Translations under genes and position numbers: made by a program
DNA from: Escherichia phage SP15
Sequence record: AP019559
Length of the DNA: 64,000 nucleotides
Reading direction: 5' to 3' (one strand)
The notes under the pieces: model-generated
The model's input: the letters and a program-made list of their open reading frames with translations, nothing else
What the model was told of the DNA's origin: nothing
The model's database searches: none
Part shown: in pieces, positions 1-64,000 of the stretch
Layout: every line of letters starts with the position of its first letter
Numbering within the stretch: the first letter of the stretch is position 1

Positions 1-159
1 TTTCCAAGCTAGACGTTTAGTGGTTACGGCAGGGAACCCCTCACGTAGATCGAACTTAGCATAGGAATCAAAAATTGAAACTGTGCCTGTTCCTGTACGA
101 TCATTACGTGGTTCGCCTAGTAGAATTACATCTGTTAGAATTTTTAAATATTGTTGCAT
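1..159 (-). CDS. thyA: Thymidylate synthase, N-terminal 53 codons (gene continues beyond window start)
   Basis: Reverse-complement translation MQQYLKILTDVILLGEPRNDRTGTGTVSIFDSYAKFDLREGFPAVTTKRLAW matches the ThyA N-terminal signature (NDRTGTGT, FPxxTTKR); start ATG overlaps frd stop (TAATG). Confidence 0.85.
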   Translation of the reverse strand, partial: MQQYLKILTDVILLGEPRNDRTGTGTVSIFDSYAKFDLREGFPAVTTKRLAWK

Positions 160-692
160 TAATAAGTAACCAATTCCTGTACAAATCGCAGGCTGTTATC
201 ACTGTTTGCGCCAGTTGCGTAAACTAAACGAGTAGATTCATAGTTGTAATCTAGAATCGTATTATCCAGATGTACATCTGCCTCTAGTTTTTGATTACTA
301 AAGATTGTGGATACAAAAGCACTTTCGATATGTCCATGAATGTACATTTCGTACAGTAATGTTGCGCCACCTAAAACCACTGTCTGTTGATCTTTTAAGA
401 ATGTAGGTAATGTATCCCCAATCTTAGAAATTGGAGTGTAAATATCATGTGTAATATCGTCTGGCAGTGGACGATCAGCACGAATAAATAGGTCAGAAGC
501 TCCAATCATACGTTCTCTAACGGCGTATGGAAGAGCTAAATAAGTACCCGCACCAATGATGATGTTATCTGGATTCAACACGTCCAGTTGAGAATAGAAA
601 GCATCTAGTTCTTCTTTGAAGGAACCCCATGGAAGTTTACCACGGAGGCCGAACTCTCCATTCGGCCCAACTGCGTACATTGCTGTAATCAT
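159..692 (-). CDS. frd: Dihydrofolate reductase
   Basis: 177 aa; N-terminal GxxGxLPW motif and C-terminal VLGGATLLY pattern typical of DHFR; adjacent to thyA and nrdB. Confidence 0.8.
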   Translation of the reverse strand: MITAMYAVGPNGEFGLRGKLPWGSFKEELDAFYSQLDVLNPDNIIIGAGTYLALPYAVRERMIGASDLFIRADRPLPDDITHDIYTPISKIGDTLPTFLKDQQTVVLGGATLLYEMYIHGHIESAFVSTIFSNQKLEADVHLDNTILDYNYESTRLVYATGANSDNSLRFVQELVTY

Positions 693-1834
693 AAGAAATC
701 TCCAAATTCATTACCCAGATCTTTCAGAGTATCAGTAGAGGTCTCAGTTACCTGACCTACACGGTAAGCTGCACCAATCTGGATTTCTTGTGGAGCAGGC
801 TGTAAAGAAGTGGTATCCAACCAGTTCATGATCCACGGAATAGGGTTTTTGGTGATTACTGGTAAATGACTAGGCCATTCTACACCAATGTGCATAAATG
901 CATTACGCCCCACAAAGTACAGATATTCTTCTAGAAGTTCTGCATTCAAGCCAATCAGACTACGACCTTTGAAAATGAAATGACCCCATTCAATTTCAGT
1001 TTTCAGAGTTTTCAGGAGCTGTGCTGGTGCTTTAGCCACTGCTTCATCTACCAGATCTTTGTCAAACTGCTGGAACATAATCTGGATGATTGTTTTAGAC
1101 ATCTGAGTATGTAGGGCTTCATCTTTAGCAATCAATTGCAGATTTTTAGCAATACCTTGCAGAATATCGTTCTCTGCTAACGCAAAGGTACATGCAAAGG
1201 ATGCGTAAAACTGCATTGCTTCCAGACCATAGATAGCAAAGTAAGCGTCTAATAGTTTAGCCTGAGTTTCACGTTTAACTTCAGGGAACTCCGTTTCTGG
1301 GTATGTATTGTCGCCACGATGATCGCGTACTGCGATGAAATACTGACCTAACTGGTATAGTTCATCGAATAGTTCAACAGAATCAGCGATGCGTGCGAAT
1401 GCTTCTTGGTTTTTGGTTACAGAATCAATAAATTCTGCTGGATCAGTCAGAACATTACGAATAATATTGCTATAAGCACGACTATGCAGGTCTTCAAAAT
1501 AGCTCCACTGTTTGAGCATACCTTCCAATTCTGGACGACTTACAAGCGGCATAATAGCTGCTTCAGGGGCACGACTGATAAAGGAATCAGTTTGAGTCTG
1601 CCATGCTAAGTTCAGGAGTGTAATTTCCTGAATTTCACGCGGGAGATTAGGCCATTGTTTCTTATCTGCTTCCAGACTGATTTCAGTTTCAGTCCAAAAT
1701 TGAGAACGTTGCAGAAGTGCCAGACGTTCTAGTTCTGGATGTGCTACACGTACATAATCTGCGATACCGAGAGAATCTCCCAGGAAAAGGTCAGCGTTAG
1801 TATGATCCCAATTCAGGTTTAGTAAAGTAGTCAT
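689..1834 (-). CDS. nrdB: Ribonucleotide reductase class Ia small subunit
   Basis: 381 aa; FYASFACTFALAE and EALH diiron/tyrosyl-radical region. Confidence 0.9.
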   Translation of the reverse strand: MTTLLNLNWDHTNADLFLGDSLGIADYVRVAHPELERLALLQRSQFWTETEISLEADKKQWPNLPREIQEITLLNLAWQTQTDSFISRAPEAAIMPLVSRPELEGMLKQWSYFEDLHSRAYSNIIRNVLTDPAEFIDSVTKNQEAFARIADSVELFDELYQLGQYFIAVRDHRGDNTYPETEFPEVKRETQAKLLDAYFAIYGLEAMQFYASFACTFALAENDILQGIAKNLQLIAKDEALHTQMSKTIIQIMFQQFDKDLVDEAVAKAPAQLLKTLKTEIEWGHFIFKGRSLIGLNAELLEEYLYFVGRNAFMHIGVEWPSHLPVITKNPIPWIMNWLDTTSLQPAPQEIQIGAAYRVGQVTETSTDTLKDLGNEFGDFL

Positions 1835-1940
1835 TGATTTTCCTCTTTCTCACTATTTCAGGAATATTATAGCAAATCTGATAGCGATTAGCAAGTAAAA
1901 TTTCAAAGAAAAAGGAGACCCGAAGATCTCCTTGTTTTTA

Positions 1941-4376
1941 TTAAATAGTACAACCACCTGATGCACAACCGGCTGCTTCTTCTCCAGCACCACCACCATT
2001 TGCGGTGTTGAAGTTAGCATAATACCAAGTTTTCCACCCGTATTTAACAGCAGTCATGAAATCACGAACTACTACTGGGCCAGGAATAATTTCATTCTCA
2101 AACTTGGTGTAGTCGTAGTACATATTCGTACTGATAGACTGACTGAAGAATTTCTGCATAGTTGCTACCCATTTGATCCACTCGATACGATCTACATCAT
2201 AAGCCAGTTTATAGCTCATTAAAGTTTCCCAATCGGTTGCACCTGGAGCAATTGCAATTACTTTATTCACTGCACTACCCTTGATAGACACAATCTTACG
2301 AGGTGGTTCAATAGAGTTAGTAACCCCTAACAGAACGGAAGAACTTTCTCCCGGCATCTGCGCAGTCAGAACAGAGTTACGCATACCATATTTCAGAATA
2401 TCTGCACGTAGAGACTCCCAATCCATTTCTAGACCTACGGATACCAGTTCATCAACAGTTTTCTTGTATGTGTCGATTACCAGAATTCCTTTAGATGGTT
2501 TAGTACGATCAAACCACTCACATGCACCCTGTTCTTTAGCTAGGCGTACAGAGGCTTTATGCAGGAAGTAAGACAGTTTTTCAGCCTCACGGTGAATCCA
2601 GTTACGGGCTTCAATACCTTCATAAGCCAGACCTTCTGCTGCCATTGCACCTGCTGCGTTCATCAGGCCAATACCAACATTACGACGTTTCTTAGCCGTA
2701 TATTCCATAGTTGGGAACGGATAATCCTGAATTTCAATAATTGTATCAACGAATTTCAGGAGGATGTAGCAAGTTTTTTCCCACTCAGCCAGAGATTCCA
2801 TGCGTCCAAGTACAACACCACCTAAGTTACATAGAGATACTTCACCAATATCCTCCGGCTTCATTTGATCAAGTTGTTCTTTTGTTTTATACAGTTCCGT
2901 GATATGGTGGAACGGGCGTGTAGGCTGAGTAATCTCAACACAAAGGTTTGTCATACGGATCGGATCAAGGAAATTACCGTGACGATTAGATTCCCCGATG
3001 TGATGCGCATACATACGTCCTGTTTCCATTCGGATACGTAGCCAAGTATCTAGGATTTCTTTTGCAGAGACTTTAGGAGCTGCTGGAACTGTTTTTCCTT
3101 CGTGGTCGATCTTTGTAAGAGATGCCACACGTTTCTCCGCTGCCACGTAGATTTCTTCAAATTTAGCCTCGTCATCACTATAAAACGCTTCATGAACTTC
3201 TGGAGCATAGAAGTATGACATTAGCGTAATATCTTCGTTTTTAAGATAACGTTTTAACAAAAGATTGTTGAAGCTCAGAGAATAATCCATCTTATCGATT
3301 TTATTCTCATCTGTAGCACGTTGTTGCTTAACCTGCATCAATTGAATGATTTCAGGGTCGAAGTATGGATAAGATACTGTAGCAGAACCACCACGAGTTT
3401 GCTGAGTATTGGCCTTTACTGAGCGGTCAATGTGTCGATAATATGGCAGTTTTCCGGAATGCGGGAATGCCCCATTTCGCACCGGATCAGCAATTGATCG
3501 GCTTTCAAGATGATACCCGATTCCCGCTCTGGCTGCGACCATTTTGAAGACGATGTGCTCGGCGGTGTCGATTGAATCCAACGTGTCAGTGGAATCCACG
3601 AGACAGCAACTAGCAAATCCACGGTCACTAGAGCGCAGACCAACCAGTGGCGGCGTAGGAACGTTGATTTTGTGGAGTGACATTGCGTTGTAGAGGTCGA
3701 TTGCATCTAGAATTGTCCAGTTAGGTTGAGAAAGCATCGCCATTGCCATACCCATGTAGGCAAACTGCGGGGTTTCATAAATTTCACCAGTGGCTATATT
3801 ACGACGGGAATACTTATCAAAGAACTGCTTCAGCCCACCACTAGTAAAAAGACGGTCACGATCATGGTCGATAACCTGATTCAGAGCCTCAAATTGCTCA
3901 TCGGTAATCCATGCACTCATGTCTTCCCATGCACCTACGCTAACCATGTGGTCATGGAAGAAGCGTAGAGAAGGCGGTTCGAAAGAGTCATAAAGGCGTT
4001 TACGCATTTGCGCAAGACGTAATTCCTTTGCTGGCACATCGTATGCTGGGTTATCTTTGATAAGACTTTCAGCAGCTTTAATTAATGCGTCCATCAGAGT
4101 GTCGGAATCTACAACCCCTTTAGGTAGAGTTTTTTGAGCAGCCATAGTAATGGCGGACCAACTTACATCAACTGTTTTGCAACCATACTCTGCCCAACCA
4201 TTGAGTTTTTCAGGAGCAAAGTCTTCTACAGTACCGTCACGTTTAATTACTTTTTCAATGCGATGGCTCATTTGGCTTTCCTTTTTATAGTTATCAGGAT
4301 TTAAGGAATATTTTACTTTATTATCGGTCATTAGGCAAATAAAATTTTCTGATAGAAAAGGCCCGAGTATTTTCAT
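1941..4376 (-). CDS. nrdA: Ribonucleotide reductase class Ia large subunit
   Basis: 811 aa; N-terminal ATP-cone, active-site NLCVEITQPT, C-terminal Cys pair (CASGGC); exact start uncertain. Confidence 0.9.
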   Translation of the reverse strand: MKILGPFLSENFICLMTDNKVKYSLNPDNYKKESQMSHRIEKVIKRDGTVEDFAPEKLNGWAEYGCKTVDVSWSAITMAAQKTLPKGVVDSDTLMDALIKAAESLIKDNPAYDVPAKELRLAQMRKRLYDSFEPPSLRFFHDHMVSVGAWEDMSAWITDEQFEALNQVIDHDRDRLFTSGGLKQFFDKYSRRNIATGEIYETPQFAYMGMAMAMLSQPNWTILDAIDLYNAMSLHKINVPTPPLVGLRSSDRGFASCCLVDSTDTLDSIDTAEHIVFKMVAARAGIGYHLESRSIADPVRNGAFPHSGKLPYYRHIDRSVKANTQQTRGGSATVSYPYFDPEIIQLMQVKQQRATDENKIDKMDYSLSFNNLLLKRYLKNEDITLMSYFYAPEVHEAFYSDDEAKFEEIYVAAEKRVASLTKIDHEGKTVPAAPKVSAKEILDTWLRIRMETGRMYAHHIGESNRHGNFLDPIRMTNLCVEITQPTRPFHHITELYKTKEQLDQMKPEDIGEVSLCNLGGVVLGRMESLAEWEKTCYILLKFVDTIIEIQDYPFPTMEYTAKKRRNVGIGLMNAAGAMAAEGLAYEGIEARNWIHREAEKLSYFLHKASVRLAKEQGACEWFDRTKPSKGILVIDTYKKTVDELVSVGLEMDWESLRADILKYGMRNSVLTAQMPGESSSVLLGVTNSIEPPRKIVSIKGSAVNKVIAIAPGATDWETLMSYKLAYDVDRIEWIKWVATMQKFFSQSISTNMYYDYTKFENEIIPGPVVVRDFMTAVKYGWKTWYYANFNTANGGGAGEEAAGCASGGCTI

Positions 4377-4413
4377 ACCCAGGCCCTGTATATTACCAGT
4401 CTAGCTTTTTAGC

Positions 4414-4635
4414 TTATTCAATTACTTTAGCTCTAGCTACTTCTTTTAATAGAATATCTATGGAGGTGCTCAGCTCGTTATAATTGAATGGTTTATTTGG
4501 ATTTGAGGTTACAATTTTCCACGCTAGGGTTGTCTTAGGACTTTCTTCCCCTTCCTTACGTGTAATCATATTAGCAGCACTCAGTGAAGTACGATGTATT
4601 TTAGTTTTACGGCTCAGATGAACGACGTTTCCCAT
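4414..4635 (-). CDS. Hypothetical small protein immediately downstream of phoH
   Basis: ATG overlaps phoH stop (TAATATG); basic 73-aa product; no recognisable motif. Confidence 0.3.
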   Translation of the reverse strand: MGNVVHLSRKTKIHRTSLSAANMITRKEGEESPKTTLAWKIVTSNPNKPFNYNELSTSIDILLKEVARAKVIE

Positions 4636-4636
4636 A

Positions 4637-5389
4637 TTACACCTTCCCCATGTCTTTAAAGATGTCATAGAATGCTTTAGACTCAACAGAACGAACGTTA
4701 TCCATCAATTCGATCATTGAGAATGGGGCATTTTCGTATTTCTCATAGACTTCCATAAGGAGTGCTAGACCTGAGTCACCTTTAATGTCTTTCTGAGCTA
4801 TATCTCCGCAGATAATTAAACGGCAGTCTTGTCCTACACGAGTTAGGAGACAAATCATTGCCTCAACGGAAATATTCTGAGCTTCATCGACAATTACATA
4901 GGAGTTGTTGAAAGTTCTGCCACGAGCATGTTCGATAGCCAAAAATTTAATTTTCTGACGTTCGACATATCCCTTATAGGCATGTTCGCCGATGGCCCAT
5001 TTCATACCATCAGCTATTGGCTCCAACCAAGGCTCTAGCTTTTCTGCTAGATCACCAGGAAGCATACCAAGAGACTTACCTAGAGGTTCATTAGGACGTA
5101 CGAGGATCACTTGCTCAATATCTGAGTGAATGTCTACGAGTTCCTGAGCTGCAAGAACGGACGGAATAAAGGTTTTACCAGTACCTGGCTCACCGATACC
5201 CACAGTCACTGTGTTGTTCTTGATCATATTGATATATGATTTTTGCTCGCGGTTTTTACCTACTAGGGATTTAGCAACTGGGTTAGCGTAATCATTAGAA
5301 AAATCAGCCTGAATTACGTTATTCTCATACTTGTTGCCACGCTTTCTTGAACCATTGCGGTTCTCTCTTTTTTGACGTGCTTTTCCCAT
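4637..5389 (-). CDS. phoH: PhoH-like ATPase
   Basis: Walker A GEPGTGKTF, Walker B IVDEAQN; start placed at ATG preceded by AGGAG. Confidence 0.85.
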   Translation of the reverse strand: MGKARQKRENRNGSRKRGNKYENNVIQADFSNDYANPVAKSLVGKNREQKSYINMIKNNTVTVGIGEPGTGKTFIPSVLAAQELVDIHSDIEQVILVRPNEPLGKSLGMLPGDLAEKLEPWLEPIADGMKWAIGEHAYKGYVERQKIKFLAIEHARGRTFNNSYVIVDEAQNISVEAMICLLTRVGQDCRLIICGDIAQKDIKGDSGLALLMEVYEKYENAPFSMIELMDNVRSVESKAFYDIFKDMGKV

Positions 5390-5683
5390 AAATAACACTC
5401 CTATAGTGTACTTCGCTAACAGAGGATCAACAAAAAGATCTTGTTTATCAACTTACAAATATATTATACCAATATATACAGTAAAAAGCAACTACAATTT
5501 TAAATAAGCCTATGATATTGCATTTAAATAAAAAATTTGCTTGCTTTTAACGTGAGATGTGTGATACTAGATAATCATTTTATATCGCGTGCACGAGTGC
5601 GTGATTATACAATTTTTAATAGAGATTGGCAAATAAAATTTTTTGACTCAGATCATGTTACAGAACTTTATAGTAAAATATTG

Positions 5684-5712
5684 TTGACATCCGCCCTCGA
5701 ATGAGTTATAAT
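5684..5712 (+). promoter_or_regulatory. Sigma70-type promoter upstream of nrdD (TTGACA, 17-nt spacer, TATAAT)
   Basis: Perfect -35/-10 consensus with 17-nt spacer about 30 nt before the nrdD RBS. Confidence 0.6.
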
Positions 5713-5741
5713 AGTAGTCTTAGTTAGAGAAGGAGAGTATA

Positions 5742-7616
5742 ATGAATCGCAATGAAGAACTGAAGTATAAAGAAATGCAGGCGTTAATTAGAAACTGCAA
5801 AGAGATTATCGAAGGGTCAGCAGATGAAGAGCTGCTGTTTAATAATGCCAATAAACCCTCAGAACGTTTCCCTACACAAAGGGATATGCTTGCAGGTGAG
5901 TTGAGTAAGTATCTAATTCTAGAAGAAATGCCAATTCAGATTCGAAATGCTCATATGATTGGGGATATTCATTTCCATGATGCTGATTATGCTGCATTAG
6001 GCATGACTAACTGTTGCCTGGTAGCTCTGGAAGATATGTTGAAGAATGGTATGAAGGTTGGTAATGCTGAAATTAGCACTCCAAACTCTATCACTACTGC
6101 GGCGGCTATCACTGCTCAGATTATCACTCAAGTTAGCTCCCATCAGTATGGCGGTACTTCTGTAGATCGCCTTGATGAAGTATTAGCCCCTTATGTTCGT
6201 AAATCCTATGACAAAAATCATGCGTTTGCAAAACGTTGGACTAAGGATGAAGCCAAAGCATCCGTAATGGCTACGGAGATGACTGAAAAAGAAGTCTATG
6301 ATGCTTGTCAGGGTCTAGAGTATGAAATCAATACGATGTTCAACTCTAATGGTCAGAGTCCGTTTATTACCTTTGGCTTTGGTCTGGGAACTTCTTGGGA
6401 GGCACGTCTAGTACAGAAAGCAATACTGAAAGTACGTATGGATGGTTTAGGTATCAATAAACGTACAGCTATCTTCCCGAAACTGGTATTTGTGCTTCGT
6501 GATGGCGTAAATATGAAACCAGGAGATGTTAATTATGACATCAAGAAGTTAGCTATGAAATGTACTGCTGAACGTATGTATCCAGATTATATCAGCTATG
6601 ACAAAGTTGTAGAAGTTACTGGAGACTACAAAGTTTCTATGGGCTGCCGTTCATTCCTAGCTGCTACAGAAGATGGTGAAACTGCCGGTCGTAATAACTT
6701 AGGTGTTGTTTCTGTAAACTTGCCTAGAATTGCTATCGAAGCTGAAGGAAATATTGACCTATTCTTTGATTTGCTTGAGCTACGTGTGGATACAGCGTTA
6801 AAAGCATTGGAGTGGAGAGTTGATCGCTTAAAATACATTCAAGCTAAAGCTGCGCCCATCCTCTATATGTCAGGAGCCTTTGGACTGCGCTTGGAGCCTG
6901 ATGAATATGTATTCGATCATTTCTATAACCGTGCTTCTGTATCTCTAGGGTATATTGGTTGCCATGAAATGCTACAGTTCATGTTTGGCAAAGATGTAGA
7001 CACAATGTCCGAGACCTGCATCAAGTTTGTTCAGCGTGTATTGCAGTACATGCGGGATAGAGTAGATCAGAAGAAGGAAGAAACTAAGTTAGGTTATAGC
7101 CTGTATGCTACACCATCAGAGTCCCTGTGTGACCGTTTTTGTCGTCTAGACCGTGAATATTTCCCGGAGCATGAAGATATTCTGTCCAAAGGATACTACA
7201 CTAACTCTCACCACCTTGATGTGGAACGTAAAGTTGCTCCTAACGTCAAATTTGATTATGAGTCTAACTTTACTCCTATTGCTTCTGGTGGGTGCATCTC
7301 CTATGTAGAATTACCGGATATGAAACGATTCCCAGATGCACTGGAATGGGTTATTAATTATGCTGCTAGTAAGGTTCATTACTTCGGTATTAATACTCCA
7401 GTGGATTCTTGTGGTAAATGTGGATTCTTAGGTGAAACAATAGCATCCGAAGATGGATTTAAGTGCCCTATCTGTGGTAATCATGACCCCGAAACTCTTG
7501 AAGTAACTCGCCGAGTTTGTGGGTATCTTGGAAATCCAGGTGCTCGTCCATTTAACCCCGGCAAACAGCACGAGGTGATGGGTAGAGTTAAGCATCAGGA
7601 TATTCGAGCTAAGTAA
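5742..7616 (+). CDS. nrdD: Anaerobic ribonucleoside-triphosphate reductase (class III)
   Basis: 624 aa; C-terminal zinc ribbon CGKCGF...CPICG and glycyl-radical motif RVCGYLG. Confidence 0.85.
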   Translation: MNRNEELKYKEMQALIRNCKEIIEGSADEELLFNNANKPSERFPTQRDMLAGELSKYLILEEMPIQIRNAHMIGDIHFHDADYAALGMTNCCLVALEDMLKNGMKVGNAEISTPNSITTAAAITAQIITQVSSHQYGGTSVDRLDEVLAPYVRKSYDKNHAFAKRWTKDEAKASVMATEMTEKEVYDACQGLEYEINTMFNSNGQSPFITFGFGLGTSWEARLVQKAILKVRMDGLGINKRTAIFPKLVFVLRDGVNMKPGDVNYDIKKLAMKCTAERMYPDYISYDKVVEVTGDYKVSMGCRSFLAATEDGETAGRNNLGVVSVNLPRIAIEAEGNIDLFFDLLELRVDTALKALEWRVDRLKYIQAKAAPILYMSGAFGLRLEPDEYVFDHFYNRASVSLGYIGCHEMLQFMFGKDVDTMSETCIKFVQRVLQYMRDRVDQKKEETKLGYSLYATPSESLCDRFCRLDREYFPEHEDILSKGYYTNSHHLDVERKVAPNVKFDYESNFTPIASGGCISYVELPDMKRFPDALEWVINYAASKVHYFGINTPVDSCGKCGFLGETIASEDGFKCPICGNHDPETLEVTRRVCGYLGNPGARPFNPGKQHEVMGRVKHQDIRAK

Positions 7617-7621
7617 GATAA

Positions 7622-7660
7622 TCAGCCGGGTTGCTAGTCGACCTGGCTTTTATTTTATTT
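7622..7660 (+). terminator. Probable rho-independent terminator after nrdD
   Basis: Imperfect hairpin AGCCGG...CTGGCT followed by TTTTATTTTATTT. Confidence 0.4.
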
Positions 7661-7687
7661 GCTTTCAGCCAAAAATTTATATATAAT
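7659..7687 (+). promoter_or_regulatory. T5-type early promoter (TTGCTT, 17 nt, TATAAT) with conserved ATAAATTTGAGAGGAG leader
   Basis: Member of a reiterated promoter cassette; see findings. Confidence 0.6.
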
Positions 7688-7715
7688 AGATTTATAAATT
7701 TGAGAGGAGAAAGAT

Positions 7716-8096
7716 ATGGAATTAAAGCCCTATATAGTTGAGTCTACGTGTGGTAGTTTCCATCTGGGCGTGGATGATATTGCTGAAGCTGTCTTTGCTG
7801 CCACAGGTGATTACTCGCATATAGAGGGTGTTGCATACCCTACCATTATTGGCGATTGGGTGGGAACAAATCTAGATGTATCGCCTTATAACCCATATTG
7901 CTTGTTTGATGAAGACAGAGATGAAGTAAAATGTAATCTTGAATTTGTGTATAATAGAGTGTTAAAAGTATACCAACGTAGCCCCAATGGATACGAAGAT
8001 ATTACTTGGAGTATTAAACAGTATCTTAAAGATGTATACTCTAGTTTTTCTGACGAAGACCTAGAAACAGTTGCAGTGGAGTTTAATAATGACTAA
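7716..8096 (+). CDS. Hypothetical acidic protein
   Basis: 126-aa ORF with RBS GAGGAG downstream of promoter; no motif recognised. Confidence 0.5.
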   Translation: MELKPYIVESTCGSFHLGVDDIAEAVFAATGDYSHIEGVAYPTIIGDWVGTNLDVSPYNPYCLFDEDRDEVKCNLEFVYNRVLKVYQRSPNGYEDITWSIKQYLKDVYSSFSDEDLETVAVEFNND

Positions 8097-8295
8097 GAAT
8101 GTAAAACATCTTAAATATCGCTTAATTTATAACGGACGTATGGAAACAGAAGATCTGGCCCAGTTAGCTATTAATTCTAATGAGGTTACAGTGCGTGCGC
8201 TGGCAATTGAAAAGTTGCGTGCCTCTTATGAAAATCGTGTTATGGAACTAGAGGAGAAACTTTATGGCATTCTCGAAGCCGATGCTACCAGATAA
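8089..8295 (+). CDS. Hypothetical protein
   Basis: Small ORF whose ATG overlaps the upstream stop; coding-like composition. Confidence 0.4.
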   Translation: MTKNVKHLKYRLIYNGRMETEDLAQLAINSNEVTVRALAIEKLRASYENRVMELEEKLYGILEADATR

Positions 8296-8485
8296 GGGTT
8301 TAAACGCCGCTTTGGAAAACGCATTAATGCAGCACTGGGAAACTGGCTATAAGGATGGTGTTGAATCCTGCGCTACTATGCTAGAAGTTATTGCTAATAC
8401 CTTAATGGAGAAAGGCAATAAAGAATTAGCTGAGCTATTAGACAGTATTGGGCAAAACTTCAGAGAACAGGTGAAAAATGCGTAG
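8264..8485 (+). CDS. Hypothetical protein
   Basis: 73-aa ORF; stop overlaps start of Sir2-like gene (ATGCGTAG). Confidence 0.4.
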   Translation: MAFSKPMLPDKGLNAALENALMQHWETGYKDGVESCATMLEVIANTLMEKGNKELAELLDSIGQNFREQVKNA

Positions 8486-9296
8486 ATTAATTATTATTAG
8501 CGGTGCAGGTTTGAGTGTTGAAAGTGGTGTACGAGCTTTTCGTACTGATACTGCTAGTGGTAAAGCATTGTGGGATGATTATGATCTAGAAGAAGTATGT
8601 AATATTCATGCCTTTCGTGGTAATTTTTATCATAAAACCCATATGTTTTACAACAAGCGTCGTGAAGAGCTAAAAACTGTTGAACCTAATCTTGCTCATT
8701 TGCGTATTGGTGAGTGGTATAAACAATATCCAGGTCAAGTAGTAAACTTGACTACCAACGTTGATGACCTTATTGAGCGTGCTGGCGTTCCACATAGTGA
8801 CATTCTGCACATTCATGGGTACTTAAAAGAGGTTGTTGTGGCTGATAGTCACAATAGTAGTAATAAACGAGTTATTGATGTAGGATACAATTCTATTGAT
8901 CCAGATGACTATAAATGGGTTAAACCTAATGTAATCTTCTTTGGGGAGCATGCTCCAGCATATGCAGAAATGTACAATATTTTTGATGGTATTACCAATC
9001 AAGATATGATCATTGTGGTTGGTTGCTCTAACCAAGTAATTAACTTCTACTGGGAATTATTTCCTATTCTTAACCGTACTGCTGCCAAGCTAATGGTAGT
9101 TAACTACTATGATAGTGCCCTAGCGGCAGAACCAGGCTATCAAGGTATGACTCGTAGTGAGATGTACCAGCTGGAAGAACGCGGTATCCCTTACTGGAGT
9201 AAAGGGGCTGTAGATGCCTTCAGTGATCCTGATTTTATTGCTCGTGTAGAAGCTCATCTAGAGGGTAGACCTTATGTGTCAGGAAGTAAGAAATAA
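8478..9296 (+). CDS. Sir2-family (sirtuin/CobB-like) NAD-dependent enzyme lacking the zinc-ribbon cysteines
   Basis: Sirtuin motifs GAGLSVESGVRAFR, NLAH, TTNVDDLIERAG, ILHIHG; no CxxC...CxxC module between the catalytic His and the C-terminal Rossmann half. Confidence 0.75.
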   Translation: MRRLIIISGAGLSVESGVRAFRTDTASGKALWDDYDLEEVCNIHAFRGNFYHKTHMFYNKRREELKTVEPNLAHLRIGEWYKQYPGQVVNLTTNVDDLIERAGVPHSDILHIHGYLKEVVVADSHNSSNKRVIDVGYNSIDPDDYKWVKPNVIFFGEHAPAYAEMYNIFDGITNQDMIIVVGCSNQVINFYWELFPILNRTAAKLMVVNYYDSALAAEPGYQGMTRSEMYQLEERGIPYWSKGAVDAFSDPDFIARVEAHLEGRPYVSGSKK

Positions 9297-9459
9297 TGAA
9301 TGGGATATTTTCATAACTGAGTCTGGTACTTGGTGCTATAGATTTGCCTATAGGTTTCCTAGTGTAAGAAAACGGCTGGGGTACACATATAAAATTATCT
9401 ACACTACAGATAATATATGGTTGTCCTCTGGAGATGAGGGGAAACAGATATGTCCATAG
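9274..9459 (+). CDS. Hypothetical small protein (WCYR-motif paralog A)
   Basis: 61-aa ORF sharing DIF...G(T/S)WCYR motif with next ORF. Confidence 0.4.
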   Translation: MCQEVRNNEWDIFITESGTWCYRFAYRFPSVRKRLGYTYKIIYTTDNIWLSSGDEGKQICP

Positions 9460-9632
9460 TTAAATCTGTGTATACACATCCCGATGATATATTTGTATGG
9501 GCGGATGGTAGTTGGTGCTATCGATGTGAGCTATGGGAAATGGACTATAAATCTGATGACTATGGTGTCATATATGTTGATACGGTTGAGTATGATACGT
9601 TCTTAGAAAGGGACAAAAATGGAAATAAGTAA
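9450..9632 (+). CDS. Hypothetical small protein (WCYR-motif paralog B)
   Basis: 60-aa ORF, tandem paralog of previous. Confidence 0.4.
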   Translation: MSIVKSVYTHPDDIFVWADGSWCYRCELWEMDYKSDDYGVIYVDTVEYDTFLERDKNGNK

Positions 9633-10125
9633 TACTCCAATTATTTTTCTAGACATTGATGGGGTGCTTAATTCGAGCATCTCCCACCATCATGCACCTG
9701 ATGATGAAAAGATTTTCTTTGGAAGTGACTGGGTTTTTAAGCCACTTCTCAAGGCTTTTCAGGACTTTATTCGTCCTTCTCCAATAATGATTGTTGGGGT
9801 ATCTTCATGGTTCTCTGTCAGGAATGAGATGGAGAACGTTCAGATTATGACCGGATTAGATCTTATCGATCGTTTTCTTGGTACAACGGATTTTACTGGT
9901 GGTGGGCTATCTAGGGGTAATTCTGTTCTTCGCTTCGTTGAAAAGCATAAGCTCAAACATTGGTGTGTGCTGGATGACGCTGGTGCTATGATGTATCAGT
10001 ATCCAACTGTTATAGTCAATGGTAGAATTGGAATAAATCTTCAAGATTTAAGAGCTGTTAGCTATATGTTAGAATTTAGTCCAGATCTTGAAATGTGTAA
10101 AGCCCTACAACAATTTAAGGTGTAA
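9619..10125 (+). CDS. HAD-superfamily hydrolase/phosphatase-like protein
   Basis: Motif I FLDIDGVLN (DxDxV) and downstream VLDDAG. Confidence 0.55.
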   Translation: MEISNTPIIFLDIDGVLNSSISHHHAPDDEKIFFGSDWVFKPLLKAFQDFIRPSPIMIVGVSSWFSVRNEMENVQIMTGLDLIDRFLGTTDFTGGGLSRGNSVLRFVEKHKLKHWCVLDDAGAMMYQYPTVIVNGRIGINLQDLRAVSYMLEFSPDLEMCKALQQFKV

Positions 10126-10127
10126 AT

Positions 10128-10556
10128 ATGTTCAATAATGTGTTCTCTAAAGAAGCTAACCCAATATTAGTTAATTTTTGGCGTACTCTTCCAGCCAACC
10201 TGTACAATGAGGCTATTAATGCTCTGAAAATATGGTGTGAGAATAATGAAATCTCCTTTGCTTTTAAAGGCGAGGTTGAAGAGGCTCCCTGTATTGGTTT
10301 AATTGTGCAGGTGGAGGATGGTCTTGAAGAGATTGTCGGCTGGAAAGAGTTGGATGAAATGGGCTTGGTTTTTGCGTTAAACTATAAGCTGTTTATGCCC
10401 AATAAACACCGTATTGTTGTTAACTATAAAACCAATGAATCTCCTGGTTTTCAAGTTAATGAACGGTATGGTTGGTCTTACTCACCGGAAGAGGTAAATG
10501 ATGGTATCCAGAAACTTCGTCGTTTTGGTTATCAAATTCCGGGTTTAACTGCCTAA
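10128..10556 (+). CDS. Hypothetical protein (tandem paralog 1)
   Basis: 142 aa; shares PCIG, MGL(V/I)xALN, xIPGL with the next ORF. Confidence 0.5.
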   Translation: MFNNVFSKEANPILVNFWRTLPANLYNEAINALKIWCENNEISFAFKGEVEEAPCIGLIVQVEDGLEEIVGWKELDEMGLVFALNYKLFMPNKHRIVVNYKTNESPGFQVNERYGWSYSPEEVNDGIQKLRRFGYQIPGLTA

Positions 10557-10565
10557 GGAGGCACA

Positions 10566-10958
10566 ATGGAACAAGTATATTGGCGTCAGATCGACCCTAG
10601 TTTGGTGAAGCGTGCAGAGAAGCTGCTACAACGTTGGTTGGGGGTAAGACAAGCCTCCTTCACTTTTCCGGAGCAGCAAATAGACGATCCCTGTATTGGT
10701 GTTTTCCTATCAGGCTACGCTAGGGAATGGGAATTGGATTGGAATGAATTGTCTGCTATGGGTTTAATTGTTGCACTAAATTTCTCTTTGTTCCATCCAC
10801 GTGGTTTGGCCATATGTCGTGTGCCTGAGGACGGTTGTTCGCCCCATCTTTTACAGGTGGAAGATGATATTTGGGAGTACACTCCAGATATTCTCAAAGA
10901 AGCCAAAGAACAATTAAACCGTGTTGGAATTTATATTCCAGGCCTGAATGATGAATGA
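10566..10958 (+). CDS. Hypothetical protein (tandem paralog 2)
   Basis: 130 aa; paralog of 10128-10556; strong RBS TAAGGAGG. Confidence 0.5.
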   Translation: MEQVYWRQIDPSLVKRAEKLLQRWLGVRQASFTFPEQQIDDPCIGVFLSGYAREWELDWNELSAMGLIVALNFSLFHPRGLAICRVPEDGCSPHLLQVEDDIWEYTPDILKEAKEQLNRVGIYIPGLNDE

Positions 10959-11097
10959 TTTTTATTGGTTGACCTCTATAATCCGGGCTATTAGTGCTCG
11001 GATTATTGCCTAATCTTTCCAGCTAATTGACAGCATGAATAAATTGTCATTGACAAATTGAATAGATTATGTAATAATATGTGTATTGGAGGTAAAG

Positions 11098-11550
11098 ATG
11101 TCGCTCACACAACAAGAACTTTTAGATAATTTCCGATATGAAGATGGAAAATTATTTAGAACCACAGGAAGAAATGCAGGCAAGGAATGTTGTGTTTCAA
11201 CGGGAAATGGGTATTATCGTATTTCTCTAGGTAGTAAAACTATGCTCCGACACAGAGCCATCTTCTTAATGCATCATGGTTATCTCCCTGATTTAGTAGA
11301 TCATGAGAATACTATAAAAGGTGATGATCGTATTGAAAATCTTAGAGAGCAGACAGTATCCGGTAATCTAAGAAATATCAAATATAAGAAAGGAATGCAT
11401 GTTTACCCTTCTGGTAGTAAGAACTGGCAAGTAGTATTTACTATTAACCGTAAACGTATAGTTAAAGGAACATATGACAACTATGAGGTTGCATGTTCTA
11501 TGGCCAAGATGTTTAGAGGTCAATTATACGGTAGGGAATCAATCCAGTAA
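11098..11550 (+). CDS. HNH homing endonuclease (HNH_3 type)
   Basis: Motif LVDHENTIKGDDRIENLRE; start at ATG preceded by GGAGG; free-standing in an intergenic position. Confidence 0.7.
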   Translation: MSLTQQELLDNFRYEDGKLFRTTGRNAGKECCVSTGNGYYRISLGSKTMLRHRAIFLMHHGYLPDLVDHENTIKGDDRIENLREQTVSGNLRNIKYKKGMHVYPSGSKNWQVVFTINRKRIVKGTYDNYEVACSMAKMFRGQLYGRESIQ

Positions 11551-11618
11551 AATTTCATTTGCAAGGGAGTATTATTTTATAGTATAATATTCCCATAAAT
11601 GAGAGATATTAGTAAAAA

Positions 11619-11648
11619 TTGATTTTGCTAATTTTTCTTGTTTACAAT
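11619..11648 (+). promoter_or_regulatory. Candidate sigma70 promoter (TTGATT, 18 nt, TACAAT)
   Basis: Lies upstream of the long GC-rich leader preceding the helicase gene. Confidence 0.35.
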
Positions 11649-12085
11649 CCGCGATACGGAACAGTTAGGCTGCCCCATTAAGGGTTGTTTTAACTGTTAC
11701 GTGTTAGTTTTTAAGCAAATAATTAATAGAATACTTAGCGATCTGCGTCCCGTAGGAACCCTGGTAAGGCCTCGAAGCAACCTAGATAGAGGTGGTTGTG
11801 AAGTGAGACGGGAGGAGTGAAAAACTCCGAGACGTGATTCTGTAAGTTATATTGCATCTAGTATGAGCTAGTATATGAAGCATTAGGTGAGCAAATCTGG
11901 CTTAGCGGCCATCCTCAAGGATTTGTGCGGTATAGCAAAGCAGCAGCGCAGCGTGAAAGTGGAAGTTGCCACCCCACTTCAGTATTTGCGATTAATTTGT
12001 TGAGAAATTGACAGTAACAGTTGTTCTATTCTTTCTGAATAGTCCTAAAGAAAACTTATTTCATTTCCAACACAGGAGTATTGTT

Positions 12086-14875
12086 GTGTTTTCAATCCTA
12101 CAAGGTCATGCAGGATTTCATCGCGATTTAGCCACAGGCAATTGGCGAGAAGTTAAGGCAGAAGATTATCTTTTTGCTAAAAGATTTTCCTCAAAGCATC
12201 CCGAAGGTAAACCAGCTTCAATGCCCTTCAAGTTTGATGTAATTGATGAAGTTGATCCTCAAACCCTAGTAGAAATGCTTCCTCTTATGAGACGTTTAAC
12301 GTCTGACCCTCATATCGTTGCGGTACGAGGTCGATGTCTTGCACCTAAAAATAATGTGCGACGTAAGAAGGGCAACTTTAATGTATCTAATCCAAGTCAT
12401 ATAATCGCAATGGATGTGGATGGTATTGTAGATACAGGAGGTTGTAACAAGTTTGATCTTGTTGGCATGGCGCGTCATATTATTAGGATGTTGAATAGTA
12501 TTAGTGAGGATATGTTTCCTCTTGATGCAGGGTTTATTGCTCATGCATCATCTTCGGCTGGCCTAAAACCAGGTATCCGAATGCACTTAATACTAGAATC
12601 TAATGTTAAAGTTACACAGGGTCAGATCAAGTTCTTATTTACATCTATCAACGAAAGTAGTAGACAAAAGTATGGCTTTGATATTGCCGACTTAGCTTAT
12701 TACTCTTCCGTACAGCTCCACTATTTTGCAGATCCTTTATTTACTGATGGTATAGTTGATCCGTTTAAAGCGGAGGGTGCTTCACGTCTGGTATTTGTTA
12801 AAGGCTCAAAAGTAAATTTACCTAATAATCTAGTTGACTATGAAACAACTAGAGGAGAGTTTAAAGAGGAATTCTACTCTTTACTCGATCAAATTAAAGG
12901 TAAAAAAGCCGCCTCCGATAAAGTAGAGGAAACTATCAGCGAACTAGAAGAAGCTGAGGATGGAGTGTATCTACGTATTATTCCTAAACTCTATCACAGG
13001 GCTTTAGAGGATGGTGTTGATTTTGCATGGCTAGAAAAAGAAATCCGCCCAGCCTTATCAGAGTATATTGCAACTAAAGATAATAGTCGTAATATTCAAG
13101 ATTATTTTAACAACGGTAGAAAACAGGCTCTGAAAGCGTTTGTTAATAATTCTAAACGTGATATACCGGATGTTTTAAAAGGTATTCCACTTAAAAAGCT
13201 AGAAACTAACTCTCTAGAGACTGATAACTTCTTGAAATTAAATACTGTACCACCAGAAGGTTATATGACTTTTGTAAAAGCAAGTCTAGGTACAGGTAAA
13301 ACTACGGCGGTTGTGCGTTGGTTAGATTCAGGAGTTATTAAGGGTAATTTCTTAGCAATTACCAATACTCGAGCACTGGTATCTTCAAATGCTAAGAAAT
13401 TTAGTGCAGGACAATATGATAAGTCTGTAGATATGCTTAATTTTAAGCGTGGCGCTATTGACCGTATGTCCACAACTATACATTCTTTGCATAAGTTCAA
13501 GAGTTTTATTGGTCAAATCGATGCAATCTTTATCGATGAATGTGACGCTGTAATGAATGACCTATTATTCGCCCCGGTTGTTAAACAACGTCGTGAATGT
13601 ATTCAGGTTCTTCGGGATATTCTTGCAACTGCAAAAATCATTATATTATCTGATGGTGATATTAGTGCTGAAACAATTGAAGCATATGGTTCTTTGATTG
13701 AGTTTGATAAACCGGTTGCATTTTATAATCATCACCGTAAGATGCTGTCAAAAGCTCATGCTTATGAGTTCCCTGATGAATCTAGTATTTGGGTTGCACT
13801 TCAGACCTCTCTAGAGATGGGTGAGAAATCTATTCTGGTATCTGATTGTGGGCCGGATGAGCTGAATGAGAAAGGTATGGCACTGCGTCGTAATACGGGT
13901 GCGTTAGTTAAGGAAATCCATTCAAACTCTACCTCAGATGTGGATATTAGACGTATTCTGGATTACACAACTAATGAACTAATTGATCAACAAATTGATT
14001 GTTTATTATGTAGTCCATCCGTAACGAGTGGTGTTGACTTTAACTATTTTGATAACGTATTTGTTATTACTAGAACTAGTAATCAAGCGCCAAACATGCG
14101 TTTCCAAGCAATCAGGCGCGACCGTGGTGCTCAGAATATCTATTATTTTATTGATAAATCCACTAGTGGATTCTCCGCAGGTTCTGAACAATATAATATT
14201 GATGAGGGTTGGCTGGAGTTAGCACAGCAATTATACGCACGTCGCAGGGAGCTGGAATCTAGGAACTATACTAGTACTTTACGTTATTACTTACTTGATC
14301 AGGGTGCAACTATTGATATTTTCAGTGAAAGCTGGGGAACTATTGAAGGTGCTGGTAAAGAGTATACAGAAGAGCGAATCAAAGCTATTCTGCACTCAAC
14401 TCCTGATTATTGTGCTCCACGTCATGCGGATGCGTATGAAGCTAAACTACTTCTTGTTCGCTATTATCATCTGGAGTCTATTAAAGATGTAACCGTTGAG
14501 CATGTTGAACAATATATCAAAGATAAGCCGAATGATCGAGCTGCATTCTTCCATAAGATGCATGAGATGTTCTGGGAAGATATTAAGAAGTGTTCAAATG
14601 TCACTATCAAACCTTTCATAGAAGCTCTGAAAGGTAAGAAGAAAGATTTCTTCCTTAAAACAGGTCAGAGTGCTAACCCAAAATATGCTAGAATGTATCT
14701 TGGTATGATGGGTATTGGTAAAGATATGAACACGGAGAATATCGTAGACTGGTACAGAACCTATTGTAAAATCGAGTGTATGCCAATTCCTTTCAAATTC
14801 ATGACAGAGGAAGAACGTCAGATGCACGAGGAAGCAATGTCAGAGCTAGGTGCTAGAAATGACAGTGAAGAATAA
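12086..14875 (+). CDS. Large P-loop NTPase / SF2-type helicase, putative replication initiation (origin-binding) helicase
   Basis: Walker A SLGTGKTT, Walker B FIDECDAV; start placed at GTG preceded by AGGAG (ORF track extends to 12008). Confidence 0.65.
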   Translation: MFSILQGHAGFHRDLATGNWREVKAEDYLFAKRFSSKHPEGKPASMPFKFDVIDEVDPQTLVEMLPLMRRLTSDPHIVAVRGRCLAPKNNVRRKKGNFNVSNPSHIIAMDVDGIVDTGGCNKFDLVGMARHIIRMLNSISEDMFPLDAGFIAHASSSAGLKPGIRMHLILESNVKVTQGQIKFLFTSINESSRQKYGFDIADLAYYSSVQLHYFADPLFTDGIVDPFKAEGASRLVFVKGSKVNLPNNLVDYETTRGEFKEEFYSLLDQIKGKKAASDKVEETISELEEAEDGVYLRIIPKLYHRALEDGVDFAWLEKEIRPALSEYIATKDNSRNIQDYFNNGRKQALKAFVNNSKRDIPDVLKGIPLKKLETNSLETDNFLKLNTVPPEGYMTFVKASLGTGKTTAVVRWLDSGVIKGNFLAITNTRALVSSNAKKFSAGQYDKSVDMLNFKRGAIDRMSTTIHSLHKFKSFIGQIDAIFIDECDAVMNDLLFAPVVKQRRECIQVLRDILATAKIIILSDGDISAETIEAYGSLIEFDKPVAFYNHHRKMLSKAHAYEFPDESSIWVALQTSLEMGEKSILVSDCGPDELNEKGMALRRNTGALVKEIHSNSTSDVDIRRILDYTTNELIDQQIDCLLCSPSVTSGVDFNYFDNVFVITRTSNQAPNMRFQAIRRDRGAQNIYYFIDKSTSGFSAGSEQYNIDEGWLELAQQLYARRRELESRNYTSTLRYYLLDQGATIDIFSESWGTIEGAGKEYTEERIKAILHSTPDYCAPRHADAYEAKLLLVRYYHLESIKDVTVEHVEQYIKDKPNDRAAFFHKMHEMFWEDIKKCSNVTIKPFIEALKGKKKDFFLKTGQSANPKYARMYLGMMGIGKDMNTENIVDWYRTYCKIECMPIPFKFMTEEERQMHEEAMSELGARNDSEE

Positions 14876-15092
14876 AAAATGGGAAACAAGGAAGTTTCCA
14901 GTAAAAGAACGCAAAGTTCCTGTTTATGATACTTCGGAGAAGCTATGTAGGGTGGTACCGCATAGATTAGCTGGTATCCCTAACATATCCGAGTGGTTAC
15001 TTAAACAACGGAGGACTAACGTATCTCTTCGCGTAGGGTTTGAGTTAGATAAAGTATATGCTGAACTTTCTTCTTTGCTCAAAGAATCATAA
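14859..15092 (+). CDS. Hypothetical small basic protein
   Basis: ORF overlapping helicase stop; weak RBS. Confidence 0.25.
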   Translation: MTVKNKKWETRKFPVKERKVPVYDTSEKLCRVVPHRLAGIPNISEWLLKQRRTNVSLRVGFELDKVYAELSSLLKES

Positions 15093-15101
15093 AAAATTTA
15101 T

Positions 15102-15130
15102 TTGCTTTCAGGAAAAATTTTCTGTATAAT
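15102..15130 (+). promoter_or_regulatory. Strong early promoter, near-identical to the T5 PN25 promoter as I recall it
   Basis: TCATAAAAAATTTATTTGCTTTCAGGAAAAATTTTCTGTATAATAGATTCATAAATTTGAGAGAGGAG; -35 TTGCTT, 17 nt, -10 TATAAT. Confidence 0.8.
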
Positions 15131-15161
15131 AGATTCATAAATTTGAGAGAGGAGTTTAAAT

Positions 15162-15866
15162 ATGGCTGGTTCTCGCAGAAAGAAACATATCCATGAAATC
15201 CCGGATGAAGTCTTTAAAAAAGTTATAGAGCACCTGGAGAACGGTGGTACTAAGAAAGCAGCATGTGAAATGCTCGGCGTATCATCCAATCCAACTATGG
15301 AAAGGATGATAGAAGAGTGGCAAGACCGGCAGATCCAAGTTGCCGAGATGAAGAAAAAGAAACGCGGTACACTCATTGAAGGCATTGAGTTGGCCAACGT
15401 TATTGAACAGTATCTATCTGGTGATTCCTTTGAGGAGATTGCCGATCGTAATTATCGTTCTGTAGCAATGGTTAAATCTGTTCTGGAACGCTATGGTGCT
15501 CTGCTTCGTTTGAACGATATTGTAGATCCATTGAACCCACCAATTATTCCTGATGATGCTGTAGCAGAAGAATTTGAGGTAGGTGAGCTTGTTTGGGTTC
15601 CTGGATACCAGTGTATCGGTGAAATCAAAAAAGCAATGGATAACCCTGTCGGTTGTTACCGTGTATGGCTTCTATCAGAAGGCAAACAACAGAACGTTCA
15701 TTATATGAATTACGAGCTGGCTTCTGTTAAACATCTGGAAAAGTTAGGGGTTGATGTAAAGTCTCTGGGGTACAAATGGTCCCGGGAAGAAGTTATCACA
15801 CTGATTAACGAAGCTGTTAAGGCTGCCCTGAAACTTGATAAAGAAAAAGGTAAACGTCGTGAGTAG
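15162..15866 (+). CDS. Putative DNA-binding protein with two HTH-like segments
   Basis: 234 aa; N-terminal GGTKKAACEMLGVS and SFEEIADRNYRSVAMVKSVLERYG; immediately downstream of PN25-like promoter. Confidence 0.55.
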   Translation: MAGSRRKKHIHEIPDEVFKKVIEHLENGGTKKAACEMLGVSSNPTMERMIEEWQDRQIQVAEMKKKKRGTLIEGIELANVIEQYLSGDSFEEIADRNYRSVAMVKSVLERYGALLRLNDIVDPLNPPIIPDDAVAEEFEVGELVWVPGYQCIGEIKKAMDNPVGCYRVWLLSEGKQQNVHYMNYELASVKHLEKLGVDVKSLGYKWSREEVITLINEAVKAALKLDKEKGKRRE

Positions 15867-16110
15867 ACTAACTGATTTACTTAAAGATGGGGAAGTAAAA
15901 ACGCTATATCGTAGAAGCTGGGATAACGATAATAACGGCTTAGTGTTACTAACTTTAGATGCTGACTCGGATGTAGCTACTCAGCATACCTGGGTAGCCG
16001 GTAACTATCCATATAGCGAGGTTGTTTCATTAACAGTATGCGAAGCTATTGCGGACGATTGGGAGGTTGCCAGCATTGATGATATGCTCGCTGTTGGCCT
16101 GGTGGAGTAA
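15835..16110 (+). CDS. Hypothetical protein
   Basis: 91-aa ORF overlapping the previous gene end; start ambiguous (TTG 15835 or GTG 15859). Confidence 0.35.
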   Translation: MIKKKVNVVSRLTDLLKDGEVKTLYRRSWDNDNNGLVLLTLDADSDVATQHTWVAGNYPYSEVVSLTVCEAIADDWEVASIDDMLAVGLVE

Positions 16111-16127
16111 CTACTTAAAAATTTCAG

Positions 16128-16156
16128 TTGCTTAATCCTATAATTCTTGATATAAT
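16128..16156 (+). promoter_or_regulatory. T5-type early promoter (TTGCTT, 17 nt, TATAAT)
   Basis: Consensus hexamers with 17-nt spacer upstream of 16214 ORF. Confidence 0.55.
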
Positions 16157-16213
16157 ATTCTCATAGTTTGAAAGAACTATTCTGTTTAATTCTTAATTAA
16201 GGAAATATAAAAT

Positions 16214-16624
16214 ATGACTACTCCAACTCAGTGGACTGATGAACTGTTTGAAAAAATGTCTTCCGAATATGTTGCTCGTATGGAGCAATTCCCAGAGGAT
16301 GAACGTCCGGGTGTTAGCATGGAAATTGTTAGCGAAATTGCCCAGGAAAATGGTGTAACTCCGAACGGTTTTCGTATGAAGCTGACTAAAGCAGGTTTGT
16401 ATATCAAGAAAGCTGCTGGTTCTACTTCGAAATCTAGCGCATCTACTGGAGAAAAAGCTTCCGGTGGTTCTCGTACCTCCAAAGCTCAAGCCCATGCCGA
16501 CCTTCGTTCAGCTTTCTCTGATGCTGGCTTAGCACCAGATTTTCTGGATGATGCAATTATCGACAAACTGACCGGTAAAGCGGCTGCTCATCTGGCAGAA
16601 GCAATCCGAGCTATCACTAAGTAA
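16214..16624 (+). CDS. Hypothetical protein with Ser/Thr/Gly-rich linker
   Basis: 136 aa, RBS AAGGAAAT; host-optimal codon usage. Confidence 0.5.
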   Translation: MTTPTQWTDELFEKMSSEYVARMEQFPEDERPGVSMEIVSEIAQENGVTPNGFRMKLTKAGLYIKKAAGSTSKSSASTGEKASGGSRTSKAQAHADLRSAFSDAGLAPDFLDDAIIDKLTGKAAAHLAEAIRAITK

Positions 16625-16661
16625 TATTTAGATAAATCCACCAACAAAAGGAACTATAGCT

Positions 16662-16958
16662 ATGACTAAAGCTGAAATTATTGCACAGTGCGAAAAATTT
16701 GGTGAGTTTTATCTTCATTACGAGAAACTTCGTCAGAAAGGAACCACGTACCTTCAGGGTACAATGGAATTTGATCCAGCCCAAGATAAATATCTGGCTG
16801 AGCGTATTAAACGTGAACGTATTCGTAAAGCGAAAGATGATGAAATCCTTGTCTTCTCTCGTACTAATGATAGCTTCCGTTTTATTCCTGTCGAGAAAGT
16901 TCGTCGTGTGACTAGCCTCCAATCAGAGTTAGATCGTGCTTCTCCAGTAGGCCGATAA
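16662..16958 (+). CDS. Hypothetical protein
   Basis: 98 aa with RBS; followed by terminator. Confidence 0.5.
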   Translation: MTKAEIIAQCEKFGEFYLHYEKLRQKGTTYLQGTMEFDPAQDKYLAERIKRERIRKAKDDEILVFSRTNDSFRFIPVEKVRRVTSLQSELDRASPVGR

Positions 16959-16968
16959 GAAAACAATT

Positions 16969-16990
16969 AGCCCCTATATGGGGCTTTTTG
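16969..16990 (+). terminator. Rho-independent terminator
   Basis: Hairpin AGCCCC-TATAT-GGGGCT followed by TTTTT. Confidence 0.7.
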
Positions 16991-17008
16991 TGTATTTGGG
17001 ATATGTAA

Positions 17009-17317
17009 ATGAGCGAACAGGTAAATCAAAACTATGAAGGACACGTTGATGACCAGTCCATCATACTTTGGGAGAAGGAGGGGGAACAAGTAAGATTAAC
17101 AGTATCTGAATTTCGTGGGAATCTATACATGGGTATTCGTTACTGGCTTCTTGATATTAATGATGAATGGTTTCCAACGAAATCTGGCTTCTCTTTTCCT
17201 TACACCCTAGAAACAACATCACAGCTTTTCTATGCGTTTACACAGATTCTTAGCGAATCTGAGGTTTTACATGAAGTACAGAAACGAGCTGAAGAACTCA
17301 AAGCCAAGAATGCCTAG
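17009..17317 (+). CDS. Hypothetical protein
   Basis: 102-aa ORF followed by terminator. Confidence 0.5.
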   Translation: MSEQVNQNYEGHVDDQSIILWEKEGEQVRLTVSEFRGNLYMGIRYWLLDINDEWFPTKSGFSFPYTLETTSQLFYAFTQILSESEVLHEVQKRAEELKAKNA

Positions 17318-17333
17318 TTCTTGGCTTTTTCTT
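17303..17333 (+). terminator. Rho-independent terminator
   Basis: Hairpin AGCCAAGAA...TTCTTGGCT followed by TTTTTCTTT. Confidence 0.65.
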
Positions 17334-17344
17334 TATAAATGTAT

Positions 17345-17373
17345 TTGCTTTCAACTCAGTTTTGTTATATAAT
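17345..17373 (+). promoter_or_regulatory. T5-type early promoter (TTGCTT, 17 nt, TATAAT)
   Basis: Consensus hexamers; downstream ATAAATTAATGAGAGGA leader. Confidence 0.55.
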
Positions 17374-17403
17374 ATTTATATAAATTAATGAGAGGATTGC
17401 AAA

Positions 17404-17676
17404 GTGAAAAAGATAAATATAAGTACACTTAAACCTTTTCCATATATCGGACAGCCTCTCATCCTCATGTGGGAGGAAAAGATTAATGGGGAAAAGTATA
17501 CTAAAACTAGAATTGGGTATAAACTGATTTCACTTTATTACGAAAAAGAAGTATTAATAGCTGAAATATACTCTCCATTATCGGATAGGCTAGTAAAAAC
17601 TACATATTTGCATCTTTGCAAAAATTATACGTGGCACGGATCTACCAGACAACCCACGTACTATGAGGCAGAATAA
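17404..17676 (+). CDS. Hypothetical protein
   Basis: 90-aa ORF (GTG start) directly upstream of ligase gene. Confidence 0.4.
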   Translation: MKKINISTLKPFPYIGQPLILMWEEKINGEKYTKTRIGYKLISLYYEKEVLIAEIYSPLSDRLVKTTYLHLCKNYTWHGSTRQPTYYEAE

Positions 17677-18648
17677 ATGACTAATGTAAAAGAATTTATT
17701 AAACGCTGTCAAGAAGCATATTATCGGGGTATGTCTTTAATCTCTGATGAGGAGTATGATTGCCTGGTAAAACGCTTCCCGTTAGAAGAAGAGATCGGGC
17801 CTAAGGGTGATATTCCACATCTGTACCGTATGTATTCTTTACAGAAAGTTTATTATAATCGTGGGGATAAACCACCATTTAATCCTTTAGGTCAGGTAGA
17901 AACTGATAAGTTAGATGGTTGTGCAATTTCTCTGCTATATATTAACGGCGAATTTGTTCAAGCACTAACTCGTGGTAATGGTATTCTAGGGAATGATGTC
18001 ACAAGCAACGTAAGACTGCTGAATATCCCTAAAAAGATTTCCCAAAAAGTACCAACTCAAATCACTGGTGAAGTTCTAATTACAAAAGAAGTAGAAAATA
18101 AACGTAACTTTGCCTCTGGTGCTATTAACCTCAAAGATAGTGATGATTTCGTACAACGTATCGGGGAAGGTGGTTTAATCTTCGTTGCATACGGTATCCA
18201 GTGTTCTGCCGAATCTGTAGGTATTACAGAAGCATACTTAAAAGATATGCTTTGGCTAGAGAATGAGAACTTCTTAACAGTTGTTAATGTGCGTTCCTTC
18301 TTTAAATGGATTCCGACGGACGGTAAAGTTGTTCGTATTAATGACAACAACAAATTCTTCCGAGAAGGCTGGACTAATAAATTCCCTCGCGGGGCGTTCG
18401 CTATTAAAGAGGATGAAGAAGGCGAGATTACAACTCTTACTAAAGTTGAATGGCAGGTAGGGGCTTCTGGTAAAGTAACTCCAGTTGGTTATTTCGAACC
18501 GGTAATTATTGATGATGCTACAATTGTTAAAGCGACTCTTAATAACGTTGATTATATTAACTCTCTCGATCTAGAGATCGGTTGCCAGATTCGAGTGATT
18601 CGTGCTGGTGGTGTAATCCCGTGCATAGTAGAGCGAGTATACGATTAA
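17677..18648 (+). CDS. ligA: NAD-dependent DNA ligase, N-terminal part (adenylation and OB domains)
   Basis: KLDGCAISLLYINGEFVQALTRGNGILGNDVT matches LigA KxDG and TRGDG motifs; ends before the zinc-finger/HhH/BRCT part. Confidence 0.75.
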   Translation: MTNVKEFIKRCQEAYYRGMSLISDEEYDCLVKRFPLEEEIGPKGDIPHLYRMYSLQKVYYNRGDKPPFNPLGQVETDKLDGCAISLLYINGEFVQALTRGNGILGNDVTSNVRLLNIPKKISQKVPTQITGEVLITKEVENKRNFASGAINLKDSDDFVQRIGEGGLIFVAYGIQCSAESVGITEAYLKDMLWLENENFLTVVNVRSFFKWIPTDGKVVRINDNNKFFREGWTNKFPRGAFAIKEDEEGEITTLTKVEWQVGASGKVTPVGYFEPVIIDDATIVKATLNNVDYINSLDLEIGCQIRVIRAGGVIPCIVERVYD

Positions 18649-18698
18649 CTAACAACCCTTTGCTACCCATCTACCATATCGGAATTATAAAGTGGTTA

Positions 18699-18727
18699 TT
18701 GACATTTTCGCCGCTTAGGTATATACT
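18699..18727 (+). promoter_or_regulatory. Sigma70 promoter (TTGACA, 17 nt, TATACT) within the ligase spacer
   Basis: Consensus hexamers between the two ligase ORFs. Confidence 0.5.
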
Positions 18728-18791
18728 ATTATCATTCAGTTGAGGGATAGAAAGTTATGGCGAGGGTAAGCAAAGTTAGTTAAAATTGTAG

Positions 18792-18820
18792 TTGCTAAAT
18801 GCTTAAATACTTGCTATAAT
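18792..18820 (+). promoter_or_regulatory. T5-type early promoter (TTGCTA, 17 nt, TATAAT)
   Basis: Directly upstream of second ligase ORF; ATAAATTGATAAGGAAG leader. Confidence 0.55.
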
Positions 18821-18850
18821 ATTTATATAAATTGATAAGGAAGAAATTTG

Positions 18851-19630
18851 ATGAAAATCGAAATTCCAACACAATGTCCCTCTTGTGGTTCTAAGCTCGA
18901 TCTTGTCAACGGACAATTATTCTGTCGTAATAAGTCCAACTGTCCAGCACAATCAAGTAAGTTAATTGAGAACTTCTGTACAAAAATGAAGTTAAAGGGT
19001 TTTGGCCCAAAAACTATTGAGAAGCTGGAGCTGACGAAGATTTCAGAACTATTTTACCTAACCGAAGAAGATTTGGTTAGAGCCGTGGGTAGCAAGGTTG
19101 CCGCTAAGTTAATTAGCGAATTAAATACTAAAGTTCGCGGAGACATTGACTTTGGTTCAGTTCTCGGTTCTTTAGGAATCCCTCTAATTGGAGAGGTTGC
19201 AGCAAAGAAATTATCCCAAAATTGCACTAGCTTCCACGATGTGAAGGCTGACGGCAAGGCTGGAGAAAACTATAAAGCCTGGCTAAATTCCACACAAGGC
19301 AAGGATGTTATCGAATTACCGTGGAAATTCACAACTGGTATTAAAGGTGCTAAAGCCGAGGTCATCATTACTGATGGTCTAGTAGCCCAACCAAATGGAA
19401 TAACGGTATGTATTACCGGATCTTTGCAAGATTTTGCAAATAGAACGGATGCAACAAACTATCTAGAAGGTCTAGGGTATACTGTTAAAAAATCAGTTAC
19501 CAAAGACGTTAAATACCTAATCTGTGAGGATGAATCTAAGCGTTCTTCCTCATCTTATAAGAAAGCCGAAACGAATGGGATAGAAATCCTGTCGATTAAA
19601 GAACTATTGGAGAAAAATAATAATGTCTAA
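18851..19630 (+). CDS. ligA: NAD-dependent DNA ligase, C-terminal part (zinc finger, HhH, BRCT-like)
   Basis: N-terminal Cys cluster CPSCGS...CRNKSNCP, then GFGPKTIEKLEL helix-hairpin-helix. Confidence 0.7.
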   Translation: MKIEIPTQCPSCGSKLDLVNGQLFCRNKSNCPAQSSKLIENFCTKMKLKGFGPKTIEKLELTKISELFYLTEEDLVRAVGSKVAAKLISELNTKVRGDIDFGSVLGSLGIPLIGEVAAKKLSQNCTSFHDVKADGKAGENYKAWLNSTQGKDVIELPWKFTTGIKGAKAEVIITDGLVAQPNGITVCITGSLQDFANRTDATNYLEGLGYTVKKSVTKDVKYLICEDESKRSSSSYKKAETNGIEILSIKELLEKNNNV

Positions 19631-20390
19631 ACTGAACTGGAACGTAGAGGGTGTAACCGAGTCTCTGAAAGCAAAAGCCACTGCTCTGGGTGTTGATGTA
19701 ATCTCTCAAGAACAAGTAGCTGCTATCGCTGCTGAACTGGCTGCTGAAACTGGCAAAGACGTTACCGCTCGCTCTGTTGGCTCTAAGCTGCGTAAAGAAG
19801 GTTTCGAAGTACAGAAAGCTAACGAAGTACAGAAATCCCCGTGGACTCCTGAGCAGGAAGCTGAACTGGTTGATTTCCTGAACGCTCATGCTGGTCAGTA
19901 TACTTATGCTGAAATCGCTGCTGCTGTAGCTGGTGGTCAGTTCGGTGCTAAACAGGTACAGGGTAAGATCCTGAGTCTGGAAATGACCGCTTCTGTTAAA
20001 CCAACTGAAAAAGCTGCTGCTGTTCGTTCCTTCACCCCTGATGAAGAAACTGATTTTGTTAACCAGGTTGTTGCTGGTGCTACTATTGAAGCTATCGCTG
20101 CTCACTTCGGTCGCAATATTAAGCAGATCCGTGGTAAAGCTCTGAGTCTGCTTCGTGAAGGTCGTATCGCCGCTATGCCGGTACAGGAAACTTCAAGTGC
20201 TAAAACTCGTGAAGATCTGTTAGAAGGTCTGGATCTGGCTAACATGACCGTTGCTGAGATTGCTGAGAAAACTGGTAAGTCTGAGCGTGGTGTTAAATCT
20301 ATGCTGTCTCGTCGTGGTCTGGTTGCTAAGGACTATGATGGTGCCGCTAAGCGTGCTAAACTGGATGCAAAAGCTGCGGCTGCTGAATAA
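19623..20390 (+). CDS. Four-repeat HTH (sigma70 region 4-like / HeH-like) DNA-binding protein, Ala-rich, host-optimal codon usage; possibly the abundant early DNA-binding protein (T5 D5-like)
   Basis: Four ~45-aa repeats each ending in an xIAxxxGxxxxxVxxxxSKLR-like helix-turn-helix; CTG/GCT/CGT/GGT codon bias unlike neighbours. Confidence 0.6.
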   Translation: MSKLNWNVEGVTESLKAKATALGVDVISQEQVAAIAAELAAETGKDVTARSVGSKLRKEGFEVQKANEVQKSPWTPEQEAELVDFLNAHAGQYTYAEIAAAVAGGQFGAKQVQGKILSLEMTASVKPTEKAAAVRSFTPDEETDFVNQVVAGATIEAIAAHFGRNIKQIRGKALSLLREGRIAAMPVQETSSAKTREDLLEGLDLANMTVAEIAEKTGKSERGVKSMLSRRGLVAKDYDGAAKRAKLDAKAAAAE

Positions 20391-20407
20391 TCTGGTAAAT
20401 TAAACCT

Positions 20408-20440
20408 AAGGGGAGGGGGCTATGCTCCTTCCCCTTTTTG
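20408..20440 (+). terminator. Rho-independent terminator
   Basis: GC-rich hairpin AAGGGGAGGGGG...CCTTCCCCTT followed by TTTTT. Confidence 0.6.
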
Positions 20441-20472
20441 CATTTAGAAGGCACGAAAGCGTGCAAAGGAGA

Positions 20473-21945
20473 ATGACCTTGTTTAACGTGCAAGCTGTAG
20501 TGTTGAAGATGCTTCTAGCTTCCGAACAGAAGCAAATAGCATTGGAAACATTCTCAAAACTGCATAAAGATCATTTTAATGACGCTTTCTCCTCAATTTA
20601 CCAAGCCGTCCAGAATTATTATAAAAAATATAACACAATGCCGTCCATTGACGCACTGATGCTTGAGGCTAATAGGAACGCCCGCCTTTCTCAAGCTCTA
20701 GTCGTTTTAGCTAACACTCAAATTCCAGAAGTTAGCATGGAACAGGCACTTGAAGTCCTAGAAGCCGAGTATACACAGGATTTATTCCTGAAGCTTCTAG
20801 AAACAGACGTGCTTCAAGATTTAACAATGCTGGATCAGGGAGAAATTCTTAACCGAGTTGCCTCCCTTCACTTAAAATTAGAAGAGAAAGTAACGAATAC
20901 TGGAAAAGTATTCAACGCAGATAACATGCGTATTTTCCAGAGAGAAGAAGATACCAAACTGAACTTAATCGCTCTTGGTATCTGTAATGAGTTCGACGCT
21001 CAAATTGGTTTAGCTCGCACAGAAACGTTACTGCTTGGTGGTTGGCGTGGTACTGGTAAATCCATTATCTGTTCAAACATACAGGTTCAGCAATATTTGA
21101 ATGGGGATATTGCTCCATACTTCTCAATTGAGATGAAAGAACATGAAGTATTTAGACGTAATCTAGCCATGTTAGCTGGTGTATCCGCACTAGCAATGCG
21201 TAATAATACTCTAGAAGGCGCAGCTCTGTTGAGATTAGCCAGAACTAGAGCTAGGATGTTTAATGGTGGTGAAGAGCTTTTCGATAACTTCGTTAAACAG
21301 TACACAATGGCTAAGATGAGTGATTTCTACGATATGGAAAGTAAGCTAATAGAAGGGTATGAACTACATACTCCTATGATTATTGTTTATGATCCTGAGC
21401 TGTCTATTACAACAGTTGACGTAGAATTAAATAAATTAGTTGCTAGATATGGGGATAAAGTTACAGTAGCTTTACTGGACTATATTAACCAAACCCGACT
21501 TCCAGATTCTAAAACCATTGATATGTATGACTGGAAAGAACAGATGGTTGTTAGCTCGTCTTTCAAATCTATCTGCCAGAAACATAACGTGGCTGGCGTA
21601 GCTCCTTACCAGATCGATCAAGATGGTAGAACACGTATGTCAAAAGGGATTCTTGATTCCGCAGACATGGCTGCTAATCTTAATGCTGCAAAAGCTGATA
21701 ATGGTCAAGGTGCTATTATGTTTGACTTCGTTAAGACTCGTTCTTCTGATAGCGTGAAGTTTATGCCTAAAATGAACTGGGAAACCCTGCGGATGGATAA
21801 TACTACCAACCTAGCAATGGAAGATATATCTCAAATGGAAGCTGAGTTCGTTATCCCTATTGAGAAGGATAAGCCGGCTCAATCTAAACGTGCTAAGAAA
21901 GACAAAGCTGAAAATTCAACAGGTGAACAGGCCAGCGATATATGA
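20473..21945 (+). CDS. DnaB-like replicative DNA helicase
   Basis: Walker A GGWRGTGKSIICSN; start uncertain (ORF open from 20422). Confidence 0.7.
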   Translation: MTLFNVQAVVLKMLLASEQKQIALETFSKLHKDHFNDAFSSIYQAVQNYYKKYNTMPSIDALMLEANRNARLSQALVVLANTQIPEVSMEQALEVLEAEYTQDLFLKLLETDVLQDLTMLDQGEILNRVASLHLKLEEKVTNTGKVFNADNMRIFQREEDTKLNLIALGICNEFDAQIGLARTETLLLGGWRGTGKSIICSNIQVQQYLNGDIAPYFSIEMKEHEVFRRNLAMLAGVSALAMRNNTLEGAALLRLARTRARMFNGGEELFDNFVKQYTMAKMSDFYDMESKLIEGYELHTPMIIVYDPELSITTVDVELNKLVARYGDKVTVALLDYINQTRLPDSKTIDMYDWKEQMVVSSSFKSICQKHNVAGVAPYQIDQDGRTRMSKGILDSADMAANLNAAKADNGQGAIMFDFVKTRSSDSVKFMPKMNWETLRMDNTTNLAMEDISQMEAEFVIPIEKDKPAQSKRAKKDKAENSTGEQASDI

Positions 21946-22475
21946 TAACACAGGAAAGGCTAAAAGAGTTATTTGATTACTCCCCAGAAACTGGGGAGTT
22001 TACTAGAAAAGTATCTAGAGGTAATCAGAAAGCTGGTAGTATAATAACCAGAAAAGACTCTAACGGTTATATAATTATTGGTATAGATGGCAAGGGTTAC
22101 AAAGCCCATCGGATGGCTTTTCTATTTATGGAAAATACATTGCCGGAAAAAGTAGACCATGTAAACAGAATACCTTTTGATAATAGGTGGTGTAATCTAA
22201 GAGACGCCACAGCTCAGGAAAATAGTAGAAATAAAACCGCATGTAGTAAGTCTGGATATTTGGGAGTTGCTTGGGATATCGAAAAACAAAGATGGAGAGT
22301 TCAAGTAAGAGACTCTAATAGCACTCTTAAAAATGGTGGCAGATTTAAGTATGAAGAGCTAGAGCTAGCTGTAAATTCAGCAAATATATTAAGGACTAAG
22401 TTACATGGAGAACGTGCTGTTATAGAAATTTTTGATACATCCAATTATCCTTCACTGGAGGAGTTAAATTCATGA
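21942..22475 (+). CDS. HNH homing endonuclease with AP2-like DNA-binding domain
   Basis: VDHVNRIPFDNRWCNLRDAT and SGYLGVAWD; ATGA overlaps with both flanking genes; paralog of 63412-63948. Confidence 0.75.
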   Translation: MITQERLKELFDYSPETGEFTRKVSRGNQKAGSIITRKDSNGYIIIGIDGKGYKAHRMAFLFMENTLPEKVDHVNRIPFDNRWCNLRDATAQENSRNKTACSKSGYLGVAWDIEKQRWRVQVRDSNSTLKNGGRFKYEELELAVNSANILRTKLHGERAVIEIFDTSNYPSLEELNS

Positions 22476-23362
22476 GTCGAATAACAGAATTACTTGATCT
22501 TAAGGGAATTGAGTATAAAGATACTGGTGGAGATATTTTAATCTGTTGTCTCAATCCAGATCATGACGATAAACACCCAAGTTTGCGTATTGACCCTGAA
22601 ACAGGTATTATGCACTGCTTGAGTTGTGGCTTCGGTAAAGGTATACCGAGCATTTACCATTATTTTAATGAGACTCAGTACCGACAGTCCCCAAGGCTAT
22701 CACAAGTACGTAAAAAGATTTCAGAGATTAGGAATGGATCAACGAATCTTGCAATTCCTGAATCTGCTTACCTTTTTGAAGGTGATTTCCGAGGTATAAG
22801 TTCTAAGACCTTGAAGAAATATTTTGCTTTCCAACACCAAGCAGACTGGGAAGGCAGAATCGTATTCCCAATCACAGATGCTGTTGGACGCAATATCCTA
22901 TTTTTGGGTCGTTCTATAAACAGTTCTGCCCCTCCTAAATACTTAGTAAAACCAAAACAAGTTTCACCGCCAATTTTTCCTGTACGATATAATACTCCAG
23001 TTCTTATTCTAGTTGAAGGCATCTTTGATATGCTGAACCTAGAGGATAATGGTATAGACTACGCTTCTTGCTGCTTTGGTACACATCAGTTTACTTCGGA
23101 TAACATTGCAGATAAGTTCAGTCCTTATATTATTGCCGGTGTAAAAGTTGTTGTTATCTTACTAGATAATGATGCTTCTGGTAATAAAGCTGCACAAGCA
23201 TTGGCCAAGCTAATTCGTACAAAAACGCGTTTAACACCTGTAGTTGCTAACTTTCTTCTGCCTGAAGGTAAAGACCCGGGTGACTTAAATAAAGAAGAGA
23301 TTGATATGTTAGCAAAACGTATTGAAATTTTAGTTGCTGAATCGCTTAAAGATTTGGTATAA
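22472..23362 (+). CDS. DNA primase (zinc-binding domain plus TOPRIM)
   Basis: CCLNPDHDDKHPSLRIDPETGIMHCLSCG zinc motif; TOPRIM LVEGIFDML and LLDNDASG. Confidence 0.8.
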   Translation: MSRITELLDLKGIEYKDTGGDILICCLNPDHDDKHPSLRIDPETGIMHCLSCGFGKGIPSIYHYFNETQYRQSPRLSQVRKKISEIRNGSTNLAIPESAYLFEGDFRGISSKTLKKYFAFQHQADWEGRIVFPITDAVGRNILFLGRSINSSAPPKYLVKPKQVSPPIFPVRYNTPVLILVEGIFDMLNLEDNGIDYASCCFGTHQFTSDNIADKFSPYIIAGVKVVVILLDNDASGNKAAQALAKLIRTKTRLTPVVANFLLPEGKDPGDLNKEEIDMLAKRIEILVAESLKDLV

Positions 23363-23388
23363 TAGTCCTAAATAACTGAGGAGCTACT

Positions 23389-23718
23389 ATGGAATATGTA
23401 TATATTTACGAGGATGTTCCAGTATACGATAGTATAACACACGAAGAGGTTAAACTAGAGCTGTTTACAGTACTAGAGTCCCTTAATAAACGGAAGGATT
23501 TTCATTTATTTGGTGATCCTAAATTACCTGCATCTTATATTTTCTTTAAAGTAAAAGATACAGGTCAAGAGGTGTATCTAACTTATGATTGGGCTGTTGT
23601 AGAAAATACTGAGCAATCTATGAAAGTGTTAGGTGCTTTTCTGCGTATAGTTGAAGAATTTCAGGCACTAGAAAAGCAGCGCAATGAAATGCGTAAATTA
23701 CTACATACCTATAAATAG
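23389..23718 (+). CDS. Hypothetical protein
   Basis: 109-aa ORF with RBS GAGGAG. Confidence 0.5.
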   Translation: MEYVYIYEDVPVYDSITHEEVKLELFTVLESLNKRKDFHLFGDPKLPASYIFFKVKDTGQEVYLTYDWAVVENTEQSMKVLGAFLRIVEEFQALEKQRNEMRKLLHTYK

Positions 23719-23721
23719 TAT

Positions 23722-23750
23722 TTGCTATTATCCCAATATTTTGATATAAT
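23722..23750 (+). promoter_or_regulatory. T5-type early promoter (TTGCTA, 17 nt, TATAAT)
   Basis: Consensus hexamers upstream of DNA polymerase gene. Confidence 0.55.
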
Positions 23751-23811
23751 ATATTGGTAAGTTAGAGAAGAAACACTGAAGTTATACTTACTTACCAAGA
23801 GGAGATTAAAT

Positions 23812-26379
23812 TTGAAAATCGCAGTAGTTGATAAAGCCCTAAATAACACTCGTTATGATAAACATTTCCAGCTATACGGCGAGGAAGTTGATGTATTCCA
23901 TATGTGTAACGAGAAGTTGTCCGGTCGTTTGCTCAAAAAGCATATTACTATCGGGACTCCGGAAAACCCATTTGACCCGAATGATTATGATTTTGTTATA
24001 CTGGTAGGTGCCGAACCTTTCCTGTACTTTGCAGGTAAAAAAGGTATTGGTGATTATACCGGTAAACGTGTAGAGTATAATGGGTATGCTAACTGGATTG
24101 CGAGTATCAGCCCAGCCCAGTTACACTTTAAACCTGAAATGAAACCAGTTTTTGATGCAACAGTAGAGAATATCCACGATATTATCAATGGTCGTGAGAA
24201 GATTGCAAAAGCTGGTGATTACCGTCCTATTACTGACCCTGATGAGGCAGAAGAATATATCAAGATGGTGTATAATATGGTTATCGGACCTGTCGCATTC
24301 GACTCCGAAACCTCAGCACTATACTGTCGAGATGGTTATCTGCTTGGTGTTTCTATTTCTCACCAAGAGTATCAGGGTGTATATATCGATTCTGATTGTC
24401 TCACAGAGGTTGCAGTATATTACCTCCAGAAAATTCTGGATAGTGAAAACCACACTATTGTTTTTCACAACTTGAAGTTTGATATGCACTTTTATAAGTA
24501 CCATCTGGGACTTACTTTTGATAAAGCACATAAAGAACGCAGGCTCCATGATACCATGTTGCAGCACTATGTTCTAGATGAACGTCGGGGTACTCATGGC
24601 TTGAAATCTCTAGCAATGAAGTATACCGATATGGGTGACTATGACTTCGAACTAGATAAGTTCAAAGATGATTACTGCAAAGCACATAAAATCAAGAAAG
24701 AAGATTTCACCTATGATTTAATTCCGTTTGATATTATGTGGCCTTACGCTGCGAAAGATACAGATGCCACCATACGTTTGCACAACTTCTTCTTACCAAA
24801 AATTGAGAAGAATGAAAAACTTTGCAGTCTGTATTACGATGTTTTGATGCCTGGTTGCGTATTCTTGCAACGTGTTGAAGATCGTGGTGTACCTATTTCT
24901 ATTGATCGTTTAAAAGAAGCTCAATATCAGTTAACCCATAATCTGAATAAGGCCCGTGAGAAACTGTACACTTATCCAGAAGTTAAACAGCTAGAACAAG
25001 ATCAGAATGAAGCATTTAACCCAAACTCTGTTAAGCAGCTACGTGTTCTTCTGTTTGATTACGTTGGCTTAACTCCAACAGGTAAACTGACGGATACTGG
25101 AGCAGATTCTACGGATGCAGAAGCTCTAAATGAACTGGCTACGCAGCATCCAATTGCTAAAACTCTGCTAGAGATTCGTAAGCTGACTAAGCTGATCTCT
25201 ACTTATGTTGAGAAGATTCTACTGAGTATTGATGCAGATGGTTGCATTCGTACTGGTTTCCATGAACATATGACTACTTCTGGTCGTCTGAGTTCTTCTG
25301 GTAAACTGAACCTGCAACAGTTACCTCGTGATGAATCTATTATCAAGGGTTGTGTAGTAGCTCCTCCGGGGTATCGTGTAATCGCATGGGACTTAACAAC
25401 TGCGGAAGTTTATTATGCTGCTGTTCTATCTGGGGATAGAAATATGCAACAAGTATTTATCAACATGAGAAATGAACCTGATAAATACCCTGACTTCCAC
25501 TCTAACATCGCACACATGGTATTTAAGCTCCAATGCGAACCTCGTGATGTTAAAAAGTTATTCCCAGCTCTGCGTCAAGCAGCTAAAGCAATTACCTTTG
25601 GTATTTTGTATGGTTCTGGCCCAGCTAAAGTAGCTCATTCTGTTAACGAAGCTCTTCTGGAGCAGGCTGCTAAGACAGGCGAACCGTTTGTAGAGTGTAC
25701 TGTTGCAGATGCTAAAGAGTACATTGAAACTTACTTCGGTCAGTTCCCGCAGCTTAAGCGTTGGATTGATAAGTGCCACGATCAGATCAAGAATCATGGA
25801 TTTATCTACAGTCACTTTGGTCGTAAACGTCGTCTGCATAATATCCACTCCGAAGACCGTGGTGTTCAGGGTGAAGAAATCCGTTCTGGATTTAACGCAA
25901 TCATTCAGTCTGCTTCTTCTGATAGTCTCCTTTTAGGTGCTGTAGATGCAGATAATGAGATCATTTCTCTTGGCCTAGAACAAGAGATGAAGATTGTTAT
26001 GCTGGTTCATGACTCCGTAGTTGCTATTGTTCGTGAAGACTTGATTGATCAATACAATGAAATCCTGATTCGTAATATTCAGAAAGACCGTGGTATCAGT
26101 ATTCCTGGCTGTCCGATTGGTATTGATTCAGATTCTGAAGCTGGAGGTTCTCGTGACTATTCTTGCGGTAAGATGAAGAAACAGCACCCATCAATCGCTT
26201 GTATTGATGATGATGAATATACTCGTTATGTTAAAGAAATGCTACTTGATGCAGATTTCGAGTATAAGAAATTAGCTGCAATGGATAAAGAGCATCCAGA
26301 TCATAGCAAGTACAAGGATGATAAGTTTATTGCTGTATGTAAAGATCTGGATAACGTGAAAAGGATTCTCGGTGCTTAA
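23812..26379 (+). CDS. DNA polymerase, family A with 3'-5' exonuclease domain
   Basis: 855 aa; Exo I FDSETSALY, motif B RQAAKAITFGILYGSG, motif C LVHDS; TTG start after AAGAGGAG. Confidence 0.9.
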   Translation: MKIAVVDKALNNTRYDKHFQLYGEEVDVFHMCNEKLSGRLLKKHITIGTPENPFDPNDYDFVILVGAEPFLYFAGKKGIGDYTGKRVEYNGYANWIASISPAQLHFKPEMKPVFDATVENIHDIINGREKIAKAGDYRPITDPDEAEEYIKMVYNMVIGPVAFDSETSALYCRDGYLLGVSISHQEYQGVYIDSDCLTEVAVYYLQKILDSENHTIVFHNLKFDMHFYKYHLGLTFDKAHKERRLHDTMLQHYVLDERRGTHGLKSLAMKYTDMGDYDFELDKFKDDYCKAHKIKKEDFTYDLIPFDIMWPYAAKDTDATIRLHNFFLPKIEKNEKLCSLYYDVLMPGCVFLQRVEDRGVPISIDRLKEAQYQLTHNLNKAREKLYTYPEVKQLEQDQNEAFNPNSVKQLRVLLFDYVGLTPTGKLTDTGADSTDAEALNELATQHPIAKTLLEIRKLTKLISTYVEKILLSIDADGCIRTGFHEHMTTSGRLSSSGKLNLQQLPRDESIIKGCVVAPPGYRVIAWDLTTAEVYYAAVLSGDRNMQQVFINMRNEPDKYPDFHSNIAHMVFKLQCEPRDVKKLFPALRQAAKAITFGILYGSGPAKVAHSVNEALLEQAAKTGEPFVECTVADAKEYIETYFGQFPQLKRWIDKCHDQIKNHGFIYSHFGRKRRLHNIHSEDRGVQGEEIRSGFNAIIQSASSDSLLLGAVDADNEIISLGLEQEMKIVMLVHDSVVAIVREDLIDQYNEILIRNIQKDRGISIPGCPIGIDSDSEAGGSRDYSCGKMKKQHPSIACIDDDEYTRYVKEMLLDADFEYKKLAAMDKEHPDHSKYKDDKFIAVCKDLDNVKRILGA

Positions 26380-26869
26380 TTTCAAATTGCCCGTCTATGC
26401 GTTACGGGCGTTTGTATCAATTGAGCAAGAAGGTGATTATTCCGTAATTACAACAAGATATAATAAATATGTGCTAGATAACAGGAAGTTGCCTGGCACG
26501 TTTTCTCAACGTAGGCTTATTCTATTTGAGAAACGGAAAGAATTACCATACAAGCTCTATCCTATTAGAGGTAGAATATCAATGTTGTCTCAATTAGTTG
26601 GGTCAAAGCGTAACCAATTTATAGATTCTGATGGAAATCTTATTAATTGGAAGAAAACTACGTTCTACGATGTTGTCACCTCTAAAGTTTTGCATTCAGC
26701 TAGAATTTATAATGGAAAATACCAATGCTATGTGGCTAAAGTCCCTTATCCATTTGTATTATCCTATGTTCCAGCTTATATAAGCTATATTCTGGTAAAT
26801 AATAGCCCTGTTATTTATCAAGTCCATCAAGAGGAGCCTGAAATTCCTAGACTTAGAATAAAATTATGA
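26372..26869 (+). CDS. Hypothetical protein
   Basis: 165-aa ORF overlapping both neighbours. Confidence 0.45.
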   Translation: MLNFKLPVYALRAFVSIEQEGDYSVITTRYNKYVLDNRKLPGTFSQRRLILFEKRKELPYKLYPIRGRISMLSQLVGSKRNQFIDSDGNLINWKKTTFYDVVTSKVLHSARIYNGKYQCYVAKVPYPFVLSYVPAYISYILVNNSPVIYQVHQEEPEIPRLRIKL

Positions 26870-28218
26870 AGGTTGTTATATCTAATAAAGCCTATTTCAA
26901 GCCCGATGATGAACTTTGGGATTATTGTAGTAAGCAAACCACTTATCACATAGAGACAATGACTAGTAAATACCCTATTATGTATAAGAATAGTGGTGTT
27001 GTTGCCAAAGAGATTAAGTGGATTCCTATTACGCGTCTGGACTTACTAGATGCTAAAGGAGTAAAATACGAATTAGTCGATAAACGCACATTAGCTCCGG
27101 TAGATATACCAAAACCTAAGTTCAAACTGCGTGAAGAAGATCAGCTTCCAATATATGAAGAATGCGATGATACCTGTATTATTAATGGTAAGCCTGGATT
27201 TGGTAAGACTATTCTAGCCCTTGCACTTGCGTATAAATTTGGCCAGAAAACTTTGGTAATCTGTACGAATACATCCATTCGTGAAATGTGGGCGGCAGAA
27301 GTTCGTAAATGGTTTGGGTTTGAACCAGGCATCATAGGTTCTGGGAAATACAATATTGATCCACCAATTGTAGTCAGTAATATTCAAACAGTGAATAAAC
27401 ATGCGAATAATCTTTCTAAAGTATTTGGTACTGTTATAGTTGATGAAGTTCACCATTGTGTGGCTACAACTTTCACTAACTTCCTAGAAATATCATGTGC
27501 TCGCTATAAAATTGGACTATCCGGCACACTAAAACGAAAAGATGGTTTACAAGTTATGTTCAAAGATTTCTTTGGATATAAGATATTTAGCCCGCCGGTT
27601 AATAATACTGTTGCACCTACAATCCATAGGTACTCCGTGCCTGTTGAGCTATCAGGAAACCAAAACGTGCCGTGGGCATTACGTGCTAACGATGTGTATA
27701 ATCATCCTGAATATCGAGAGACTATTATAAACCTAGCACATTTATATGTGAATATGGGACATAAAGTACTCATTGTAAGTGATAGAACAGAGTTAATCCA
27801 AACAGTACTAGAAGCACTATCTCAGCGAGGAGTCACAACCTATGAGATTATTGGCGCAACCCACTTAGATAACCGATTAAAAATTCAGGAAGATATAGCA
27901 AAAGGTGGCCCTTGTGTACTTGCAGCAGCTCAAAGTATCTTCTCTGAAGGTATTTCCCTTAATGAGCTATCTTGTTTAATAATGGGAAGCCTCATTAATA
28001 ATGAATCTCTCATTGAACAGCTTGCAGGCCGTGTTCAACGTATTGTCGATGGTAAACTCGACCCTATTGTTGTAGATCTAATTATGAAAGGTGGCACTGG
28101 ACTAAGGCAGGCTTCTGGACGGATGGCAGTATATCGTAACAATGGGTGGAAAACTATTACTATGACTCCTGAGAAAGCAGTTCAATTAGCTAAAATTGCA
28201 TTTGGCAACAGCTCATAA
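26866..28218 (+). CDS. SF2 DEAD/DEAH-box ATP-dependent helicase (T5 D10-like)
   Basis: Walker A GKPGFGKT, Walker B VDEVHHC, helicase C-terminal motifs. Confidence 0.8.
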   Translation: MKVVISNKAYFKPDDELWDYCSKQTTYHIETMTSKYPIMYKNSGVVAKEIKWIPITRLDLLDAKGVKYELVDKRTLAPVDIPKPKFKLREEDQLPIYEECDDTCIINGKPGFGKTILALALAYKFGQKTLVICTNTSIREMWAAEVRKWFGFEPGIIGSGKYNIDPPIVVSNIQTVNKHANNLSKVFGTVIVDEVHHCVATTFTNFLEISCARYKIGLSGTLKRKDGLQVMFKDFFGYKIFSPPVNNTVAPTIHRYSVPVELSGNQNVPWALRANDVYNHPEYRETIINLAHLYVNMGHKVLIVSDRTELIQTVLEALSQRGVTTYEIIGATHLDNRLKIQEDIAKGGPCVLAAAQSIFSEGISLNELSCLIMGSLINNESLIEQLAGRVQRIVDGKLDPIVVDLIMKGGTGLRQASGRMAVYRNNGWKTITMTPEKAVQLAKIAFGNSS

Positions 28219-28230
28219 ATGATGTATAAT
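28202..28230 (+). promoter_or_regulatory. Early promoter (TTGGCA, 17 nt, TATAAT), first of a tandem pair
   Basis: Followed by ACATAAATTTGAGAGAGAAAG leader. Confidence 0.5.
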
Positions 28231-28301
28231 ATATACATAAATTTGAGAGAGAAAGTTTCGGATTGATAAGAAAGTCCGAAGCAGAAAAATAAAAATTTTA
28301 G

Positions 28302-28331
28302 TTGCTAAATTCTCTCGAAATCTAGTATAAT
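28302..28331 (+). promoter_or_regulatory. Early promoter (TTGCTA, 18 nt, TATAAT), second of a tandem pair
   Basis: Followed by ACATAAATTCGAGGAGAAAAC leader. Confidence 0.5.
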
Positions 28332-28438
28332 ATATACATAAATTCGAGGAGAAAACAAAAATTAAATTCTTCGATTATGAAAAGCTATACTTACTAGCTA
28401 GAGGAAATTCCGACCTAATTATTAAGTTATTCAAAAGA

Positions 28439-28723
28439 ATGCTTATAGAGCCTGATGCTCACCAATTATTGGTCGGTTCCTCATTCATTTTGAATGAGTC
28501 AACAATAGTTGATAATCCAAATAAATTGTCTAATAGACAACTGGCAGAATATCTAGGAATTTTAAGTCTACGAAATTATGCCGAATACAAGTTTACAAAC
28601 GATCCTAGTTTGAACATACAATATGTTCCAGTATGGATACCACGTTTAGTAATCGACACTAACCCACTAATCGCAATTAACAAATCGAAATTAATCTTTA
28701 AAGAGGAAATAAAATATGGCTAA
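28439..28723 (+). CDS. Hypothetical protein (doubtful)
   Basis: 94-aa ORF without clear RBS. Confidence 0.25.
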   Translation: MLIEPDAHQLLVGSSFILNESTIVDNPNKLSNRQLAEYLGILSLRNYAEYKFTNDPSLNIQYVPVWIPRLVIDTNPLIAINKSKLIFKEEIKYG

Positions 28724-29489
28724 GTCTTGGGGCGAAACTACTGGCGGTTCTAACGATAAAATCGAATTCCTGAAGTTCAACAACGGTATCACTCGTGTTC
28801 GTATCGTTTCTGGTGTTCTTCCACGTTATGTCTATTGGCTGACTAATAAAGAGGGTAACGTAGCTCCTTTCGAATGTCTCCGTTTTAACCGTGACAAAGA
28901 GAGCTTTGTTCGTGGTAAAGCTGATCCAGTTCATGAGATGGGCTTCTTCGAGAAAGAGCTGGATAAAGATGGTAATCGTGTTCCGCTGAAACCGAAGAAA
29001 AACTATATCGCTTTTGTTATCGACCGTTCTGATAACAAACTGAAAGTAATGGAAGTCAAGGCTACTATTCTGAAAGGCATCCAGTCTATCATGAAGCAGT
29101 TGAATCTGGCAACTCCGTTTGATATTGATATTTCTATCGAGAAAAAAGGTAAAGGTTTCGATACTGAGTATGATGTGCAGCAGATTGCTGCTATGCAGTT
29201 CCAGATTAAGCTGCAAGACCCTAACAGTGCGGAATCTAAGCAATATGCTGCGGATGTAGATCTGATCGGTGAAGCTATGTGTGATGAAGATGGCGACATC
29301 ATTAAGTTCGAAAAAGTTCCTTCTCTGGAACAAACCTATCCGGTTCCTACCTATGAAGAGCAGAAAGAAGCAATTCAAGCCTTCATGGAAGGTCGTGAGA
29401 ATAAAGATGATGATGCCAAATCTGGTAATAGCAATGCAGGCTCCCAGAAAGGTATTGACACAGAAGCTGCAAGCGATCTGGACGACTAA
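28716..29489 (+). CDS. Highly expressed early protein with acidic C-terminal tail, possible ssDNA-binding protein
   Basis: Strong RBS AAAGAGGAAAT, host-optimal codons, C-terminus EAASDLDD; function inferred only. Confidence 0.4.
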   Translation: MAKSWGETTGGSNDKIEFLKFNNGITRVRIVSGVLPRYVYWLTNKEGNVAPFECLRFNRDKESFVRGKADPVHEMGFFEKELDKDGNRVPLKPKKNYIAFVIDRSDNKLKVMEVKATILKGIQSIMKQLNLATPFDIDISIEKKGKGFDTEYDVQQIAAMQFQIKLQDPNSAESKQYAADVDLIGEAMCDEDGDIIKFEKVPSLEQTYPVPTYEEQKEAIQAFMEGRENKDDDAKSGNSNAGSQKGIDTEAASDLDD

Positions 29490-29496
29490 TAAATAG

Positions 29497-29520
29497 AGGG
29501 GCTTCGGCCCCTTTCTTTTT
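29497..29520 (+). terminator. Rho-independent terminator
   Basis: Hairpin AGGGGC-TTCG-GCCCCT followed by TTCTTTTT. Confidence 0.75.
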
Positions 29521-29525
29521 AACAA

Positions 29526-30503
29526 ATGAGAATATTATTTAGTGCTGATCATCATATCAAACTAGGACAAGATAAAGTTCCAAAGGAATGGCAGAAGCGT
29601 CGCTTCCTGATGCTAGGAGAACGGTTAAATGATATATTCCATAATCATAACTGTGATCTTCATATTGCTGGTGGTGATATACTTGATGTTGCCGACCCGT
29701 CGTCAGAAGAAATAGAACTGCTTGAACAGTTCATGTCAAGACTTGACCATCCAGGCAAAATCTTTACTGGAAATCATGAAATGTTAACGAAAACCATTTC
29801 ATGCCTATATCATTATGCAGGAGTTATTAATAAAGTAACGAGTGGGAAGTGGGAGGTAGTTACCAAACCATATCGTTCCCCTGAATTTGATATTGTTCCG
29901 TATGATGAAATCCATAAGTCTAAGTGGAAACCATCTGAATCAAAACTATGTTTCACGCATGTTCGTGGTGAAATCCCTCCACATGTAAAACCAGAAATTG
30001 ATCTAACTAAGTACAACTGTTATGATACTGTAATTGCTGGCGATTTACACTCTTATACTAATAGCCAGACTATCGGATCTACCAGACTCCTCTACCCAGG
30101 GTCTCCATTAACTACATCGTTCCATAGAGAACGCACAAAAGGTACAAATGGTTGCTTTATCGTTGATACCGACACATTAAAAGTAGAATGGATTGAACTA
30201 GGTGATTTACCACAACTGATTCGTAAAACAATCGGAGCGGGTGAAGAGATGGAACCTAGTGATTATGATCGTGTAGTCTATGAAGTTACTGGTGACGTTG
30301 TTCAATTAAAGTCTATCAAAGACTCTGATTTATTAGATAAGAAGATTAACCATCGAGTTACTAAAGACGCTAAGTTAAATCTTGTTGATCTTGATATGTT
30401 AGGTGAACTTGAACTTTACTTCCGTGAAGTTGAGAAGCTATCTCAAGGTGACATTGATAGAATCTTGGCTAGAGCTGCGAAATATGTCAAAGATTACAAT
30501 TAA
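29526..30503 (+). CDS. SbcD/Mre11-like recombination nuclease subunit
   Basis: Calcineurin-like phosphoesterase motifs DHH, GDILD, GNHE, GDLH. Confidence 0.8.
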   Translation: MRILFSADHHIKLGQDKVPKEWQKRRFLMLGERLNDIFHNHNCDLHIAGGDILDVADPSSEEIELLEQFMSRLDHPGKIFTGNHEMLTKTISCLYHYAGVINKVTSGKWEVVTKPYRSPEFDIVPYDEIHKSKWKPSESKLCFTHVRGEIPPHVKPEIDLTKYNCYDTVIAGDLHSYTNSQTIGSTRLLYPGSPLTTSFHRERTKGTNGCFIVDTDTLKVEWIELGDLPQLIRKTIGAGEEMEPSDYDRVVYEVTGDVVQLKSIKDSDLLDKKINHRVTKDAKLNLVDLDMLGELELYFREVEKLSQGDIDRILARAAKYVKDYN

Positions 30504-32322
30504 GACACTAAAATTTAGTAACGTTATGTCTTACGGTAAGGACATCGTAATTCATTTCGACAAGAATCCAGTTACTCAACTAATTGGTGGCAATGGGCTA
30601 GGGAAATCCACCATCGCTACGGTTATCGAGGAATTGTTTTATAACAAGAACTCACGGGGTATTAAGAAAGATGCTCTGTTCTCTTGGTCTTCTCCGAAAA
30701 AAGAGTATGATATGCACGCTTATTTCTCGAAAGATGAAGATGAGTATGAATTGCATAAAGTAGTTAAGTCAACTGCTAAAGTAACTCTTATTAAGAATGG
30801 GGAAGATATTAGTGGACACACGGCAACCCAAACATACAAGATGATTGAGGAGATTATGGGCGGTGACTTCCAAACATTCACCAAACTAATTTATCAATCA
30901 GTGGGTTCCAATCTAGACTTTCTAAAAGCAACAGATGCAACACGTAAGGCTTTTCTTGTCAACTTGTTCAATCAAGAACAGTATAAAGAAATGTCAGAAA
31001 CTATTAAGGCTGATCGTAAAGAAATAGCAAATACCTTAAATAATTTGCAGGGCCAAATGGCTGTAATTACGAAAATCCTTAATGGAAAGAATAATCTGGG
31101 AACTTTGCAGGAACCTGTAGAAGTACCAGAGTTTGATGAAGAGCCATTAGCACAAGAACTTACTGAATCGAAAATTAAGGCGGCATTAGCCAAGTCTCAA
31201 GAGGCTAATATTACTAAATTGCGTAATTTGGACAAAGCTGTACAAGTTGCCGAACAATCTTTCGAGCCTTTCAAAAATTTACCCGCGCCCACTGACCAAA
31301 ATGAAGAGATCTCGAGTGTTACGCGTGACCTAACGATTGTGACCTCACGTGCGAGCGAAGTTAAGAAACGTTATCAGAAGTTCAAGCAAGAGGCTTCAAA
31401 TACTGAATGTCCTACCTGTGGTACTCATCTGGATACAACTGCTGCGCAAAAAGCAATGGATATGGCTAGAACAGAATATGATCCTCTGTTCAAAGAGAAG
31501 CAATCTCTTGAAGCTAAGCTAGAACAGTTGAAGAAAGAACAACTTGAGTACGTTGCATATACTAGAGCAAGGGATGCTTTGGATAAGGCAGTAGCATCTA
31601 GAGACGAATTCAAAAATTCAATGAGTGATACTTCTTTTGAAGAACTCAATGTGCAAAACCTACAGGTGCAAATCCGACAACTAGAACAGGAAATCGCTGA
31701 TGGCCGTTCTAAGGTTGCAATTGCCAAAGAGCATAATGCAAATGTTGAATTAGCCAATGCAAAATATAAAGCGAAACTAGAACAGATTGAGAAAGCTGAG
31801 GCAGAAATGTCTGAGATTACTTCCAAACTGGATGGAGTATCAGAAGCTGTTGCTGATCTCGATATTCTGATTGCTGCATTGAAGAATCTAGTAGGATATA
31901 AACTAGAGCATAGTGTGAAAGTATTTGAAGAGCTTATCAATAAATACCTTTCTATTATGACTGGCGGTAAATTCGCACTTGGATTTGAACTTGATGAAAC
32001 AAAATTACAAGTAGTAATCTTCAATGATGGAAATCGTACCAGTATGGAGAACTGCTCTACTGGTCAACAGAGTCGAATTAACCTAGCAACCCTGTTAGCT
32101 ATTCGGATGCTGTTAACATCTATTAGTAAAGTTAATATTAATCTTCTATTCCTTGATGAAGTAATTAGCTTTATTGATACAAAAGGACTTGATACTCTTG
32201 TTGAATTATTAAATGAGGAAGAAAGTCTAAATTCTATCATTGTTTCTCATGGGCATACGCATCCATTAGCCCATAAGATTACTGTCAAAAAAGATGCAGA
32301 AGGATTTTCCTACTTAGAATAA
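30484..32322 (+). CDS. SbcC/Rad50-like recombination ATPase subunit
   Basis: N-terminal Walker A GGNGLGKST, long coiled coil, C-terminal LFLDE signature; start overlaps sbcD-like end. Confidence 0.8.
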   Translation: MSKITIKTLKFSNVMSYGKDIVIHFDKNPVTQLIGGNGLGKSTIATVIEELFYNKNSRGIKKDALFSWSSPKKEYDMHAYFSKDEDEYELHKVVKSTAKVTLIKNGEDISGHTATQTYKMIEEIMGGDFQTFTKLIYQSVGSNLDFLKATDATRKAFLVNLFNQEQYKEMSETIKADRKEIANTLNNLQGQMAVITKILNGKNNLGTLQEPVEVPEFDEEPLAQELTESKIKAALAKSQEANITKLRNLDKAVQVAEQSFEPFKNLPAPTDQNEEISSVTRDLTIVTSRASEVKKRYQKFKQEASNTECPTCGTHLDTTAAQKAMDMARTEYDPLFKEKQSLEAKLEQLKKEQLEYVAYTRARDALDKAVASRDEFKNSMSDTSFEELNVQNLQVQIRQLEQEIADGRSKVAIAKEHNANVELANAKYKAKLEQIEKAEAEMSEITSKLDGVSEAVADLDILIAALKNLVGYKLEHSVKVFEELINKYLSIMTGGKFALGFELDETKLQVVIFNDGNRTSMENCSTGQQSRINLATLLAIRMLLTSISKVNINLLFLDEVISFIDTKGLDTLVELLNEEESLNSIIVSHGHTHPLAHKITVKKDAEGFSYLE

Positions 32323-32325
32323 AAC

Positions 32326-32808
32326 ATGGCTGTAGATAGTAGAGAGAAAGGTAAACGTGGTGAATATCAGGTAAGAGATATTCTACGTGAGCGTACAGGT
32401 CTTGAGTGGGAACGTGTTCCTGGCTCTGGTGCTTTTGGCCAGAGCCACGGATTGAAGGGTGACATCTACCTTCCACCACAAAGCGGACACATTAGTAAAT
32501 ACTGCTTCGAAGTTAAGTGGTATAAAGATGATAATATATCAAGTAATTTATTTAATGTTGGTGAATCCACTCTAGAGAAGTGGTGGCAGCAGTGCTCACG
32601 TGAAGGCGAGCAGATGAACTCCAAACCTGCATTAATATTCAAAAAAGACAGAGGACAGTGGTTAATAGCTTTGGATAGCTCAGACCCGATGGTTGACAAC
32701 TTAATGAGTCGTACCCATATGGTGTTAAATAAGAAAGACATGGAAATCGTAATTGGTTTATTTGAACCGTGGCTACATCATGCATCTGTTGAGGACTTAA
32801 TTAAATAA
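32326..32808 (+). CDS. PD-(D/E)xK nuclease, Hjc-like Holliday junction resolvase
   Basis: Pattern KGxxGEYxVRxxL...G...R..GSG...GDIYL...FEVKW resembles archaeal Hjc catalytic E/D/E-x-K. Confidence 0.5.
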   Translation: MAVDSREKGKRGEYQVRDILRERTGLEWERVPGSGAFGQSHGLKGDIYLPPQSGHISKYCFEVKWYKDDNISSNLFNVGESTLEKWWQQCSREGEQMNSKPALIFKKDRGQWLIALDSSDPMVDNLMSRTHMVLNKKDMEIVIGLFEPWLHHASVEDLIK

Positions 32809-33683
32809 TGAGTAAATCCTGGGGAAAATTTATTGAAGAAGAGGAAGCTGAAATGGCTTCCCGTCGTAACCTAATGATTGTTGATGGAACTAACTTAGGC
32901 TTTCGCTTCAAGCATAACAATAGTAAAAAACCCTTTGCCTCAAGTTATGTTTCTACAATTCAATCTCTAGCAAAATCTTATTCTGCTAGAACTACAATAG
33001 TTTTAGGGGATAAAGGAAAGTCTGCATTCCGCTTAGAGCATCTTCCCGAGTATAAAGGGAATCGAGATGAGAAATACTCTCAGCGCACGGAAGAGGAGAA
33101 GGCGTTAGATGAGCAGTTCTTCGAGTATTTGAAAGATGCTTTCGAACTATGTGAAACTACATTCCCAACCTTCACTATTCGTGGCGTAGAAGCAGATGAT
33201 ATGGCAGCTTATATTGTTAAGCTGATTGGGCATCTATATGATCATGTTTGGCTAATTTCTACCGATGGTGACTGGGATACTTTATTAACTGATAAAGTTT
33301 CTCGCTTCTCTTTCACAACACGTCGTGAATATCATCTTCGTGATATGTACGAGCATCATAATGTTGACGATGTAGAGCAGTTTATCTCTCTGAAAGCAAT
33401 TATGGGTGATTTAGGAGATAATATCCGTGGTGTTGAGGGCATTGGGGCAAAACGCGGGTATAACATTATTCGTGAATTTGGTAACGTTCTGGATATTATT
33501 GATCAGCTTCCACTGCCTGGAAAACAGAAATATATACAGAATTTAAATGCTTCGGAAGAGTTGCTTTACCGAAACCTAATTCTGGTTGATTTACCTACCT
33601 ACTGTGTGGATGCTATTGCTGCTGTAGGTCAAGATGTATTAGATAAGTTTACAAAAGATATTTTGGAGATTGCAAAACAATGA
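32808..33683 (+). CDS. Flap endonuclease / 5'-3' exonuclease
   Basis: 291 aa; STDGDWDTLL and helix-3-turn-helix region GDxxDNIRGVEGIG. Confidence 0.8.
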   Translation: MSKSWGKFIEEEEAEMASRRNLMIVDGTNLGFRFKHNNSKKPFASSYVSTIQSLAKSYSARTTIVLGDKGKSAFRLEHLPEYKGNRDEKYSQRTEEEKALDEQFFEYLKDAFELCETTFPTFTIRGVEADDMAAYIVKLIGHLYDHVWLISTDGDWDTLLTDKVSRFSFTTRREYHLRDMYEHHNVDDVEQFISLKAIMGDLGDNIRGVEGIGAKRGYNIIREFGNVLDIIDQLPLPGKQKYIQNLNASEELLYRNLILVDLPTYCVDAIAAVGQDVLDKFTKDILEIAKQ

Positions 33684-34126
33684 TTAAAATTAAACTAACT
33701 CATCCAGATTGTATGCCTAAGATTGGTTCCGAAGATGCCGCAGGTATGGATCTGCGAGCATTCTTTGGTACTAACCCTGCCGCAGATTTACGCGCTATTG
33801 CACCAGGCAAATCCTTAATGATTGACACCGGTGTCGCGGTAGAAATTCCGCGAGGTTGGTTCGGTTTGGTAGTTCCTCGCAGTTCTTTAGGTAAACGCCA
33901 TTTGATGATTGCAAATACCGCAGGAGTGATTGACTCAGACTATCGTGGAACTATTAAGATGAACTTGTTCAATTACGGTTCTGAAATTCAAACTCTGGAG
34001 AATTTTGAAAGACTTTGTCAGTTAGTAGTAGTACCGCACTATTCAACTCATAATTTTGAAATCGTTGACGAACTAGGGGAGACTGATCGTGGGGAAGGCG
34101 GATTTGGAAGCTCAGGAAGTAAATAA
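33680..34126 (+). CDS. dut: dUTP pyrophosphatase
   Basis: Five dUTPase motifs: AAGMDL, PRSSLG, IANTAGVIDSDYRG, V, RGEGGFGSSG. Confidence 0.9.
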   Translation: MIKIKLTHPDCMPKIGSEDAAGMDLRAFFGTNPAADLRAIAPGKSLMIDTGVAVEIPRGWFGLVVPRSSLGKRHLMIANTAGVIDSDYRGTIKMNLFNYGSEIQTLENFERLCQLVVVPHYSTHNFEIVDELGETDRGEGGFGSSGSK

Positions 34127-34148
34127 TCTACGTATCAAATAAATAATA

Positions 34149-34180
34149 AACCCCAGTGGATTTTGTCCACTGGGGTTTTC
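34149..34180. terminator. Bidirectional rho-independent terminator between convergent early and late gene blocks
   Basis: Hairpin CCCCAGTGGA-TTTTG-TCCACTGGGG flanked by A-run and T-run. Confidence 0.75.
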
Positions 34181-34185
34181 TTACA

Positions 34186-35934
34186 TTACTGCACTAGGTT
34201 TGCTCTTAATTGCTTGAGTTCTTCCTCTAAGTCTTCAACCCTTTTAATAAGATCCTGCACAACATGCATAGTATCAAGAAGCATTGGAGTTGTATCTAAT
34301 TCCTTTTGCTCCTGTTCTACTCCGTCATCATTATAGAATCTTCTAGTCTTTACATAGAGTGGCTCTATAGTCTCTACTTGCTGTGCAATAACCCCACGTC
34401 GGATACGAGATTTTTCATCGTTATTATATATAAAGGACTGGAATTCTAATCCTTTTAATACCTCGATGGACTTAGTTGCATCTATAGCTTTAATATCATG
34501 CTTTAAACGAGAATCAGATATAGCATTTAACTGCAGAGTATACGTTGCTGCGCCATTGGGCCACCAAGAATAGAAATAAATACTATTATTGTTCGGTTGA
34601 ATTTTTAAACGTACACCATATCTGTTATCCGCGTCTCCCGATACGTGCCAGCAAGAATCAGCAAAGGAACCTAAGTCATTATGAATTAATCCAAAATGTG
34701 CAGATGTTTTATACCCCGCATTAGAATACTGGGAACCACTCAAAATACTGTTAAAAGCGTAATTTGTTCCAATAGCCTGTTCTTCTGTACTAAATGTACC
34801 TTTAACAAGACCTGTTTCACTCCAAGCCATCATAGTCCCATAGCGGGCGCTATATCTATCAGAGTTTAATGTACCTGTGTCATCAAAGGCAAGGTCTTTT
34901 GTCACCCCTTTTGTCTTGTTGTATACAGACAGAATCGCATAATAAAGGCCATCCATGTACGCATCGCAACGAAGGCCAGCATCAGCTTCAACAACGGTGC
35001 CGATTTTGTATTGCGCCTTTACCTGCCCAGAGTATGCTCTTACTCCAGAACCTGGGCGAACAGCATCACCATTGATCACACTCCAAGAGGTATTCGCAGC
35101 AACAAATCCACCAGATGCACGAATCACCCAGACGCCGACAAAGTTTCGTGTAAGGATTTCGTCATTTGATGCCCCGTAGATCGGGCTTGAGCGTGACGCA
35201 TCAATCTCAAGGGTGTTGTAGCGCCCAGATATTGAAATTGCACCCGTCATTGGGATTGCATCACCTGCCGCAGCAGGGTATAGATCATTACTTGTTCTAA
35301 ATGCACCTTGATTGATATCGCTGAATACCTGAGCATATGACGAGCCAGAATAACTAGCAATACGCCCATAGATATTAGGCGCAGCGGATTCAAAAACACG
35401 CCCGTTAGCGTCGGACATACCACCATCTCCACGGCCATAAAGAGCACGTATTGATCCCTCCTGCACCCCATTCTTATCTGGAACACGAAAAGTTGTTGCT
35501 CCGTCACCATTAGAGTATTTGCCACGCTGGAATTTATCAGCTAACCATACCGAATCCTCTATAACACCAACCATTTGAGCGTACGCCCAAAGCTCCGGCC
35601 AGTCGGCTCTATTAAGAAGTTGTCCATCAGAAACCACTTCGTACGGTTGGATATACGCACGACTATCTCGAAGGTGGAAATCACCAACCCCGTAATTCAT
35701 AACGCCGTTCATAGTAGGACCGACTGTGCCAGTATTAATCTTATTCTCCACCCAACGTTTAGTTGCAGCGTCATAGTCTCTCACAGGATCCCCCGCAAGA
35801 GGGGTAGACCCAATAGGACGTACATTTAGCCATGCTGCTGCACGGTCCGCAAGATCGGATAAGTTATTACTTTTATCCATCTTTTCATCTTTAAGTTTTG
35901 TAATGTCCCGAGGGATATTAGTATAAGTAGTCAT
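34186..35934 (-). CDS. Distal L-shaped tail fibre protein (LtfB-like) with C-terminal intramolecular chaperone (peptidase S74-like)
   Basis: N-terminal tail-fibre attachment motif; C-terminal SDSRLKHDI...GLEFQSFIYNND autoproteolytic chaperone signature and coiled-coil tail. Confidence 0.75.
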   Translation of the reverse strand: MTTYTNIPRDITKLKDEKMDKSNNLSDLADRAAAWLNVRPIGSTPLAGDPVRDYDAATKRWVENKINTGTVGPTMNGVMNYGVGDFHLRDSRAYIQPYEVVSDGQLLNRADWPELWAYAQMVGVIEDSVWLADKFQRGKYSNGDGATTFRVPDKNGVQEGSIRALYGRGDGGMSDANGRVFESAAPNIYGRIASYSGSSYAQVFSDINQGAFRTSNDLYPAAAGDAIPMTGAISISGRYNTLEIDASRSSPIYGASNDEILTRNFVGVWVIRASGGFVAANTSWSVINGDAVRPGSGVRAYSGQVKAQYKIGTVVEADAGLRCDAYMDGLYYAILSVYNKTKGVTKDLAFDDTGTLNSDRYSARYGTMMAWSETGLVKGTFSTEEQAIGTNYAFNSILSGSQYSNAGYKTSAHFGLIHNDLGSFADSCWHVSGDADNRYGVRLKIQPNNNSIYFYSWWPNGAATYTLQLNAISDSRLKHDIKAIDATKSIEVLKGLEFQSFIYNNDEKSRIRRGVIAQQVETIEPLYVKTRRFYNDDGVEQEQKELDTTPMLLDTMHVVQDLIKRVEDLEEELKQLRANLVQ

Positions 35935-35944
35935 TAATCACCTC

Positions 35945-36211
35945 TTATGCCCAGTTACGTACACGGGGATTCTTAATAATAAATTGTTCAAGATTTGATA
36001 AGTCCACATCGTCCCCTATTATTCTTATGTTTATATAATACCCCTCTTTGCCAATGACAACTGGAGTCTTACTTTTAGGGTCATCTACTAGGAGGACAAA
36101 ACCAATTTCATCTACAAACACTTTACCATAGTTTGTCTTAAGCCACTCACTATCAATGACAACATCCCGATAATGTTTTTCGTCTTTAAATTGCAAATTA
36201 ATATCTTTCAT
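35945..36211 (-). CDS. Hypothetical small protein between tail-fibre genes
   Basis: 88-aa ORF tightly packed between the two fibre ORFs. Confidence 0.4.
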   Translation of the reverse strand: MKDINLQFKDEKHYRDVVIDSEWLKTNYGKVFVDEIGFVLLVDDPKSKTPVVIGKEGYYINIRIIGDDVDLSNLEQFIIKNPRVRNWA

Positions 36212-36212
36212 T

Positions 36213-38384
36213 TTAAACTTTCTCCCTCATTTGATTATCCGTTAATACTCGATTCCATATTCTAAGGTTACGAATATGACCGTACAATTTTGACGGATCA
36301 GTTGGTCTTCCACCTATTTCCACTAGCGAGTCCGAGTCCGTTCCTTTCCATGTAAAACCGTGTGAGGTCCCACCTTTATTCCCATTAACAAACGATGTGA
36401 CATCCCCATTACCACTAAAAATAAAACCAAATATATGTGGAGAAAATTTATTTTCAAACGAATAACCTCTAGACAACGTAGCTGATTCATCCTCATTTAG
36501 TACATACGTGTAAGGTGTCACGGAGATTATGTCAAATTCCGCAATAAATGCTTTTCCTCCTACATTGTATTGATTATTATCAATTATCATTGGGTATATA
36601 TTATTTAATTGAAAGCTATCCCAGTTAACGCTCACTTCAGCAAGGAATGAAATATTCGTCCCCGAGAAATTATTTCTTGCAGGTATAGTAACATAATCCA
36701 GAGTCCTTGTTGCAGGCGTGCTTCCCGTAATAATGAAGGAGGATGCACAAAAGCCCTTTTCAAATTGCGGAGTACAAAATGATATTGTATCCCCAACTTG
36801 CACAGGTTGATCATTATTTCGACAATAATTTACAGATCCAATAGAACTACCTCCACGTTCTACAAATTTACACATAGCTTCAACTTTCAACCATCCGTTG
36901 TCTTCTCTATATATTCTATGTGTTATAGTCCCTCTCCCTTCTACTACAGAAGAAACTTCGCCGGTTTCGCAATTTATGAAAGATCTAGCGCCGAGAATAA
37001 GACCTCCATCCTCACCTACTAAATAAAATTGTGGGGTGATATAGATATCCAAGTTTGCCTTTACTCGTATAGATAAAGAAACGTATTCATTTTGCTGACA
37101 GTTGATTGCATTTACTGTTTCACAATAAAATAATGAAGGATACTCACCTTGTGAATTTTCGTTTGCTGTTGCGGTTGCATATGCAAAACCATACTTATCA
37201 ATATTATAAGTAACATCACTACGGTATTTATCTGTATTTAATGAAGCGGGGTCATTACTGAAAGTAATGTGATTTGTCCGCTGGCCTTCAATTAAGAGTC
37301 CTTGCTTTTCAAATCTAGGTTCATCGATATTAGCAATACAAAATTCACCATGCTTATTTATATATGTTGCGTTTGATGCACGCGAGAAACTAACAACCTT
37401 ATCAGAAGGCATTGTAATAACATCTTCACCAACTGTTATTTTCTTATAGCCTGGTGAATAACCTGCAAGCATATCAAGCGAGTCATTAAATGGAATCCAT
37501 ACGTCAGGGAATGGTTGAAGATCCGGAGCCCTGTTAGCTGCAACTTCCGCACGGTCTGCTTCTGTTTTTGCACGGTCTGCTTCTGCTTTAGAGCTGTTTG
37601 CACTACCAGCAGCATTGCTAGCTTGTTGCCCGGCCTCAATAGCACTATTACCAGCTTGTGTAGCAGAAGCAGCAGCTTGGTTTTTTAAAGCTGTTGTATC
37701 AGATACCGCGCTATCCTTAATACCTTGTGTATCCGTTTTTAATTGCTCAACATCTGCTTTTAAAGTTGTTATCTCGGATACCGAGCTATTTTTAATGGCC
37801 TGGGTATCAGATTTTAACTGTTCTACATCTGCTTTTAAAGCTGTTGTCTCTGTTACAGCACTATTTTTAATGGACTGGGTATCAGATTTTAACTGTTCGA
37901 CATCTGATTTAAGTCCTTGAATAGCAGCTACAGATTGGCTGGCAGAAGTTGCAGATCCCGCAGCATTAGTTTCACTAGCCTTAGCTTTTGTTTCCGAGGT
38001 TTTTGCATTGGTTTCAGAGATTTTTGCCGCAGATGCCGATGCAGCAGCTTGCCCAGAAAATATTTCCGCCTCATTCCTAAAACCGCTAGAATCAGCCGCT
38101 GATTGAGCTGCATTAGTCTCACTTGCCTTTGCGTTACCCTCGCTAAGTTTTGCATATTTCCGCCTCATTCCTAAAACCGCTAGAATCAGCCGCTGATTGA
38201 GCTGCATTAGTCTCACTTGCCTTTGCGTTACCCTCGCTAAGTTTTGCATCAGCCGCTGATTGAGCTGCATTAGTCTCACTTGCCTTTGCGTTACCCTCGC
38301 TAAGTTTTGCAGCAGTAGCTGATGCGTCAGCGTTAGTTTCACTAGTCTTTGCATTAGTTTCACTAGCCTTTGCGTTAGTTTCAC
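36213..38384 (-). CDS. ltf: Proximal L-shaped tail fibre protein, C-terminal fragment; real coding begins near 38154, upstream part of this ORF is out of frame
   Basis: Ala/Ser/Thr-rich coiled repeats (LKSDVEQLKSDTQ) then globular C-terminal domain. Confidence 0.6.
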   Translation of the reverse strand: MKLTQRLVKLMQRLVKLTLTHQLLLQNLARVTQRQVRLMQLNQRLMQNLARVTQRQVRLMQLNQRLILAVLGMRRKYAKLSEGNAKASETNAAQSAADSSGFRNEAEIFSGQAAASASAAKISETNAKTSETKAKASETNAAGSATSASQSVAAIQGLKSDVEQLKSDTQSIKNSAVTETTALKADVEQLKSDTQAIKNSSVSEITTLKADVEQLKTDTQGIKDSAVSDTTALKNQAAASATQAGNSAIEAGQQASNAAGSANSSKAEADRAKTEADRAEVAANRAPDLQPFPDVWIPFNDSLDMLAGYSPGYKKITVGEDVITMPSDKVVSFSRASNATYINKHGEFCIANIDEPRFEKQGLLIEGQRTNHITFSNDPASLNTDKYRSDVTYNIDKYGFAYATATANENSQGEYPSLFYCETVNAINCQQNEYVSLSIRVKANLDIYITPQFYLVGEDGGLILGARSFINCETGEVSSVVEGRGTITHRIYREDNGWLKVEAMCKFVERGGSSIGSVNYCRNNDQPVQVGDTISFCTPQFEKGFCASSFIITGSTPATRTLDYVTIPARNNFSGTNISFLAEVSVNWDSFQLNNIYPMIIDNNQYNVGGKAFIAEFDIISVTPYTYVLNEDESATLSRGYSFENKFSPHIFGFIFSGNGDVTSFVNGNKGGTSHGFTWKGTDSDSLVEIGGRPTDPSKLYGHIRNLRIWNRVLTDNQMREKV
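38061..38248. repeat. Perfect 94-bp tandem duplication (2 x 94 nt) inside the tail-fibre gene
   Basis: 38061-38154 and 38155-38248 are identical; 94 is not a multiple of 3. Confidence 0.85.
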
Positions 38385-38754
38385 TAGTTTTTGCGTTAGT
38401 CTCAGATATTTTTGCAGCCGCCGCTGATTCTGCAGATCTATCCGCGGATGCAGCAGATTGAGTAGCAGATGTAGCGGATTGAGTAGCAGAAGTTTCAGAA
38501 GCTCCAGCAGAAATAGCAGCTTCCTGTTCAGAGTTCTTAGCGTTAAGTTCCGAAGTCTTAGCAGCTATCTCAGAATCTTTTGCAGCTGCAGCAGACTTAG
38601 CTGCTGCCTCAATAGAAGATACTAACTCACTTGCAGTAATAGAACTAATAGAGTTACCAAGAGTTACTGTATATCTAGGAAATTTACTCGCAGTAGCCTT
38701 AGTATCATCAATATTTAATATCTGTTGTACAATAATTTTAGTAGTTACTGCCAT
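38143..38754 (-). CDS. ltf: Proximal L-shaped tail fibre protein, N-terminal fragment terminated by frameshift
   Basis: N-terminus [17 protein letters not shown] typical of T5 pb1-like fibre; ends in EICKT stop inside a 94-bp tandem duplication. Confidence 0.6.
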   Translation of the reverse strand: MAVTTKIIVQQILNIDDTKATASKFPRYTVTLGNSISSITASELVSSIEAAAKSAAAAKDSEIAAKTSELNAKNSEQEAAISAGASETSATQSATSATQSAASADRSAESAAAAKISETNAKTSETNAKASETNAKTSETNADASATAAKLSEGNAKASETNAAQSAADAKLSEGNAKASETNAAQSAADSSGFRNEAEICKT

Positions 38755-39176
38755 TATTTAGTTACCCCATCACTGATAAATACTTTACCCTCCATTATAC
38801 GAAAGGAGCTAATTGCAGATCCTATAACATCTCTAGTCATAATTATATCATAGTATCCTGCGAATCGCTGACGAGGATTATACTTATCTCTATCTTTAGA
38901 TGCTTTAGCTCCTATATTTTCCACGGATTCTACGGGTAAACTTATAGCTACAGCTCCTTGAGCAGCATCAATAATATTAGTAGTAAAGGATGCTAATATC
39001 TCCGCATTCTCATCTAGGCTACTTTTTATAGTGCCCCTTAAAGAATACCCAGTTAAGTTAACGGGGGTATTTGTAGGTGGATAAGCACTATCATCAACGT
39101 CTAAGAACTGCATCATTAGACCATATGGTACATTTTCGTCTATTACTAAATCTATAACTCTATTTTCAGTACTCAT
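38754..39176 (-). CDS. Tail collar protein (T5 p132-like)
   Basis: 140 aa, position between fibre gene and pb4-like gene as in T5. Confidence 0.5.
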
Positions 39177-39179
39177 TAT

Positions 39180-41252
39180 TTACCTTATATGAATGTACCC
39201 GTTTTGCAGGTCTATCTTCATTCTATAATAGGCTTCCGGATTATCAGATAATGCAGCGTTTCTATCATAAATAACGTTAACACCGATCTGAGATAAGAAG
39301 GCATTATTTGCTACAATCTTACTGGCGGTTACCGTACCGTTAACTATCATATCGCCATGCAGTACCATTGCAGGGTTAATCCAACCGGAACCATTCCATT
39401 GACGAGTAAATGCAGATTGCGGAGCATTACTATTAAACTCAGTCAATACATCATATCTAACTGGTGGACTACCAAAGTTATTCTGGAAGAAGGCATTAGC
39501 TTGTCCATCATCCCAGCCTCCAAGACCTGGAATACCTAAGGAGTACATGCCAGGCCCCCTTTGACCATCTGCACCAATAGTACCTTCAGTACCGCTCCAC
39601 TGAACTACATCAGACCAGCTAGTACCTTCAAGAAGTTTGTTAGTAACTGGATCAAGTGTACCCGTAGTCGCATAAATATTTTGAGTCATATCTGTGCGGT
39701 TAGGTGGGGTTTTAGACCAACCAGGAGGTGGGTAATCTTGTTCTAGTGGTTTAGCAGGTAGAGATGTTGCTAACTTATAAACAAATACTGTTTGCTTACC
39801 TTGCATACCAGTACCTAGATCTACATCGCCATTAGGAGTTCCAATAACTACTCCACTAGAAATACGTAGCACATCACCATCATAACGAATCCACTGTGTG
39901 GCATTACCAATGTCTAATTTAGCTTTGGCAGAGGTATTATCCATACCCATCCAAATACCAGAGTTATTATCTCCCCAAGATTTACCTTGAGTGTAAATTG
40001 CTGGGTTATCCTTACCAGATAAGTTAGTCATGATAAAGTTCGCAGCATTAATATCTCTAGTAATTACTTTACCATCAACGTTAACAACACGGTTTATAGG
40101 GTCGAAAGAAATAGGTGCTTTTCCTTCTTCATCTAGCAGACCAATGTTAATAGCACCAGTAGCTGCGTCGATTAAGAATGTCTGTCTCCAGATTTCTCCA
40201 TCTTTCATGCTGCCCTTAATAAAGGCATAATTAACATCAATACCCGTCTCATTGACAAAGCTGTTGTCTAGAGGAGTATCTTCATTCAATATAAATGTTA
40301 CAGGAGCTGATTCTGTTATATCTTGCTTATTTGGTCCCCAGGCAATTGATGATACCTTAAAAGTATGCTCAACTTTCCATGGGAATGATATAATTGTTGC
40401 AGCTCTAGCAGCCCCAACGTTTATCTTTTGAGCTTTAGCCCAACCAGTCTTAGCGTATTCTTCAGAGTTTATATAAGTAACCAGAAATTCACGGACATTA
40501 GCACCAGCACCACGTTCCCAGTCCCATTCTATTCTAACATCATATCGTTCCTTACCGTCTGCGATTCGTGCAGCTTTAAAGGCAATGTTAGTAGGTGCAG
40601 TAGGTGGTACGAAATTATAAGCTACAGTGAAAACGCTAGGATATTCATAATAACCAGATGAGTCAACTGTAACACCATCTGGCATCGTAACTTGACCAGA
40701 TATTCTGATCTTATAGTCACCAACAGGAACACCACCAAATTTGATAGTAGGTCCCAGTGCGCCTATATAATATTTAACCCATTCACTATCTTCTGATGCA
40801 GTACTTTTTAATTCAATAGTGCAGTAATTAGCTTCACCAGCAGTCTCTACAACAACTATTGGAGCACCAACACCAACGTCAACGGGTTCTGATTCAGATC
40901 TTGCTGCAGTAATTATTGGCTTTTCCTTTGTTCTAAAGTTAGTTTCATTAGAGAGGTTGATACCAATCTTAGCTTCCAGTAACTCTGAGTCAATAATTGA
41001 GTCATAGAAAGCCCCCTGAATCTCATAGGAGGTAGAGGGGGTTAGATTATTAATCATTACGAAGAAAGTATCTATACCGGTGTAATCACGTCTATCTATA
41101 CTTTCTCCTATTTTTAACCAAAAAGATCTACCAATAACATCATAATCAGTATAAATGGAGTGCTGGACATAAGCCAAAGTATATCCAGTCATTATACTAT
41201 TTAAGACCATTTTGGCTGGTGCATTATTTGAAATCATTAAATGGATGCCCAC
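39180..41252 (-). CDS. Baseplate/tail tip protein pb4-like
   Basis: 690 aa, fibronectin-III-like repeats, synteny with pb3-like gene. Confidence 0.65.
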   Translation of the reverse strand: MGIHLMISNNAPAKMVLNSIMTGYTLAYVQHSIYTDYDVIGRSFWLKIGESIDRRDYTGIDTFFVMINNLTPSTSYEIQGAFYDSIIDSELLEAKIGINLSNETNFRTKEKPIITAARSESEPVDVGVGAPIVVVETAGEANYCTIELKSTASEDSEWVKYYIGALGPTIKFGGVPVGDYKIRISGQVTMPDGVTVDSSGYYEYPSVFTVAYNFVPPTAPTNIAFKAARIADGKERYDVRIEWDWERGAGANVREFLVTYINSEEYAKTGWAKAQKINVGAARAATIISFPWKVEHTFKVSSIAWGPNKQDITESAPVTFILNEDTPLDNSFVNETGIDVNYAFIKGSMKDGEIWRQTFLIDAATGAINIGLLDEEGKAPISFDPINRVVNVDGKVITRDINAANFIMTNLSGKDNPAIYTQGKSWGDNNSGIWMGMDNTSAKAKLDIGNATQWIRYDGDVLRISSGVVIGTPNGDVDLGTGMQGKQTVFVYKLATSLPAKPLEQDYPPPGWSKTPPNRTDMTQNIYATTGTLDPVTNKLLEGTSWSDVVQWSGTEGTIGADGQRGPGMYSLGIPGLGGWDDGQANAFFQNNFGSPPVRYDVLTEFNSNAPQSAFTRQWNGSGWINPAMVLHGDMIVNGTVTASKIVANNAFLSQIGVNVIYDRNAALSDNPEAYYRMKIDLQNGYIHIR

Positions 41253-44086
41253 TCCACAGACTGTTCTCCATCATCCCCTTCTGCCCTAATACGAAAATAC
41301 AATTTTCTATTTATACCTAGAGCACCGCTGTTCTGGAGAGCAAAGTCTGCCTTATTATATGTTAATAAATAGTCATAAGTATACTGATTTTCAATACGTA
41401 CACTTCTTAACATCCTATTTTGCGAATCGTGTATTTCAAGGGTATAAAATATACTCTCTATTATATCTTCTTCAGGTATTCTATCCCAGGCTAGTTTCAC
41501 ATCTGGGCCAACAAACTCAGTTACATCTCCAGAAGCAGTATTAGTTACCCTAAAATTAGATACTACACTAAGGTTTTTAGCAGAGTTAAGTTCTATAGAC
41601 AGAGTCACCGGGGAACTTCTTCTACCATTAATATCTACTGCCCTTATCTCAAATATAGCCAGACCTGCTGGTTCCCCAATTATTTCTTGGATCATACGTT
41701 CGTTAGGATTGGTCTCTAACTGTTGTATTATGTAAGGTTCAGCATGACCGGAATGCACGATAGAGTAATAAACTACATTATTGGTTAGACTCGGAAGCCA
41801 GGATAACTCACCATTTTTACCTATAGAACCAACTAAGCCACCGGGTGTAGGAGTATACTTAAAATCTCTAGGAGGAAGAACATTGTTACTAATATCTGGT
41901 ATATCATTACCGCTATTATCAACCTGCTCAGAGTTGATGAATACATCTTCTCCATACTCCTGTAGAGTAACATTTATCTTACCCTCTCTAGAGTTTTCAA
42001 CCTCATCAACTAGGAAATACTTTTTGTCCCATCCATAACGATCATATGTGAATGCAATAGCATCATTAGGCTCAATACCAATGAATTGATATGGCAATGA
42101 AAAAGAAAGTGTTCTTGAGTATCTGGATTTCTTAAGTTCTCTATCCGCAAAACTTCTTGCAGTATAGTAATTAGTAATATTAGCAAAAGATAGTTGTAAT
42201 TTTTTATCCAGGTTCTTGTCCTGTTCCTTATACTTGGAGTTATAGAATGTAATGGAATTAGTTTTCCAGCTAAGGGCTGGGTCTACGATAGATGCTTGAA
42301 CTGAGTTGAATTTATTTCTACCAGTAGTATCTGATAGCTCCAAATCACCATAAGTATCTAGAAAATTAATCTCTAATGGAGTATTAGAGTATTTTTCTAC
42401 AGTAACCCTGTACTGGCCAGATAAGTTGTTAATAGCCCCACCGTAGGACTCTAATAAACCTTGCACATTTTTAAATACTGATTCAGATGTATCCAGAATA
42501 GTATTCATTTGTACTATTTGTCTATTTTCTGCTAGTGGATCAGTCCACCCAACGTATCTCCAATATGGCTGCCAAGATACCTGATAGGATTCATCTATAA
42601 TATCTAAAATAGCTGCTTCCTGTATTAATTGCTGAAGAGGGAACTGATCAATGGTAATATTAGCACCGTATCTATCAGAGGTTAAGTAATCAAGTGTTTG
42701 CCAAATACCATTTAAACTAGTACTATTAGCAGTTACTCTACCATCAGAATGATAGACTTTTACTTTTTTACCTTGAATTTCAGCACTAACTTCAGGAATC
42801 TCAGTCCTATTTTCATTAATAGTGAAGCGCACCACTGCGTATGCAGTATCTAGTAGTTTATATCTAGCATCCCAGTACTCCGGTCCATTGCCATTCATAT
42901 TCTGAAGGTAGAACCCACGTTCTTTAGCTATATCTACTAGTACTTCAGAAGCCGTTTGATCAGATTTTCCATGATACGTCCAGATTCTTATATCACCATT
43001 ACCATCATTATACTTATACTCCTGCCCATGCATAGAAGGACTACTAGAAGGTGTTCCTGACGCTATTCTTTGCATGGTATCTCCGGCTACTTTTTTAACA
43101 CCGAAACAGGTTCTAGCAGAGCTATCATTAGAGTCCATACAAATCATGGGGTTATCCCCAAATGAAAAGTCAAGAAAACCGTCTATCTCTCCTTCAGCAA
43201 AAGCATATACTACGTAAACTATATTAGGATTGTGTAATTCCGTATCCGCAAAAATAGGTATTCCCGGTATTTTTTGAACTCCATAAACCACCGGTATATA
43301 TTTAGCAGCAAGGTTAAAATCTATATCTACTTCTTTAGTAACAGTCTCATAGTACTTTTTAAGACTATAGCTTCTAGATAGACCAAATAGTTTTTTCTTA
43401 GACTTTAGCTTGTATCTTTCTTCCTGTACCTGATATTTTGCTAGGATAGAGATACTTTTATTAGAGTGGAAGAATCCATAGTCTTCTTGGTACTCAGGTC
43501 TTTTAGCCCCATTAGATGGTACTAACTGTCCAGCTACAACTTCAAGCCCCCTATGGGAAGCGTCATCAGTATATCTGCCATTAACTCTATCAAAGTCATA
43601 GAATTGGTTAGAACAATTCCAGGTAATTATAGAGGTTCCTACTCCAGAGGTACTAATGTTATCTTTAATGCCCCCTCCAGTAATCCTCCCCCTAAAATAT
43701 AGTAAAGGACCATTTGTATCTGGGTCTACTGGTAGAATAGAACCATCTTCAGTAATAATTGCTTGATGAATTGATACGGTTCTATCTAAGAAGGATACAC
43801 CATTTTGTACTAGTTTTAGTACTTCATCCTGTGCTGTACCAGTAATAGTAAAAGATAGACTACCAATAGATAAATCTCTATTTTGTTTGTGTGAGCTAAT
43901 AGACTTAACTTTACCCGCCTGGTATAAGATGCCATTATATAGTACATCCCTAAAATAATCAGTTAAATAAATAAAAGCAGTACTAGTACCAGTAGAGCCA
44001 GGTAACTCTAGAGAAATTAGACTAGCAGTTTTTATTCTGCTATTATTTTTTAAGTAGTTTCTAGCACTATCTAGTATTTTTTTCAT
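41237..44086 (-). CDS. Baseplate hub protein pb3-like
   Basis: 949 aa, same length and position as the T5 pb3 gene. Confidence 0.7.
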   Translation of the reverse strand: MKKILDSARNYLKNNSRIKTASLISLELPGSTGTSTAFIYLTDYFRDVLYNGILYQAGKVKSISSHKQNRDLSIGSLSFTITGTAQDEVLKLVQNGVSFLDRTVSIHQAIITEDGSILPVDPDTNGPLLYFRGRITGGGIKDNISTSGVGTSIITWNCSNQFYDFDRVNGRYTDDASHRGLEVVAGQLVPSNGAKRPEYQEDYGFFHSNKSISILAKYQVQEERYKLKSKKKLFGLSRSYSLKKYYETVTKEVDIDFNLAAKYIPVVYGVQKIPGIPIFADTELHNPNIVYVVYAFAEGEIDGFLDFSFGDNPMICMDSNDSSARTCFGVKKVAGDTMQRIASGTPSSSPSMHGQEYKYNDGNGDIRIWTYHGKSDQTASEVLVDIAKERGFYLQNMNGNGPEYWDARYKLLDTAYAVVRFTINENRTEIPEVSAEIQGKKVKVYHSDGRVTANSTSLNGIWQTLDYLTSDRYGANITIDQFPLQQLIQEAAILDIIDESYQVSWQPYWRYVGWTDPLAENRQIVQMNTILDTSESVFKNVQGLLESYGGAINNLSGQYRVTVEKYSNTPLEINFLDTYGDLELSDTTGRNKFNSVQASIVDPALSWKTNSITFYNSKYKEQDKNLDKKLQLSFANITNYYTARSFADRELKKSRYSRTLSFSLPYQFIGIEPNDAIAFTYDRYGWDKKYFLVDEVENSREGKINVTLQEYGEDVFINSEQVDNSGNDIPDISNNVLPPRDFKYTPTPGGLVGSIGKNGELSWLPSLTNNVVYYSIVHSGHAEPYIIQQLETNPNERMIQEIIGEPAGLAIFEIRAVDINGRRSSPVTLSIELNSAKNLSVVSNFRVTNTASGDVTEFVGPDVKLAWDRIPEEDIIESIFYTLEIHDSQNRMLRSVRIENQYTYDYLLTYNKADFALQNSGALGINRKLYFRIRAEGDDGEQSVEWASI

Positions 44087-44697
44087 AAACTTTCCCGTAA
44101 ATTTAATGAGATGCCGGAGTATGTTCCGTTATTATTTAATGTAGATCCGAAAGCATCACCATTCATGAGTTTTGTTCTAAATAATATCCCATTAAATACT
44201 GGTTTTTCAGCTCCAGTAGTAGTTACAAATAAATCAGGATATACGTTAATAGACCATGAATTACCAGATCTATTAAATGATGTTATTTTATAAACTTTTG
44301 GGTGATTGGATAACTTAAATAAATCACCTGGTTTAGGAATACCGGTAAGAACACCTTTTGTATCCATAGTAATATTGGAACCTTTCTGTCCAGCAGGTAT
44401 ACTTACTAAGTTAGTATTGCCACTAACCCTAAAAGCCTCATACTGAGGTAATATAACATCAATGTAGCCTCCTGTCCTCTTATACTCTAGAATAAAGGAA
44501 TCTAGAACACTGAATTCATCAGGAAACAATTCTGGGTAAGAAATGTTTATACCCCAGTACTGAGCGGATACCTTAACTTCGTTAACTTTACCATTAGGTA
44601 ACTCATCACGAATTACTGGGTCATTATCAATCAGGTTAACACTTTCGAATCCTAAGCCTGAAAGTTCTGGATTCGTGTATGGGTCTGGTAATCTCAT
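44083..44697 (-). CDS. Distal tail protein pb9-like
   Basis: 204 aa immediately downstream of tape measure gene. Confidence 0.65.
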   Translation of the reverse strand: MRLPDPYTNPELSGLGFESVNLIDNDPVIRDELPNGKVNEVKVSAQYWGINISYPELFPDEFSVLDSFILEYKRTGGYIDVILPQYEAFRVSGNTNLVSIPAGQKGSNITMDTKGVLTGIPKPGDLFKLSNHPKVYKITSFNRSGNSWSINVYPDLFVTTTGAEKPVFNGILFRTKLMNGDAFGSTLNNNGTYSGISLNLRESL

Positions 44698-44779
44698 AGT
44701 TAATTTCTCCTCTTTAATAACAATATTATAATAGTATTAGAAAATTTTATCAAGAAATTTTTATTTTTCCATAAAGAAA

Positions 44780-44800
44780 AGGAGGACTCAAAGTCCTCCT
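44780..44800 (-). terminator. Rho-independent terminator after tape measure gene
   Basis: Hairpin GGAGGACT-CAA-AGTCCTCC, T-run on minus strand. Confidence 0.6.
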
Positions 44801-44806
44801 CCAGTT

Positions 44807-47800
44807 TTAAGAATTTCCTAATGTTTTCAGACTAGCACCGTTCTCATTCAGAGCTAGTTCTACTGCGTCTCTTAGAGCACTACTATTACTAGAGGCAAAC
44901 TCTCTAAAACTTGCAGCATCCATAGCACTAATATTCAGGATGATAGGTCTTCCTGAAGTTGAGTTAGACGAGGTTTTTAGCTCATCATTAGGTGTAGCTT
45001 TCATAGGAATCATAGGTGTAATTACTTCTGTACCATGTTCTCCCATCTGGTAGCTAACCCCGGGGTACATATTACCACCTTCGGCACGCGGCACAAATGA
45101 ATTAGCGTTACCAATACCTTGATCGCCACGAATATAAGATAGTTCACCTGCATTAGCAGACATGGACACATCAATGTTCTTCTGTCGCTCCCCTAAGGTT
45201 AAGTAACTAGTTGTATCTGCCCCAGAATCCGCAATACTTGACATACTAGATGCAGAGGATGCCTGAGCAAGAGCTAATGCACCTGCCAAACCTGCCGCTA
45301 CCATTAGAGGAATAGAGAACGGGTAAGGTACAGCTGTTGCTGCCTGCATAACTGCTACTGCAGTTTGGATGATAATCTGCTTCTTAGCTGCATCTTGTTG
45401 AATCTTCAGCTTTTCAGCTTCTAGCTTCTTCAATTTAGCTTTAGATGCTTCTGATTTACCATCACGTTTCTGCTCCGCTGCGATAGCTGCATCAATAGCA
45501 CTAACCTGTTGACTAGTACTATACTGAATCATAGAAGATACAGTTTGCATGCCAGAAGCAATCAAGGAGGTAGTATCTAGTGATCCCTGAGAGAACTGGA
45601 TCATAGCGTTAGTTAAGTTACCCATACTTTGAGCCACAGCGGTTGCTTCAGAATTTAATTCAGATAGCTTAGAGATTGCCTGATCATAAGAAGCCATTCT
45701 ATTTTGCATATCTGCAAAATCTTTGTCTTCCCCAGATAGTCCAGTTGTAGGAGTGTACACAGCACCCACAGAAGATCCTACCTGTTGCTGCATTTGGCCT
45801 TCTCTTTGCTTTCTAAGTTGCTCTAGAGCAGCAGCAGTTTTATAGATCTCATTACGATACTTGATCTCTTCTTCGGTATTGCCCTTAGATAGTTCTAGCT
45901 GTTCTTGCAAAACAGATAATCTTTCCGTAAGAATCTGAGCTTGGCCAGTAACATTTCTTTGTGTTTGGCTGACTTCTAGTGCATCCATGAGAGCTGATAC
46001 ATGTGAGGCAGTTGCCTGCTTCTCCGTTTCCCATAGTTCCCTGCTTATTTGTGCTTGAGCACGTCTAGACTGTTCCGCCTCTTTCTGTTTGTCCGCTTGT
46101 TTTGTATACCATTCGTACTTCTCTTTCTCTACAGTTAGTTCTAGTTTTAGCTGAGCTAATCTATATTGAGTAGTAGTCATAGTACGGTCATTCAGAAGAG
46201 CTATCTCACGATCTACACCAAGAATTTTATCTGTGTAATCCTTGACCTTCTTCTGAGCTTCCATACCCTGATTGGTAAGTTTAAGTTTCTCCAGCTGAAT
46301 TTTTTCAATTTCTTTCTCAACAGCTTTATTCCCCTGGTTTGTTTGAAGAACACGGCGTAAAGCAGCTTCTTGCTCTTCTAACTGTTGCAACTCTAAACGT
46401 CTACCAGCTTCCTGAGCCTTTTCCTTATCCTTAGTTTGATTGTATACATCAGCTATCTTCTGTTGAACTGCTAACTGATTTTTAGTTTCATTACCAGTTA
46501 GTTTAACATACTCAGATAGAGCCTGAGATGCAGTTTTCATTTCAGACAGGGTGTTATAACCCAGATTAAGGTTTTTAACATATTCATCAGCACTCTTACC
46601 AGTACCTAGAGATAGAGATTCTATGTTTTTTATAGCATCTGCTAAAGTAGCACTAGTTTTAGCAGCAGTATCTGTATTCTGAGCAACGTTCTGTATGTCA
46701 TTAGCTAAGTCACTAGCCGTTTTCTTAGTCTGATTGTACGCTTTCTGCTGCTCAGTTAGTCCTTTTAATACAGTAGAGTTAAAATCGTATACAGCATCAG
46801 GATCAGTAGTATCTCTCTGTAGATTAATTTGCTTCTGAAACTCTGGACTAGCCTTTGCAGCAGCGGCCCCAGCAGCTTGATACGCTGATTTCCAAGCATT
46901 GAGATTCTCTGTAGAATCCTCTACTTCCTTACCAAGTCTAGTTACTTGTAAACCCATAGCTGCAGTTTCTGCTACAAATTGCTTATTGGCCTCCGAAGCA
47001 CCTGCTGCTGCAAGACCAACAGGAATACCTTCACCAACTTGACGTATAGCTAATTTTGTATAGAAATCTGCTTGTTCCATTCGTTTATCGAACTCAGATT
47101 TTAGCTTATTACGCTTATCAAGAGATTCCTTATACATATCTAGAGCTTTATTATACCCTTCTTCAGAAGCGGCTAAACTTAAAGCAACAGCACCAACGTT
47201 GGTAGGATCTATCTGTCTATTAGTTTTTTCTTGAGCTCTAGCTGCTTCAGCAGATACAGAAGCCTGAGAAGTATAAAATACTGTGTTGATAGCATCAATT
47301 ACGGGCCCTAAGTATTTAGCAGCAGCCTGCTGAATCTTTCTCAGTGCGGCATCAGCATTAGCGGCAAATTGCTCCCACGGAGTAGCACGTAAAACTTCAT
47401 CTAAGTAGCCAAAACGTTTAGTAGACTCTGCTATAACAGCATTAGCATACGCCTGCTGTTTCTGGAAAGTAGTAAGGCTGTTAATATTATATGTTATACC
47501 TGTGTTTGCAGCATTTAACTGCTTAACGTAATCAGCATAAGCATCATTAAGACGAATAGTAACACCAAGTTCATCCAGAAGTTCGATTTCTTGTTTAGAT
47601 ACACCCTTAATTACACGGTTAAGTGCATCAGTCATATCAACGCCAAGAACAGCAGCAGCACGACGAGCTACTAAACCAAATTTATTAAGTTGTTCGGCGT
47701 CAAATCCATAAGCGGACGCTGAGGATGCTTGCCTCATAGCTTCTTCAAAAGAGATTGCATAGCCAGCTGCCTCTTGTAGTGATCTAGCAAGGGACTGAAC

Positions 47801-48487
47801 AGGAGTACCTGTCTGAGTACCTACTATAACACCAAATTTTTCTAGACGATTTAGCTGATCACCTAGTTTAAGTTGCTCGAATGCAGATTGCAAAACGAAG
47901 ATGTTGGAAGCAAGAGCTGCGTACATAATAGGTAAACTACCACCGATCTTAGCCATTGCTGCAAAATCACGAGTTGCACCGCGTGCCGAACCAGAAGTAT
48001 TACCGATAGCTCTGGAAGCTCTTCCAGCAGCACCAGTAGTATCATTAAAGCCCTTAGCTGTACCACCTAAAGCTCTATTAGTATCGTATAACCTATCTTG
48101 AACTTTCTCTGTTGCAGCTGCAACATCATTGCCCATTGTTTTAACAGATCTAGAAACTCCATCGAATCCAACTTCTAGTTTATCTGCTACTTCAATCATT
48201 GTAATAGCTAGGTCATCCAGCTTAGTCCCTATATCATTAATAGATTTAGTAATACTAAGCATGCCCCTACTAGCCTGCATTTTAGTAAGACTTTTCGCTG
48301 CTCTATCTGCTGCCCTCTCAATGGAGTATAGAGTTTTGGGCATTTTACCTAACTGTTCATTCGTTAGCTCAGAAGCCGCAGCAGCATTCTCTAATGCATC
48401 AGATACGTTTTCAATAGACTTTGCAGTACGAGTTGCCCCCTTCTGTTTAACGTCTATCAGTAATTCTCGTATTAGCTTATCAGTCAT
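44807..48487 (-). CDS. Tail tape measure protein (pb2-like)
   Basis: 1226 aa, extensive coiled coil and Ala/Gln-rich, hydrophobic segment near C-terminus. Confidence 0.85.
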   Translation of the reverse strand: MTDKLIRELLIDVKQKGATRTAKSIENVSDALENAAAASELTNEQLGKMPKTLYSIERAADRAAKSLTKMQASRGMLSITKSINDIGTKLDDLAITMIEVADKLEVGFDGVSRSVKTMGNDVAAATEKVQDRLYDTNRALGGTAKGFNDTTGAAGRASRAIGNTSGSARGATRDFAAMAKIGGSLPIMYAALASNIFVLQSAFEQLKLGDQLNRLEKFGVIVGTQTGTPVQSLARSLQEAAGYAISFEEAMRQASSASAYGFDAEQLNKFGLVARRAAAVLGVDMTDALNRVIKGVSKQEIELLDELGVTIRLNDAYADYVKQLNAANTGITYNINSLTTFQKQQAYANAVIAESTKRFGYLDEVLRATPWEQFAANADAALRKIQQAAAKYLGPVIDAINTVFYTSQASVSAEAARAQEKTNRQIDPTNVGAVALSLAASEEGYNKALDMYKESLDKRNKLKSEFDKRMEQADFYTKLAIRQVGEGIPVGLAAAGASEANKQFVAETAAMGLQVTRLGKEVEDSTENLNAWKSAYQAAGAAAAKASPEFQKQINLQRDTTDPDAVYDFNSTVLKGLTEQQKAYNQTKKTASDLANDIQNVAQNTDTAAKTSATLADAIKNIESLSLGTGKSADEYVKNLNLGYNTLSEMKTASQALSEYVKLTGNETKNQLAVQQKIADVYNQTKDKEKAQEAGRRLELQQLEEQEAALRRVLQTNQGNKAVEKEIEKIQLEKLKLTNQGMEAQKKVKDYTDKILGVDREIALLNDRTMTTTQYRLAQLKLELTVEKEKYEWYTKQADKQKEAEQSRRAQAQISRELWETEKQATASHVSALMDALEVSQTQRNVTGQAQILTERLSVLQEQLELSKGNTEEEIKYRNEIYKTAAALEQLRKQREGQMQQQVGSSVGAVYTPTTGLSGEDKDFADMQNRMASYDQAISKLSELNSEATAVAQSMGNLTNAMIQFSQGSLDTTSLIASGMQTVSSMIQYSTSQQVSAIDAAIAAEQKRDGKSEASKAKLKKLEAEKLKIQQDAAKKQIIIQTAVAVMQAATAVPYPFSIPLMVAAGLAGALALAQASSASSMSSIADSGADTTSYLTLGERQKNIDVSMSANAGELSYIRGDQGIGNANSFVPRAEGGNMYPGVSYQMGEHGTEVITPMIPMKATPNDELKTSSNSTSGRPIILNISAMDAASFREFASSNSSALRDAVELALNENGASLKTLGNS

Positions 48488-48511
48488 ATTTTATTTTTCC
48501 CAATAAAAAAA

Positions 48512-48536
48512 GGCTCTGGGCAAATCACCCAGAGCC
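48512..48536 (-). terminator. Rho-independent terminator just upstream of tape measure start
   Basis: Hairpin GGCTCTGGG-CAAATCA-CCCAGAGCC, T-run on minus strand. Confidence 0.6.
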
Positions 48537-48571
48537 AAGCCTCATCGTGGAACGCCCATTGGAGGAAACTT

Positions 48572-48940
48572 TTATCGCGCCCGAGATCTAGCATGTGGCT
48601 TAACGTTAGGTATTCTACCGTTTTGCGGCTTATGCTTCTCAGCACGTTTACGTGCAGCGTCTACAGCTTTAGCATCAAATATATTGATAATGTGTAGAAC
48701 AAATTCTTTCTCTATAGGATCGGTAATCCCATAAATATCAAATAAAACACCTAGAGCAGCTTTATCTTTGCCTATAAAGATAGGAAAGTCACCCGGTATG
48801 AAACAGTCAACTAGACTATTATAAATATTCATACTAATAGCTACAATAGGTGGAAAATCTTCAAGTTCAACAGGCATAGCCTTAGGATCAGGTTCTATAC
48901 CCATTGACTCGCAAAGTATTAGATATTGTTGTTTAGTCAT
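48572..48940 (-). CDS. Putative tail assembly chaperone, downstream ORF (no obvious RBS)
   Basis: 122-aa ORF upstream of tape measure; its frame is open back into the end of the preceding ORF. Confidence 0.45.
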   Translation of the reverse strand: MTKQQYLILCESMGIEPDPKAMPVELEDFPPIVAISMNIYNSLVDCFIPGDFPIFIGKDKAALGVLFDIYGITDPIEKEFVLHIINIFDAKAVDAARKRAEKHKPQNGRIPNVKPHARSRAR

Positions 48941-49001
48941 TTTAGACGCTGAGCTTTTAATACATTTATCAGCAAAGTCGGCAACAGCATCTAGTAGTTC
49001 T

Positions 49002-49406
49002 TTACGCTTTTGAGCTACGAAAAGTGTCTAAGTGGAACACTGTCTGGTTGATCCAAGAATCAAACGCAGCAGAGTTCTGCATGAGCATTACAGCATTATC
49101 GCGGCTAAAAGGAACTTCAGTAGCAGGATCAGCATCTGTTTCAATCAGCATCAGTTTTTCAACGTCACCTACAGTCAAACCGGTCCAACCTTTAATAGCT
49201 GCGTCAACGAAGGCTTCAATGAACTTATCATCATCCTGTACCTGAATCAAAGTACCATTAACCCATTCATCGCGTTTAGCAGAAGAAATAACACGTTTAG
49301 AGGTAGCACGAGACATATAGTTAAGTTCTAATTTAAAGTTCGGCATACCTGGGTAGGAAAGAGTAATAGTACGAGTATCAAGAGTAATATCTTTTAAATT
49401 AATCAT
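49002..49406 (-). CDS. Putative tail assembly chaperone
   Basis: Acidic 134-aa ORF with GGAG RBS, upstream of tape measure gene. Confidence 0.5.
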   Translation of the reverse strand: MINLKDITLDTRTITLSYPGMPNFKLELNYMSRATSKRVISSAKRDEWVNGTLIQVQDDDKFIEAFVDAAIKGWTGLTVGDVEKLMLIETDADPATEVPFSRDNAVMLMQNSAAFDSWINQTVFHLDTFRSSKA

Positions 49407-50301
49407 TTTTAATTTCTCCAAAGAAATCTATTCTCACTGGGTCTGAAGAAGCAGTAGGTATAATATCCCACTCAACTCTATACACATCTGAGAAATCTAG
49501 GCGTTTTGTAATACGTGCTGAAGGAAAATCTATAGAAATATTATTATTTCTTATATTTAAAGGTACATCTGTCTCCGGTTCGATATTGTAAACCATATCT
49601 CCTGCAAAACGTTTTAAGTAATATAGAGAAATGGTTGCCGAAGCATTCATTTCATTTACATAAGCTCTTTTATTATTATAAATTTTATTTATATCAAAAA
49701 CACTCTTATCCTCTCTCCAGGAGCACTGCTGTTGGAAAGATAAAGAGGCAGAAATAAGACCGGGTAAGATGCTGCCATTAGTAGAAGCTATTACTGGGCT
49801 GTAAGACATTACTTCACCCTGTATAATAGAAGCTGCTTCTCTATAGGTAGATACTTCTGAGAATTTCCCAGACTCAATACCAACATTAAGAATTGGTATG
49901 TTCTTATCTAAAGAAAAATCTACCGTAGATACATAACAGTTTTCAAAATATACACAGTTATTATCTTTATTTACTATATAGATATTGAACATAATAGGTT
50001 CAATATTACTACTATATAGTGGGAGTAAGAAAGTATTACCTTTTCTATCAAAACCTAACCATTCAAAGAAGTTAGCCTCTGTAAGAGTATTACTGAAATT
50101 TATTGCTAGAGAGATAGAAGAGGGGGTTTGAGCATTTATAATAGAGTCTGCATAGTTAGTTCTACGATGAACAGTCCTACGAAGAGTCTTGAATTCCTCG
50201 TAGGAAGTCTGTATATCATAGTTTGATAGGGCATCAAAATGAAATGCCCTACCATCATACTCAACTATAACTTTTGACTCTCGCATTAGAGAGTAGTACA
50301 T
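49399..50301 (-). CDS. Minor tail protein (T5 p140-like)
   Basis: 300 aa directly downstream of tail tube gene. Confidence 0.5.
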   Translation of the reverse strand: MYYSLMRESKVIVEYDGRAFHFDALSNYDIQTSYEEFKTLRRTVHRRTNYADSIINAQTPSSISLAINFSNTLTEANFFEWLGFDRKGNTFLLPLYSSNIEPIMFNIYIVNKDNNCVYFENCYVSTVDFSLDKNIPILNVGIESGKFSEVSTYREAASIIQGEVMSYSPVIASTNGSILPGLISASLSFQQQCSWREDKSVFDINKIYNNKRAYVNEMNASATISLYYLKRFAGDMVYNIEPETDVPLNIRNNNISIDFPSARITKRLDFSDVYRVEWDIIPTASSDPVRIDFFGEIKND

Positions 50302-50305
50302 TTAT

Positions 50306-51712
50306 TTAACCACCAGCACTAACTGTGATAGTTTTAGTACCTTCTACACCAGAACCATCTTTAGCTACAGCCTTCACAGTAACTGCACCAGTTTTAGAGG
50401 CATCAGCTGTTAATAACCCAGATTCTGCATCAATTGTAGCTGCGTTACCACTAGAAATAGACCAAGTTACAGCCTTATTAGTAGCTTCTGAAGGTGTTAC
50501 CTCAACAGACATCTGTAAAGTATTACTATTTGTTACAGAAACAGCCTCACCTGCCGACTTAACTGTAATGGATTTAACGGGAACTGGAGGAGTTTTAGCA
50601 CCATCCCCCGTAGCAATCAGATTAGCCACAGTAGTTTTTGTATACTTGTTAGAAAATCCAAGATAACCTTCGTCACCAGTATCCAAATCAGTAGGAATAG
50701 CTTTAAACTCTACTGAAGTACCAAGTACATCATCAGTCTCAATAGTAGGGATATTAACATGCGCCTGTTTAGCAACTAACACAGCTGCCGGACGTTCCTC
50801 GTCATATTCTCCACCCAAAATAAGTGCGATTTCAAAACGGTTAACTACCTTAAGGGTTTTAATCAGATCTTTGTACAGTTCCATAGAACCAAGAGACTTA
50901 TCATTAAGGTAAGCTGTCAAAGAACCCGTTAACTCAAACGCACCCGTAAATGAGCCGATTGGAATATTTACACGTGACATAATATTCGGGGTTAGGTACG
51001 TGATGTTGTTATTAATGGTAAAAGTACCACCAGTAATAGGAATATCATATGCCTTATCAGAATCCATATCCTTAATTTTTAGGATAGTTAACTTGTTCTT
51101 AATGTAAGAACTCTGAATAGTCATATAAGTTTCATCATCAATACCTAATGCATCAGGGTCAAATGGTTGGCTATCTAACGGAATGAGCTGATTACCGTTA
51201 CCAGACCAAGTTACACGACCAATATCTTCAATATCAACGTTAACTTCTGCCTGGTTGATCTGGCAAGAGTCAATGTAACTCCACGCATTGTCAGTTAGAA
51301 TGTAAATATGCAGCATAGCCAGTTCGTGATATGCGTTATCTTTGAAGTTAACCATGAAGTTAGTAGCATTATTATGTGCTCCAGTATCTCCATCAAGGTT
51401 AATAGCTTTACCACTAGAAAGTGCATGCCATAACATATAGTCAGGAACAATTTGTTTGCTAGTAGTTTTATCCATGTATGGCAGGATATAGGTGGAGAAG
51501 CTCCACTCAGCTGCATTCAAGGAATCGTTAAAACGTTTAGAACCACGAGTAGGACGCGGACCAGCTTCGTTAACAGTAATATCTGTTGAGTTACTGTCCT
51601 GACCCCAAGAAATATCATCCTGAACTAGAATCTCTTGCGTGTTGGTCTTATCGTGACCAGTCTTAACCGTAGACACGAAGATTCGAGTATTACGTAATAG
51701 TTGTAAAGACAT
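50306..51712 (-). CDS. Major tail tube protein (pb6-like) with C-terminal Ig-like domain
   Basis: 468 aa; C-terminal Big_2-like segment VTVKSAGEAVSVTNSNTLQMSVEVTPSEATNKAVTWS. Confidence 0.8.
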   Translation of the reverse strand: MSLQLLRNTRIFVSTVKTGHDKTNTQEILVQDDISWGQDSNSTDITVNEAGPRPTRGSKRFNDSLNAAEWSFSTYILPYMDKTTSKQIVPDYMLWHALSSGKAINLDGDTGAHNNATNFMVNFKDNAYHELAMLHIYILTDNAWSYIDSCQINQAEVNVDIEDIGRVTWSGNGNQLIPLDSQPFDPDALGIDDETYMTIQSSYIKNKLTILKIKDMDSDKAYDIPITGGTFTINNNITYLTPNIMSRVNIPIGSFTGAFELTGSLTAYLNDKSLGSMELYKDLIKTLKVVNRFEIALILGGEYDEERPAAVLVAKQAHVNIPTIETDDVLGTSVEFKAIPTDLDTGDEGYLGFSNKYTKTTVANLIATGDGAKTPPVPVKSITVKSAGEAVSVTNSNTLQMSVEVTPSEATNKAVTWSISSGNAATIDAESGLLTADASKTGAVTVKAVAKDGSGVEGTKTITVSAGG

Positions 51713-51738
51713 TTAATTATTTTCTCCTAATCTGTAAC

Positions 51739-52224
51739 TTATCTGCGAAGTGACCTACGTGGAGGCTGATACCTCACTGTTACATTTATTTCTGCTAAAC
51801 CATATGGGGCCAGTAGACCCTCATCTGTACTAACTGATGTAATGCTCATATCAGTCGCCTCACATGGGAAGGTCGATCCATTAGGTTTACTAACAGTATA
51901 TTCTAAATTTCCACCTGTGTCAATAACGGTTTTTATATCCGCTACGAGTTTTTCAAGTTGCTCTTGAATGTCTGTTTTCTCTTTATCATACACCAGGATA
52001 GGAAGTTCTAAAAACATCCACTGTTGACCTGAGGGAAGATACTGCCCAGTTTCAGTTCCGATATGAACTGCAACATAAGGAAACTCTCGTATCTCCTCAA
52101 ACTTATAAGTTTGACGTGAGACGTTTCCATACAAGTTATTAAAATATTCATCTGGTTGAGAGCCATCCATTTGTTTGGCTATTCGATCAACCAGAGCTTG
52201 TGCTATACTTGTTCTGTGATCCAT
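51739..52224 (-). CDS. Tail terminator protein (p142-like)
   Basis: 161 aa, synteny. Confidence 0.5.
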   Translation of the reverse strand: MDHRTSIAQALVDRIAKQMDGSQPDEYFNNLYGNVSRQTYKFEEIREFPYVAVHIGTETGQYLPSGQQWMFLELPILVYDKEKTDIQEQLEKLVADIKTVIDTGGNLEYTVSKPNGSTFPCEATDMSITSVSTDEGLLAPYGLAEINVTVRYQPPRRSLRR

Positions 52225-52227
52225 TTA

Positions 52228-52995
52228 TTAGGTTCCTTGATTAACCTTAATTTTGTATCTGGAGTGAATTAAGTCTCTTGCAGCTTTAGCTATCGCCTCT
52301 CCAATTAATCTTTGAGGGTTTCTAGCACCTGGGTAGGGTCGTAATGACAATCTTCGATATGTGGATACTGCAGGATTAAATACTGAATATGGACGTACCA
52401 TATAATTATATGTAACATTTAATTCAGGAGCACCTTTGCTAGTTCCAACATCTCTAAGCATAACATCTTTAACTTTTAGAGAATTTGCAAAACGACCTGT
52501 TCTAAATTTAAGTGGAGCTCCTGCTTTTTTCATATCCTTTATTAAGTATTCTTTAGCAACCAACTCCAGAATAACCTTCATATTGCTATTTGATACAAAA
52601 CGTCCTGAAGCACCTGTTACTGCACCAGAATATCCATCTTCTACGTCTCTAGGATCCCCAAAGTTTACTTGAACTCTACCAGTAGAACGTTTTTTACCTA
52701 CAGAGGATTTTTTACCAGTGGTTGCTTGTATTAAATTCTCTAAAGCACCTAAGTCTCCTGTTAGATCTAAGCTAGAAGAAACTGCTTTTAGAATAGAAGC
52801 GGTCCTAACATTAAGGAGATCTTGGGATACAGGTTTTGAGAACTTAAAAGATACCTGAGCAACAGTACCGTCCCTAGTAGGATCTTTTAATCCTGTTTCA
52901 ACAGAGTATACAACAGTATTCTTATTGTTCTCGGAACGTCCGACAGTATCTAGTTGCTCCTTAATAATTTGTGTAGCTAAATCAGAAAGAGACAT
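52228..52995 (-). CDS. Tail completion protein (p143-like)
   Basis: 255 aa, synteny. Confidence 0.5.
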   Translation of the reverse strand: MSLSDLATQIIKEQLDTVGRSENNKNTVVYSVETGLKDPTRDGTVAQVSFKFSKPVSQDLLNVRTASILKAVSSSLDLTGDLGALENLIQATTGKKSSVGKKRSTGRVQVNFGDPRDVEDGYSGAVTGASGRFVSNSNMKVILELVAKEYLIKDMKKAGAPLKFRTGRFANSLKVKDVMLRDVGTSKGAPELNVTYNYMVRPYSVFNPAVSTYRRLSLRPYPGARNPQRLIGEAIAKAARDLIHSRYKIKVNQGT

Positions 52996-53507
52996 TATAC
53001 TCTCCTGTAAACTTCAATAATAGTACGAATATGCTCTGGAATACCAGACTTAGTATTATTAAAAGTAACTGTTTCTCCACCAATTGTTTTAGCTTGACGG
53101 TAATCCTGTTTATGCCAATGATCTACTAGCATACATGCTGCAAGTTTGAGATCCTCAGGTATTGGATTAAATCCACCTTGTGTGTACTCTACATCCATAT
53201 AACCTTCCGGAGGATTAAATTTAAGAAGTATAACCCCATCAGAGTACAACTTATACTGTTCGGGATCTATCTCCTTATCATTAATAGTCATTTTGGTTAC
53301 TGAAGTAGCCGAGGGAGAACTTAAGAAGTATTTTTTACGAGTAGGTTTTGTATTGATTAACTGGTCTACCGCATCAGCATCATCCATACCTAAAAGGCTA
53401 GTAATCAGCGCATTGGCAGCAGTAATCATCATCTCTACTCCAGATTCTAGTTCAGGTCGTTTTAACCCGCCGTATAATCTATAGTCTTCAGCTGTGATTA
53501 TTTGCAT
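52995..53507 (-). CDS. Head completion / head-tail connector protein (p144-like)
   Basis: 170 aa, synteny downstream of major capsid gene. Confidence 0.5.
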   Translation of the reverse strand: MQIITAEDYRLYGGLKRPELESGVEMMITAANALITSLLGMDDADAVDQLINTKPTRKKYFLSSPSATSVTKMTINDKEIDPEQYKLYSDGVILLKFNPPEGYMDVEYTQGGFNPIPEDLKLAACMLVDHWHKQDYRQAKTIGGETVTFNNTKSGIPEHIRTIIEVYRRV

Positions 53508-53526
53508 TTATTTTTCCCAATAAAAA

Positions 53527-53546
53527 AGGAGAGCCGAAGCTCTCCT
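53527..53546 (-). terminator. Rho-independent terminator after major capsid gene
   Basis: Hairpin AGGAGAGC-CGAA-GCTCTCCT, T-run on minus strand. Confidence 0.7.
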
Positions 53547-53566
53547 TATCGGCTGAAAAGCCTGTA

Positions 53567-54943
53567 TTAAGCGGTAGCGTAAGCACCGGATACAACACCA
53601 TTACTAAAGTAACGTTGCAGGTTAACACGCTGAGTAACGTAGTATGCATCACGCTGTTTACCAGCTTGGCGCTCACGTTCAACAGTAACAGCACGCTGGC
53701 GTGGCATCACGAAGTTATCTTTATAAACAATAACTGCGAACTCTTTCTCAGCTGCTTTAGCTGGGAAGTACTCAGAAACTACAACCGGCAGACCGTAAAT
53801 ACGACCAACCTGACCTTGCAGTTTAACAGCATCGTTGCCAACCTGTGCAACATCCTGCCATTCTTCATCTTCCAGCAGATCGTAGTAAGCATCCATAGAT
53901 ACGATCAGTACCAGTTTGCTCAATTTCAGACCATGACGGCCAAGTTTACGACGCAGTTTAGAAATAGTTTTAGCAGTTACCAAAACAGTACCATCAGCTT
54001 TAGCTTCAGTAGTAACTTTAGCACCATCTTCACTAGCAAGAGTCAACAGACCTTTCGGCTGACCAGTACCATTACCAGTCATAAACGCTTCTTCGATAGA
54101 AACGGCATGTGCTTCGATCAGACGCTTACGCAGCAGAGGCAGCAGGGAGAAGATTGCATCTTCTTCAGTTTCATCAGTGATGAAGGACTTAGCAGCCAGC
54201 TTGTAAGTTTTGAAACTAATCTCAGTCAGAGTACCTTTAACTTCGTCACCAACAGTTTCGTCAGTACCGAATTTGGAAGCATCTACCCAAGTAGCTTTTC
54301 CAGCTTCTGGTTCAACCAGCATAGTAAGAATTTTGCTGGACATTGGCAGTTCATCGAACAGTGCGCCAACTACTAATTCTTTCTGCAGGTCACGGATAAT
54401 ACGAGTGGAGAAGATAGTTTCATATGCTTCGCTAGACATAGAAACGGAAGAAGAACCATTAACAGCCTTAACGTGGGCTTTACCATGTTCAGTTTCAAAT
54501 ACATCCTTCTCCATCATATAAGACAGAAGAACCAGTTTTTCAACTTCATCTTCAAAAGCTTCCTGAGTACCATACAGTGCTTTAGCTACACTATCACCAA
54601 CGAAGGAACGGCCTTCACGAGCTGCTAGCAGAGATTTAATTTCATCCTGAAGACCAACAATAGTTTCCTGTTGTTTTTCTACAGTTTGTGCAAATAGTTC
54701 TGCGCTCTTCTTAGATTTCTCATCCAGGGACTTAACCAGATCCAGAGCCTCTTCCAGACGCTTACGGTCTTCACCAACAGCTTTAGAAACCAGGTCATTC
54801 ATACGAGCCAGTTCTTTTTCTTCCTGCTCTTTACGCATACGTTCAGCTTCCTGAGCTTTCTGAGCAGCGGTCAGACCTTCCAGAGATTTAGCCAGATCAC
54901 CCAGACCAAGTTCTTCTTTCAGCTTATTAATATCAATAGTCAT
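53567..54943 (-). CDS. Major capsid protein precursor (pb8-like, HK97 fold with N-terminal scaffold domain)
   Basis: 458 aa; N-terminal coiled-coil delta domain; host-optimal codon usage. Confidence 0.85.
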   Translation of the reverse strand: MTIDINKLKEELGLGDLAKSLEGLTAAQKAQEAERMRKEQEEKELARMNDLVSKAVGEDRKRLEEALDLVKSLDEKSKKSAELFAQTVEKQQETIVGLQDEIKSLLAAREGRSFVGDSVAKALYGTQEAFEDEVEKLVLLSYMMEKDVFETEHGKAHVKAVNGSSSVSMSSEAYETIFSTRIIRDLQKELVVGALFDELPMSSKILTMLVEPEAGKATWVDASKFGTDETVGDEVKGTLTEISFKTYKLAAKSFITDETEEDAIFSLLPLLRKRLIEAHAVSIEEAFMTGNGTGQPKGLLTLASEDGAKVTTEAKADGTVLVTAKTISKLRRKLGRHGLKLSKLVLIVSMDAYYDLLEDEEWQDVAQVGNDAVKLQGQVGRIYGLPVVVSEYFPAKAAEKEFAVIVYKDNFVMPRQRAVTVERERQAGKQRDAYYVTQRVNLQRYFSNGVVSGAYATA

Positions 54944-54960
54944 TTTTAAATAATTCTCCG

Positions 54961-55593
54961 TTATTCTTTAACGTAGCCTAAAGCTATCGCAAGTTTTTCT
55001 AGTTCAGAAAGATTACGTTCTTGAGCTGGGACAGCTTTAGAACTTATTGCAGTAAAAGATTTACGCCATTCAGTATAATCATAACCATTCATGCTCTTAG
55101 CGAGATTGAACGTTGAGTCCTGATTACAAGGTACAGAAACTACCGAAACTTCGTATAGTTCTAAATCTTTAATAATAAATATATCAGTAGCTTCATCCCA
55201 CTCTGCATCTAGGCAGCGGAATCCGATACTAAAAGTTTTCAGTACACCGTTTTTAATTAGTGAAAAGATAGCCGGGTCAGAACTTTCATAGATCTCGCAT
55301 TCTATTTCGAGACCCATTTCAGTAGGGTTAAGATCAATACACTTACCGATTGGACGACGATGATCGTGTCCGAAAAGAATAATCGGGTTTTTCATATAGT
55401 TAGCAAGTGCATTAGATGTTTTCCACGCAGAAGCAGGAATTACATCACCAGCGCGATCTTTACTAATTGTATTAGCGAATCCACGGATTTTTACAACACC
55501 TTCTTTGGATTCGCTATCAATAGATTTAATATAAGCATCTAAATGAACGGGTGCTGATTTTAACTTGTTATAGTCAATAGCAGCTTGTGTCAT
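54961..55593 (-). CDS. Prohead protease (pb11-like)
   Basis: 210 aa between decoration and capsid genes. Confidence 0.65.
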   Translation of the reverse strand: MTQAAIDYNKLKSAPVHLDAYIKSIDSESKEGVVKIRGFANTISKDRAGDVIPASAWKTSNALANYMKNPIILFGHDHRRPIGKCIDLNPTEMGLEIECEIYESSDPAIFSLIKNGVLKTFSIGFRCLDAEWDEATDIFIIKDLELYEVSVVSVPCNQDSTFNLAKSMNGYDYTEWRKSFTAISSKAVPAQERNLSELEKLAIALGYVKE

Positions 55594-55596
55594 TTA

Positions 55597-56088
55597 TTAG
55601 CCTCCAACACCAGGGTTAACTGTCACAGTACACGCAGTAGAATCCTTACTTACTCGCTTACTATCTGTTACAGTTACTTTATAAGAGCCGGCATCCTCAG
55701 CTGCTGCTGCAGGCTTAGTATATGTAGCTCCTGAAGCTTCCGGAATAGGGGAACCATCTTTAGTCCATGCATAAGTGTATGGACCAGTACCACCAGTTGC
55801 AGTAACAGAAAGAGTTAACGTTGCTCCAGTATCAACTGACATGCTAGCAGTTAAATCTTTAGAAAGAGTTAACGGTGGGGCCGGTGGAGCAGGAGGAACT
55901 GCTTTAACATAAGCCTCTACAAATTTCTTCCATACTTTACGGTTAGTATGCGCAGATGAAAGCCCTAGTTCTCTACGCAGAAAAGCATAGCTAGGAACAT
56001 ATTTATGCGCAGCAACCGTAGCAAAGAAGATATGAGATTCTGGCAGTTTTTCACCAAAAATGGTCTTTAGACCATTATAATCAATCAT
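55597..56088 (-). CDS. Capsid decoration protein (pb10-like) with C-terminal Ig-like domain
   Basis: 163 aa; Pro-rich linker PPAPPAPP then TLTLSVTATGGTGPYTYAW Ig-like segment. Confidence 0.7.
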   Translation of the reverse strand: MIDYNGLKTIFGEKLPESHIFFATVAAHKYVPSYAFLRRELGLSSAHTNRKVWKKFVEAYVKAVPPAPPAPPLTLSKDLTASMSVDTGATLTLSVTATGGTGPYTYAWTKDGSPIPEASGATYTKPAAAAEDAGSYKVTVTDSKRVSKDSTACTVTVNPGVGG

Positions 56089-57302
56089 TCTTTATCTCCC
56101 TCGGTGGAACCTTGAGGTCTACCACCTTCTTGACCAGATACACCTGTTGCAGAACCAGCAACGTTAGCAGGAATACGAATCCTATCCATCTGCTCATCAT
56201 CTAAAGGTTCAAGGTTCAGCTCTAAACGAGCTTCGTTACCAGTCATAATACCATTATTAACCAATGAGGTTAAATGTTTAGCCTCAGCTTCTTTATCTGG
56301 TGTTAATGCAGCTACCTCCTTAGTATTAGGGGTAATCTTATAACCAAAAAAGAAAGTAAGAGAACTAGTCAGTTTGTTCAGCATAGGAATGATAGTCATA
56401 TAATAGAACAATTCGATGTTTGGTCGAATATTCGCATTATTACCACCATCAAGTAGTACTTGCGGAACTCCAAAGGCTAGACAAATAGATTTATTAAATC
56501 CTTCGATGTCTTCCTTAAAGTCTAGATCTTTAAAAGAGGATATTTGGGAGTACGGTTTAGCTTTCATACCACCATCTAGAATCAGGACAGAAGACTGACC
56601 CGTACTAGGATTATAATCGAGTTGTAATTCTTCTTGTTTACGCTCACGCAATTTCTTGTTCAGGATTTCATCCGTTTCAAGAATAAGACCAATCACGGTT
56701 CCGTTATCGAGGAATTTCTCTTTAAAATTAAGCATCTTGGAACGCTTCTCAAGAGAATCAATAACAGTAGCAACACGAGATTGTCCAGAAATTTGAGAAT
56801 TTGTGCCACACACGTAACTGTTATCCTTTATAAAGATAATCTCATCTACGCGATAGTCTATCTGATTATTAAATATAAATTTTTTGATAAACTTATTGGC
56901 ATCTGCCTCGACCTGCATAAGAGCAGCCGGGACATGGTAAAGCGATGTGCCATCCCAATAGATGTACGCACAACCTTCAAAAAGTAGGTCAGTGACTACA
57001 AGTCTACGGAATGTGCTTATATCCATGAATGGATTAGGTCGTACATTTAAGAGAGTGTCTAGAGTCTTTGTCTTAACGCCATTAGCGTACGTAACAATAT
57101 TATATTTATCTCCGACAGTATAAGAACACTCCGCCGCACTATCTATAACCATATTGGCAGTTCGATTGAGAATCTCAATCTTGCTATAGGCTTGTCCAGT
57201 GGTAAAAGGCTTACGGTTAGTGCGATGACTAACTGGTTCCATGTCTCTTATAATACGTTGACCCGGATTTAACTTTTCAGTAATCCAGCTTTTTAAACCC
57301 AT
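56085..57302 (-). CDS. Portal protein (pb7-like)
   Basis: 405 aa, position between terminase and head genes. Confidence 0.75.
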   Translation of the reverse strand: MGLKSWITEKLNPGQRIIRDMEPVSHRTNRKPFTTGQAYSKIEILNRTANMVIDSAAECSYTVGDKYNIVTYANGVKTKTLDTLLNVRPNPFMDISTFRRLVVTDLLFEGCAYIYWDGTSLYHVPAALMQVEADANKFIKKFIFNNQIDYRVDEIIFIKDNSYVCGTNSQISGQSRVATVIDSLEKRSKMLNFKEKFLDNGTVIGLILETDEILNKKLRERKQEELQLDYNPSTGQSSVLILDGGMKAKPYSQISSFKDLDFKEDIEGFNKSICLAFGVPQVLLDGGNNANIRPNIELFYYMTIIPMLNKLTSSLTFFFGYKITPNTKEVAALTPDKEAEAKHLTSLVNNGIMTGNEARLELNLEPLDDEQMDRIRIPANVAGSATGVSGQEGGRPQGSTEGDKE

Positions 57303-57739
57303 TATAAGAACCTTGCGAATCCTGATTTTGTTTCAGTCTTGACTTGTGTCTTTTCTTGAGGATTCTGTAATTTGTCTTTCTGCTTTTGAACCCATGCTTT
57401 CTGTTTATTAGCAGAAAATAATGGAGGTTCTTTCGTGTAAACCTTATGTAATAGTTGGTGATGGTGCTGGCACAATGTTACCACGTCCCTAACTAACTCA
57501 TGCTCATATTTCTTGTAGAATGCTTCCCTATTTGAAAGGACGATATTCTCATCAGTGAAATCCAGCTGGAGTTCTTTAGCAAATTTTTTTATTAGCTGAG
57601 ATATAGTATGATAATGGTGAAGTTCTAGGTCTTCACTACTACCACATATAGCACAGCAACCATCCTTACTATACCTAGATTTTATGCCATCCCTCATTAT
57701 GGAAATGGCATCACGTTTGTACTTAGTATTAGTGGCCAT
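57302..57739 (-). CDS. Small HNH endonuclease
   Basis: CAICGSSEDLELHHYH...CQHHHQLLH HNH/zinc motif; start uncertain. Confidence 0.6.
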   Translation of the reverse strand: MATNTKYKRDAISIMRDGIKSRYSKDGCCAICGSSEDLELHHYHTISQLIKKFAKELQLDFTDENIVLSNREAFYKKYEHELVRDVVTLCQHHHQLLHKVYTKEPPLFSANKQKAWVQKQKDKLQNPQEKTQVKTETKSGFARFL

Positions 57740-58403
57740 AATCCTCCAATCCAAAGCTACTTAGAAAGATTACTATATTCTCGGGAGCAACATTAAAAAA
57801 TTCCGTGCTTCCTGTAAAATTAGAAAACCCACAGTTTTTATTATAATATTCTCTGTGAACTTCCTTTTCTAAATCTAAAGCAGTCTCTCTATCTGGCAGA
57901 TGATACATGGTGAACAAGTATAGATCAGAAAATCCAGATTCTCTTTTAACTTCATTCAGCCGTTTCTCAGGGTATAAGCTTATGCCTACTTTAGTACCCC
58001 TAGAGGAGGACATGATATAGAGGAACCCGCCATTCTCCCATTTAAGAGAACAATAAGGGCATCTCTTACCTTGAGTCAATCCATCTAAGGTAATGAAACA
58101 GTCATGCCCATTATTGCAGCGTAGATGTAGTTTTGTTTTAGCATTAGTATAGCTGCTTAACAGAGTATACCCTATATTAGATATTCTGTTACTAACTTCA
58201 TCTAACGATATTGTATTATTGGAGCAGTGTGGACAACCTCTCCTCATATGGAGTATAGAATGTGGTGTTGCTTCCCAAACGTGTGCTCTCTGGCATTTAA
58301 ATACTGTTTTTGTACGTTGGTTTACATATTCACCGATAATTTGGATTCCACGATCAGCTAATCTAATATTTATATCTTTTATTGTTAGCTTTTGTCGACC
58401 CAT
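57729..58403 (-). CDS. T5orf172/GIY-YIG-like nuclease domain protein with two N-terminal zinc-ribbon modules
   Basis: Paired CxxxH...CPHC and C...CPYC modules then GFLYIM...KVGIS...R...E segment; start at ATG after GGAG. Confidence 0.5.
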   Translation of the reverse strand: MGRQKLTIKDINIRLADRGIQIIGEYVNQRTKTVFKCQRAHVWEATPHSILHMRRGCPHCSNNTISLDEVSNRISNIGYTLLSSYTNAKTKLHLRCNNGHDCFITLDGLTQGKRCPYCSLKWENGGFLYIMSSSRGTKVGISLYPEKRLNEVKRESGFSDLYLFTMYHLPDRETALDLEKEVHREYYNKNCGFSNFTGSTEFFNVAPENIVIFLSSFGLEDYGH

Positions 58404-58573
58404 AGAATCTCCTACACCCATGTAGAGCATTAATTTTTCTTGTTTACGTTCTATTATGGGAGAAGTTCTCCCGATCAATGAATATAGTATACATAATCGT
58501 ATCGAATTTGTAAAGGGGATTTTAAAATACAGGAATGGGATACCAACTGAGTAGTATCCCATCCTATACTTAT

Positions 58574-59890
58574 TTATTTACCACGGGAAATAGAGTAAAT
58601 TCCATAGCGGAGCGCATCACAAAGGTGAGAGTTAGCATCATGACGTGGTTTTTCACGCGATAATTTCTCTTCGCCTTCTTGGAAGTCCCACTTATAGTTC
58701 TGCAATGCATGAATTAAGGAGGAACATGAGGCATCTACAATAATCTTGCCCTGCTGGAATAGCGCTTGCAAGCATGCTAGACCATCTAGGACAGATTTTT
58801 TAGCTGGAGCCGATGCAATTTCATGCTCATAAGCTAAGTCTTGACGGAACTGAGCTGCCGCGGAGTCAACAAAAATACGATCAACTTTATAACGATCTAT
58901 ACAGTGCTGAATATAAGCAGCATGCTGAGCTGTAGTTTTCTCCGCCTGCTGGTACTCTTCTAACACATAGTAAGTATCCGTATCGTAATGATATTTAATA
59001 GTAAGAACTGCTGTAGGATCACGATAACCAACGTCAATACCAAGCAACGTTTCGAATGCTTCATCATCTTTAAAGAAGTGACGCATACCTTTGAGATCTT
59101 TAACATGATCTATAGCATTGAAAGTATCAAATATCTGCCCTTCGAATACAGAGAAGTCAGCCTCGTATTCTTGGCGGAAATAGTTTTTACTAACTGTACG
59201 ACGTGCTTCCTCAATATCATTCAAATCAGCACGTGGGTTATCACGATATGTACCATGAATAGACACCCAGTTAGGTAATGTATCATCAAATCCATAGGCG
59301 TAAAACTCTTTAAACCAGTTACCCCCACGAGGGGTGGAAATAAATAGAGCCTTAGAATTAGGTTTATCTAGAGTAGGACGCAGCTGAACCCTGAAGGCAT
59401 CACCACCCACATCGGAAATTGCCGCCTCGTCAAAGATGATAAAATCATATGAACGTCCAACTGCGGAGTCAGCCTGAGCCGCGGAAGCTAGTTTAAATAG
59501 GGAACCGTTTGCCAGCTCAATCTCTTTATCTTTAGCATTCTCACGTTCTGTTTGCAACCCATACTTCTTAATAAGACCACGAATCTGAGACCATCCGATA
59601 TTAGCCAGTGAGTAGTTAGGGGCGACTACTAGTACCTTCACATTGGGTTCCAGCAATTTTAGGAACCCAAGTGTATACGCTATAAAAGATTTACCTACAC
59701 GGCGTGATACACACGCCGTTACAAAACGATGTCTAGGGTCTTCTAGGGCATTGATAATTGCTATTTGAGGGCCATTAGGTGTAATACCCTCTTGTGCTAG
59801 TATTCCGGAAACAGGTAAACGAAAGAAACGCTTATCTATTCCGAAATCAATAACATCTACTGTATTAACGTAGGGTCTTGATACTTCCAT
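58574..59890 (-). CDS. Terminase large subunit
   Basis: 438 aa; ATPase Walker A-like RVGKSF, Walker B IIFDEAA, C-terminal nuclease domain. Confidence 0.85.
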   Translation of the reverse strand: MEVSRPYVNTVDVIDFGIDKRFFRLPVSGILAQEGITPNGPQIAIINALEDPRHRFVTACVSRRVGKSFIAYTLGFLKLLEPNVKVLVVAPNYSLANIGWSQIRGLIKKYGLQTERENAKDKEIELANGSLFKLASAAQADSAVGRSYDFIIFDEAAISDVGGDAFRVQLRPTLDKPNSKALFISTPRGGNWFKEFYAYGFDDTLPNWVSIHGTYRDNPRADLNDIEEARRTVSKNYFRQEYEADFSVFEGQIFDTFNAIDHVKDLKGMRHFFKDDEAFETLLGIDVGYRDPTAVLTIKYHYDTDTYYVLEEYQQAEKTTAQHAAYIQHCIDRYKVDRIFVDSAAAQFRQDLAYEHEIASAPAKKSVLDGLACLQALFQQGKIIVDASCSSLIHALQNYKWDFQEGEEKLSREKPRHDANSHLCDALRYGIYSISRGK

Positions 59891-60372
59891 TACTTCTTAC
59901 CTCCAGTAGCTAGGGAAGTAATTAAGTCCATGTAGTTTTGATCCCCAGCTCCAGCAATAATGTTATTCTGGATATTAGTCTGATTAGCAGGAGCTCGAAC
60001 GGCAGCTTTAGCTTTTTCTAACTCCACCATCATTTTCATTTCTTCCATCTTCATTTTGTGAGCTTTCCATAGAATATCCATAATATCTTGGTCAGAACCC
60101 ATGCCAGTTTCTTCTAGCTCTTCTAGCTTACGCTTAATAACTTCATCTAGAACACCGAACAAACGATCTCTATTACGGAATCCACTCTCCATAAAAATAT
60201 CGTTTAAGTAGTTCTTAACTTCACTACGATTCATAATATCTCGGAAAGCAATTTCGGACATTCCAAGACTACGTGCGGCAGAAGGCACATCGCTGCCACA
60301 CTGTAAATAAGCTTCAATCACATCCATCCCTTCAGGGGACATAAGATCTGGTACTAATACATCATTTGCCAT
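59890..60372 (-). CDS. Terminase small subunit
   Basis: 160 aa immediately upstream of large subunit, strong RBS AGGAGG. Confidence 0.6.
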
Positions 60373-60382
60373 ATTTCCTCCT

Positions 60383-62305
60383 TTAGGTAAGGCGTTGAAT
60401 TATAAGTTTAATATTTGGTAAGCATGCTTTCATGCCAATTATATTGCTCATAGAGGATTCTAACCAAATAGAGATATTATTATTTCCATCATTTCTCATA
60501 TAGTATGTTAGAGTATAGTAACCCGTTTGACCTACGGATCCTGGCAACCCAGATACCCAGTATGGAGTTGGAGTATACCCAGCAGCCTGTAATTTACAAG
60601 CATTTACTACAGTACCTTTAATAGTAAAAAATGGTACATATTCTCCTGCAGGTAGGGACAATATTTGGTGAAGTTTTTTATCAATAGTATTGCCACCCAT
60701 TCTAAACCTACTATCGCCATATTCAGCGCCTTTAGATAGCATTTCCGTAGGATTAAAGCAGCCAATACCTCCTGCAGACAACCATGTGTCATCTAGGAAC
60801 TCCATAGTACATACAATTGCACCATTTCTACTACTATTAAGATCTAGTCCCACGGTACCAACATGCACGGAACCATTACCCTGAAATACTATGTTACCAG
60901 ATAGTACAGTACTTCCGCTACCACCTAGAAGTCTTAAAGGTAGAAGATTTTCACTCCAAACGTCCCCATAATTACTCCCTATTTTTGGAGGATTACTAGA
61001 AACATACCAAGATGCTGAAGGTAAAAAGTTATAAATACTAACTACATTAGTATTTAAACCACCAACGTTACCACCCTTAATACTTGGTGCGTTATTGCTT
61101 TCTGTGGTTGGTAGTCCAAATGTTGCTATGCCAGAGATCCCAGTAGAGGGGCCACCCATACTCAAGTTACACCCAACATCACGAAAATCAGCTCTGCTCC
61201 CTACATTAAAGTTTTTCTCAACAAAGTTAATAAACTTCCACGACGTATTATTAACGTTAACCCCTTTAATAATAAATTCTCTTGGACTAAGTTTAATATC
61301 ATTGCCAGTAAATAGCCCACTATCGATACTGTATCCTGAGCCATTGTATACTAGATTGGTAACATACCAAGTAATTTTAGATGGATAAATACCGAGGTGC
61401 TCACTATATATACCTATGGGCCCATTAGCAGCATCATTCGGATCACCCATACTTTCCCAATACGCATAGTTAGTGGGATCAGCACGTGCGAAACCTACAG
61501 AGTACTTAGGAGCCGAGGGATTGCTAGGATTAGACATAAAGTTAAGAGCCCCTGAACTCGACGCCCCATGTACAGCTCCAGCAGTGGTGTAGTTGGGCCC
61601 TTCCATACCATAAAGAACTCTATTACAAGACCTACCACGAACATATATGGCGTTAAATCCAAAGTTTCTAGCTCCGGGATGCCTAACGTAGTCGCTAGGG
61701 ATAGTTAGAGTTCCTGAATCCGGCACTACATATCCTGAACCATCCCAGGCAGACTTATAAAGAGCGGCACCTCCTAAATACATTGCACTAGATGCAAACC
61801 CTCTACGCCCACTAAAGGCGCCAAACATATGCTGACATCCAGTACCGTCTCTTAATTTCTGGGGGATAGTTCCACTAGTACCACTATTAAAATAGCCCAC
61901 ATCAAGAGATAGATCAGCACTAGCTGTTATTTGTGTTTTTAAACCACCTTGAGACATGACCTGCGGATTTATAATTCCATACGCTTTAGCCCCTACCCCC
62001 ATAGACATGCCAGATAACATATGTCTAGAGCCATCAGAAAACTCAATTTCTGTTAGCACAACTCTATTGGGGTCATTATTATGTAACTGGGTAATTCTGC
62101 TAGGCATATCAGACCAGTAGTAATCTCCAGCACCTTGATCTAGCCTCAACCCTGTGGAGTGAGTTTCTGTTATGATAACATGGGGCATATCTGAATGGAA
62201 TATGGTCTGAGAGTCAGGATTAATATGTTGATTAGTATCTCCGCCACTACCCCTTCGCAGTGAGAGTATAGATTTGTTATTTAGCTTACCAGCGAAAAAA
62301 CTCAT
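60383..62305 (-). CDS. oad: Receptor-binding tail protein pb5-like
   Basis: 640 aa, divergently adjacent to llp-like lipoprotein gene as in T5. Confidence 0.65.
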
Positions 62306-62324
62306 AAGTTCTCCAAAAATTTAG

Positions 62325-62353
62325 TTGCTTATACTGCCATAATTCTGTATAAT
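62325..62353 (+). promoter_or_regulatory. T5-type early promoter (TTGCTT, 17 nt, TATAAT) driving llp
   Basis: Consensus hexamers 30 nt upstream of llp RBS AGAGGAG. Confidence 0.6.
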
Positions 62354-62384
62354 AGTATTATAAATTAAATAGAGGAGAATGTAA

Positions 62385-62618
62385 ATGAAAAAATTATTTT
62401 TAGCTCTGGCAGTGGTACTTCTTTCGGCTTGCTCTACTTTTGGGCCTAAAGATATTAAATGTGAGGCCTACTATGTACAAGATCATGTGAAATATAAGGC
62501 TAATGTTTTTGATAGAAAAGGGGATATGTTCCTGGTGGCACCAATCATGGCCTATGGATCTTTCTGGGCTCCAGTAAGCTACTTTACCGAGGGGAATACA
62601 TGTGAAGGAGTTTTCTAA
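62385..62618 (+). CDS. llp: Lytic conversion lipoprotein precursor (Llp-like)
   Basis: 77 aa; signal peptide with lipobox LLSAC; divergent from pb5-like gene. Confidence 0.75.
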   Translation: MKKLFLALAVVLLSACSTFGPKDIKCEAYYVQDHVKYKANVFDRKGDMFLVAPIMAYGSFWAPVSYFTEGNTCEGVF

Positions 62619-62778
62619 GTAAAAACCACCCCAGTAATCATCACCTAAGATGAACCTAGTGCAGAATTAGTTCAGGATGCCACACAAGACACTATGGAAG
62701 GTGTAATGAGAATAGTTACACTAACCACTGCAACTATTAGAATACTTCAAATACCACACTTATAGGAGCATGAAAGAT

Positions 62779-62907
62779 ATGTCAAACAAAAGAAAGAGTA
62801 GACGCGGAGAAGTGTATGAGAGTTGGATAAATAGTTTTGGGTTCGGAACTATCCTATTCTTTATTTTCGTAGGTTTTTGGTTAGCAGCTATGGCGGGGTG
62901 GATTTAA
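62779..62907 (+). CDS. Tiny membrane protein (42 aa, one TM helix)
   Basis: RBS AGGAG; basic N-terminus then hydrophobic helix; below ORF-track length cutoff. Confidence 0.4.
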   Translation: MSNKRKSRRGEVYESWINSFGFGTILFFIFVGFWLAAMAGWI

Positions 62908-63014
62908 TGGAATGGGTAATTATTGCGTTGCTAGGGATTGTGATTATTGGGCAATGTATTTTAGATAATCACTTAGCTAGAATTGAAACTTTACTAACGG
63001 AGAAACGTAAATGA
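62907..63014 (+). CDS. Tiny membrane protein (35 aa, one TM helix)
   Basis: Start overlaps previous stop (TAATG); N-terminal hydrophobic helix. Confidence 0.35.
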   Translation: MEWVIIALLGIVIIGQCILDNHLARIETLLTEKRK

Positions 63015-63205
63015 TGGAAGTAGTAGCTACACTAATAGTAATACTAGTCTGGGCAACTTTCATTGTTTCTTATAACGCGTATGTTCGCCTAAAAACTCTA
63101 GAAGCTCAAGTAAAACAACAACAATTTGCTCTAGAAAAATTAGTAGAACTCCAACGTTGTGATAGTACCCGTATTCTGCAAATTGAGGGGGAATTAGATG
63201 TTTAG
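63011..63205 (+). CDS. Small membrane protein (64 aa), N-terminal TM helix plus coiled-coil tail
   Basis: Start overlaps previous stop (ATGA). Confidence 0.45.
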   Translation: MMEVVATLIVILVWATFIVSYNAYVRLKTLEAQVKQQQFALEKLVELQRCDSTRILQIEGELDV

Positions 63206-63422
63206 TATTATAATTGCTTTTATTATCGGGGTACTTGCGGGAATTTTCGGAATGACTGCGGCTATTAACAAGCATCGTAAGTATACTGCGGAAGTATCGC
63301 GGGAGATTGCGGAAAGGGAGCGGAAGTTTGACGAGAAACGTGCGGAGTTCGAACGAGAGTGGTCGGATGGTTCTCGGGCGTCGCGGAAGAGATTTCGGGC
63401 TAAGGTGAGTGATGAAGAATAA
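63198..63422 (+). CDS. Small membrane protein (74 aa), N-terminal TM helix plus charged tail
   Basis: Overlaps previous ORF end; hydrophobic N-terminus, Arg/Glu-rich C-terminus. Confidence 0.45.
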   Translation: MFSIIIAFIIGVLAGIFGMTAAINKHRKYTAEVSREIAERERKFDEKRAEFEREWSDGSRASRKRFRAKVSDEE

Positions 63423-63948
63423 CTTAAGTATACAGGACATACAAGAAGCATTTGCTTATGATCCCGAAACCGGGGTTATTACCTGGAAAAGTGGTAGTCG
63501 TAAAGGTAAAGAAGCTGGTACTTTAAATAGAGGATATAGGCAGCTTAAGTACAAAGGGTTTAGAGCTTATGCACATCAAATAGCTTTTGTTATTATGGAA
63601 AATAGATGGCCCGAGGAATGCGTTGACCATATTGACAGGAATAAACTAAATAATAGATGGTCAAATCTGCGAGAAGCTACAATTACGGAAAATAATCATA
63701 ACGGTAGAACTTCAAAAACATCCTCGGGCTATCTAAATGTTACGTGGCATAAAGGACTCCAGAAATGGATGGTAAGATTACACGACAAACATGGACTTAT
63801 AAAGGGTACTACTGAGTATTTTTCCTACGATAGATTGGAAGATGCAGTAAATTATGCGAATTTACTAAGAAAGAAATTTCATGGCAGCTTTGCAGTACAA
63901 GAGGCATTCAAAGGGAACATACCAGATGTTGTTCAGTTAAACAGTTAA
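63412..63948 (+). CDS. HNH homing endonuclease with AP2-like domain
   Basis: VDHIDRNKLNNRWSNLREAT and SGYLNVTWH; paralog of 21942-22475. Confidence 0.75.
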   Translation: MKNNLSIQDIQEAFAYDPETGVITWKSGSRKGKEAGTLNRGYRQLKYKGFRAYAHQIAFVIMENRWPEECVDHIDRNKLNNRWSNLREATITENNHNGRTSKTSSGYLNVTWHKGLQKWMVRLHDKHGLIKGTTEYFSYDRLEDAVNYANLLRKKFHGSFAVQEAFKGNIPDVVQLNS

Positions 63949-64000
63949 TTAGCACTAAAATGACTTTTGCCAAATTCTTTGGATTACGTACGCGTGGGTG

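Follow-up and report, generated by a model that had tools for sequence, protein, structure and literature searches.

Introduction

I-HmuI (PDB 1U3E), from the Bacillus phage SPO1, is an intron-encoded HNH nicking homing endonuclease that cuts occupied and empty alleles alike. The gene hegJ of T5-like phages encodes an endonuclease with an I-HmuI-like active site, but the two differ in setting and in DNA-binding equipment: I-HmuI lies inside a group I intron and carries helical/HTH C-terminal DNA-binding modules, whereas hegJ is free-standing and its product carries an AP2 domain.

The HNN-AP2 endonucleases of the Xanthomonas phages Xp10, OP1 and Xop411 share with hegJ an HNN core containing DNR, NLR and EN boxes, the absence of Cys dyads, and a C-terminal AP2 domain; as in T5-like phages, their genes occur as several dispersed copies per genome, some of them degenerate (PMC2248197). 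The Xanthomonas phage genes yielded neither conserved flanks nor defined empty sites, whereas hegJ has an exact site and a clear flanking footprint. The same paper, from 2007, treated hegJ as a homing endonuclease gene (HEG) of the HNN-AP2 type, and reported that it is frameshifted in the T5 ATCC strain (PMC2248197).

The Seg and Mob families of T4-like phages (e.g. SegB) are, like hegJ, found between conserved genes and sporadically distributed; in mixed infections they are preferentially inherited, with co-conversion of their flanks (PMC2330249). SegB belongs to the GIY-YIG family and its homing has been shown experimentally, whereas hegJ encodes an HNH protein whose homing we infer from sequence.

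A 2023 paper names homing endonuclease genes as the chief cause of differences between T5-like genomes (PMC10644984). The F-Tfl HNH endonucleases of T5, hegE included, resemble hegJ in being free-standing and sporadic among T5-like phages. [quoted passage not shown] 2004, as cited in PMC10644984; they belong to other HNH subfamilies and have little or no similarity to hegJ. The closest hegJ paralog in T5 is hegE (F-TflV), which is 56% identical over its full length and shares the HNN-AP2 layout and the MITQERLKEL N-terminus, but lies at a different locus (in the early region) and lacks the LEELNS tail.

Here we analyze the helicase-primase junction of the window, a 64,000-nucleotide stretch of the Escherichia phage SP15 (AP019559), which represents a mosaic T5-like genome distinct from T5. 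We put at roughly 85% the probability that its hegJ is a free-standing HNN-AP2 homing endonuclease gene mobile between T5-like phages, with predicted nicking, target position and biased inheritance. As hegJ has been annotated in T5 for years, finding it adds little that is new; the practical gains are an empty site resolved to the base, a candidate target region comprising roughly the first 70 nt of the primase gene, and a natural set of alleles with swapped DNA-binding domains. The locus would offer a convenient system for studying both target choice by HNH-AP2 nickases and the entry of a selfish gene into an essential operon without a break in translational coupling.

The helicase-primase junction is occupied by hegJ

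The first-pass annotation had described an HNH gene wedged between helicase and primase genes with an ATGA overlap on each side, an arrangement that the coordinates of the open reading frames (ORFs) bear out:

20422..21945, + strand: replicative DnaB-like helicase (T5 D6); its stop shares ATGA 21942-21945 with the start of the endonuclease gene
21942..22475, + strand: hegJ-type free-standing HNH(HNN)-AP2 homing endonuclease gene, 177 aa (from ORF, Pfam and profile search)
22472..23362, + strand: DNA primase with DnaG-type zinc ribbon and Toprim; its start shares ATGA 22472-22475 with the stop of the endonuclease gene

Domain searches matched ORF 20422-21945 to the DnaB C-terminal helicase domain, ORF 22472-23362 to the DnaG zinc ribbon, primase core and Toprim, and residues 53-96 of the intervening ORF to Pfam HNH_3 (E 6e-8). 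The intervening ORF is the T5 gene hegJ, already annotated and of a well-known kind: the T5 reference record lists hegJ (T5.120, YP_006948.1) between D6 and pri as ‘putative H-N-H-endonuclease P-TflX’, the prefix ‘P-’ marking the product as putative. T5 hegJ has the same length (534 nt), ATGA overlaps, and position between the D6 helicase and primase genes, with 97.6% DNA and 98% protein identity to the window gene (three amino-acid differences). Over the whole helicase-HEG-primase segment T5 is 98.7% identical to the window at the DNA level, and the Salmonella phage GEC_vB_N7 is 99.1% identical from helicase to primase. Our search of the literature on hegJ, P-TflX and F-TflVIII found no biochemical study of the protein.

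Naming of the gene is inconsistent between records. The hegJ ortholog in the Gostya9 record (locus 2121-2654) is labelled ‘F-TflVIII’, a name that we reject for it, as it came by similarity from a DT57C gene that lies elsewhere; in T5 the numeral VIII belongs to hegH, and P-TflX is the product of hegJ.

hegJ encodes an I-HmuI-like core joined to an AP2 domain

The 177-residue product divides into four parts:

residues 1-34: N-terminal segment, common to all alleles at the site and identical among them
residues about 35-100: I-HmuI-like His-Me finger core, with D72-H73, N85 and N94
residues about 105-158: AP2 DNA-binding domain
residues 159-177: conserved tail

A search of a large protein collection with hegJ returned 113 relatives, many of them containing PF13392 and PF00847 (AP2) together. 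In an alignment of 70 relatives H73 is invariant, while D72, N85 and N94 are at least 90% conserved; the profile built from it matches I-HmuI (PDB 1U3E) over residues 28-118 (E 3e-8) and plant AP2 domains over residues 103-161, with WRI1 (E 1e-10) followed by TEM1 and ERF1. Single-sequence searches were less sensitive: the AP2 domain fell below threshold in Pfam (E 0.033), and phmmer with hegJ against PDB sequences gave only spurious repeat-protein matches, so that a profile search was needed instead. The AlphaFold model has a mean pLDDT of 95.6, and Foldseek returned matches for its AP2 half only.

The earlier HNH/AP2 domain call is thus correct. A core with a catalytic His and conserved Asn places the protein in His-Me finger/HNH group 2 (Pfam HNH_3, I-HmuI-like), and its C-terminal AP2 domain places it among the HNN-AP2 homing endonucleases. 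Because it contains only one I-HmuI-like active site, we predict that it acts as a nickase.

Most relatives have an empty site

The helicase-primase segment matches 443 phage records, most of which span 2411 bp instead of 2941 bp and have no gene between helicase and primase. Since only 69 records contain the complete left junction, from the end of the helicase gene into the start of the HEG, some 367 of about 436 T5-like records are scored as empty and approximately 69 as occupied, i.e. hegJ is absent from around five in six (about 84%). A count of 378 ‘full-coverage’ empty junctions is an upper bound, as it includes pieces joined across the insert (e.g. in NR01). The first-pass annotation had proposed comparing these junctions among relatives, and had named universal presence of the gene as the outcome that would speak against mobility; universal presence is ruled out. 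The missing segment is defined to the base:

21946..22475, + strand: segment missing from empty-site relatives, exactly 530 bp; its removal restores ...GATATATGAGT..., with the helicase stop over the primase start

The empty junction of poul124 reads GCGATATATGAGTAGAATAACAG, in which the helicase TGA overlaps the primase ATG, while the occupied junction of the window reads GCGATATATGA / TAACACAGG...AAATTCATGA / GTCGAATAACAG (slashes mark the two junctions); the 530-bp insert regenerates ATGA. Such exact presence or absence at a defined site among close relatives, here with a base-resolved junction, is a feature expected of a free-standing HEG.

The insert brings its own ribosome-binding site for the primase

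In empty genomes, a weak site (CAGGCCAGCGATAT-ATG) precedes the primase, whose start is coupled to the stop codon of the helicase. In occupied genomes the primase is preceded by CTGGAGGAGTTAAATTC-ATG, a strong Shine-Dalgarno sequence that lies within the last codons of the HEG and reads GGAGGAG or AGAGGAG in each allele examined:

22453..22471, + strand: 3' end of the HEG, codons LEELNS, with GGAGGAG about 8 nt before the primase ATG; Shine-Dalgarno sequence carried in by the insert

With ATGA at both ends and GGAGG supplied from the 3' end of the insert, insertion preserves translational coupling, as had been suggested from the overlaps. Because insertion took place precisely at the ATGA overlap of stop and start, the weak, helicase-coupled start of the primase would pass to the endonuclease and hold its expression at a low level; the final codons of the endonuclease gene would in turn provide the primase with the GGAGG ribosome site and a new ATGA, leaving the replication operon intact.

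A scan for promoters and terminators inside hegJ gave nothing above shuffled background, and helicase, hegJ and primase are for this reason most likely co-transcribed. Upstream, a strong terminator-like hairpin (20408-20436, + strand; 13-bp stem with 8 GC pairs, followed by a T-run) separates the D5 gene from the helicase. As the longest helicase ORF (start 20422) begins inside this hairpin, the real start probably lies 3' of it, at the ATG near 20473 (MTLFNV...) that several records give as the true start.

A recoded tract at the primase 5' end is linked to the insert

Sequence differences between occupied and empty genomes are concentrated immediately downstream of the insertion site:

22476..22541, + strand: recoded tract, the first 66 nt of the primase after ATGA, differing from empty-site genomes at 13 synonymous positions

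Between the window and poul124 (empty), 13 of the 35 mismatches in 2280 flanking nt fall within these 66 nt (P=8e-12 under uniformity), and the 132 nt upstream of the site contain none; all 13 are synonymous, as the first 44 residues of the primase are unchanged. Occupied and empty classes diverge by 16.7% in the tract and by 5.6% elsewhere. The 80-nt haplotype of the window type was found in 38 records, none of them with an empty site and all with a gene inserted there; both genera, Tequintavirus and Epseptimavirus, and three types of HEG allele are represented, although the records cannot be counted as phylogenetically independent. Relative to the window, S132 has 181 nucleotide differences in the flanks and one in the recoded tract.

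This linkage to the insert, which resembles co-conversion, suggests that the target lies within the 5' end of the primase gene, and makes the tract a candidate target, immunity or co-conversion region. Self-immunity through recoding is possible, but the tract may merely be co-converted donor sequence: NR01, SP01 and JLBYU43 are occupied, yet match empty genomes over part of the tract, with CTA at +19 among the matching positions, so recoding for self-protection is not strictly required, and a strict version of ‘immunity by recoding’ is weakened.

In the empty Salmonella phage KKP_3822, an in-frame, CT-rich insertion of 24 nt, TCTTTTTTTTTTTCTTCCTCCTCT, directly follows the primase ATGAGT, so that the primase start reads MSSFFFSSSSRITE... 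(locus about 2121-2160, equivalent to window 22472-22482). Its position coincides with the beginning of the putative target tract; a scar left by repair and an artefact of assembly are both conceivable.

hegJ and its flanks have discordant histories

Synonymous divergence of the endonuclease gene departs from that of its neighbors in both directions:

Window vs APCEc03: dS helicase 0.07; primase (rest) 0.07; endonuclease gene 0.38
S132 vs NR01: dS helicase 0.36; primase (rest) 0.27; endonuclease gene 0.06

The element and its flanks therefore do not share a single common history, and this discordance, together with the linked 66-nt tract, provides the history distinct from the flanks and the co-converted flanking sequence by which free-standing HEGs are recognized. 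Within hegJ dN/dS is 0.03-0.32, and the ORF is intact in 12 of 12 occupied genomes read, indicating that the protein is maintained by selection. The proposal of active or recent mobility in the first-pass annotation accordingly gains support from four sides: the majority of empty sites, the insert-linked recoded tract, the dS discordance and purifying selection, all of them features of sequence.

Homing would proceed as follows. During co-infection, the enzyme produced by a hegJ+ phage would recognize the insert-free helicase/primase junction of a relative, most likely within the first 70 nt or so of the primase, and nick or cut at this target; recombinational repair from the hegJ+ genome would then transfer the 530-bp insert to the recipient genome, together with flanking sequence of variable extent.

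The alleles found at the junction are modular. Their first 90 nt are 100% identical in nearly all, identity then falls abruptly to 43-70% in some, and the last 50 nt or so are again conserved. We distinguish three types of HNH core and four types of AP2 domain, which are 43-55% identical to one another at the protein level, with combinations (core letter, AP2 number) distributed as follows:

A1: window, T5
A2: JLBYU43, polluks
B4: S132, NR01
B3: Sen_I1
C3: T5_ev219

APCEc03 and SP01 have breakpoints within the HEG. As far as we have seen, this set of at least five combinations of HNH core and AP2 domain at one site is apparently undescribed, although it is only a mildly new point. A reading that we consider less likely than not is that the junction is contested: swapping of AP2 modules and synonymous recoding of the primase might then represent an arms race over target specificity, with the conserved ends serving as homology arms for cassette exchange between occupied genomes.

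Alternatives to homing

The divergence data bear directly on the possibility that hegJ is an immobile relic, i.e. an old insertion, vertically inherited and repeatedly lost by precise deletion, whose endonuclease is now inactive. Flanking ATGA repeats could mediate exact deletion, but repeats of 4 bp are ill suited to some 370 precise and independent losses. HildyBeyeler is empty but has a Shivani-like downstream haplotype, which would fit such a loss, and the T5 ATCC strain shows that degenerate copies exist; against this, every occupied genome examined retains an intact ORF under the dN/dS constraint given above. Vertical descent is also hard to reconcile with the nearly identical HEGs that S132 and NR01 carry in flanks diverged at dS 0.27-0.36, with the HEG dS of about 0.4 between the window and APCEc03 in nearly identical flanks, and with a recoded tract common to two genera. 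We regard this explanation as unlikely.

It is very unlikely that hegJ is instead a domesticated nuclease with a functional place in the operon, serving the replication of its own phage or making the site-specific nicks found in T5 virion DNA. Its tight translational coupling between helicase and primase, the purifying selection on it, and the specific nicks in T5-like virion DNA (PMC10644984) would all fit such a role. However, hegJ is missing in about 84% of T5-like phages, yet nicks are reported for BF23 and T5 relatives; the T5 nick consensus Pu-pGCGC (from features of the T5 record) is absent from both the junction and the recoded tract; the T5 ATCC strain is viable with a frameshifted hegJ (PMC2248197); and hegJ and its flanks differ in history. 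As a maker of the natural T5 nicks hegJ was rejected, because the junction lacks the GCGC consensus and most nick-bearing relatives lack the gene.

Finally, competitor exclusion as the main role, in which insert-free relatives in a co-infection would suffer nuclease damage to their essential primase gene and yield less progeny, with gene conversion as a by-product, is suggested by a candidate target region inside an essential replication gene and by the location of nuclease genes where genetic exchange between phages reaches its boundaries (Barth et al. 2023, as cited in PMC10644984), but it predicts the same footprints as homing, from which sequence cannot separate it, and several alleles competing for one site fit selfish turnover at least as well, leaving it extremely unlikely in our estimate.

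Related endonuclease genes turn over elsewhere in T5-like genomes

A phmmer search over all stop-to-stop ORFs of the window places just three in the HNH family, all of which fall in PHROG 99 (‘HNH endonuclease’): hegJ and two paralogs, both of which had been noted at first pass:

63412..63948, + strand: paralogous HNH_3 endonuclease gene; 42% aa identity to hegJ over the full length, E 4e-40
11098..11550, + strand: more divergent paralogous HNH_3 endonuclease gene; 30% aa identity, E 2e-15

The former had been called a close paralog, on the basis of motifs that are indeed present in both proteins; the paralogy holds, but at 42% identity ‘close’ does not. It overlaps the 3' end of ORF 63198-63422, has counterparts in ECOP18 and GEC_vB_N5, and replaces the 3' end of the upstream gene at the point where the match between window and T5 ends (63394). 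The latter is intergenic, 5' of the gene for the replication-origin-binding protein, in a region that measures about 605 nt in the window vs about 95 nt in saus47N and is covered to at least 80% in only 29 of 439 records. T5 lacks counterparts of both; conversely, the window lacks T5 hegH, located between nrdA and nrdB, and T5 hegI, which follows the gene for the origin-binding protein.

Relatives of hegJ at 62% and 48% identity occur at other gene junctions of T5-like contigs, with overlaps of 1-4 nt, one of them between nrdB and the next gene. In metagenomic T5-like contigs, the 48%-identical relative follows nrdB and a GIY-YIG/NUMOD3 (I-TevI-like) gene follows thymidylate synthase (about 4873-5646 in one such contig locus), so that two unrelated homing endonuclease families share a 2-kb stretch of the nucleotide-metabolism operon.

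Shivani, HildyBeyeler, VSe12 and SHSML-45 contain a further HNH gene of 582 nt that lies 5' of the helicase and overlaps its start (926-1507 in the Shivani and HildyBeyeler loci); the corresponding region of the window, 20391-20480, is empty. HildyBeyeler has this upstream gene and lacks hegJ.

Downstream of the primase, window positions 23363-23811 contain a 109-aa ORF (23389-23718, + strand; phrog_35630, E 3e-68) between primase and DNA polymerase. ESCO40 and JLBYU43 share this extra ORF, while primase and polymerase are just 62 nt apart in T5, DT571/2 and most relatives, making this ORF a second presence/absence polymorphism about 900 nt from hegJ.

Follow-up and report, generated by a model that had tools for sequence, protein, structure and literature searches.

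Tandem promoters of the T5 early family, with a conserved hairpin between them, probably precede the D11 operon of a T5-like phage

Background

What is a promoter for when no gene follows it? The question is raised by a short intergenic locus in the window (the whole 64-kb stretch of DNA analysed here), where two near-identical units lie in close succession and the first has no gene of its own. A preliminary description, made from the letters alone, had left two explanations standing for this arrangement, namely that the first unit drives a short non-coding transcript ending at a hairpin between the units, or that a regulatory cassette was duplicated. We arrive at a different reading, to which we assign a probability of roughly 0.8: the units would be tandem early promoters of the phage T5 type, 101 bp apart, here called by their T5 names P31A and P31B (Table 1), and the part they share would be the −10 box of that family together with its AT-rich discriminator and its purine-rich initial transcribed sequence (ITS).

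Results

Earlier annotation of the locus

By sequence comparison, positions 27900-28800 of the window are 97-99% identical to many T5-like phages, which places the DNA in Tequintavirus, and the intergenic sequence across both units is base for base that of phage T5 itself. As an element, the pair is no different from P31A/P31B of T5, with the same sequence at the same locus between the D10 helicase gene and T5.125/D11, although the window comes from a close T5 relative that is not necessarily T5. The helicase gene, the T5.125-family gene and the D11 gene for a single-strand DNA-binding protein (SSB) all lie on the + strand.

The tandem pair is therefore already known from the T5 reference genome, where AY543070 and NC_005859 carry the features 'promoter P31A' (75467-75541, corresponding to 28182-28256 of the window) and 'promoter P31B' (75568-75642, corresponding to 28283-28357). 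The T5 records disagree on unit 1, which the independent T5 annotation AY587007 lists as 'repeat c copy 7' (TGTATAATATATACATAAATTTGAGAGAG), with unit 2 as 'putative early promoter T5P38'; the AKFV33 record has a promoter feature at unit 2 only, citing the T5 consensus TTGCTT N17-18 TATAATA. The T5 annotation labels P31A and P31B as promoters without stated evidence. Promoter names in the T5 record run from P10a to P31 along the genome, and we suspect that 'P31' is a sequential number from an old electron-microscopic promoter map. Our search of the searchable literature found no start-site, 3'-end or transcriptome map covering the P31A/P31B locus; a T5-infection RNA-seq data set exists (PMC12783706), in whose description we saw no start sites.

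Two units with the anatomy of T5 early promoters

The repeat itself is as the preliminary description had it. The 20-mer GTATAATATATACATAAATT occurs exactly twice in the window, both times on the + strand (28224-28243 and 28325-28344, 101 nt apart); when up to 3 mismatches are allowed, the window has 5 matches where chance would give 0.08, and a repeat search returns a 31-nt direct repeat (28217-28247 and 28318-28348) of 87% identity at the same spacing. In the promoter scan, P31A (TTGGCA-17-TATAAT) agrees with the sigma-70 consensus at 11 of 12 positions and is the top + strand site between 27000 and 30000, and P31B (TTGCTA-18-TATAAT) agrees at 10 of 12.

Scanning for TATAAT, about 6 bases and ATAAATT gave 7 + strand sites in the window, all with a −35 box that is either TTGGCA or of the TTGCT type, most with an A/T-rich tract upstream, and all with a GA-rich run after ATAAATT. 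Both P31A and P31B have the features by which T5 early promoters are recognised, that is, a −35 box near TTGCTT or TTGACA, a spacer of 17-18 bp and a TATAAT(A) −10 box, and their purine-rich ITS (ATAAATT...GAGAG) is present in seven copies in the window. T5 early promoters reportedly share an ATATT-type discriminator (PMC7472727), to which the ATATAC of both units is a 4/5 match; the discriminators of other family members in the window read ATTTAT, AGATTC, AGATTT and AGTATT. Judged by these shared features, the two units belong to the T5 early-promoter family and would be read by host sigma-70 RNA polymerase.

The family member at 15125 we take, from its sequence, to be the classical N25 promoter of T5, which is a model 'escape-limited' strong sigma-70 promoter and the basis of the T5 promoter in pQE vectors. 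The surrounding stretch (15080-15165) is near-exact N25 (TTGCTT-17-TATAAT AGATTC ATAAATTTGAGAGAGGAG), and the ATG downstream is at 15162. N25 and P31A are alike in TATAAT, in a 6-nt AT-rich discriminator and in the sequence from +1 (ATAAATTTGAGAGAG), and positions +1 to +15 of P31A are those of the N25-like promoter in the window; they differ in the −35 box, which is TTGGCA in P31A and TTGCTT in N25. Positions +1 to +11 of N25 are described as comprising 9 AT and 2 GC base pairs (PMC12464699), a composition with which ATAAATTTGAG of P31A agrees by eye. The transcribed region of N25 is reported to act in promoter escape (PMC12464699), and replacement of its positions +3 to +20 to have lowered productive RNA about 10-fold (PMC12464699, citing Kammerer et al. 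1986). A unit without an open reading frame can thus still retain an ITS, because the ITS itself belongs to the promoter. Of the earlier label 'promoter-leader', what stands is a sigma-70 promoter plus an initial transcribed region in each unit; on our reading the shared part is no duplicated leader from a lost gene.

The first unit was also correctly described as lacking an open reading frame: none of at least 25 aa with a canonical start follows it, and only TTG frames of 7-9 codons are seen there by eye. Where N25 has a Shine-Dalgarno sequence (GGAG) and an ATG about 32 nt past its −10 box, P31A has the hairpin and a second promoter instead. The first long open reading frame begins 28-32 nt past the −10 box in the five other family members, 131 nt past it for P31A and 30 nt past it for P31B; the last value matches the pattern only if the downstream gene begins at the ATT codon at 28361.

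Table 1. Positions in the window of the two promoters, the elements around them and the other members of the promoter family
Feature	Position	Strand	Basis or remark
Early-promoter family sites	7682, 15125, 17368, 18815, 28225, 28326, 62348	+	TATAAT-ATAAATT scan
D10-type helicase gene	26866-28218	+	upstream neighbour of the repeated units
P31A −35 box, TTGGCA	28202-28207	+	within the final codons of the D10 helicase gene
P31A −10 box, TATAAT	28225-28230	+	promoter scan; T5 'promoter P31A'
P31A predicted +1 (A 28237) and ITS, ATAAATTTGAGAGAGAAA	28237-28254	+	homology with N25
Hairpin, 10-bp stem (28255-28264 / 28273-28282), 8-nt loop	28255-28282	+	RNA folding, G.U pairs
A/T-rich tract, AGAAAAATAAAAATTTTAG, UP-element-like	28283-28301	+	about −55 to −37 of P31B
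P31B −35 box, TTGCTA	28302-28307	+	promoter scan
P31B −10 box, TATAAT	28326-28331	+	promoter scan; T5 'promoter P31B', 'T5P38'
P31B predicted 23-nt leader (+1 at 28338), Shine-Dalgarno GAGGAG (28346-28351)	28338-28360	+	homology, sequence
T5.125-family gene, 120 aa, ATT start	28361-28723	+	conserved N-terminus, phrog_4258
D11 single-strand DNA-binding protein gene (T5.126)	28716-29489	+	phrog_1607, E = 7e-106
Terminator-like hairpin, AGAGGGGCTTCGGCCCCTTT then CTTTTT	29495-29514	+	terminator scan

Similarity between the units is confined to the family core

Local duplication of the cassette, one of the two origins first proposed, does not agree with how the similarity is distributed. In the core, P31A is identical to P31B at 23 of 27 positions, to the copy at 7682 also at 23 of 27 and to the N25-like copy, 13 kb away, at 24 of 27, so that P31A is as near to that distant promoter as to its neighbour. 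In the 47 nt upstream, which hold the −35/spacer halves, P31A and P31B agree at 19 of 47 positions, a background level. Copies made by a local tandem event should be closest to each other over the whole unit, and these are not; since the similarity is confined to the family core and the −35/spacer halves are unrelated, a local duplication is not supported.

Two probable promoters for the T5.125-D11 operon

The protein of the T5.125-family gene matches phrog_4258 over residues 2-120 of 120. RefSeq annotates T5.125 from an internal ATG (28439), as a protein of 94 aa, and the 26 N-terminal residues upstream of that ATG are conserved in seven lineages. At the homologous start codon, 6 relatives have ATG (compare AAAAATGAAATTC of Shivani with AAAAATTAAATTC of the window, which has ATT), and in AKFV33 the gene is annotated with an ATA start two codons upstream of the ATT. 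With GAGGAG placed 9 nt upstream, a start at the rare ATT codon 28361 is well supported by sequence comparison. In the P31B transcript (28344-28375), the predicted fold pairs codons 3-5 (UUCUUCGA) with the Shine-Dalgarno sequence (UCGAGGAG) and leaves the ATT in a 15-nt loop. This modelled pairing, together with the weak ATT start, may keep translation of T5.125 low relative to that of D11, which has its own Shine-Dalgarno sequence.

The last 8 nt of the T5.125-family gene are shared with the D11 gene. The site at 29495-29514, 3' of D11, is the next + strand terminator-like site after the hairpin at 28255-28282, and a putative rho-independent terminator is annotated at the homologous place after D11 in both T5 and AKFV33. 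T5.125 and D11 most likely form a compact operon with two stacked promoters, ending at 29495-29514.

Both promoters most likely transcribe the T5.125-family gene and the D11 SSB gene as far as this site. P31B would yield an mRNA with a standard 23-nt leader; transcripts from P31A would differ only in a longer leader of 124 nt, in which the hairpin lies. Read-through of the hairpin is plausible because it lacks a U-tract and a terminator call, and because the first + strand terminator-like site comes after D11. Stacking strong promoters would raise the frequency of initiation, and SSB is presumably needed in stoichiometric amounts; additive output from tandem strong promoters is not guaranteed, however, as they can interfere with each other. 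The hairpin would act in the long P31A leader and also in read-through transcripts from the polymerase-helicase genes. The activity of the promoters in vivo, their start sites, and the read-through and role of the hairpin are what we infer from sequence and conservation.

Promoter number and conservation in related phages

A comparison with related phages, which the preliminary description had suggested for counting the units, finds that one to three tandem promoters precede the T5.125-family/D11 operon across Demerecviridae. Tandem promoters with start-to-start distances of 83-101 nt are present in Proteus phage PM135 (Novosibvirus), Klebsiella phages (Sugarlandvirus), Erwinia phage KEY and Vibrio phages; the counterpart of the P31A −35 box reads TTGCCA in PM135 and TTGCTG in the Klebsiella phages. 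Two IMG/VR loci (L043 and L044) have a single promoter directly before the gene, with its −35 box in the 3' end of the helicase gene like that of P31A.

Three Vibrio loci resembling Pogseptimavirus (L008, L049 and L052) carry three stacked promoters some 250 nt ahead of the T5.125-family gene, and there the A/T tract and the −35 box of the third promoter lie between the arms of an 8-bp inverted repeat (CCGTGTAG ... CTACACGG). At the Klebsiella Sugarlandvirus and Erwinia KEY loci (L005 at about 1340-1360, L006 at about 1255-1270 and L007 at about 1135-1150), the proximal TATAAT lies 4 nt from the T5.125-family ATG (TATAATAATCATG, TATAATAACTATG), a gap that implies either a leaderless mRNA or a translatable message from the upstream promoters only. 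Simple repeats within the promoters also vary in length: TATATATATAC replaces TATATAC in the P31B discriminator of an IMG/VR T5-like locus (L033), which adds 4 nt, and the leader of P31B has one further A at L024.

Between the window (Tequintavirus) and Seafire (Epseptimavirus), a run of 75 nt (28223-28297), the P31A ITS and the hairpin included, is 100% identical by our own count; in the helicase, T5.125 and D11 genes, identity between the same two phages is 86-87%, and at a background of 86.5% the chance of so long a run at any one place is, by our own arithmetic, about 2e-5. On such conservation, P31A is to be regarded as under selection. Full invariance of the 75-nt block exceeds the needs of a promoter alone, so that a promoter would account for only part of its function.

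A strand-specific hairpin that is not a canonical terminator

The hairpin between the units, reported earlier from its arms, is present as TTCGGA-N12-TCCGAA at 28257-28280, a pattern unique in the window, with 0 occurrences expected by chance; no further copies of the hairpin were found in the 64-kb window. As + strand RNA it folds with −14.0 kcal/mol (z = −6.9), and the complementary strand reaches only −5.3 kcal/mol, a strand specificity that is owed to G.U pairs. The A-rich stretch noted with it is there as well and could act as an UP element of P31B; UP elements are marked in T5 promoters in Fig. S5 of PMC7472727.

Immediately 3' of the hairpin comes AGAAAAAUAAAAAUUUUAG (AGAAAAAUAAAAA) rather than a U-tract, and a short U run starts only about 14 nt after the stem, so that the G+C-rich stem-loop followed directly by a U run that marks an intrinsic terminator is not found here. 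The terminator scan makes no call at 28255-28282 but does call the site at 29495-29514. The hairpin is not a canonical terminator. It occupies +19 to +46 of the P31A transcript, beyond the usual contacts of RNA polymerase, and is likely to be an element that works at the RNA level, with leader stability, processing, pausing or a barrier at the 3' end of read-through transcripts as possible roles.

Comparison among relatives adds to this picture. Within the T5/EPS7 clade, sequences are near-invariant at the hairpin. In the Klebsiella phages the 3' arm and the A-tract are kept (AAAGTCCGAAGCAGAAAAATAAAAA) and the 5' arm is relocated (CTTCGGA-AAG-TCCGAAG, with a 3-nt loop), which argues for a hairpin and against a protein site of fixed spacing; the A/T tract is 88% conserved even there. 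RNA folding finds no equivalent hairpin in Proteus PM135 or Erwinia KEY, though tandem promoters are present in both. Of nine inter-promoter segments, five are significantly structured, with folding z scores of about −3.4 to −4.7 (T5, as in the window, −4.3; Epseptimavirus, −4.0; Klebsiella, segment 2, −4.1; PM135-like, −4.7; L056, −3.4), and the four others are not significant. By eye, the 3' arm of several predicted inter-promoter folds overlaps the −35 box of the next promoter; such pairings are seen in the predicted folds of the PM135-like, Klebsiella, L050 and L056 loci. A candidate long-range helix between UUUGAGAGAG (28242-28250) and UUCUCUCGA in the P31B spacer was rejected, as TCCTCCCGA of Epseptimavirus breaks its A-U pairs and the predicted Epseptimavirus fold lacks the helix.

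The hairpin might alternatively belong to the upstream operon, as a weak terminator, pause site or 3'-exonuclease barrier of the polymerase/helicase transcripts, and its place between the promoters would then simply follow from P31A lying within the end of the helicase gene. We hold this for improbable, though not far-fetched, and it is compatible with tandem promoters. Relative to P31B the order is the usual one of gene end, hairpin and promoter, the folding is strand-specific, and a read-through RNA would contain the segment with the most extreme folding score: among 1278 overlapping 101-nt windows of the 64 kb (+ strand), the lowest folding z (−6.8) belongs to that from 28187 (−5.7 for the segment 28187-28300), and the 101-nt window from the P31A +1 ranks 18 in the same series. 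Against this reading, the missing U-tract does not agree with a canonical intrinsic terminator, no hairpin is found at this place in PM135 or KEY, and natural stem substitutions are uninformative on pairing, which among isolates survives in two of four variants (A to G, giving G.U) and is lost in the other two, no more than chance would give.

The first unit as a probable working promoter

If P31B alone were functional, unit 1 could be an inactive or vestigial 'repeat c' copy, for instance the remnant of a lost intervening gene. The disagreement among the records (only a repeat in AY587007, only the second promoter in AKFV33) fits such a history, and so does the position of unit 1 as the sole family member of the seven without a start codon 28-32 nt past its −10 box, with a Shine-Dalgarno-like run decayed to GAGAGAGAAAG and a GA run that varies in length among isolates (in the ITS of P31A it is 2 nt longer or shorter at L025 and L011). 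We nevertheless think a vestige quite unlikely. At 11/12, the −35 box, 17-bp spacer and −10 box of P31A are near consensus and better than those of P31B, and the unit falls within the 75-nt run that is 100% identical between genera whose flanking genes are 86% identical. In Shivani (L002, 2171-2503) and at L034, L040 and L011, the helicase gene and P31A are separated by an inserted gene for an HNH homing endonuclease; these Epseptimavirus/Shivani-like phages retain the sequence from TAAAATTGCATTTGGCAAC on, which the HNH stop codon adjoins, so the −35 region is kept even without coding overlap with the helicase. Phages of Proteus, Klebsiella, Erwinia and Vibrio again have an upstream promoter without an open reading frame, about 100 bp off, and no gene lies between the two units in any relative examined.

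The short non-coding transcript of the preliminary description, an RNA of about 45-65 nt driven by P31A and ending at or just after the hairpin, has a strong promoter without an open reading frame on its side, together with a stable, strand-specific hairpin 19 nt past the predicted start, a promoter-hairpin block invariant between two genera, and the precedent of several 'stable RNAs with unknown functions' that T5 encodes and that are annotated elsewhere in its genome. Yet the terminator that would end it is missing, with neither a U-tract after the stem nor a call by the terminator scan, and an Rfam search (27900-28800, E <= 10) returned nothing beyond meaningless sub-threshold matches; a small RNA gene with a promoter, a terminator and a known family is thus not what the sequence offers. 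The hairpin is also absent from PM135 and KEY despite their tandem promoters, which leaves the idea without support beyond the T5/EPS7/Klebsiella group, and at L043 and L044 the homologous promoter stands directly before the gene. We consider such an RNA very unlikely.

More speculative still, the P31A transcript, the invariant hairpin and the A/T tract could together form a dedicated cis element amid replication genes, either an R-loop or transcription-primed origin, for which T7 phi1.1A/1.1B or T4 oriF would be the likeness, or a regulatory leader RNA of the SSB operon. The thought is kept open by the 100% conservation of the block in two genera and by the recurrence of structured inter-promoter RNAs. 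What resembles an origin here is anatomy only (a promoter without an open reading frame, a purine-rich transcript and an A/T tract); within the 64-kb window, GC skew has no inflection at 28.2 kb, and nothing tested favours an origin specifically. GC skew changes sign twice, near 6 kb and near 34 kb, changes that may follow gene orientation; the first falls where the + strand series of early promoters begins (first member at 7682).

That unit 1 encodes a leader peptide modulating the hairpin (TTG 28263-28292, 9 codons, or TTG 28242-28265, 7 codons) can practically be dismissed, for although by eye a GA-rich run upstream looks like a weak Shine-Dalgarno sequence and TTG 28263 lies within the hairpin, the frames have neither a canonical start codon nor a GGAG core, are not preserved in the Klebsiella, Proteus and Erwinia relatives, where stops and indels differ, and follow a GA run that varies by 2 nt either way among isolates.

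Discussion

Tandem T5 early promoters, the reading we prefer, have counterparts in well-known systems. The P1-P2 promoters of E. coli rrn operons and phi1.1A/phi1.1B of phage T7 are tandem promoters of highly expressed operons, and like P31A/P31B they consist of two strong promoters about 100 bp apart that serve one operon, the upstream one geneless. The likeness has its limits: in rrn operons, P1 and P2 respond differently to growth rate, whereas P31A and P31B share discriminator and ITS; and phi1.1A/phi1.1B, which the phage polymerase reads, also serve T7 as its primary replication origin, a role that for P31A/P31B would be analogy only.

As a discovery the pair has little value, being already annotated in T5 and assembled from parts of one of the best-studied promoter families. 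Its description may still be of use, in that many T5-like genomes annotate one or neither of the promoters and give the T5.125-family gene, whose predicted start in the T5 clade is the rare ATT, a truncated form or a wrong start. A conserved non-coding element is present in the invariant 75 nt, whose strand-specific hairpin lies between the promoters, and the one to three stacked promoters that stand, about 100 bp apart, before the SSB operon across Demerecviridae make up a natural series on promoter cooperation and interference.

Follow-up and report, generated by a model that had tools for sequence, protein, structure and literature searches.

The lateral tail fibre locus of Escherichia phage SP15 (sequence record AP019559) raises the question of which kind of fibre its genes would build. 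In T5 the L-shaped fibre is a single 1396-aa polypeptide, pb1 (Ltf; Garcia-Doval et al. 2015, PMC4690869), whereas the SP15 locus holds separate genes. A sequence-only reading of a 64,000-nt stretch of SP15 DNA (the window) had proposed a proximal fibre gene, a small ORF and a separate 582-aa distal fibre protein, and had likened the arrangement to the branched LtfA/LtfB fibre of DT57C (Golomidova et al. 2016, PMC4728585; structure PDB 8hqz). The analysis reported here points with good confidence to an AKFV33/IrisVonRoten-type lateral (L-shaped) tail fibre made of two proteins, of which the 582-aa protein would be the distal subunit. Coordinates are collected in Table 1.

Table 1. Features of the SP15 lateral fibre locus, numbered from the first letter of the window.
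Feature	Coordinates	Strand	Basis
Rho-independent terminator, end of late tail-fibre operon	34148..34178	-	13-bp stem, 7 G-C pairs, then T-run
Distal lateral-tail-fibre gene, 582 aa, 64.3 kDa	34186..35934	-	ATG ORF
Intramolecular chaperone, aa 473-582, 12.9 kDa	34189..34518	-	Pfam PF13884 and pb1 alignment
Putative receptor-binding part of mature fibre, aa 151-472	34519..35484	-	Putative collar/Gp12-like stretch, then hypervariable tip
Conserved N-terminal module, aa 1-150	35485..35934	-	Identity across seven homologues
88-aa partner protein, SP15 BBJ33908.1, phrog_1361	35945..36211	-	ORF and family match
C-terminal proximal fragment, 651 aa	36213..38168	-	ATG at 38168; exactly SP15 BBJ33909.1
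Exact 94-bp tandem duplication, two copies	38060..38247	.	TRF period 94, 2.0 copies, 100% match
N-terminal proximal fragment, 203 aa, pb1/LtfA-type tail anchor	38143..38754	-	ORF; premature TAG at end
LtfC/p132 collar protein, 140 aa, attaches lateral fibres to tail	38754..39176	-	Pfam LtfC, E 1.1e-14

The separate gene for the 582-aa protein was borne out as an ORF. AAGAGGTGA, a strong Shine-Dalgarno sequence, lies directly 5' of it, and the terminator begins 8 nt past its stop codon; a bidirectional terminator is annotated at the matching position in AKFV33 and T5. The product was 100% identical to the annotated SP15 'tail fiber protein' (AP019559) and matched the tail fibre family phrog_6921 (E 1e-204). 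A PDB search gave LtfA as the top match (8hqz_d, E 7.6e-141). When the PDB was searched with a profile of 52 homologues, LtfA, the S16 gp37 chaperone and, weakly, GA-1 were returned and no others, T4 gp12 and pb1 being absent from the matches. NCBIfam contained no family for the protein. The earlier claim of a second lateral fibre gene is sustained. Distal side-tail-fibre proteins of this type, with a folding domain that cleaves itself, have been described before.

The C-terminal autoproteolytic chaperone of S74 type that had been claimed was recovered as Pfam Peptidase_S74 (PF13884) at aa 473-525 (E 5.3e-12, 46.3 bits against a cut-off of 22). Its S473-DSRL-K478 motif was in register, column for column, with S1264-DARL-K1269 of T5 pb1, for which the chaperone mechanism and the roles of the catalytic residues have been published (PMC4690869). 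The catalytic Ser and Lys are five residues apart, as in the S1264/K1269 pair of pb1, and S473, D474 and K478 were invariant across the alignment of 52 homologues. BLAST detected no similarity between T5 pb1 and the 582-aa protein. In a structure model of the protein, residues 549-581 formed a C-terminal helix. The motif is thus intact and the cleavage predicted: the scissile bond would lie between Ile472 and Ser473, giving a fibre of 51.4 kDa and a chaperone of 12.9 kDa (computed masses). Membership of a non-fibre family or loss of the cleavage motif had been named beforehand as results that would tell against the assignment; what was found was fibre homology with the motif in place.

The proposed comparison with DT57C LtfA/LtfB and T5 pb1 was run, and homology to both DT57C proteins was found in addition to the pb1 chaperone dyad already described. 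It could reflect a DT57C-type branch, in which the proximal protein would be an LtfA with its own chaperone-matured tip and the 582-aa protein an LtfB, whose gp15-like N-terminal peptide would dock on the gp14-like LtfA domain. The 582-aa protein was 61% identical to LtfB residues 206-528 and homologous to the chaperone domains of both proteins, the position of the locus between dut and ltfC is the same, and AKFV33 has been listed among phages with two ltf genes (Golomidova et al., PMC4728585). The LtfB alignment, however, begins at residue 206; LtfB aa 1-205, the gp15-like docking region, matched nothing in the window at E<=1. A tblastn search with LtfA 223-471, the phiEco32 gp14-like joint, found nothing in 36213-38754, and its sole match (35476-35646, E 7e-5) was the collar-like stretch within the 582-aa ORF. 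Both DT57C fibre proteins have their own S74 chaperone, whereas PF13884 was absent from the SP15 proximal protein in the Pfam search and lectin-like domains, the last of them Laminin_G_3, stand at its end. An 88-aa gene lies between the SP15 fibre genes and DT57C has none. Residue 2 of the 582-aa protein aligned with LtfA 508 (45% identity over LtfA 508-1076), so that by alignment it corresponds to the distal half of LtfA as a separate polypeptide, not to LtfB specifically. A DT57C-type branch is already contradicted at the level of sequence and we consider it extremely unlikely. The suggested likeness to DT57C held for the homology to both proteins, a first protein with a pb1-like anchor, the LtfC collar, the homologous distal domains and the presence of S74 chaperones; it failed for the branch joint, the elements of which are absent, and for the proximal protein, which has no chaperone of its own. 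T5 pb1 shares an N-terminal anchor (52% identity to the SP15 proximal protein) and a like C-terminal chaperone, and is without lectin-like domains or a small partner gene.

The preferred reading, a two-protein fibre of the AKFV33/IrisVonRoten type, has published precedents. A layout of a pb1-anchored, lectin-ended proximal fibre, an 88-aa partner and a distal fibre is a known alternative fibre locus. This three-gene order was common to AKFV33, SelmaRatti, IrisVonRoten, NBEco002, Lindwurm, APCEc03 and Seuratvirus SA126VB, and Seuratvirus phages have it as a shared cassette. In AKFV33, ORF137 (LtpA), ORF136 and ORF135 (LtpB) were described as a two-protein fibre replacing T5 pb1, and mass spectrometry of virions detected ORF137 (Niu et al. 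2012, PMC3326045). The gene order of AKFV33 is identical to that of SP15, and the proximal and small proteins were 88.8% and 79.5% identical; the AKFV33 proximal gene is intact, whereas that of SP15 is frameshifted. Over its N-terminal 180 aa the AKFV33 distal protein was 87-100% identical to that of SP15, but over aa 300-582 identity was only 10-27%, with 50% in the final 12 residues. Since tip and chaperone diverge in this way, a different receptor specificity is expected.

IrisVonRoten (Bas32) belongs to the same genus as SP15 and has, in the same slot between ltfC and dut, Gp22, Gp23 and Gp24 of 796, 92 and 574 aa. Gp24 has been described as a 'T-shaped' fibre with dual receptor-binding domains (RBDs), modelled as attached to the proximal fibre Gp22, which has a galectin-like domain (Humolli et al. 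2025, PMC11990801). The SP15 distal protein was 70.7% identical to Gp24 over 581 aa (full length), and an S74 chaperone ends both. Gp22 was 56% identical to the SP15 proximal protein, with the same anchor and a lectin/galectin-like C-terminus; identity was 13-33% in the proximal C-terminal domain and 32% in the small protein, and the SP15 proximal gene differs by its frameshift. A separate lectin-ended proximal fibre, as in Tequintavirus T-shaped fibres, is thus encoded upstream in SP15 (Laminin_G_3 and GTA_spike_fiber), in frameshifted form.

The distal protein is modular. Across seven homologues, including that of Seuratvirus SA126VB, identity was 70-93% for aa 1-30, 93-100% for aa 31-120 and 67-93% for aa 121-150, and the short 388-aa fibre of VogelGryff was 75% identical over the first 69 aa. 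We infer that aa 1-150 are the attachment or shaft part joining the distal to the proximal fibre. The putative collar/Gp12-like stretch that follows was homologous to the matching region of IrisVonRoten Gp24; the Pfam Collar match of the 582-aa protein was below threshold (E 0.037, 14.4 bits against a cut-off of 24), and the assignment of a Gp12-like RBD1 and a T5-like RBD2 was taken from the published Gp24 model (PMC11990801). The tip (aa ~300-472) is hypervariable, with only 10-27% identity beyond aa 300 in most relatives. SelmaRatti was an exception (83% over aa 301-330, 93-100% from aa 331 on). Because aa ~180-390 differ from Gp24, the O16 specificity of IrisVonRoten is not transferable to SP15.

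The small ORF that had been noted between the fibre genes was identified as a member of phrog_1361, its ATG lying 1 nt past the stop codon of the proximal gene. The 88-aa protein co-varied with the proximal fibre's C-terminal domain. Its family occurs in T5-like, Queuovirinae and lambdoid phages, whether or not a distal fibre is present; in phage 21 and Perceval it stands behind lectin-tipped fibres that have no distal fibre. An AF2 model gave a small alpha/beta fold (pLDDT 81.7), for which a fold search returned no informative match; a PDB sequence search with the protein gave nothing significant, and NCBIfam held no family for it. Directly upstream of the proximal gene is the gene for LtfC, which is identical in sequence to SP15 BBJ33911.1, annotated as 'L-shaped tail fiber protein p132'.

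In the proposed assembly, three distal chains would trimerise with the chaperone as nucleus. Once the tip had folded, each chain would cut itself at the predicted bond, releasing the chaperone and leaving the mature fibre. The conserved distal N-terminus would join, non-covalently, the end of the proximal fibre (815 aa when intact), the pb1/LtfA-like N-terminus of which would be held in the LtfC collar and the C-terminus of which carries the lectin-like domains. The 88-aa protein would serve this lectin-tipped fibre as a dedicated partner, as assembly factor or adaptor. Reversible binding of surface glycans by the completed fibre would precede the binding of pb5 to FhuA. Alternatively, the 582-aa protein might be fixed to the tail without help from the proximal fibre, for instance at the collar or the tip complex, as a separate set of fibres. 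Consistent with this, the IrisVonRoten N-terminus is 70-100% conserved although the small protein and the C-terminal domain of the proximal fibre have low identity (~13-33%), and no docking site was mapped by covariation: a comparison of residues shared only by Lindwurm and IrisVonRoten, which have a variant of the distal N-terminus in common, gave 5 scattered positions and no signal. Against it, sequence comparison placed the pb1/LtfA tail anchor in the upstream protein and found none in the 582-aa protein, and the same distal N-terminus works in Seuratvirus, where the tail proteins are unrelated and the C-terminal half of the proximal protein is shared. In DT57C, moreover, LtfA accounts for all the density that enters the LtfC ring (PMC10713586), and Humolli et al. 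place Gp24 on the proximal fibre (PMC11990801). Independent attachment is very unlikely in our judgement. The universally conserved segment PDVWIPFNDSLDM was also considered as a docking site and set aside as not diagnostic, the Stf of phage 21 keeping it without a distal fibre.

Whether SP15 itself would assemble the two-protein fibre depends on the proximal gene, which had been taken as a single gene at 38754-36213. That view did not survive: the span of 2542 nt is no multiple of 3 and divides into two ORFs that differ in frame, 38143..38754 (203 aa) and 36213..38384. The 203-aa fragment was 52-57% identical to the N-termini of pb1 and LtfA (57% for LtfA 1-202) and matched phrog_5481 (E 7e-73). 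The 651-aa fragment consists of a coiled-coil shaft, a GTA-spike-fibre-like domain (NCBIfam NF048003, GTA_spike_fiber, E 1.9e-12) and a lectin-like Laminin_G_3 domain (Pfam PF13385, E 2.1e-7), and shared 37-39% identity with the Stf of phage 21 and with the fibre of VogelGryff; a PDB sequence search with the C-terminal 431 aa of the proximal protein gave nothing significant. The frameshift, with its stop after codon 203, is caused by the 94-bp tandem duplication, the copies of which (38060-38153 and 38154-38247) are identical. Deletion of one copy in silico gave 2448 nt, or 815 aa, the length of the intact NBEco002 and APCEc03 gene. The extra copy is missing in NBEco002, FFH_1, ESCO40 and others, where a query of 858 nt aligned to 764 nt of subject. 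With the proximal gene frameshifted, a working two-part fibre is not to be assumed for SP15. Anchor and remainder would be separate products, and the fibre of SP15 as sequenced probably cannot attach to the tail, unless the duplication is an artefact or is lost in part of the population. Programmed frameshifting was considered as a rescue, since the frame would be restored by +1 slippage on the A4 run (TGC AAA ACT TAG); it is unlikely, there being neither a stimulatory stop nor a rare codon in the A site, nor any other sign of it.

Two accounts of the duplication were weighed. If it is real, SP15 has a decaying or switched-off fibre system, lacks anchored lateral fibres and makes the 582-aa protein as an orphan; we regard this as evenly poised. 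The duplication is exact, the public record carries the split with the 651-aa fragment as a CDS of its own (BBJ33909.1), and the SP15 protein numbering leaves two accession numbers between the 88-aa (BBJ33908.1) and LtfC (BBJ33911.1) products. Ltf loci of T5-like phages mutate during laboratory passage, fibres being dispensable on rough hosts (PMC4728585). SP15, however, was propagated on smooth O157:H7 and is described as having a broad host range, so that loss of the fibres might be costly. The other account, an artefact of sequencing or assembly in the repeat-rich coiled-coil region, would leave the real phage with an intact 815-aa gene and a functional two-part fibre; we hold it to be quite possible, at somewhat less than an even chance. 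The region of the duplication is full of 21-, 63- and 75-nt repeats, every close relative has an intact gene of 784-816 aa, and the remainder of the SP15 gene, free of further defects, shares 92% identity with NBEco002. Set against an artefact, the 94-nt unit does not correspond to a whole number of 63-nt repeats, a simple miscount of which does not explain the junction of the two copies, and the junction …GAAATAT/GCAAAAC… is absent from the undamaged sequence and is not of a kind that assemblers normally invent. The three genes are otherwise intact; the absence of other stops suggests either a very recent event or an artefact. A fibre system switched off in this way would be comparable to the fibre-less laboratory variants of T5 and to the deletion mutant DT530(1).

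It is conceivable, though unlikely, that phrog_1361 is an obligatory partner of lectin-tipped side fibres, acting as a joint for interchangeable distal fibres, and that an unstable 94-bp duplication serves as a reversible off-switch of a multi-receptor fibre. The additional polysaccharide receptor that had been proposed for the SP15 fibre is plausible by analogy. FhuA is the only receptor shown for SP15 (PMC11237537); the phage was isolated and grown on smooth O157:H7, and the fhuA resistance mutations, the only ones reported, are uninformative on fibre function.

The 582-aa gene is nothing new in kind, the protein being in GenBank and both the two-protein layout and the T-shaped distal fibre having been described. 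The range of O-antigen types that a T5-like phage can pass depends on its lateral fibres, and knowledge of their architecture aids the prediction and engineering of host range in biocontrol phages such as SP15 and AKFV33. Should the frameshift prove to be an artefact, a correction of the public record is called for. A real frameshift would mean that the sequenced SP15 is without functional lateral fibres, and its host-range and resistance data, with only fhuA mutants, would have to be read accordingly.

The genome in the window is of the T5-like (Tequintavirus) type, with the tail genes arranged as listed below.

Tail genes around the lateral fibre locus
Feature	Coordinates	Strand	Remark
pb3	41237-44086	minus	
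pb4	39180-41252	minus	
LtfC/p132 collar protein	38754-39176	minus	SP15 BBJ33911.1
Proximal fibre gene	38754 to 36213	minus	
88-aa ORF	35945-36211	minus	SP15 BBJ33908.1
582-aa ORF	34186-35934	minus	late tail gene

The 582-aa ORF was preceded by a strong ribosome-binding site (AAGAGGTGA). A terminator with a 13-bp stem (34178-34148) was located on its 3' side, facing the convergent dut gene, so the tail operon ends with this ORF. The protein matched the phrog_6921 'tail fibre' family (E 1e-204) and 894 homologues were recovered at E below 1e-10 in a database search, so the ORF is real beyond doubt. It was identical over 582/582 residues (100%) to the annotated 'tail fiber protein [Escherichia phage SP15]'.

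Peptidase_S74 (Pfam) was detected at residues 473-525 with a score exceeding the gathering cut-off (E 5.3e-12). When C-termini were aligned, S473-D-S-R-L-K478 was column-matched to S1264-D-A-R-L-K1269 of T5 pb1, and both DT57C proteins, LtfA and LtfB, had their S-x4-K motifs in those columns as well. Since S473, D474 and K478 were also invariant across 52 homologues, the autoproteolytic chaperone proposed in the sequence-only reading retains its cleavage motif. In pb1, the Thr1263-Ser1264 bond is cut by Ser1264, with Lys1269 as its activator, and correct trimer folding is required first (PMC4690869). We infer that the 582-aa protein is cleaved into a mature fibre (residues 1-472, predicted 51.4 kDa) and a chaperone (predicted 12.9 kDa).

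The same three-gene order is annotated in the Tequintavirus phages AKFV33 (ORF137/136/135), SelmaRatti, IrisVonRoten, NBEco002, Lindwurm and APCEc03, and was found as a cassette in the Seuratvirus SA126VB too. AKFV33 lacks pb1 and has fibres of two proteins, ltpA and ltpB, with ORF137 seen in virions (Niu et al. 2012, PMC3326045); it was counted among the phages with two ltf genes by Golomidova et al. (PMC4728585). The IrisVonRoten distal fibre Gp24, to which the 582-aa protein was 70.7% identical over its full length, was modelled as 'T-shaped', comprising a Gp12-like receptor-binding domain (RBD1), a T5-like RBD2 and a chaperone. That model places it on the proximal fibre Gp22, whose galectin-like domain may be a further receptor-binding domain (Humolli et al. 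2025, PMC11990801). The 582-aa protein itself gave a poor monomer model, and the collar/Gp12 signature was under threshold. Homology to described two-protein systems thus backs the proposed two-component fibre. The original observation on the locus was largely right, and the gene, phage and fibre architecture are already in the literature.

SP15 (AP019559) comes from Tokyo, where E. coli O157:H7 served as the isolation host; a broad host range is reported, with FhuA as the terminal receptor (PMC11237537; PMC11555353), and its lateral fibres are not discussed in either paper. A 640-aa ORF (60383-62305, minus strand) sits where the receptor-binding protein pb5 would be encoded, which would fit the published FhuA dependence. 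LtfC is a single 140-aa ORF in the window, as in DT57C, whereas the T5 RefSeq record (NC_005859; locus L007, 8056-8480) holds two small CDSs, T5.135 and T5.136. That split was put down to a frameshift error by Ayala et al.

The closest solved structure to the 582-aa protein was DT57C LtfA (8hqz chain d, residues 528-1071, E 7.6e-141). By BLASTP, it aligned with LtfA 508-1076 at 45% identity from query residue 2 and with LtfB 206-528 at 61% identity, the chaperone being matched as well. Homology to LtfA/LtfB was therefore borne out; no similarity to T5 pb1 was found at BLAST level. From these alignments, the protein is the counterpart of LtfA's distal half, produced as a polypeptide of its own, and is related equally to the distal part of LtfB. 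The proposed branch elements of DT57C are a phiEco32 gp14-like region of LtfA (residues 223-471) and a gp15-like LtfB N-terminus (Golomidova et al., PMC4728585). A search of the window with LtfB 1-205 returned nothing, and the sole match to LtfA 223-471 was a collar-like stretch within the 582-aa ORF. Both joint elements are absent from the window, and the suggested likeness to the DT57C branched fibre fails on these defining parts.

Across seven relatives, distal residues 31-120 were 93-100% identical in 7/7, Seuratvirus included, flanked by residues 1-30 (70-93%) and 121-150 (67-93%). Identity over residues 300-582 was 10-27% in most relatives, rising to 50% over the last 12 residues; SelmaRatti was 93-100% identical from residue 331 and IrisVonRoten 83-97% over residues ~390-570. 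The proximal N-terminus showed 52-57% identity to the anchors of pb1 and LtfA and was not shared with the Seuratvirus; residues ~300-815 were kept across genera, apart from a variable patch around 690-750. Nearest relatives differed among the three fibre genes (proximal, NBEco002, 92%; small gene, Lindwurm, WP85 and PH204, 92%; distal, SelmaRatti, 90%), so the locus at 34186-38754 is a recombinant mosaic. The tail genes flanking it had their nearest relatives in FFH_1 and EC105 (93-96%). The distal module was also joined to other anchors, for example in 707-790-aa proteins on 68-77-kb contigs and in ~935-aa proteins with a prophage tail-fibre N-terminal domain.

A cassette comprising the proximal C-terminal half, the 88-aa gene and the distal N-terminal half was shared with the 60-kb Seuratvirus phages SA126VB, BRET and phiG7 (about 85-100% protein identity between 34186-38754 and SA126VB 3891-8038, locus L008). 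This common cassette indicates gene exchange between unrelated siphovirus groups.

The 88-aa protein belongs to family phrog_1361, present in 99 phage records, and its start codon lies 1 nt past the proximal gene stop. In IrisVonRoten, this protein and the proximal C-terminal domain were both about 30% identical or less, with the distal N-terminus conserved; the two diverge together. A family member follows a lectin-tipped side fibre, without a distal fibre, in the lambdoid phages 21 and Perceval, and precedes an unrelated 348-aa fibre in JenP2. By co-divergence and these occurrences, the 88-aa protein goes with the proximal fibre, for which it may be a chaperone or a joint. Modelling gave a small alpha/beta fold, and no structural neighbour was informative. 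Downstream of the side fibre with its ~92-aa partner, phage 21 (L004, 2944-5585) and Perceval (L012, 1438-4085) carry first a small putative membrane protein and then sitABCD, an iron/manganese transporter cargo.

The proximal C-terminal region contained Laminin_G_3 (Pfam, E 2.1e-7), with 'GTA_spike_fiber' (NCBIfam, E 1.9e-12) upstream at 36700-37293 (residues ~456-653), a domain named for head-spike fibres of gene transfer agents. The shaft (37549-38490) comprised 21-, 63- and 75-nt tandem repeats encoding an Ala/Ser/Thr/Glu-rich coiled coil. Its length varied among relatives (SelmaRatti, 537 aa in total, is shorter by about 270 aa), which makes this stretch a hot spot for indels.

The sequence-only reading had taken 38754-36213 as one proximal gene; this span is 2542 nt and lies in two reading frames. 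An exact 94-bp tandem duplication was located at 38060-38249 (Tandem Repeats Finder), with identical copies at 38060-38153 and 38154-38247. Without one copy the gene is open over 815 codons, the length in NBEco002 and APCEc03 (815 aa), and 858 nt of this region aligned to 764 nt in the nearest relatives, exactly 94 fewer. The resulting frameshift divides the product into an anchor fragment of 203 aa and a remainder of 651 aa. The latter, from the ATG at 38168, is exactly SP15 BBJ33909.1, so the split exists in the deposited SP15 genome; proteins clustered with it at 90% identity are 815-816 aa long. A simple repeat-count error was considered. The repeat layout is A-A-B-A-B (A, the 63-nt repeat; B, 31 nt), and the B-to-A junction is absent from the intact sequence, which would argue against such an error. 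Two codons ahead of the premature stop there is a four-A run (38143-38160, minus: ATA TGC AAA ACT TAG). Slippage by +1 at this run would bring the frame back, yielding an 846-aa protein that contains one additional 31-aa repeat; a stimulatory signal was not evident there.

This frameshifting duplication in the anchoring gene is the sole unreported item. Loss of ltf function in laboratory passage is documented in related phages (PMC4728585). If the duplication is real, the 203-aa anchor is cut off from the shaft and lectin domains, and the 582-aa fibre is left without anything to hang on.

Follow-up and report, generated by a model that had tools for sequence, protein, structure and literature searches.

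A perfect 94-nt tandem duplication that splits the lateral tail-fibre gene ltfA in the Escherichia phage SP15 record, probably an assembly or finishing artefact

In the sequence record of Escherichia phage SP15 (AP019559), a tail-fibre gene is interrupted by two identical and directly adjacent stretches of DNA, and this raises the question of whether the phage has lost a fibre through mutation, whether the two resulting reading frames are joined during gene expression, or whether the duplication exists in the record but not in the DNA. We studied this locus in silico in a stretch of 64,000 nt of the record, hereafter referred to as the window, whose numbering is used throughout; its features are compiled in Table 1. 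The split gene is ltfA, the gene for the proximal L-shaped (lateral) tail fibre of a T5-like phage, as the first-pass annotation of this DNA had proposed. Its 203-aa ORF matches residues 1-206 of DT57C LtfA (PDB 8hqz chain d; E=3.4e-36) and the tail-fibre families PHROG 5481 and 24369 (E=7e-73 and 9e-50), while the remainder of the gene matches PHROG 1419 (E=9e-200) and Pfam PF13385. The surroundings agree with this assignment: a pb4-like gene is followed by ltfC, ltfA and then a fibre gene with an S74 domain. The stop codon of ltfC overlaps the start codon of ltfA, and the 140-aa LtfC protein is also encoded on one 1.4-kb Logan contig (95.9% identical to the window). An ORF of 690 aa with a GTG start sits upstream of ltfC; exact-protein look-ups with its product and with the 203-aa, 582-aa and 88-aa proteins gave no match. 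The 88-aa ORF between ltfA and ltfB is annotated at the same position in Lindwurm, WP85, phiAPCEc03 and I14, and the terminator-like hairpin behind ltfB probably marks the end of the fibre operon; internal promoters are no more numerous than in shuffled sequence.

Table 1. Coordinates of the features in and around the split ltfA gene (window numbering).
Feature	Position	Strand	Remarks
ltfA 5' ORF, 203 aa, ending ...EICKT*	38143-38754	-	Collar anchor and start of the coiled-coil shaft
ltfA remainder, +1 frame	36213-38153	-	Shaft repeats and C-terminal ConA-like/Laminin_G_3 domain
X, 31 nt	38060-38090 and 38154-38184		Element of the plus-strand anatomy
R, 63 nt	38091-38153, 38185-38247 and 38248-38310		Element of the plus-strand anatomy
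94-nt unit nearer the gene 3' end	38060-38153	-	X 38060-38090 and R 38091-38153; holds the premature TAG (38143-38145)
94-nt unit nearer the gene 5' end	38154-38247	-	X 38154-38184 and R 38185-38247
Third R unit, 63 nt (21 aa, AKLSEGNAKASETNAAQSAAD)	38248-38310	-	Identical; natural in-frame repeat partner
21-nt heptad repeat array (SETNAKx)	38330-38404	-	Coiled-coil shaft
75-nt (25-aa) repeat array, 3 copies	37683-37910	-	phA11 and phC17 break here; 103-nt duplication of I14 lies here
ltfC, 140 aa	38754-39176	-	p132-type collar protein, fibre attachment; Pfam PF23926 LtfC, E=1e-14
pb4 homologue (straight-fibre gene)	39183-41237		
Conserved 88-aa ORF between ltfA and ltfB	35945-36211	-	PHROG 1361, E=3e-28
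ltfB-type distal/branch fibre, 582 aa	34186-35934	-	C-terminal Peptidase_S74 intramolecular chaperone domain
Terminator-like hairpin after ltfB	34148-34178	-	13-bp stem and T-rich tail

Direct comparison of the two 94-nt units revealed that positions 38060-38153 and 38154-38247 are identical and that the identity carries on to position 38249; TRF likewise reports a repeat at 38060-38249 with a period of 94 nt, 2.0 copies, 100% matches and no indels. Since the period-94 identity extends over 96 consecutive positions, the phase in which the units had initially been annotated (38061-38154 and 38155-38248) is equally valid. On the plus strand, the segments are arranged in the order X(31) R(63) X(31) R(63) R(63), and all copies of X and of R are identical. 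Both TRF and our repeat scan recover the adjoining in-frame 63-nt repeat that had been noticed at first inspection, and the perfect period-63 tract spans 38185-38311. This R-R tract is exactly 127 nt long and 94 equals 127-33, an observation to which we give no weight. The novel R-to-X junction (38153/38154) reads ...CTAAGTTTTGC/ATATTTCCGCCTC..., or ...CGCTAAGTTTTGC/ATATTTCCGCCTC... with a longer left flank; it carries a microhomology of 2 nt (AT), and the junction 20-mer AAGTTTTGCATATTTCCGCC (38145-38164) occurs a single time in the window. With only about 3e-14 exact second copies of the 31-mer X expected by chance in 64 kb, the duplication is not a chance repeat. In a scan for perfect tandem repeats (periods of 20-400 nt; identical run of at least 0.8 times the period or 30 nt), the 94-nt repeat and the adjoining R-R repeat were the only ones present in the whole window.

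As written, ltfA measures 2542 nt, which leaves a remainder of 1 on division by 3. Its N-terminal ORF (38754-38143 on the minus strand) therefore ends with the sequence EICKT and a stop codon, inside the second unit in gene orientation, and the rest of the gene continues in the +1 frame to position 36213. The ORF that is mechanically called for this part (36213-38384, minus strand, 723 aa) extends 5'-ward into out-of-frame sequence and overlaps the 203-aa ORF by 242 nt. This layout is as first described, and a recount of the coordinates did not yield a single continuous ORF. Deletion of either unit reduces the gene to 2448 nt with a single terminal stop codon and restores an ORF of 815 aa (about 85 kDa, estimated from its length), a size within the range of about 700-1100 aa expected for LtfA. 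Hence, the perfect 94-nt duplication alone creates the split, as the first-pass annotation had stated. We also considered independent translation of the 3' part and rejected it: the sole nearby in-frame ATG (window 38168) is directly abutted by AGGA, and a 3' product would be devoid of the N-terminal collar anchor and so could not rescue the fibre.

One might ask whether programmed ribosomal frameshifting or transcriptional slippage fuses the two ORFs into one fibre protein, as had been suggested for this locus. The 242-nt overlap of the ORFs would offer room for such an event, and the +1 frame is open from gene nt 191 onward. However, the shift needed is +1, the overlap zone is free of X XXY YYZ heptamers, the stop-codon context (AAA ACT TAG C) fits no known +1 motif, and the only homopolymers are two A5 runs located far upstream. 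Moreover, the two-ORF layout is not conserved, as the relatives that we surveyed possess one continuous ORF. With an intact gene in all 20 complete loci described below and no slippery site, we rejected this explanation, which we regard as highly improbable.

The intact layout of ltfA is evident from related phages in the databases. When the fibre region and 12 kb of replication genes were compared by megablast with 50,697 phage records, the best identities were only 92-97%, so that the window itself is not among these records. Intact ltfA genes are found in phiAPCEc03 (815 aa), NBEco002 (815 aa), FFH_1 (816 aa) and, once the ends of its record are joined and trimmed, PH204 (816 aa); each of them contains one exact X at gene nt 571, the position of the first X in the window, and AKFV33 (784 aa) contains a single exact X at nt 478. 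The comparison with related fibre genes that had been recommended at the outset thus shows X to be single in five relatives. The relatives carry two R-like units with 5-8 mismatches between them over the 63 positions. All natural repeat periods (21, 42, 57, 63, 75 and 108 nt) are multiples of three, and all length differences among the intact relatives are in frame. In each of the 20 complete T5-like loci from IMG/VR that we surveyed, ltfA is one uninterrupted ORF. The junction 20-mer gave no match in IMG/VR and none in genome contigs; two matches in JGI metagenomes lie in unrelated glycine-rich genes, and we dismissed them as chance. A literature search yielded no report of a Tequintavirus fibre gene with a duplication or a truncation.

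Several database records of T5-like phages exhibit irregularities in the same gene. Both the start and the end of the PH204 record fall within ltfA, with an exact end/start overlap of 111 nt, and the record stops precisely at the R'/R boundary (...GCTGAT/GCAAAAC), the boundary at which the junction of the window is found. phA11 and phC17 possess untrimmed exact end overlaps of 66 nt and 114 nt, respectively, in the 75-nt array of ltfA. To judge from alignment coordinates, one end each of phC11 and S.Ent 1-35-3 lies about 17-33 nt past the match to ltfA, within the gene or next to it, and one IMG/VR contig begins within ltfA. Comparable assemblies therefore do end in the ltfA arrays. Two re-oriented records carry internal duplications instead. 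In WP85, a perfect duplication of 127 nt (two copies, with a run of exactly 127) splits ltfA, and removal of one copy yields 820 aa; the period equals the largest k of SPAdes. In I14, a perfect two-copy duplication of 103 nt (75+28 nt) is out of frame, and removal of 28 nt yields 815 aa. Given the duplications in WP85 and I14 and the untrimmed end overlaps in PH204, phA11 and phC17, the repeat arrays of ltfA are, as judged from these sequences, a systematic assembly trap for T5-like phages. The two exact adjacent copies in the window, 94 nt (63+31) each, are longer than the shortest and shorter than the longest of these overlaps and duplications (66-127 nt). Beyond the period, the identity continues for 2 nt in the window and for 0 nt in both WP85 and I14, as expected for arbitrary joins. 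The Phage Annotation Guide cautions that contigs may be longer than the genome itself (more than 100% of its length) and recommends a check for duplicated regions (PMC8785237).

The contig ends and duplications in the ltfA arrays of these other records make an assembly or finishing artefact, in the form of an untrimmed contig-end overlap, the most likely reading of the 94-nt duplication; we assign it a probability of about 0.58. The first-pass annotation had placed an assembly error last, behind an inactivating mutation; both are possible, and the records of other T5-like phages now move the assembly error to the front. T5-like genomes are terminally redundant, and short reads from them would assemble as a circle. 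The raw contig would be opened wherever the assembly graph is ambiguous, in T5-like phages often in the repeat arrays of ltfA, and would carry the same k-mer-sized stretch at both ends. Cutting and re-joining it to the conventional T5 orientation with the overlap left untrimmed would then produce an internal perfect tandem duplication. The true gene would be an intact ltfA of 2448 nt and 815 aa with the layout Z-R-R-X-Y, and normal branched lateral fibres would be made. From the frame break, the intact relatives and the like overlaps and duplications in other T5-like records, all of which are established, we infer that the window's own record probably passed through such a join.

Further properties of the window are in keeping with an untrimmed join. 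ltfA is the sole split gene that we found in the 64 kb, and the slur09 CDSs with an ortholog in the window all align full-length in one frame. General sequence noise (e.g., long-read indels) was rejected as a cause, as all other genes shared with slur09 are in a single frame; a sole split gene without such noise agrees with one faulty join. T5 (AY692264) and AKFV33 are collinear with the window and have the same orientation, which suggests a re-oriented contig. When phased as 38061-38154, the unit ends on the last base common to the R-to-R and R-to-downstream paths (the next base being T vs. G), and graph-based or greedy extension would presumably stop at 38154 if the copy number varies in the stock. 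Several points speak against an artefact. The value of 94 is not a default k of SPAdes, though a k of 95 would give it as k-1, and overlaps of even length are seen in phA11 and phC17 (66 and 114 nt). The AT microhomology is also expected from a real slip and would arise in about 1 in 16 arbitrary joins. Since the X-containing 94-mer is unique in the predicted true sequence, a contig end at this place would need copy-number heterogeneity or an idiosyncrasy of the assembler. Finally, real fibre-loss mutants are common in stocks of T5-like phages (PMC4728585).

This last point leads to the alternative that the duplication is real and recent, which we consider possible but less probable than an artefact. 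A 94-nt replication slip on the AT microhomology would have doubled R and X and cut LtfA after 203 aa; the frame break and the early stop codon are present in the sequence, the remainder of the window is clean, and the three identical copies of R would point to a very recent rearrangement in the array. The structure of the fibre base accommodates such a stub. In DT57C, residues 1-40 of LtfA serve as its anchor in the LtfC ring, and from T40 onward the protein continues as a helix that takes part in a three-helix coiled coil (PMC10713586); attachment of LtfB via LtfA has been deduced from genetics (PMC4728585), with indirect cryo-EM support only (PMC10713586). The stub, whose alignment to the LtfA N-terminus is given above, would retain the strands of the N-terminus that thread into the LtfC collar, together with about 160 aa of coiled coil; missing would be the remaining shaft, the receptor-binding lectin-like domain and, presumably, the site at which LtfB docks, and the truncation would thus leave the virion without functional lateral fibres. 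Such a phage would still infect rough hosts via its central fibre and receptor-binding protein, while O-antigen-dependent adsorption would be lost; the allele would be neutral or favoured on K-12-type strains and would revert readily by recombination between the 94-nt copies. Precedents for a phenotype of this kind exist: spontaneous loss of LTF-dependent infection was seen in about 30% of the DT571/2 plaques grown on C600, an ltfA amber mutant (S23) retains the ability to plate on rough strains, and the ltf locus of DT530 was rearranged by repeat recombination after laboratory passage (PMC4728585).

Against a genuine mutation stands, first of all, the nature of the slip. With homologies of 21, 63 and 75 nt close by, slippage would be expected to occur in register, and an out-of-register event on 2 nt should be rare. 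The junction coincides with an R/R unit boundary, which has a chance of about 5-8% for a random breakpoint, and the PH204 contig ends there as well. In WP85, the period of the like lesion is exactly 127, an assembler k value. None of the 20 complete IMG/VR loci has a broken ltfA, and the junction was recovered neither from IMG/VR nor from genome contigs, the two metagenome matches being to unrelated genes.

The three duplications could also be taken together. If the ltfA arrays were a hot spot or contingency locus, recurrent and reversible out-of-frame duplications, forming and collapsing at high frequency, would turn the lateral fibres on and off within a phage population, and the OFF state would have been captured three times, in the window (94 nt), in I14 (103 nt) and in WP85 (127 nt). 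Three independent records with out-of-frame perfect duplications in the same gene region would be in line with this idea, the assembly breaks in the arrays could reflect heterogeneity of the stocks, and the spontaneous loss of LTFs in DT571/2, reported as 'unexpectedly high', is unexplained (PMC4728585). T5-like populations would then be mixtures of fibre-plus and fibre-less virions, and the loss of LTF function in about 30% of the DT571/2 plaques on rough hosts could be accounted for. However, every natural unit is a multiple of three, the reverse of what known contingency repeats show, and ordinary slippage would thus preserve the frame; the units of 21, 63 and 75 nt also speak against the phase variation that the first-pass annotation had considered. 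The microhomologies of 0, 0 and 2 nt and the one period of exactly 127 nt do not favour a hot spot either, records that were not rotated show the same lengths as plain end overlaps, and 20 of 20 complete loci surveyed are in the ON state. We therefore view a switching locus as improbable.

For users of the record, the practical consequence is that the lateral fibre would be annotated as broken or pseudogenised, and that the phage would be mis-scored as fibre-less in surveys of host range or receptor-binding proteins. The main value of our analysis thus lies in curation, and at least two further public T5-like genomes, WP85 and I14, appear to contain an error of the same class. If real, the duplication is an ordinary fibre-loss mutation of the kind that arises readily on rough laboratory hosts, and it would represent routine loss of an accessory fibre during laboratory propagation, with easy reversion.

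When the lesion in the window is compared with known systems, it resembles the k-mer end overlaps of SPAdes-type assemblies in being a perfect two-copy tandem of about 100 nt without divergence, situated where related assemblies end; it is unlike them in that 94 is not a default k and the junction shares 2 nt. In laboratory lambda (PaPa), the stf gene is reportedly split into two ORFs in comparison with Ur-lambda (Hendrix & Duda 1992). As in the window, the gene for an accessory side fibre of a siphovirus is split by a frameshift; in lambda the split is tolerated, since laboratory hosts can be infected without the fibre. However, the lambda lesion is a single-base change that has been verified biologically, whereas the 94-nt duplication was read from sequence and may not exist in the DNA. 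The T5 reference itself provides a precedent for an LTF-module gene that is split by a sequence error and not by biology: its ltfC homologue (gp135/136) has a published sequence-error frameshift (PMC10713586, Table 1 footnote), although this concerns another gene and presumably a point error rather than a duplication. The branched lateral fibres of DT57C and DT571/2 share with the window the order pb4-like gene, ltfC, ltfA and ltfB and a homologous LtfA N-terminus, whereas LtfA of the window is of the AKFV33/phiAPCEc03 type, with a ConA-like C-terminal domain, and the extra 88-aa ORF precedes ltfB. If the duplication were real, the phage would be expected to behave like the ltfA amber mutant and the spontaneous LTF-less phages, which infect rough strains only (PMC4728585); its lesion would be a duplication, in contrast to the point mutations or ltfA-ltfB recombination of the DT57C/DT571/2 type.

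The window is part of the genome of a T5-like phage (Tequintavirus); in a search of 50,697 phage records, its replication genes displayed 95-97% identity to those of slur09, T5 and many others. Its lateral-fibre module lies on the minus strand, starting near 41.2 kb and running to about 34.1 kb (see the table). The 5' ORF of the split gene corresponds to the N-terminus of LtfA, the proximal lateral tail-fibre protein, and aligns to residues 1-206 of the DT57C LtfA structure (PDB 8hqz_d, E=3.4e-36). Residues 1-40 of DT57C LtfA thread into the dodecameric ring of the collar protein LtfC, and the chain forms a three-helix coiled coil from T40 onward (PMC10713586). In this fibre type, an 88-aa ORF is constantly positioned between ltfA and the distal fibre gene ltfB. 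Since LtfA of the window lacks an S74 chaperone domain, this ORF may serve as its assembly chaperone.

Lateral-fibre module of the window and ltfA lesions or record ends in other T5-like phages
Feature or record	Position	Strand	Details
pb4-like straight-fibre gene	first in module as ordered from ~41.2 kb	-	
ltfC, collar protein	38754-39176	-	Pfam LtfC
ltfA, split gene	between ltfC and 88-aa ORF	-	
Conserved 88-aa ORF	35945-36211	-	PHROG 1361, unknown function
LtfB-type fibre	34186-35934	-	Peptidase_S74 chaperone domain
Terminator-like hairpin	34148-34178	-	
PH204 (OR492254.1), un-rotated	record ends		exact untrimmed end/start overlap of 111 nt; 816 aa when trimmed
phA11 (OQ680478.1), un-rotated	record ends		exact untrimmed end/start overlap of 66 nt; ends in 75-nt array
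phC17 (OQ680481.1), un-rotated	record ends		exact untrimmed end/start overlap of 114 nt; ends in 75-nt array
Salmonella phage WP85 (PV844355.1), re-oriented	4772-5025 of locus		perfect 127 nt x2, run exactly 127; splits ltfA
Escherichia phage vB_EcoS_I14 (PP892525.1), re-oriented	locus 1813-4288, gene nt 755-960		perfect 103 nt x2

The first-pass annotation had described a perfect 94-nt tandem duplication that shifts the ltfA reading frame, and our analysis bears out both points. Positions 38060-38153 are exactly identical to 38154-38247, with period-94 identity extending over 96 positions. Because division of 94 by three leaves a remainder of one, the fibre frame halts after 203 codons (...EICKT-stop) at a TAG codon (38143-38145), and ltfA carries on in the +1 frame to 36213. 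On the plus strand, the region reads X(31)-R(63)-X(31)-R(63)-R(63), where R is a 63-nt repeat unit and X a 31-nt segment, all copies of each being identical. Deletion of one 94-nt unit yields a gene of 2448 nt that encodes 815 aa free of internal stops. The duplication lies within the coiled-coil part of the LtfA shaft, a region composed of nested repeats that all keep the frame, with periods of 21 nt (one heptad, SETNAKx), 63 nt and, farther downstream in the gene, 75 nt. The two adjoining R units at 38185-38311 are 100% identical and form a perfect period-63 tract of exactly 127 nt; in the four relatives having both R-like units (NBEco002, FFH_1, phiAPCEc03, and PH204), the counterparts differ at 5-8 of 63 positions. 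This identity could stem from recent gene conversion or duplication, or from a longer array collapsed at k=127.

The closest fibre alleles are those of phiAPCEc03, NBEco002, FFH_1, AKFV33, and PH204. Comparison with related fibre genes, as proposed in the first-pass annotation, revealed a single, sequence-identical copy of X in all five, located in four of them at gene nucleotide 571, the position of the window's first X. These alleles are uninterrupted (784 aa in AKFV33, 815-816 aa in the others), and the ltf/ltfA ORF is intact (698-1116 aa) in 20 of 20 complete T5-like loci from IMG/VR, where every perfect tandem repeat has a period divisible by three. The split is thus derived and private to the window sequence, and a conserved design with two ORFs is thereby ruled out. 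Programmed slippage was not borne out either: the ORF overlap zone contains no slippery heptamer or +1 motif and, the two-ORF layout being private to the window, we consider programmed recoding extremely improbable.

For the C-terminal ~490-760 residues of LtfA, homologues with 33-44% identity occur in dozens of non-T5-like IMG/VR contigs (most of ~5 to 60 kb), and in megablast searches the ltfA 3' end, the 88-aa ORF and ltfB also matched the ~60-kb phages BRET, SA126VB, and phiG7. This distribution points to exchange of the receptor-binding part as a module. In SelmaRatti, where the features under the match are listed by product name only, one carries the annotation "lateral tail fibre assembly protein" and may be the 88-aa ORF.

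Whether the duplication is real or artefactual was examined through the behaviour of other T5-like assemblies at ltfA, and these follow a consistent pattern. PH204, phA11, and phC17 are "complete genome" records with both ends in ltfA, which is left unannotated or given only as a misc_feature; the PH204 record ends exactly at the R'/R boundary (...GCTGAT/GCAAAAC), the unit boundary of the window's junction. By alignment coordinates alone, phC11 and S.Ent 1-35-3 have an apparent end inside or beside ltfA, and one IMG/VR contig begins within it. The WP85 duplication is found in the ltfA repeat region corresponding to that of the window, and removal of one copy restores an 820-aa ORF; its ltfA CDS was truncated by the annotators, with a gap of 229 nt to ltfC. 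A value of 127 is the largest k of the phage assembler in widest use, and the circular contigs that this program produces share k identical bases between their two ends; the WP85 duplication has the appearance of such an overlap, left untrimmed at k=127. Over-extended contigs are the subject of a warning in the Phage Annotation Guide (PMC8785237). The I14 duplication comprises the 75-nt natural unit plus 28 nt; ltfA is split there into three annotated CDSs, and removal of the 28 nt restores 815 aa. The I14 record carries Felixounavirus taxonomy although its locus is T5-like.

The window fits this series of records. Its 94 nt (63+31) fall within the 66-127 nt range of the other overlaps and duplications; in the phasing 38061-38154, the final base of the unit is the last one that the R-to-R and R-to-flank paths share; no gene of the 64-kb window other than ltfA is broken; and the orientation is that of the T5 convention, which suggests that the contig was cut and re-joined. 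The arguments for a real, fixed fibre-null mutation carry some weight, and it would have precedents: among DT571/2 plaques from E. coli C600, about 30% had spontaneously lost fibre-dependent infection, an ltfA amber mutant retained plating on rough strains, and the DT530 ltf locus was rearranged over laboratory passage (Golomidova et al., PMC4728585). The 2 nt (AT) common to the junction are what a microhomology-mediated slip would leave (~1 in 16 under a blind join), but such a slip must hit the R-unit boundary by chance (roughly 5-8%) and must use 2-nt homology although repeats of 21-75 nt lie nearby. Since we judge these coincidences to cancel roughly, the balance is decided by the sister records, in which the same class of lesion recurs as a demonstrable assembly product. 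We therefore favour an assembly artefact (probability about 0.58) and regard a real, fixed mutation as possible but doubtful.

Elsewhere in the window, DNA ligase is encoded by two ORFs (17677-18645 and 18851-19627, plus strand) that differ in frame and are separated by about 205 nt; because slur09 is annotated with the identical split (ligA_2 and ligA_1), this arrangement is conserved and not an error of the window sequence. Between the gene for the terminase large subunit and the next gene, where slur09 has only ~115 nt, lies an ORF of 277 aa with many Cys pairs (57729-58562, minus strand), which may have been inserted as a mobile element or one of homing-endonuclease type. Three paralogous plus-strand ORFs of ~150-177 aa (21942-22472, 63424-63945, and 11104-11544) share 30-44% mutual identity, as measured via their slur09 homologues. 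Their scattered positions, together with a further slur09 copy (56028-56504) that has no syntenic counterpart in the window, suggest a mobile gene family.

Were the duplication real, all that the virion retained of LtfA would be a coiled-coil stub of 203 aa anchored in the collar. Attachment of LtfB via LtfA has been inferred for DT57C, mainly from genetics (PMC10713586, PMC4728585); by analogy, the phage would then lack functional lateral fibres, and it would presumably still infect rough hosts. The two 94-nt copies would be expected to recombine to wild type at appreciable frequency; that a real duplication forms part of a recurrent reversible switch seems to us improbable. Biologically, the duplication is of low interest; its practical value lies in alerting curators that the ltfA repeat arrays systematically mislead the assembly of T5-like genomes. 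A frame-breaking perfect duplication of the same kind is present in at least two further public records, those of WP85 and I14. If the duplication is an assembly artefact, as we favour, LtfA would be a normal protein of 815 aa that belongs to the AKFV33/phiAPCEc03 type and whose C-terminal domain is ConA-like, and the phage would have it together with the accessory ORF of 88 aa and a branch formed by LtfB.
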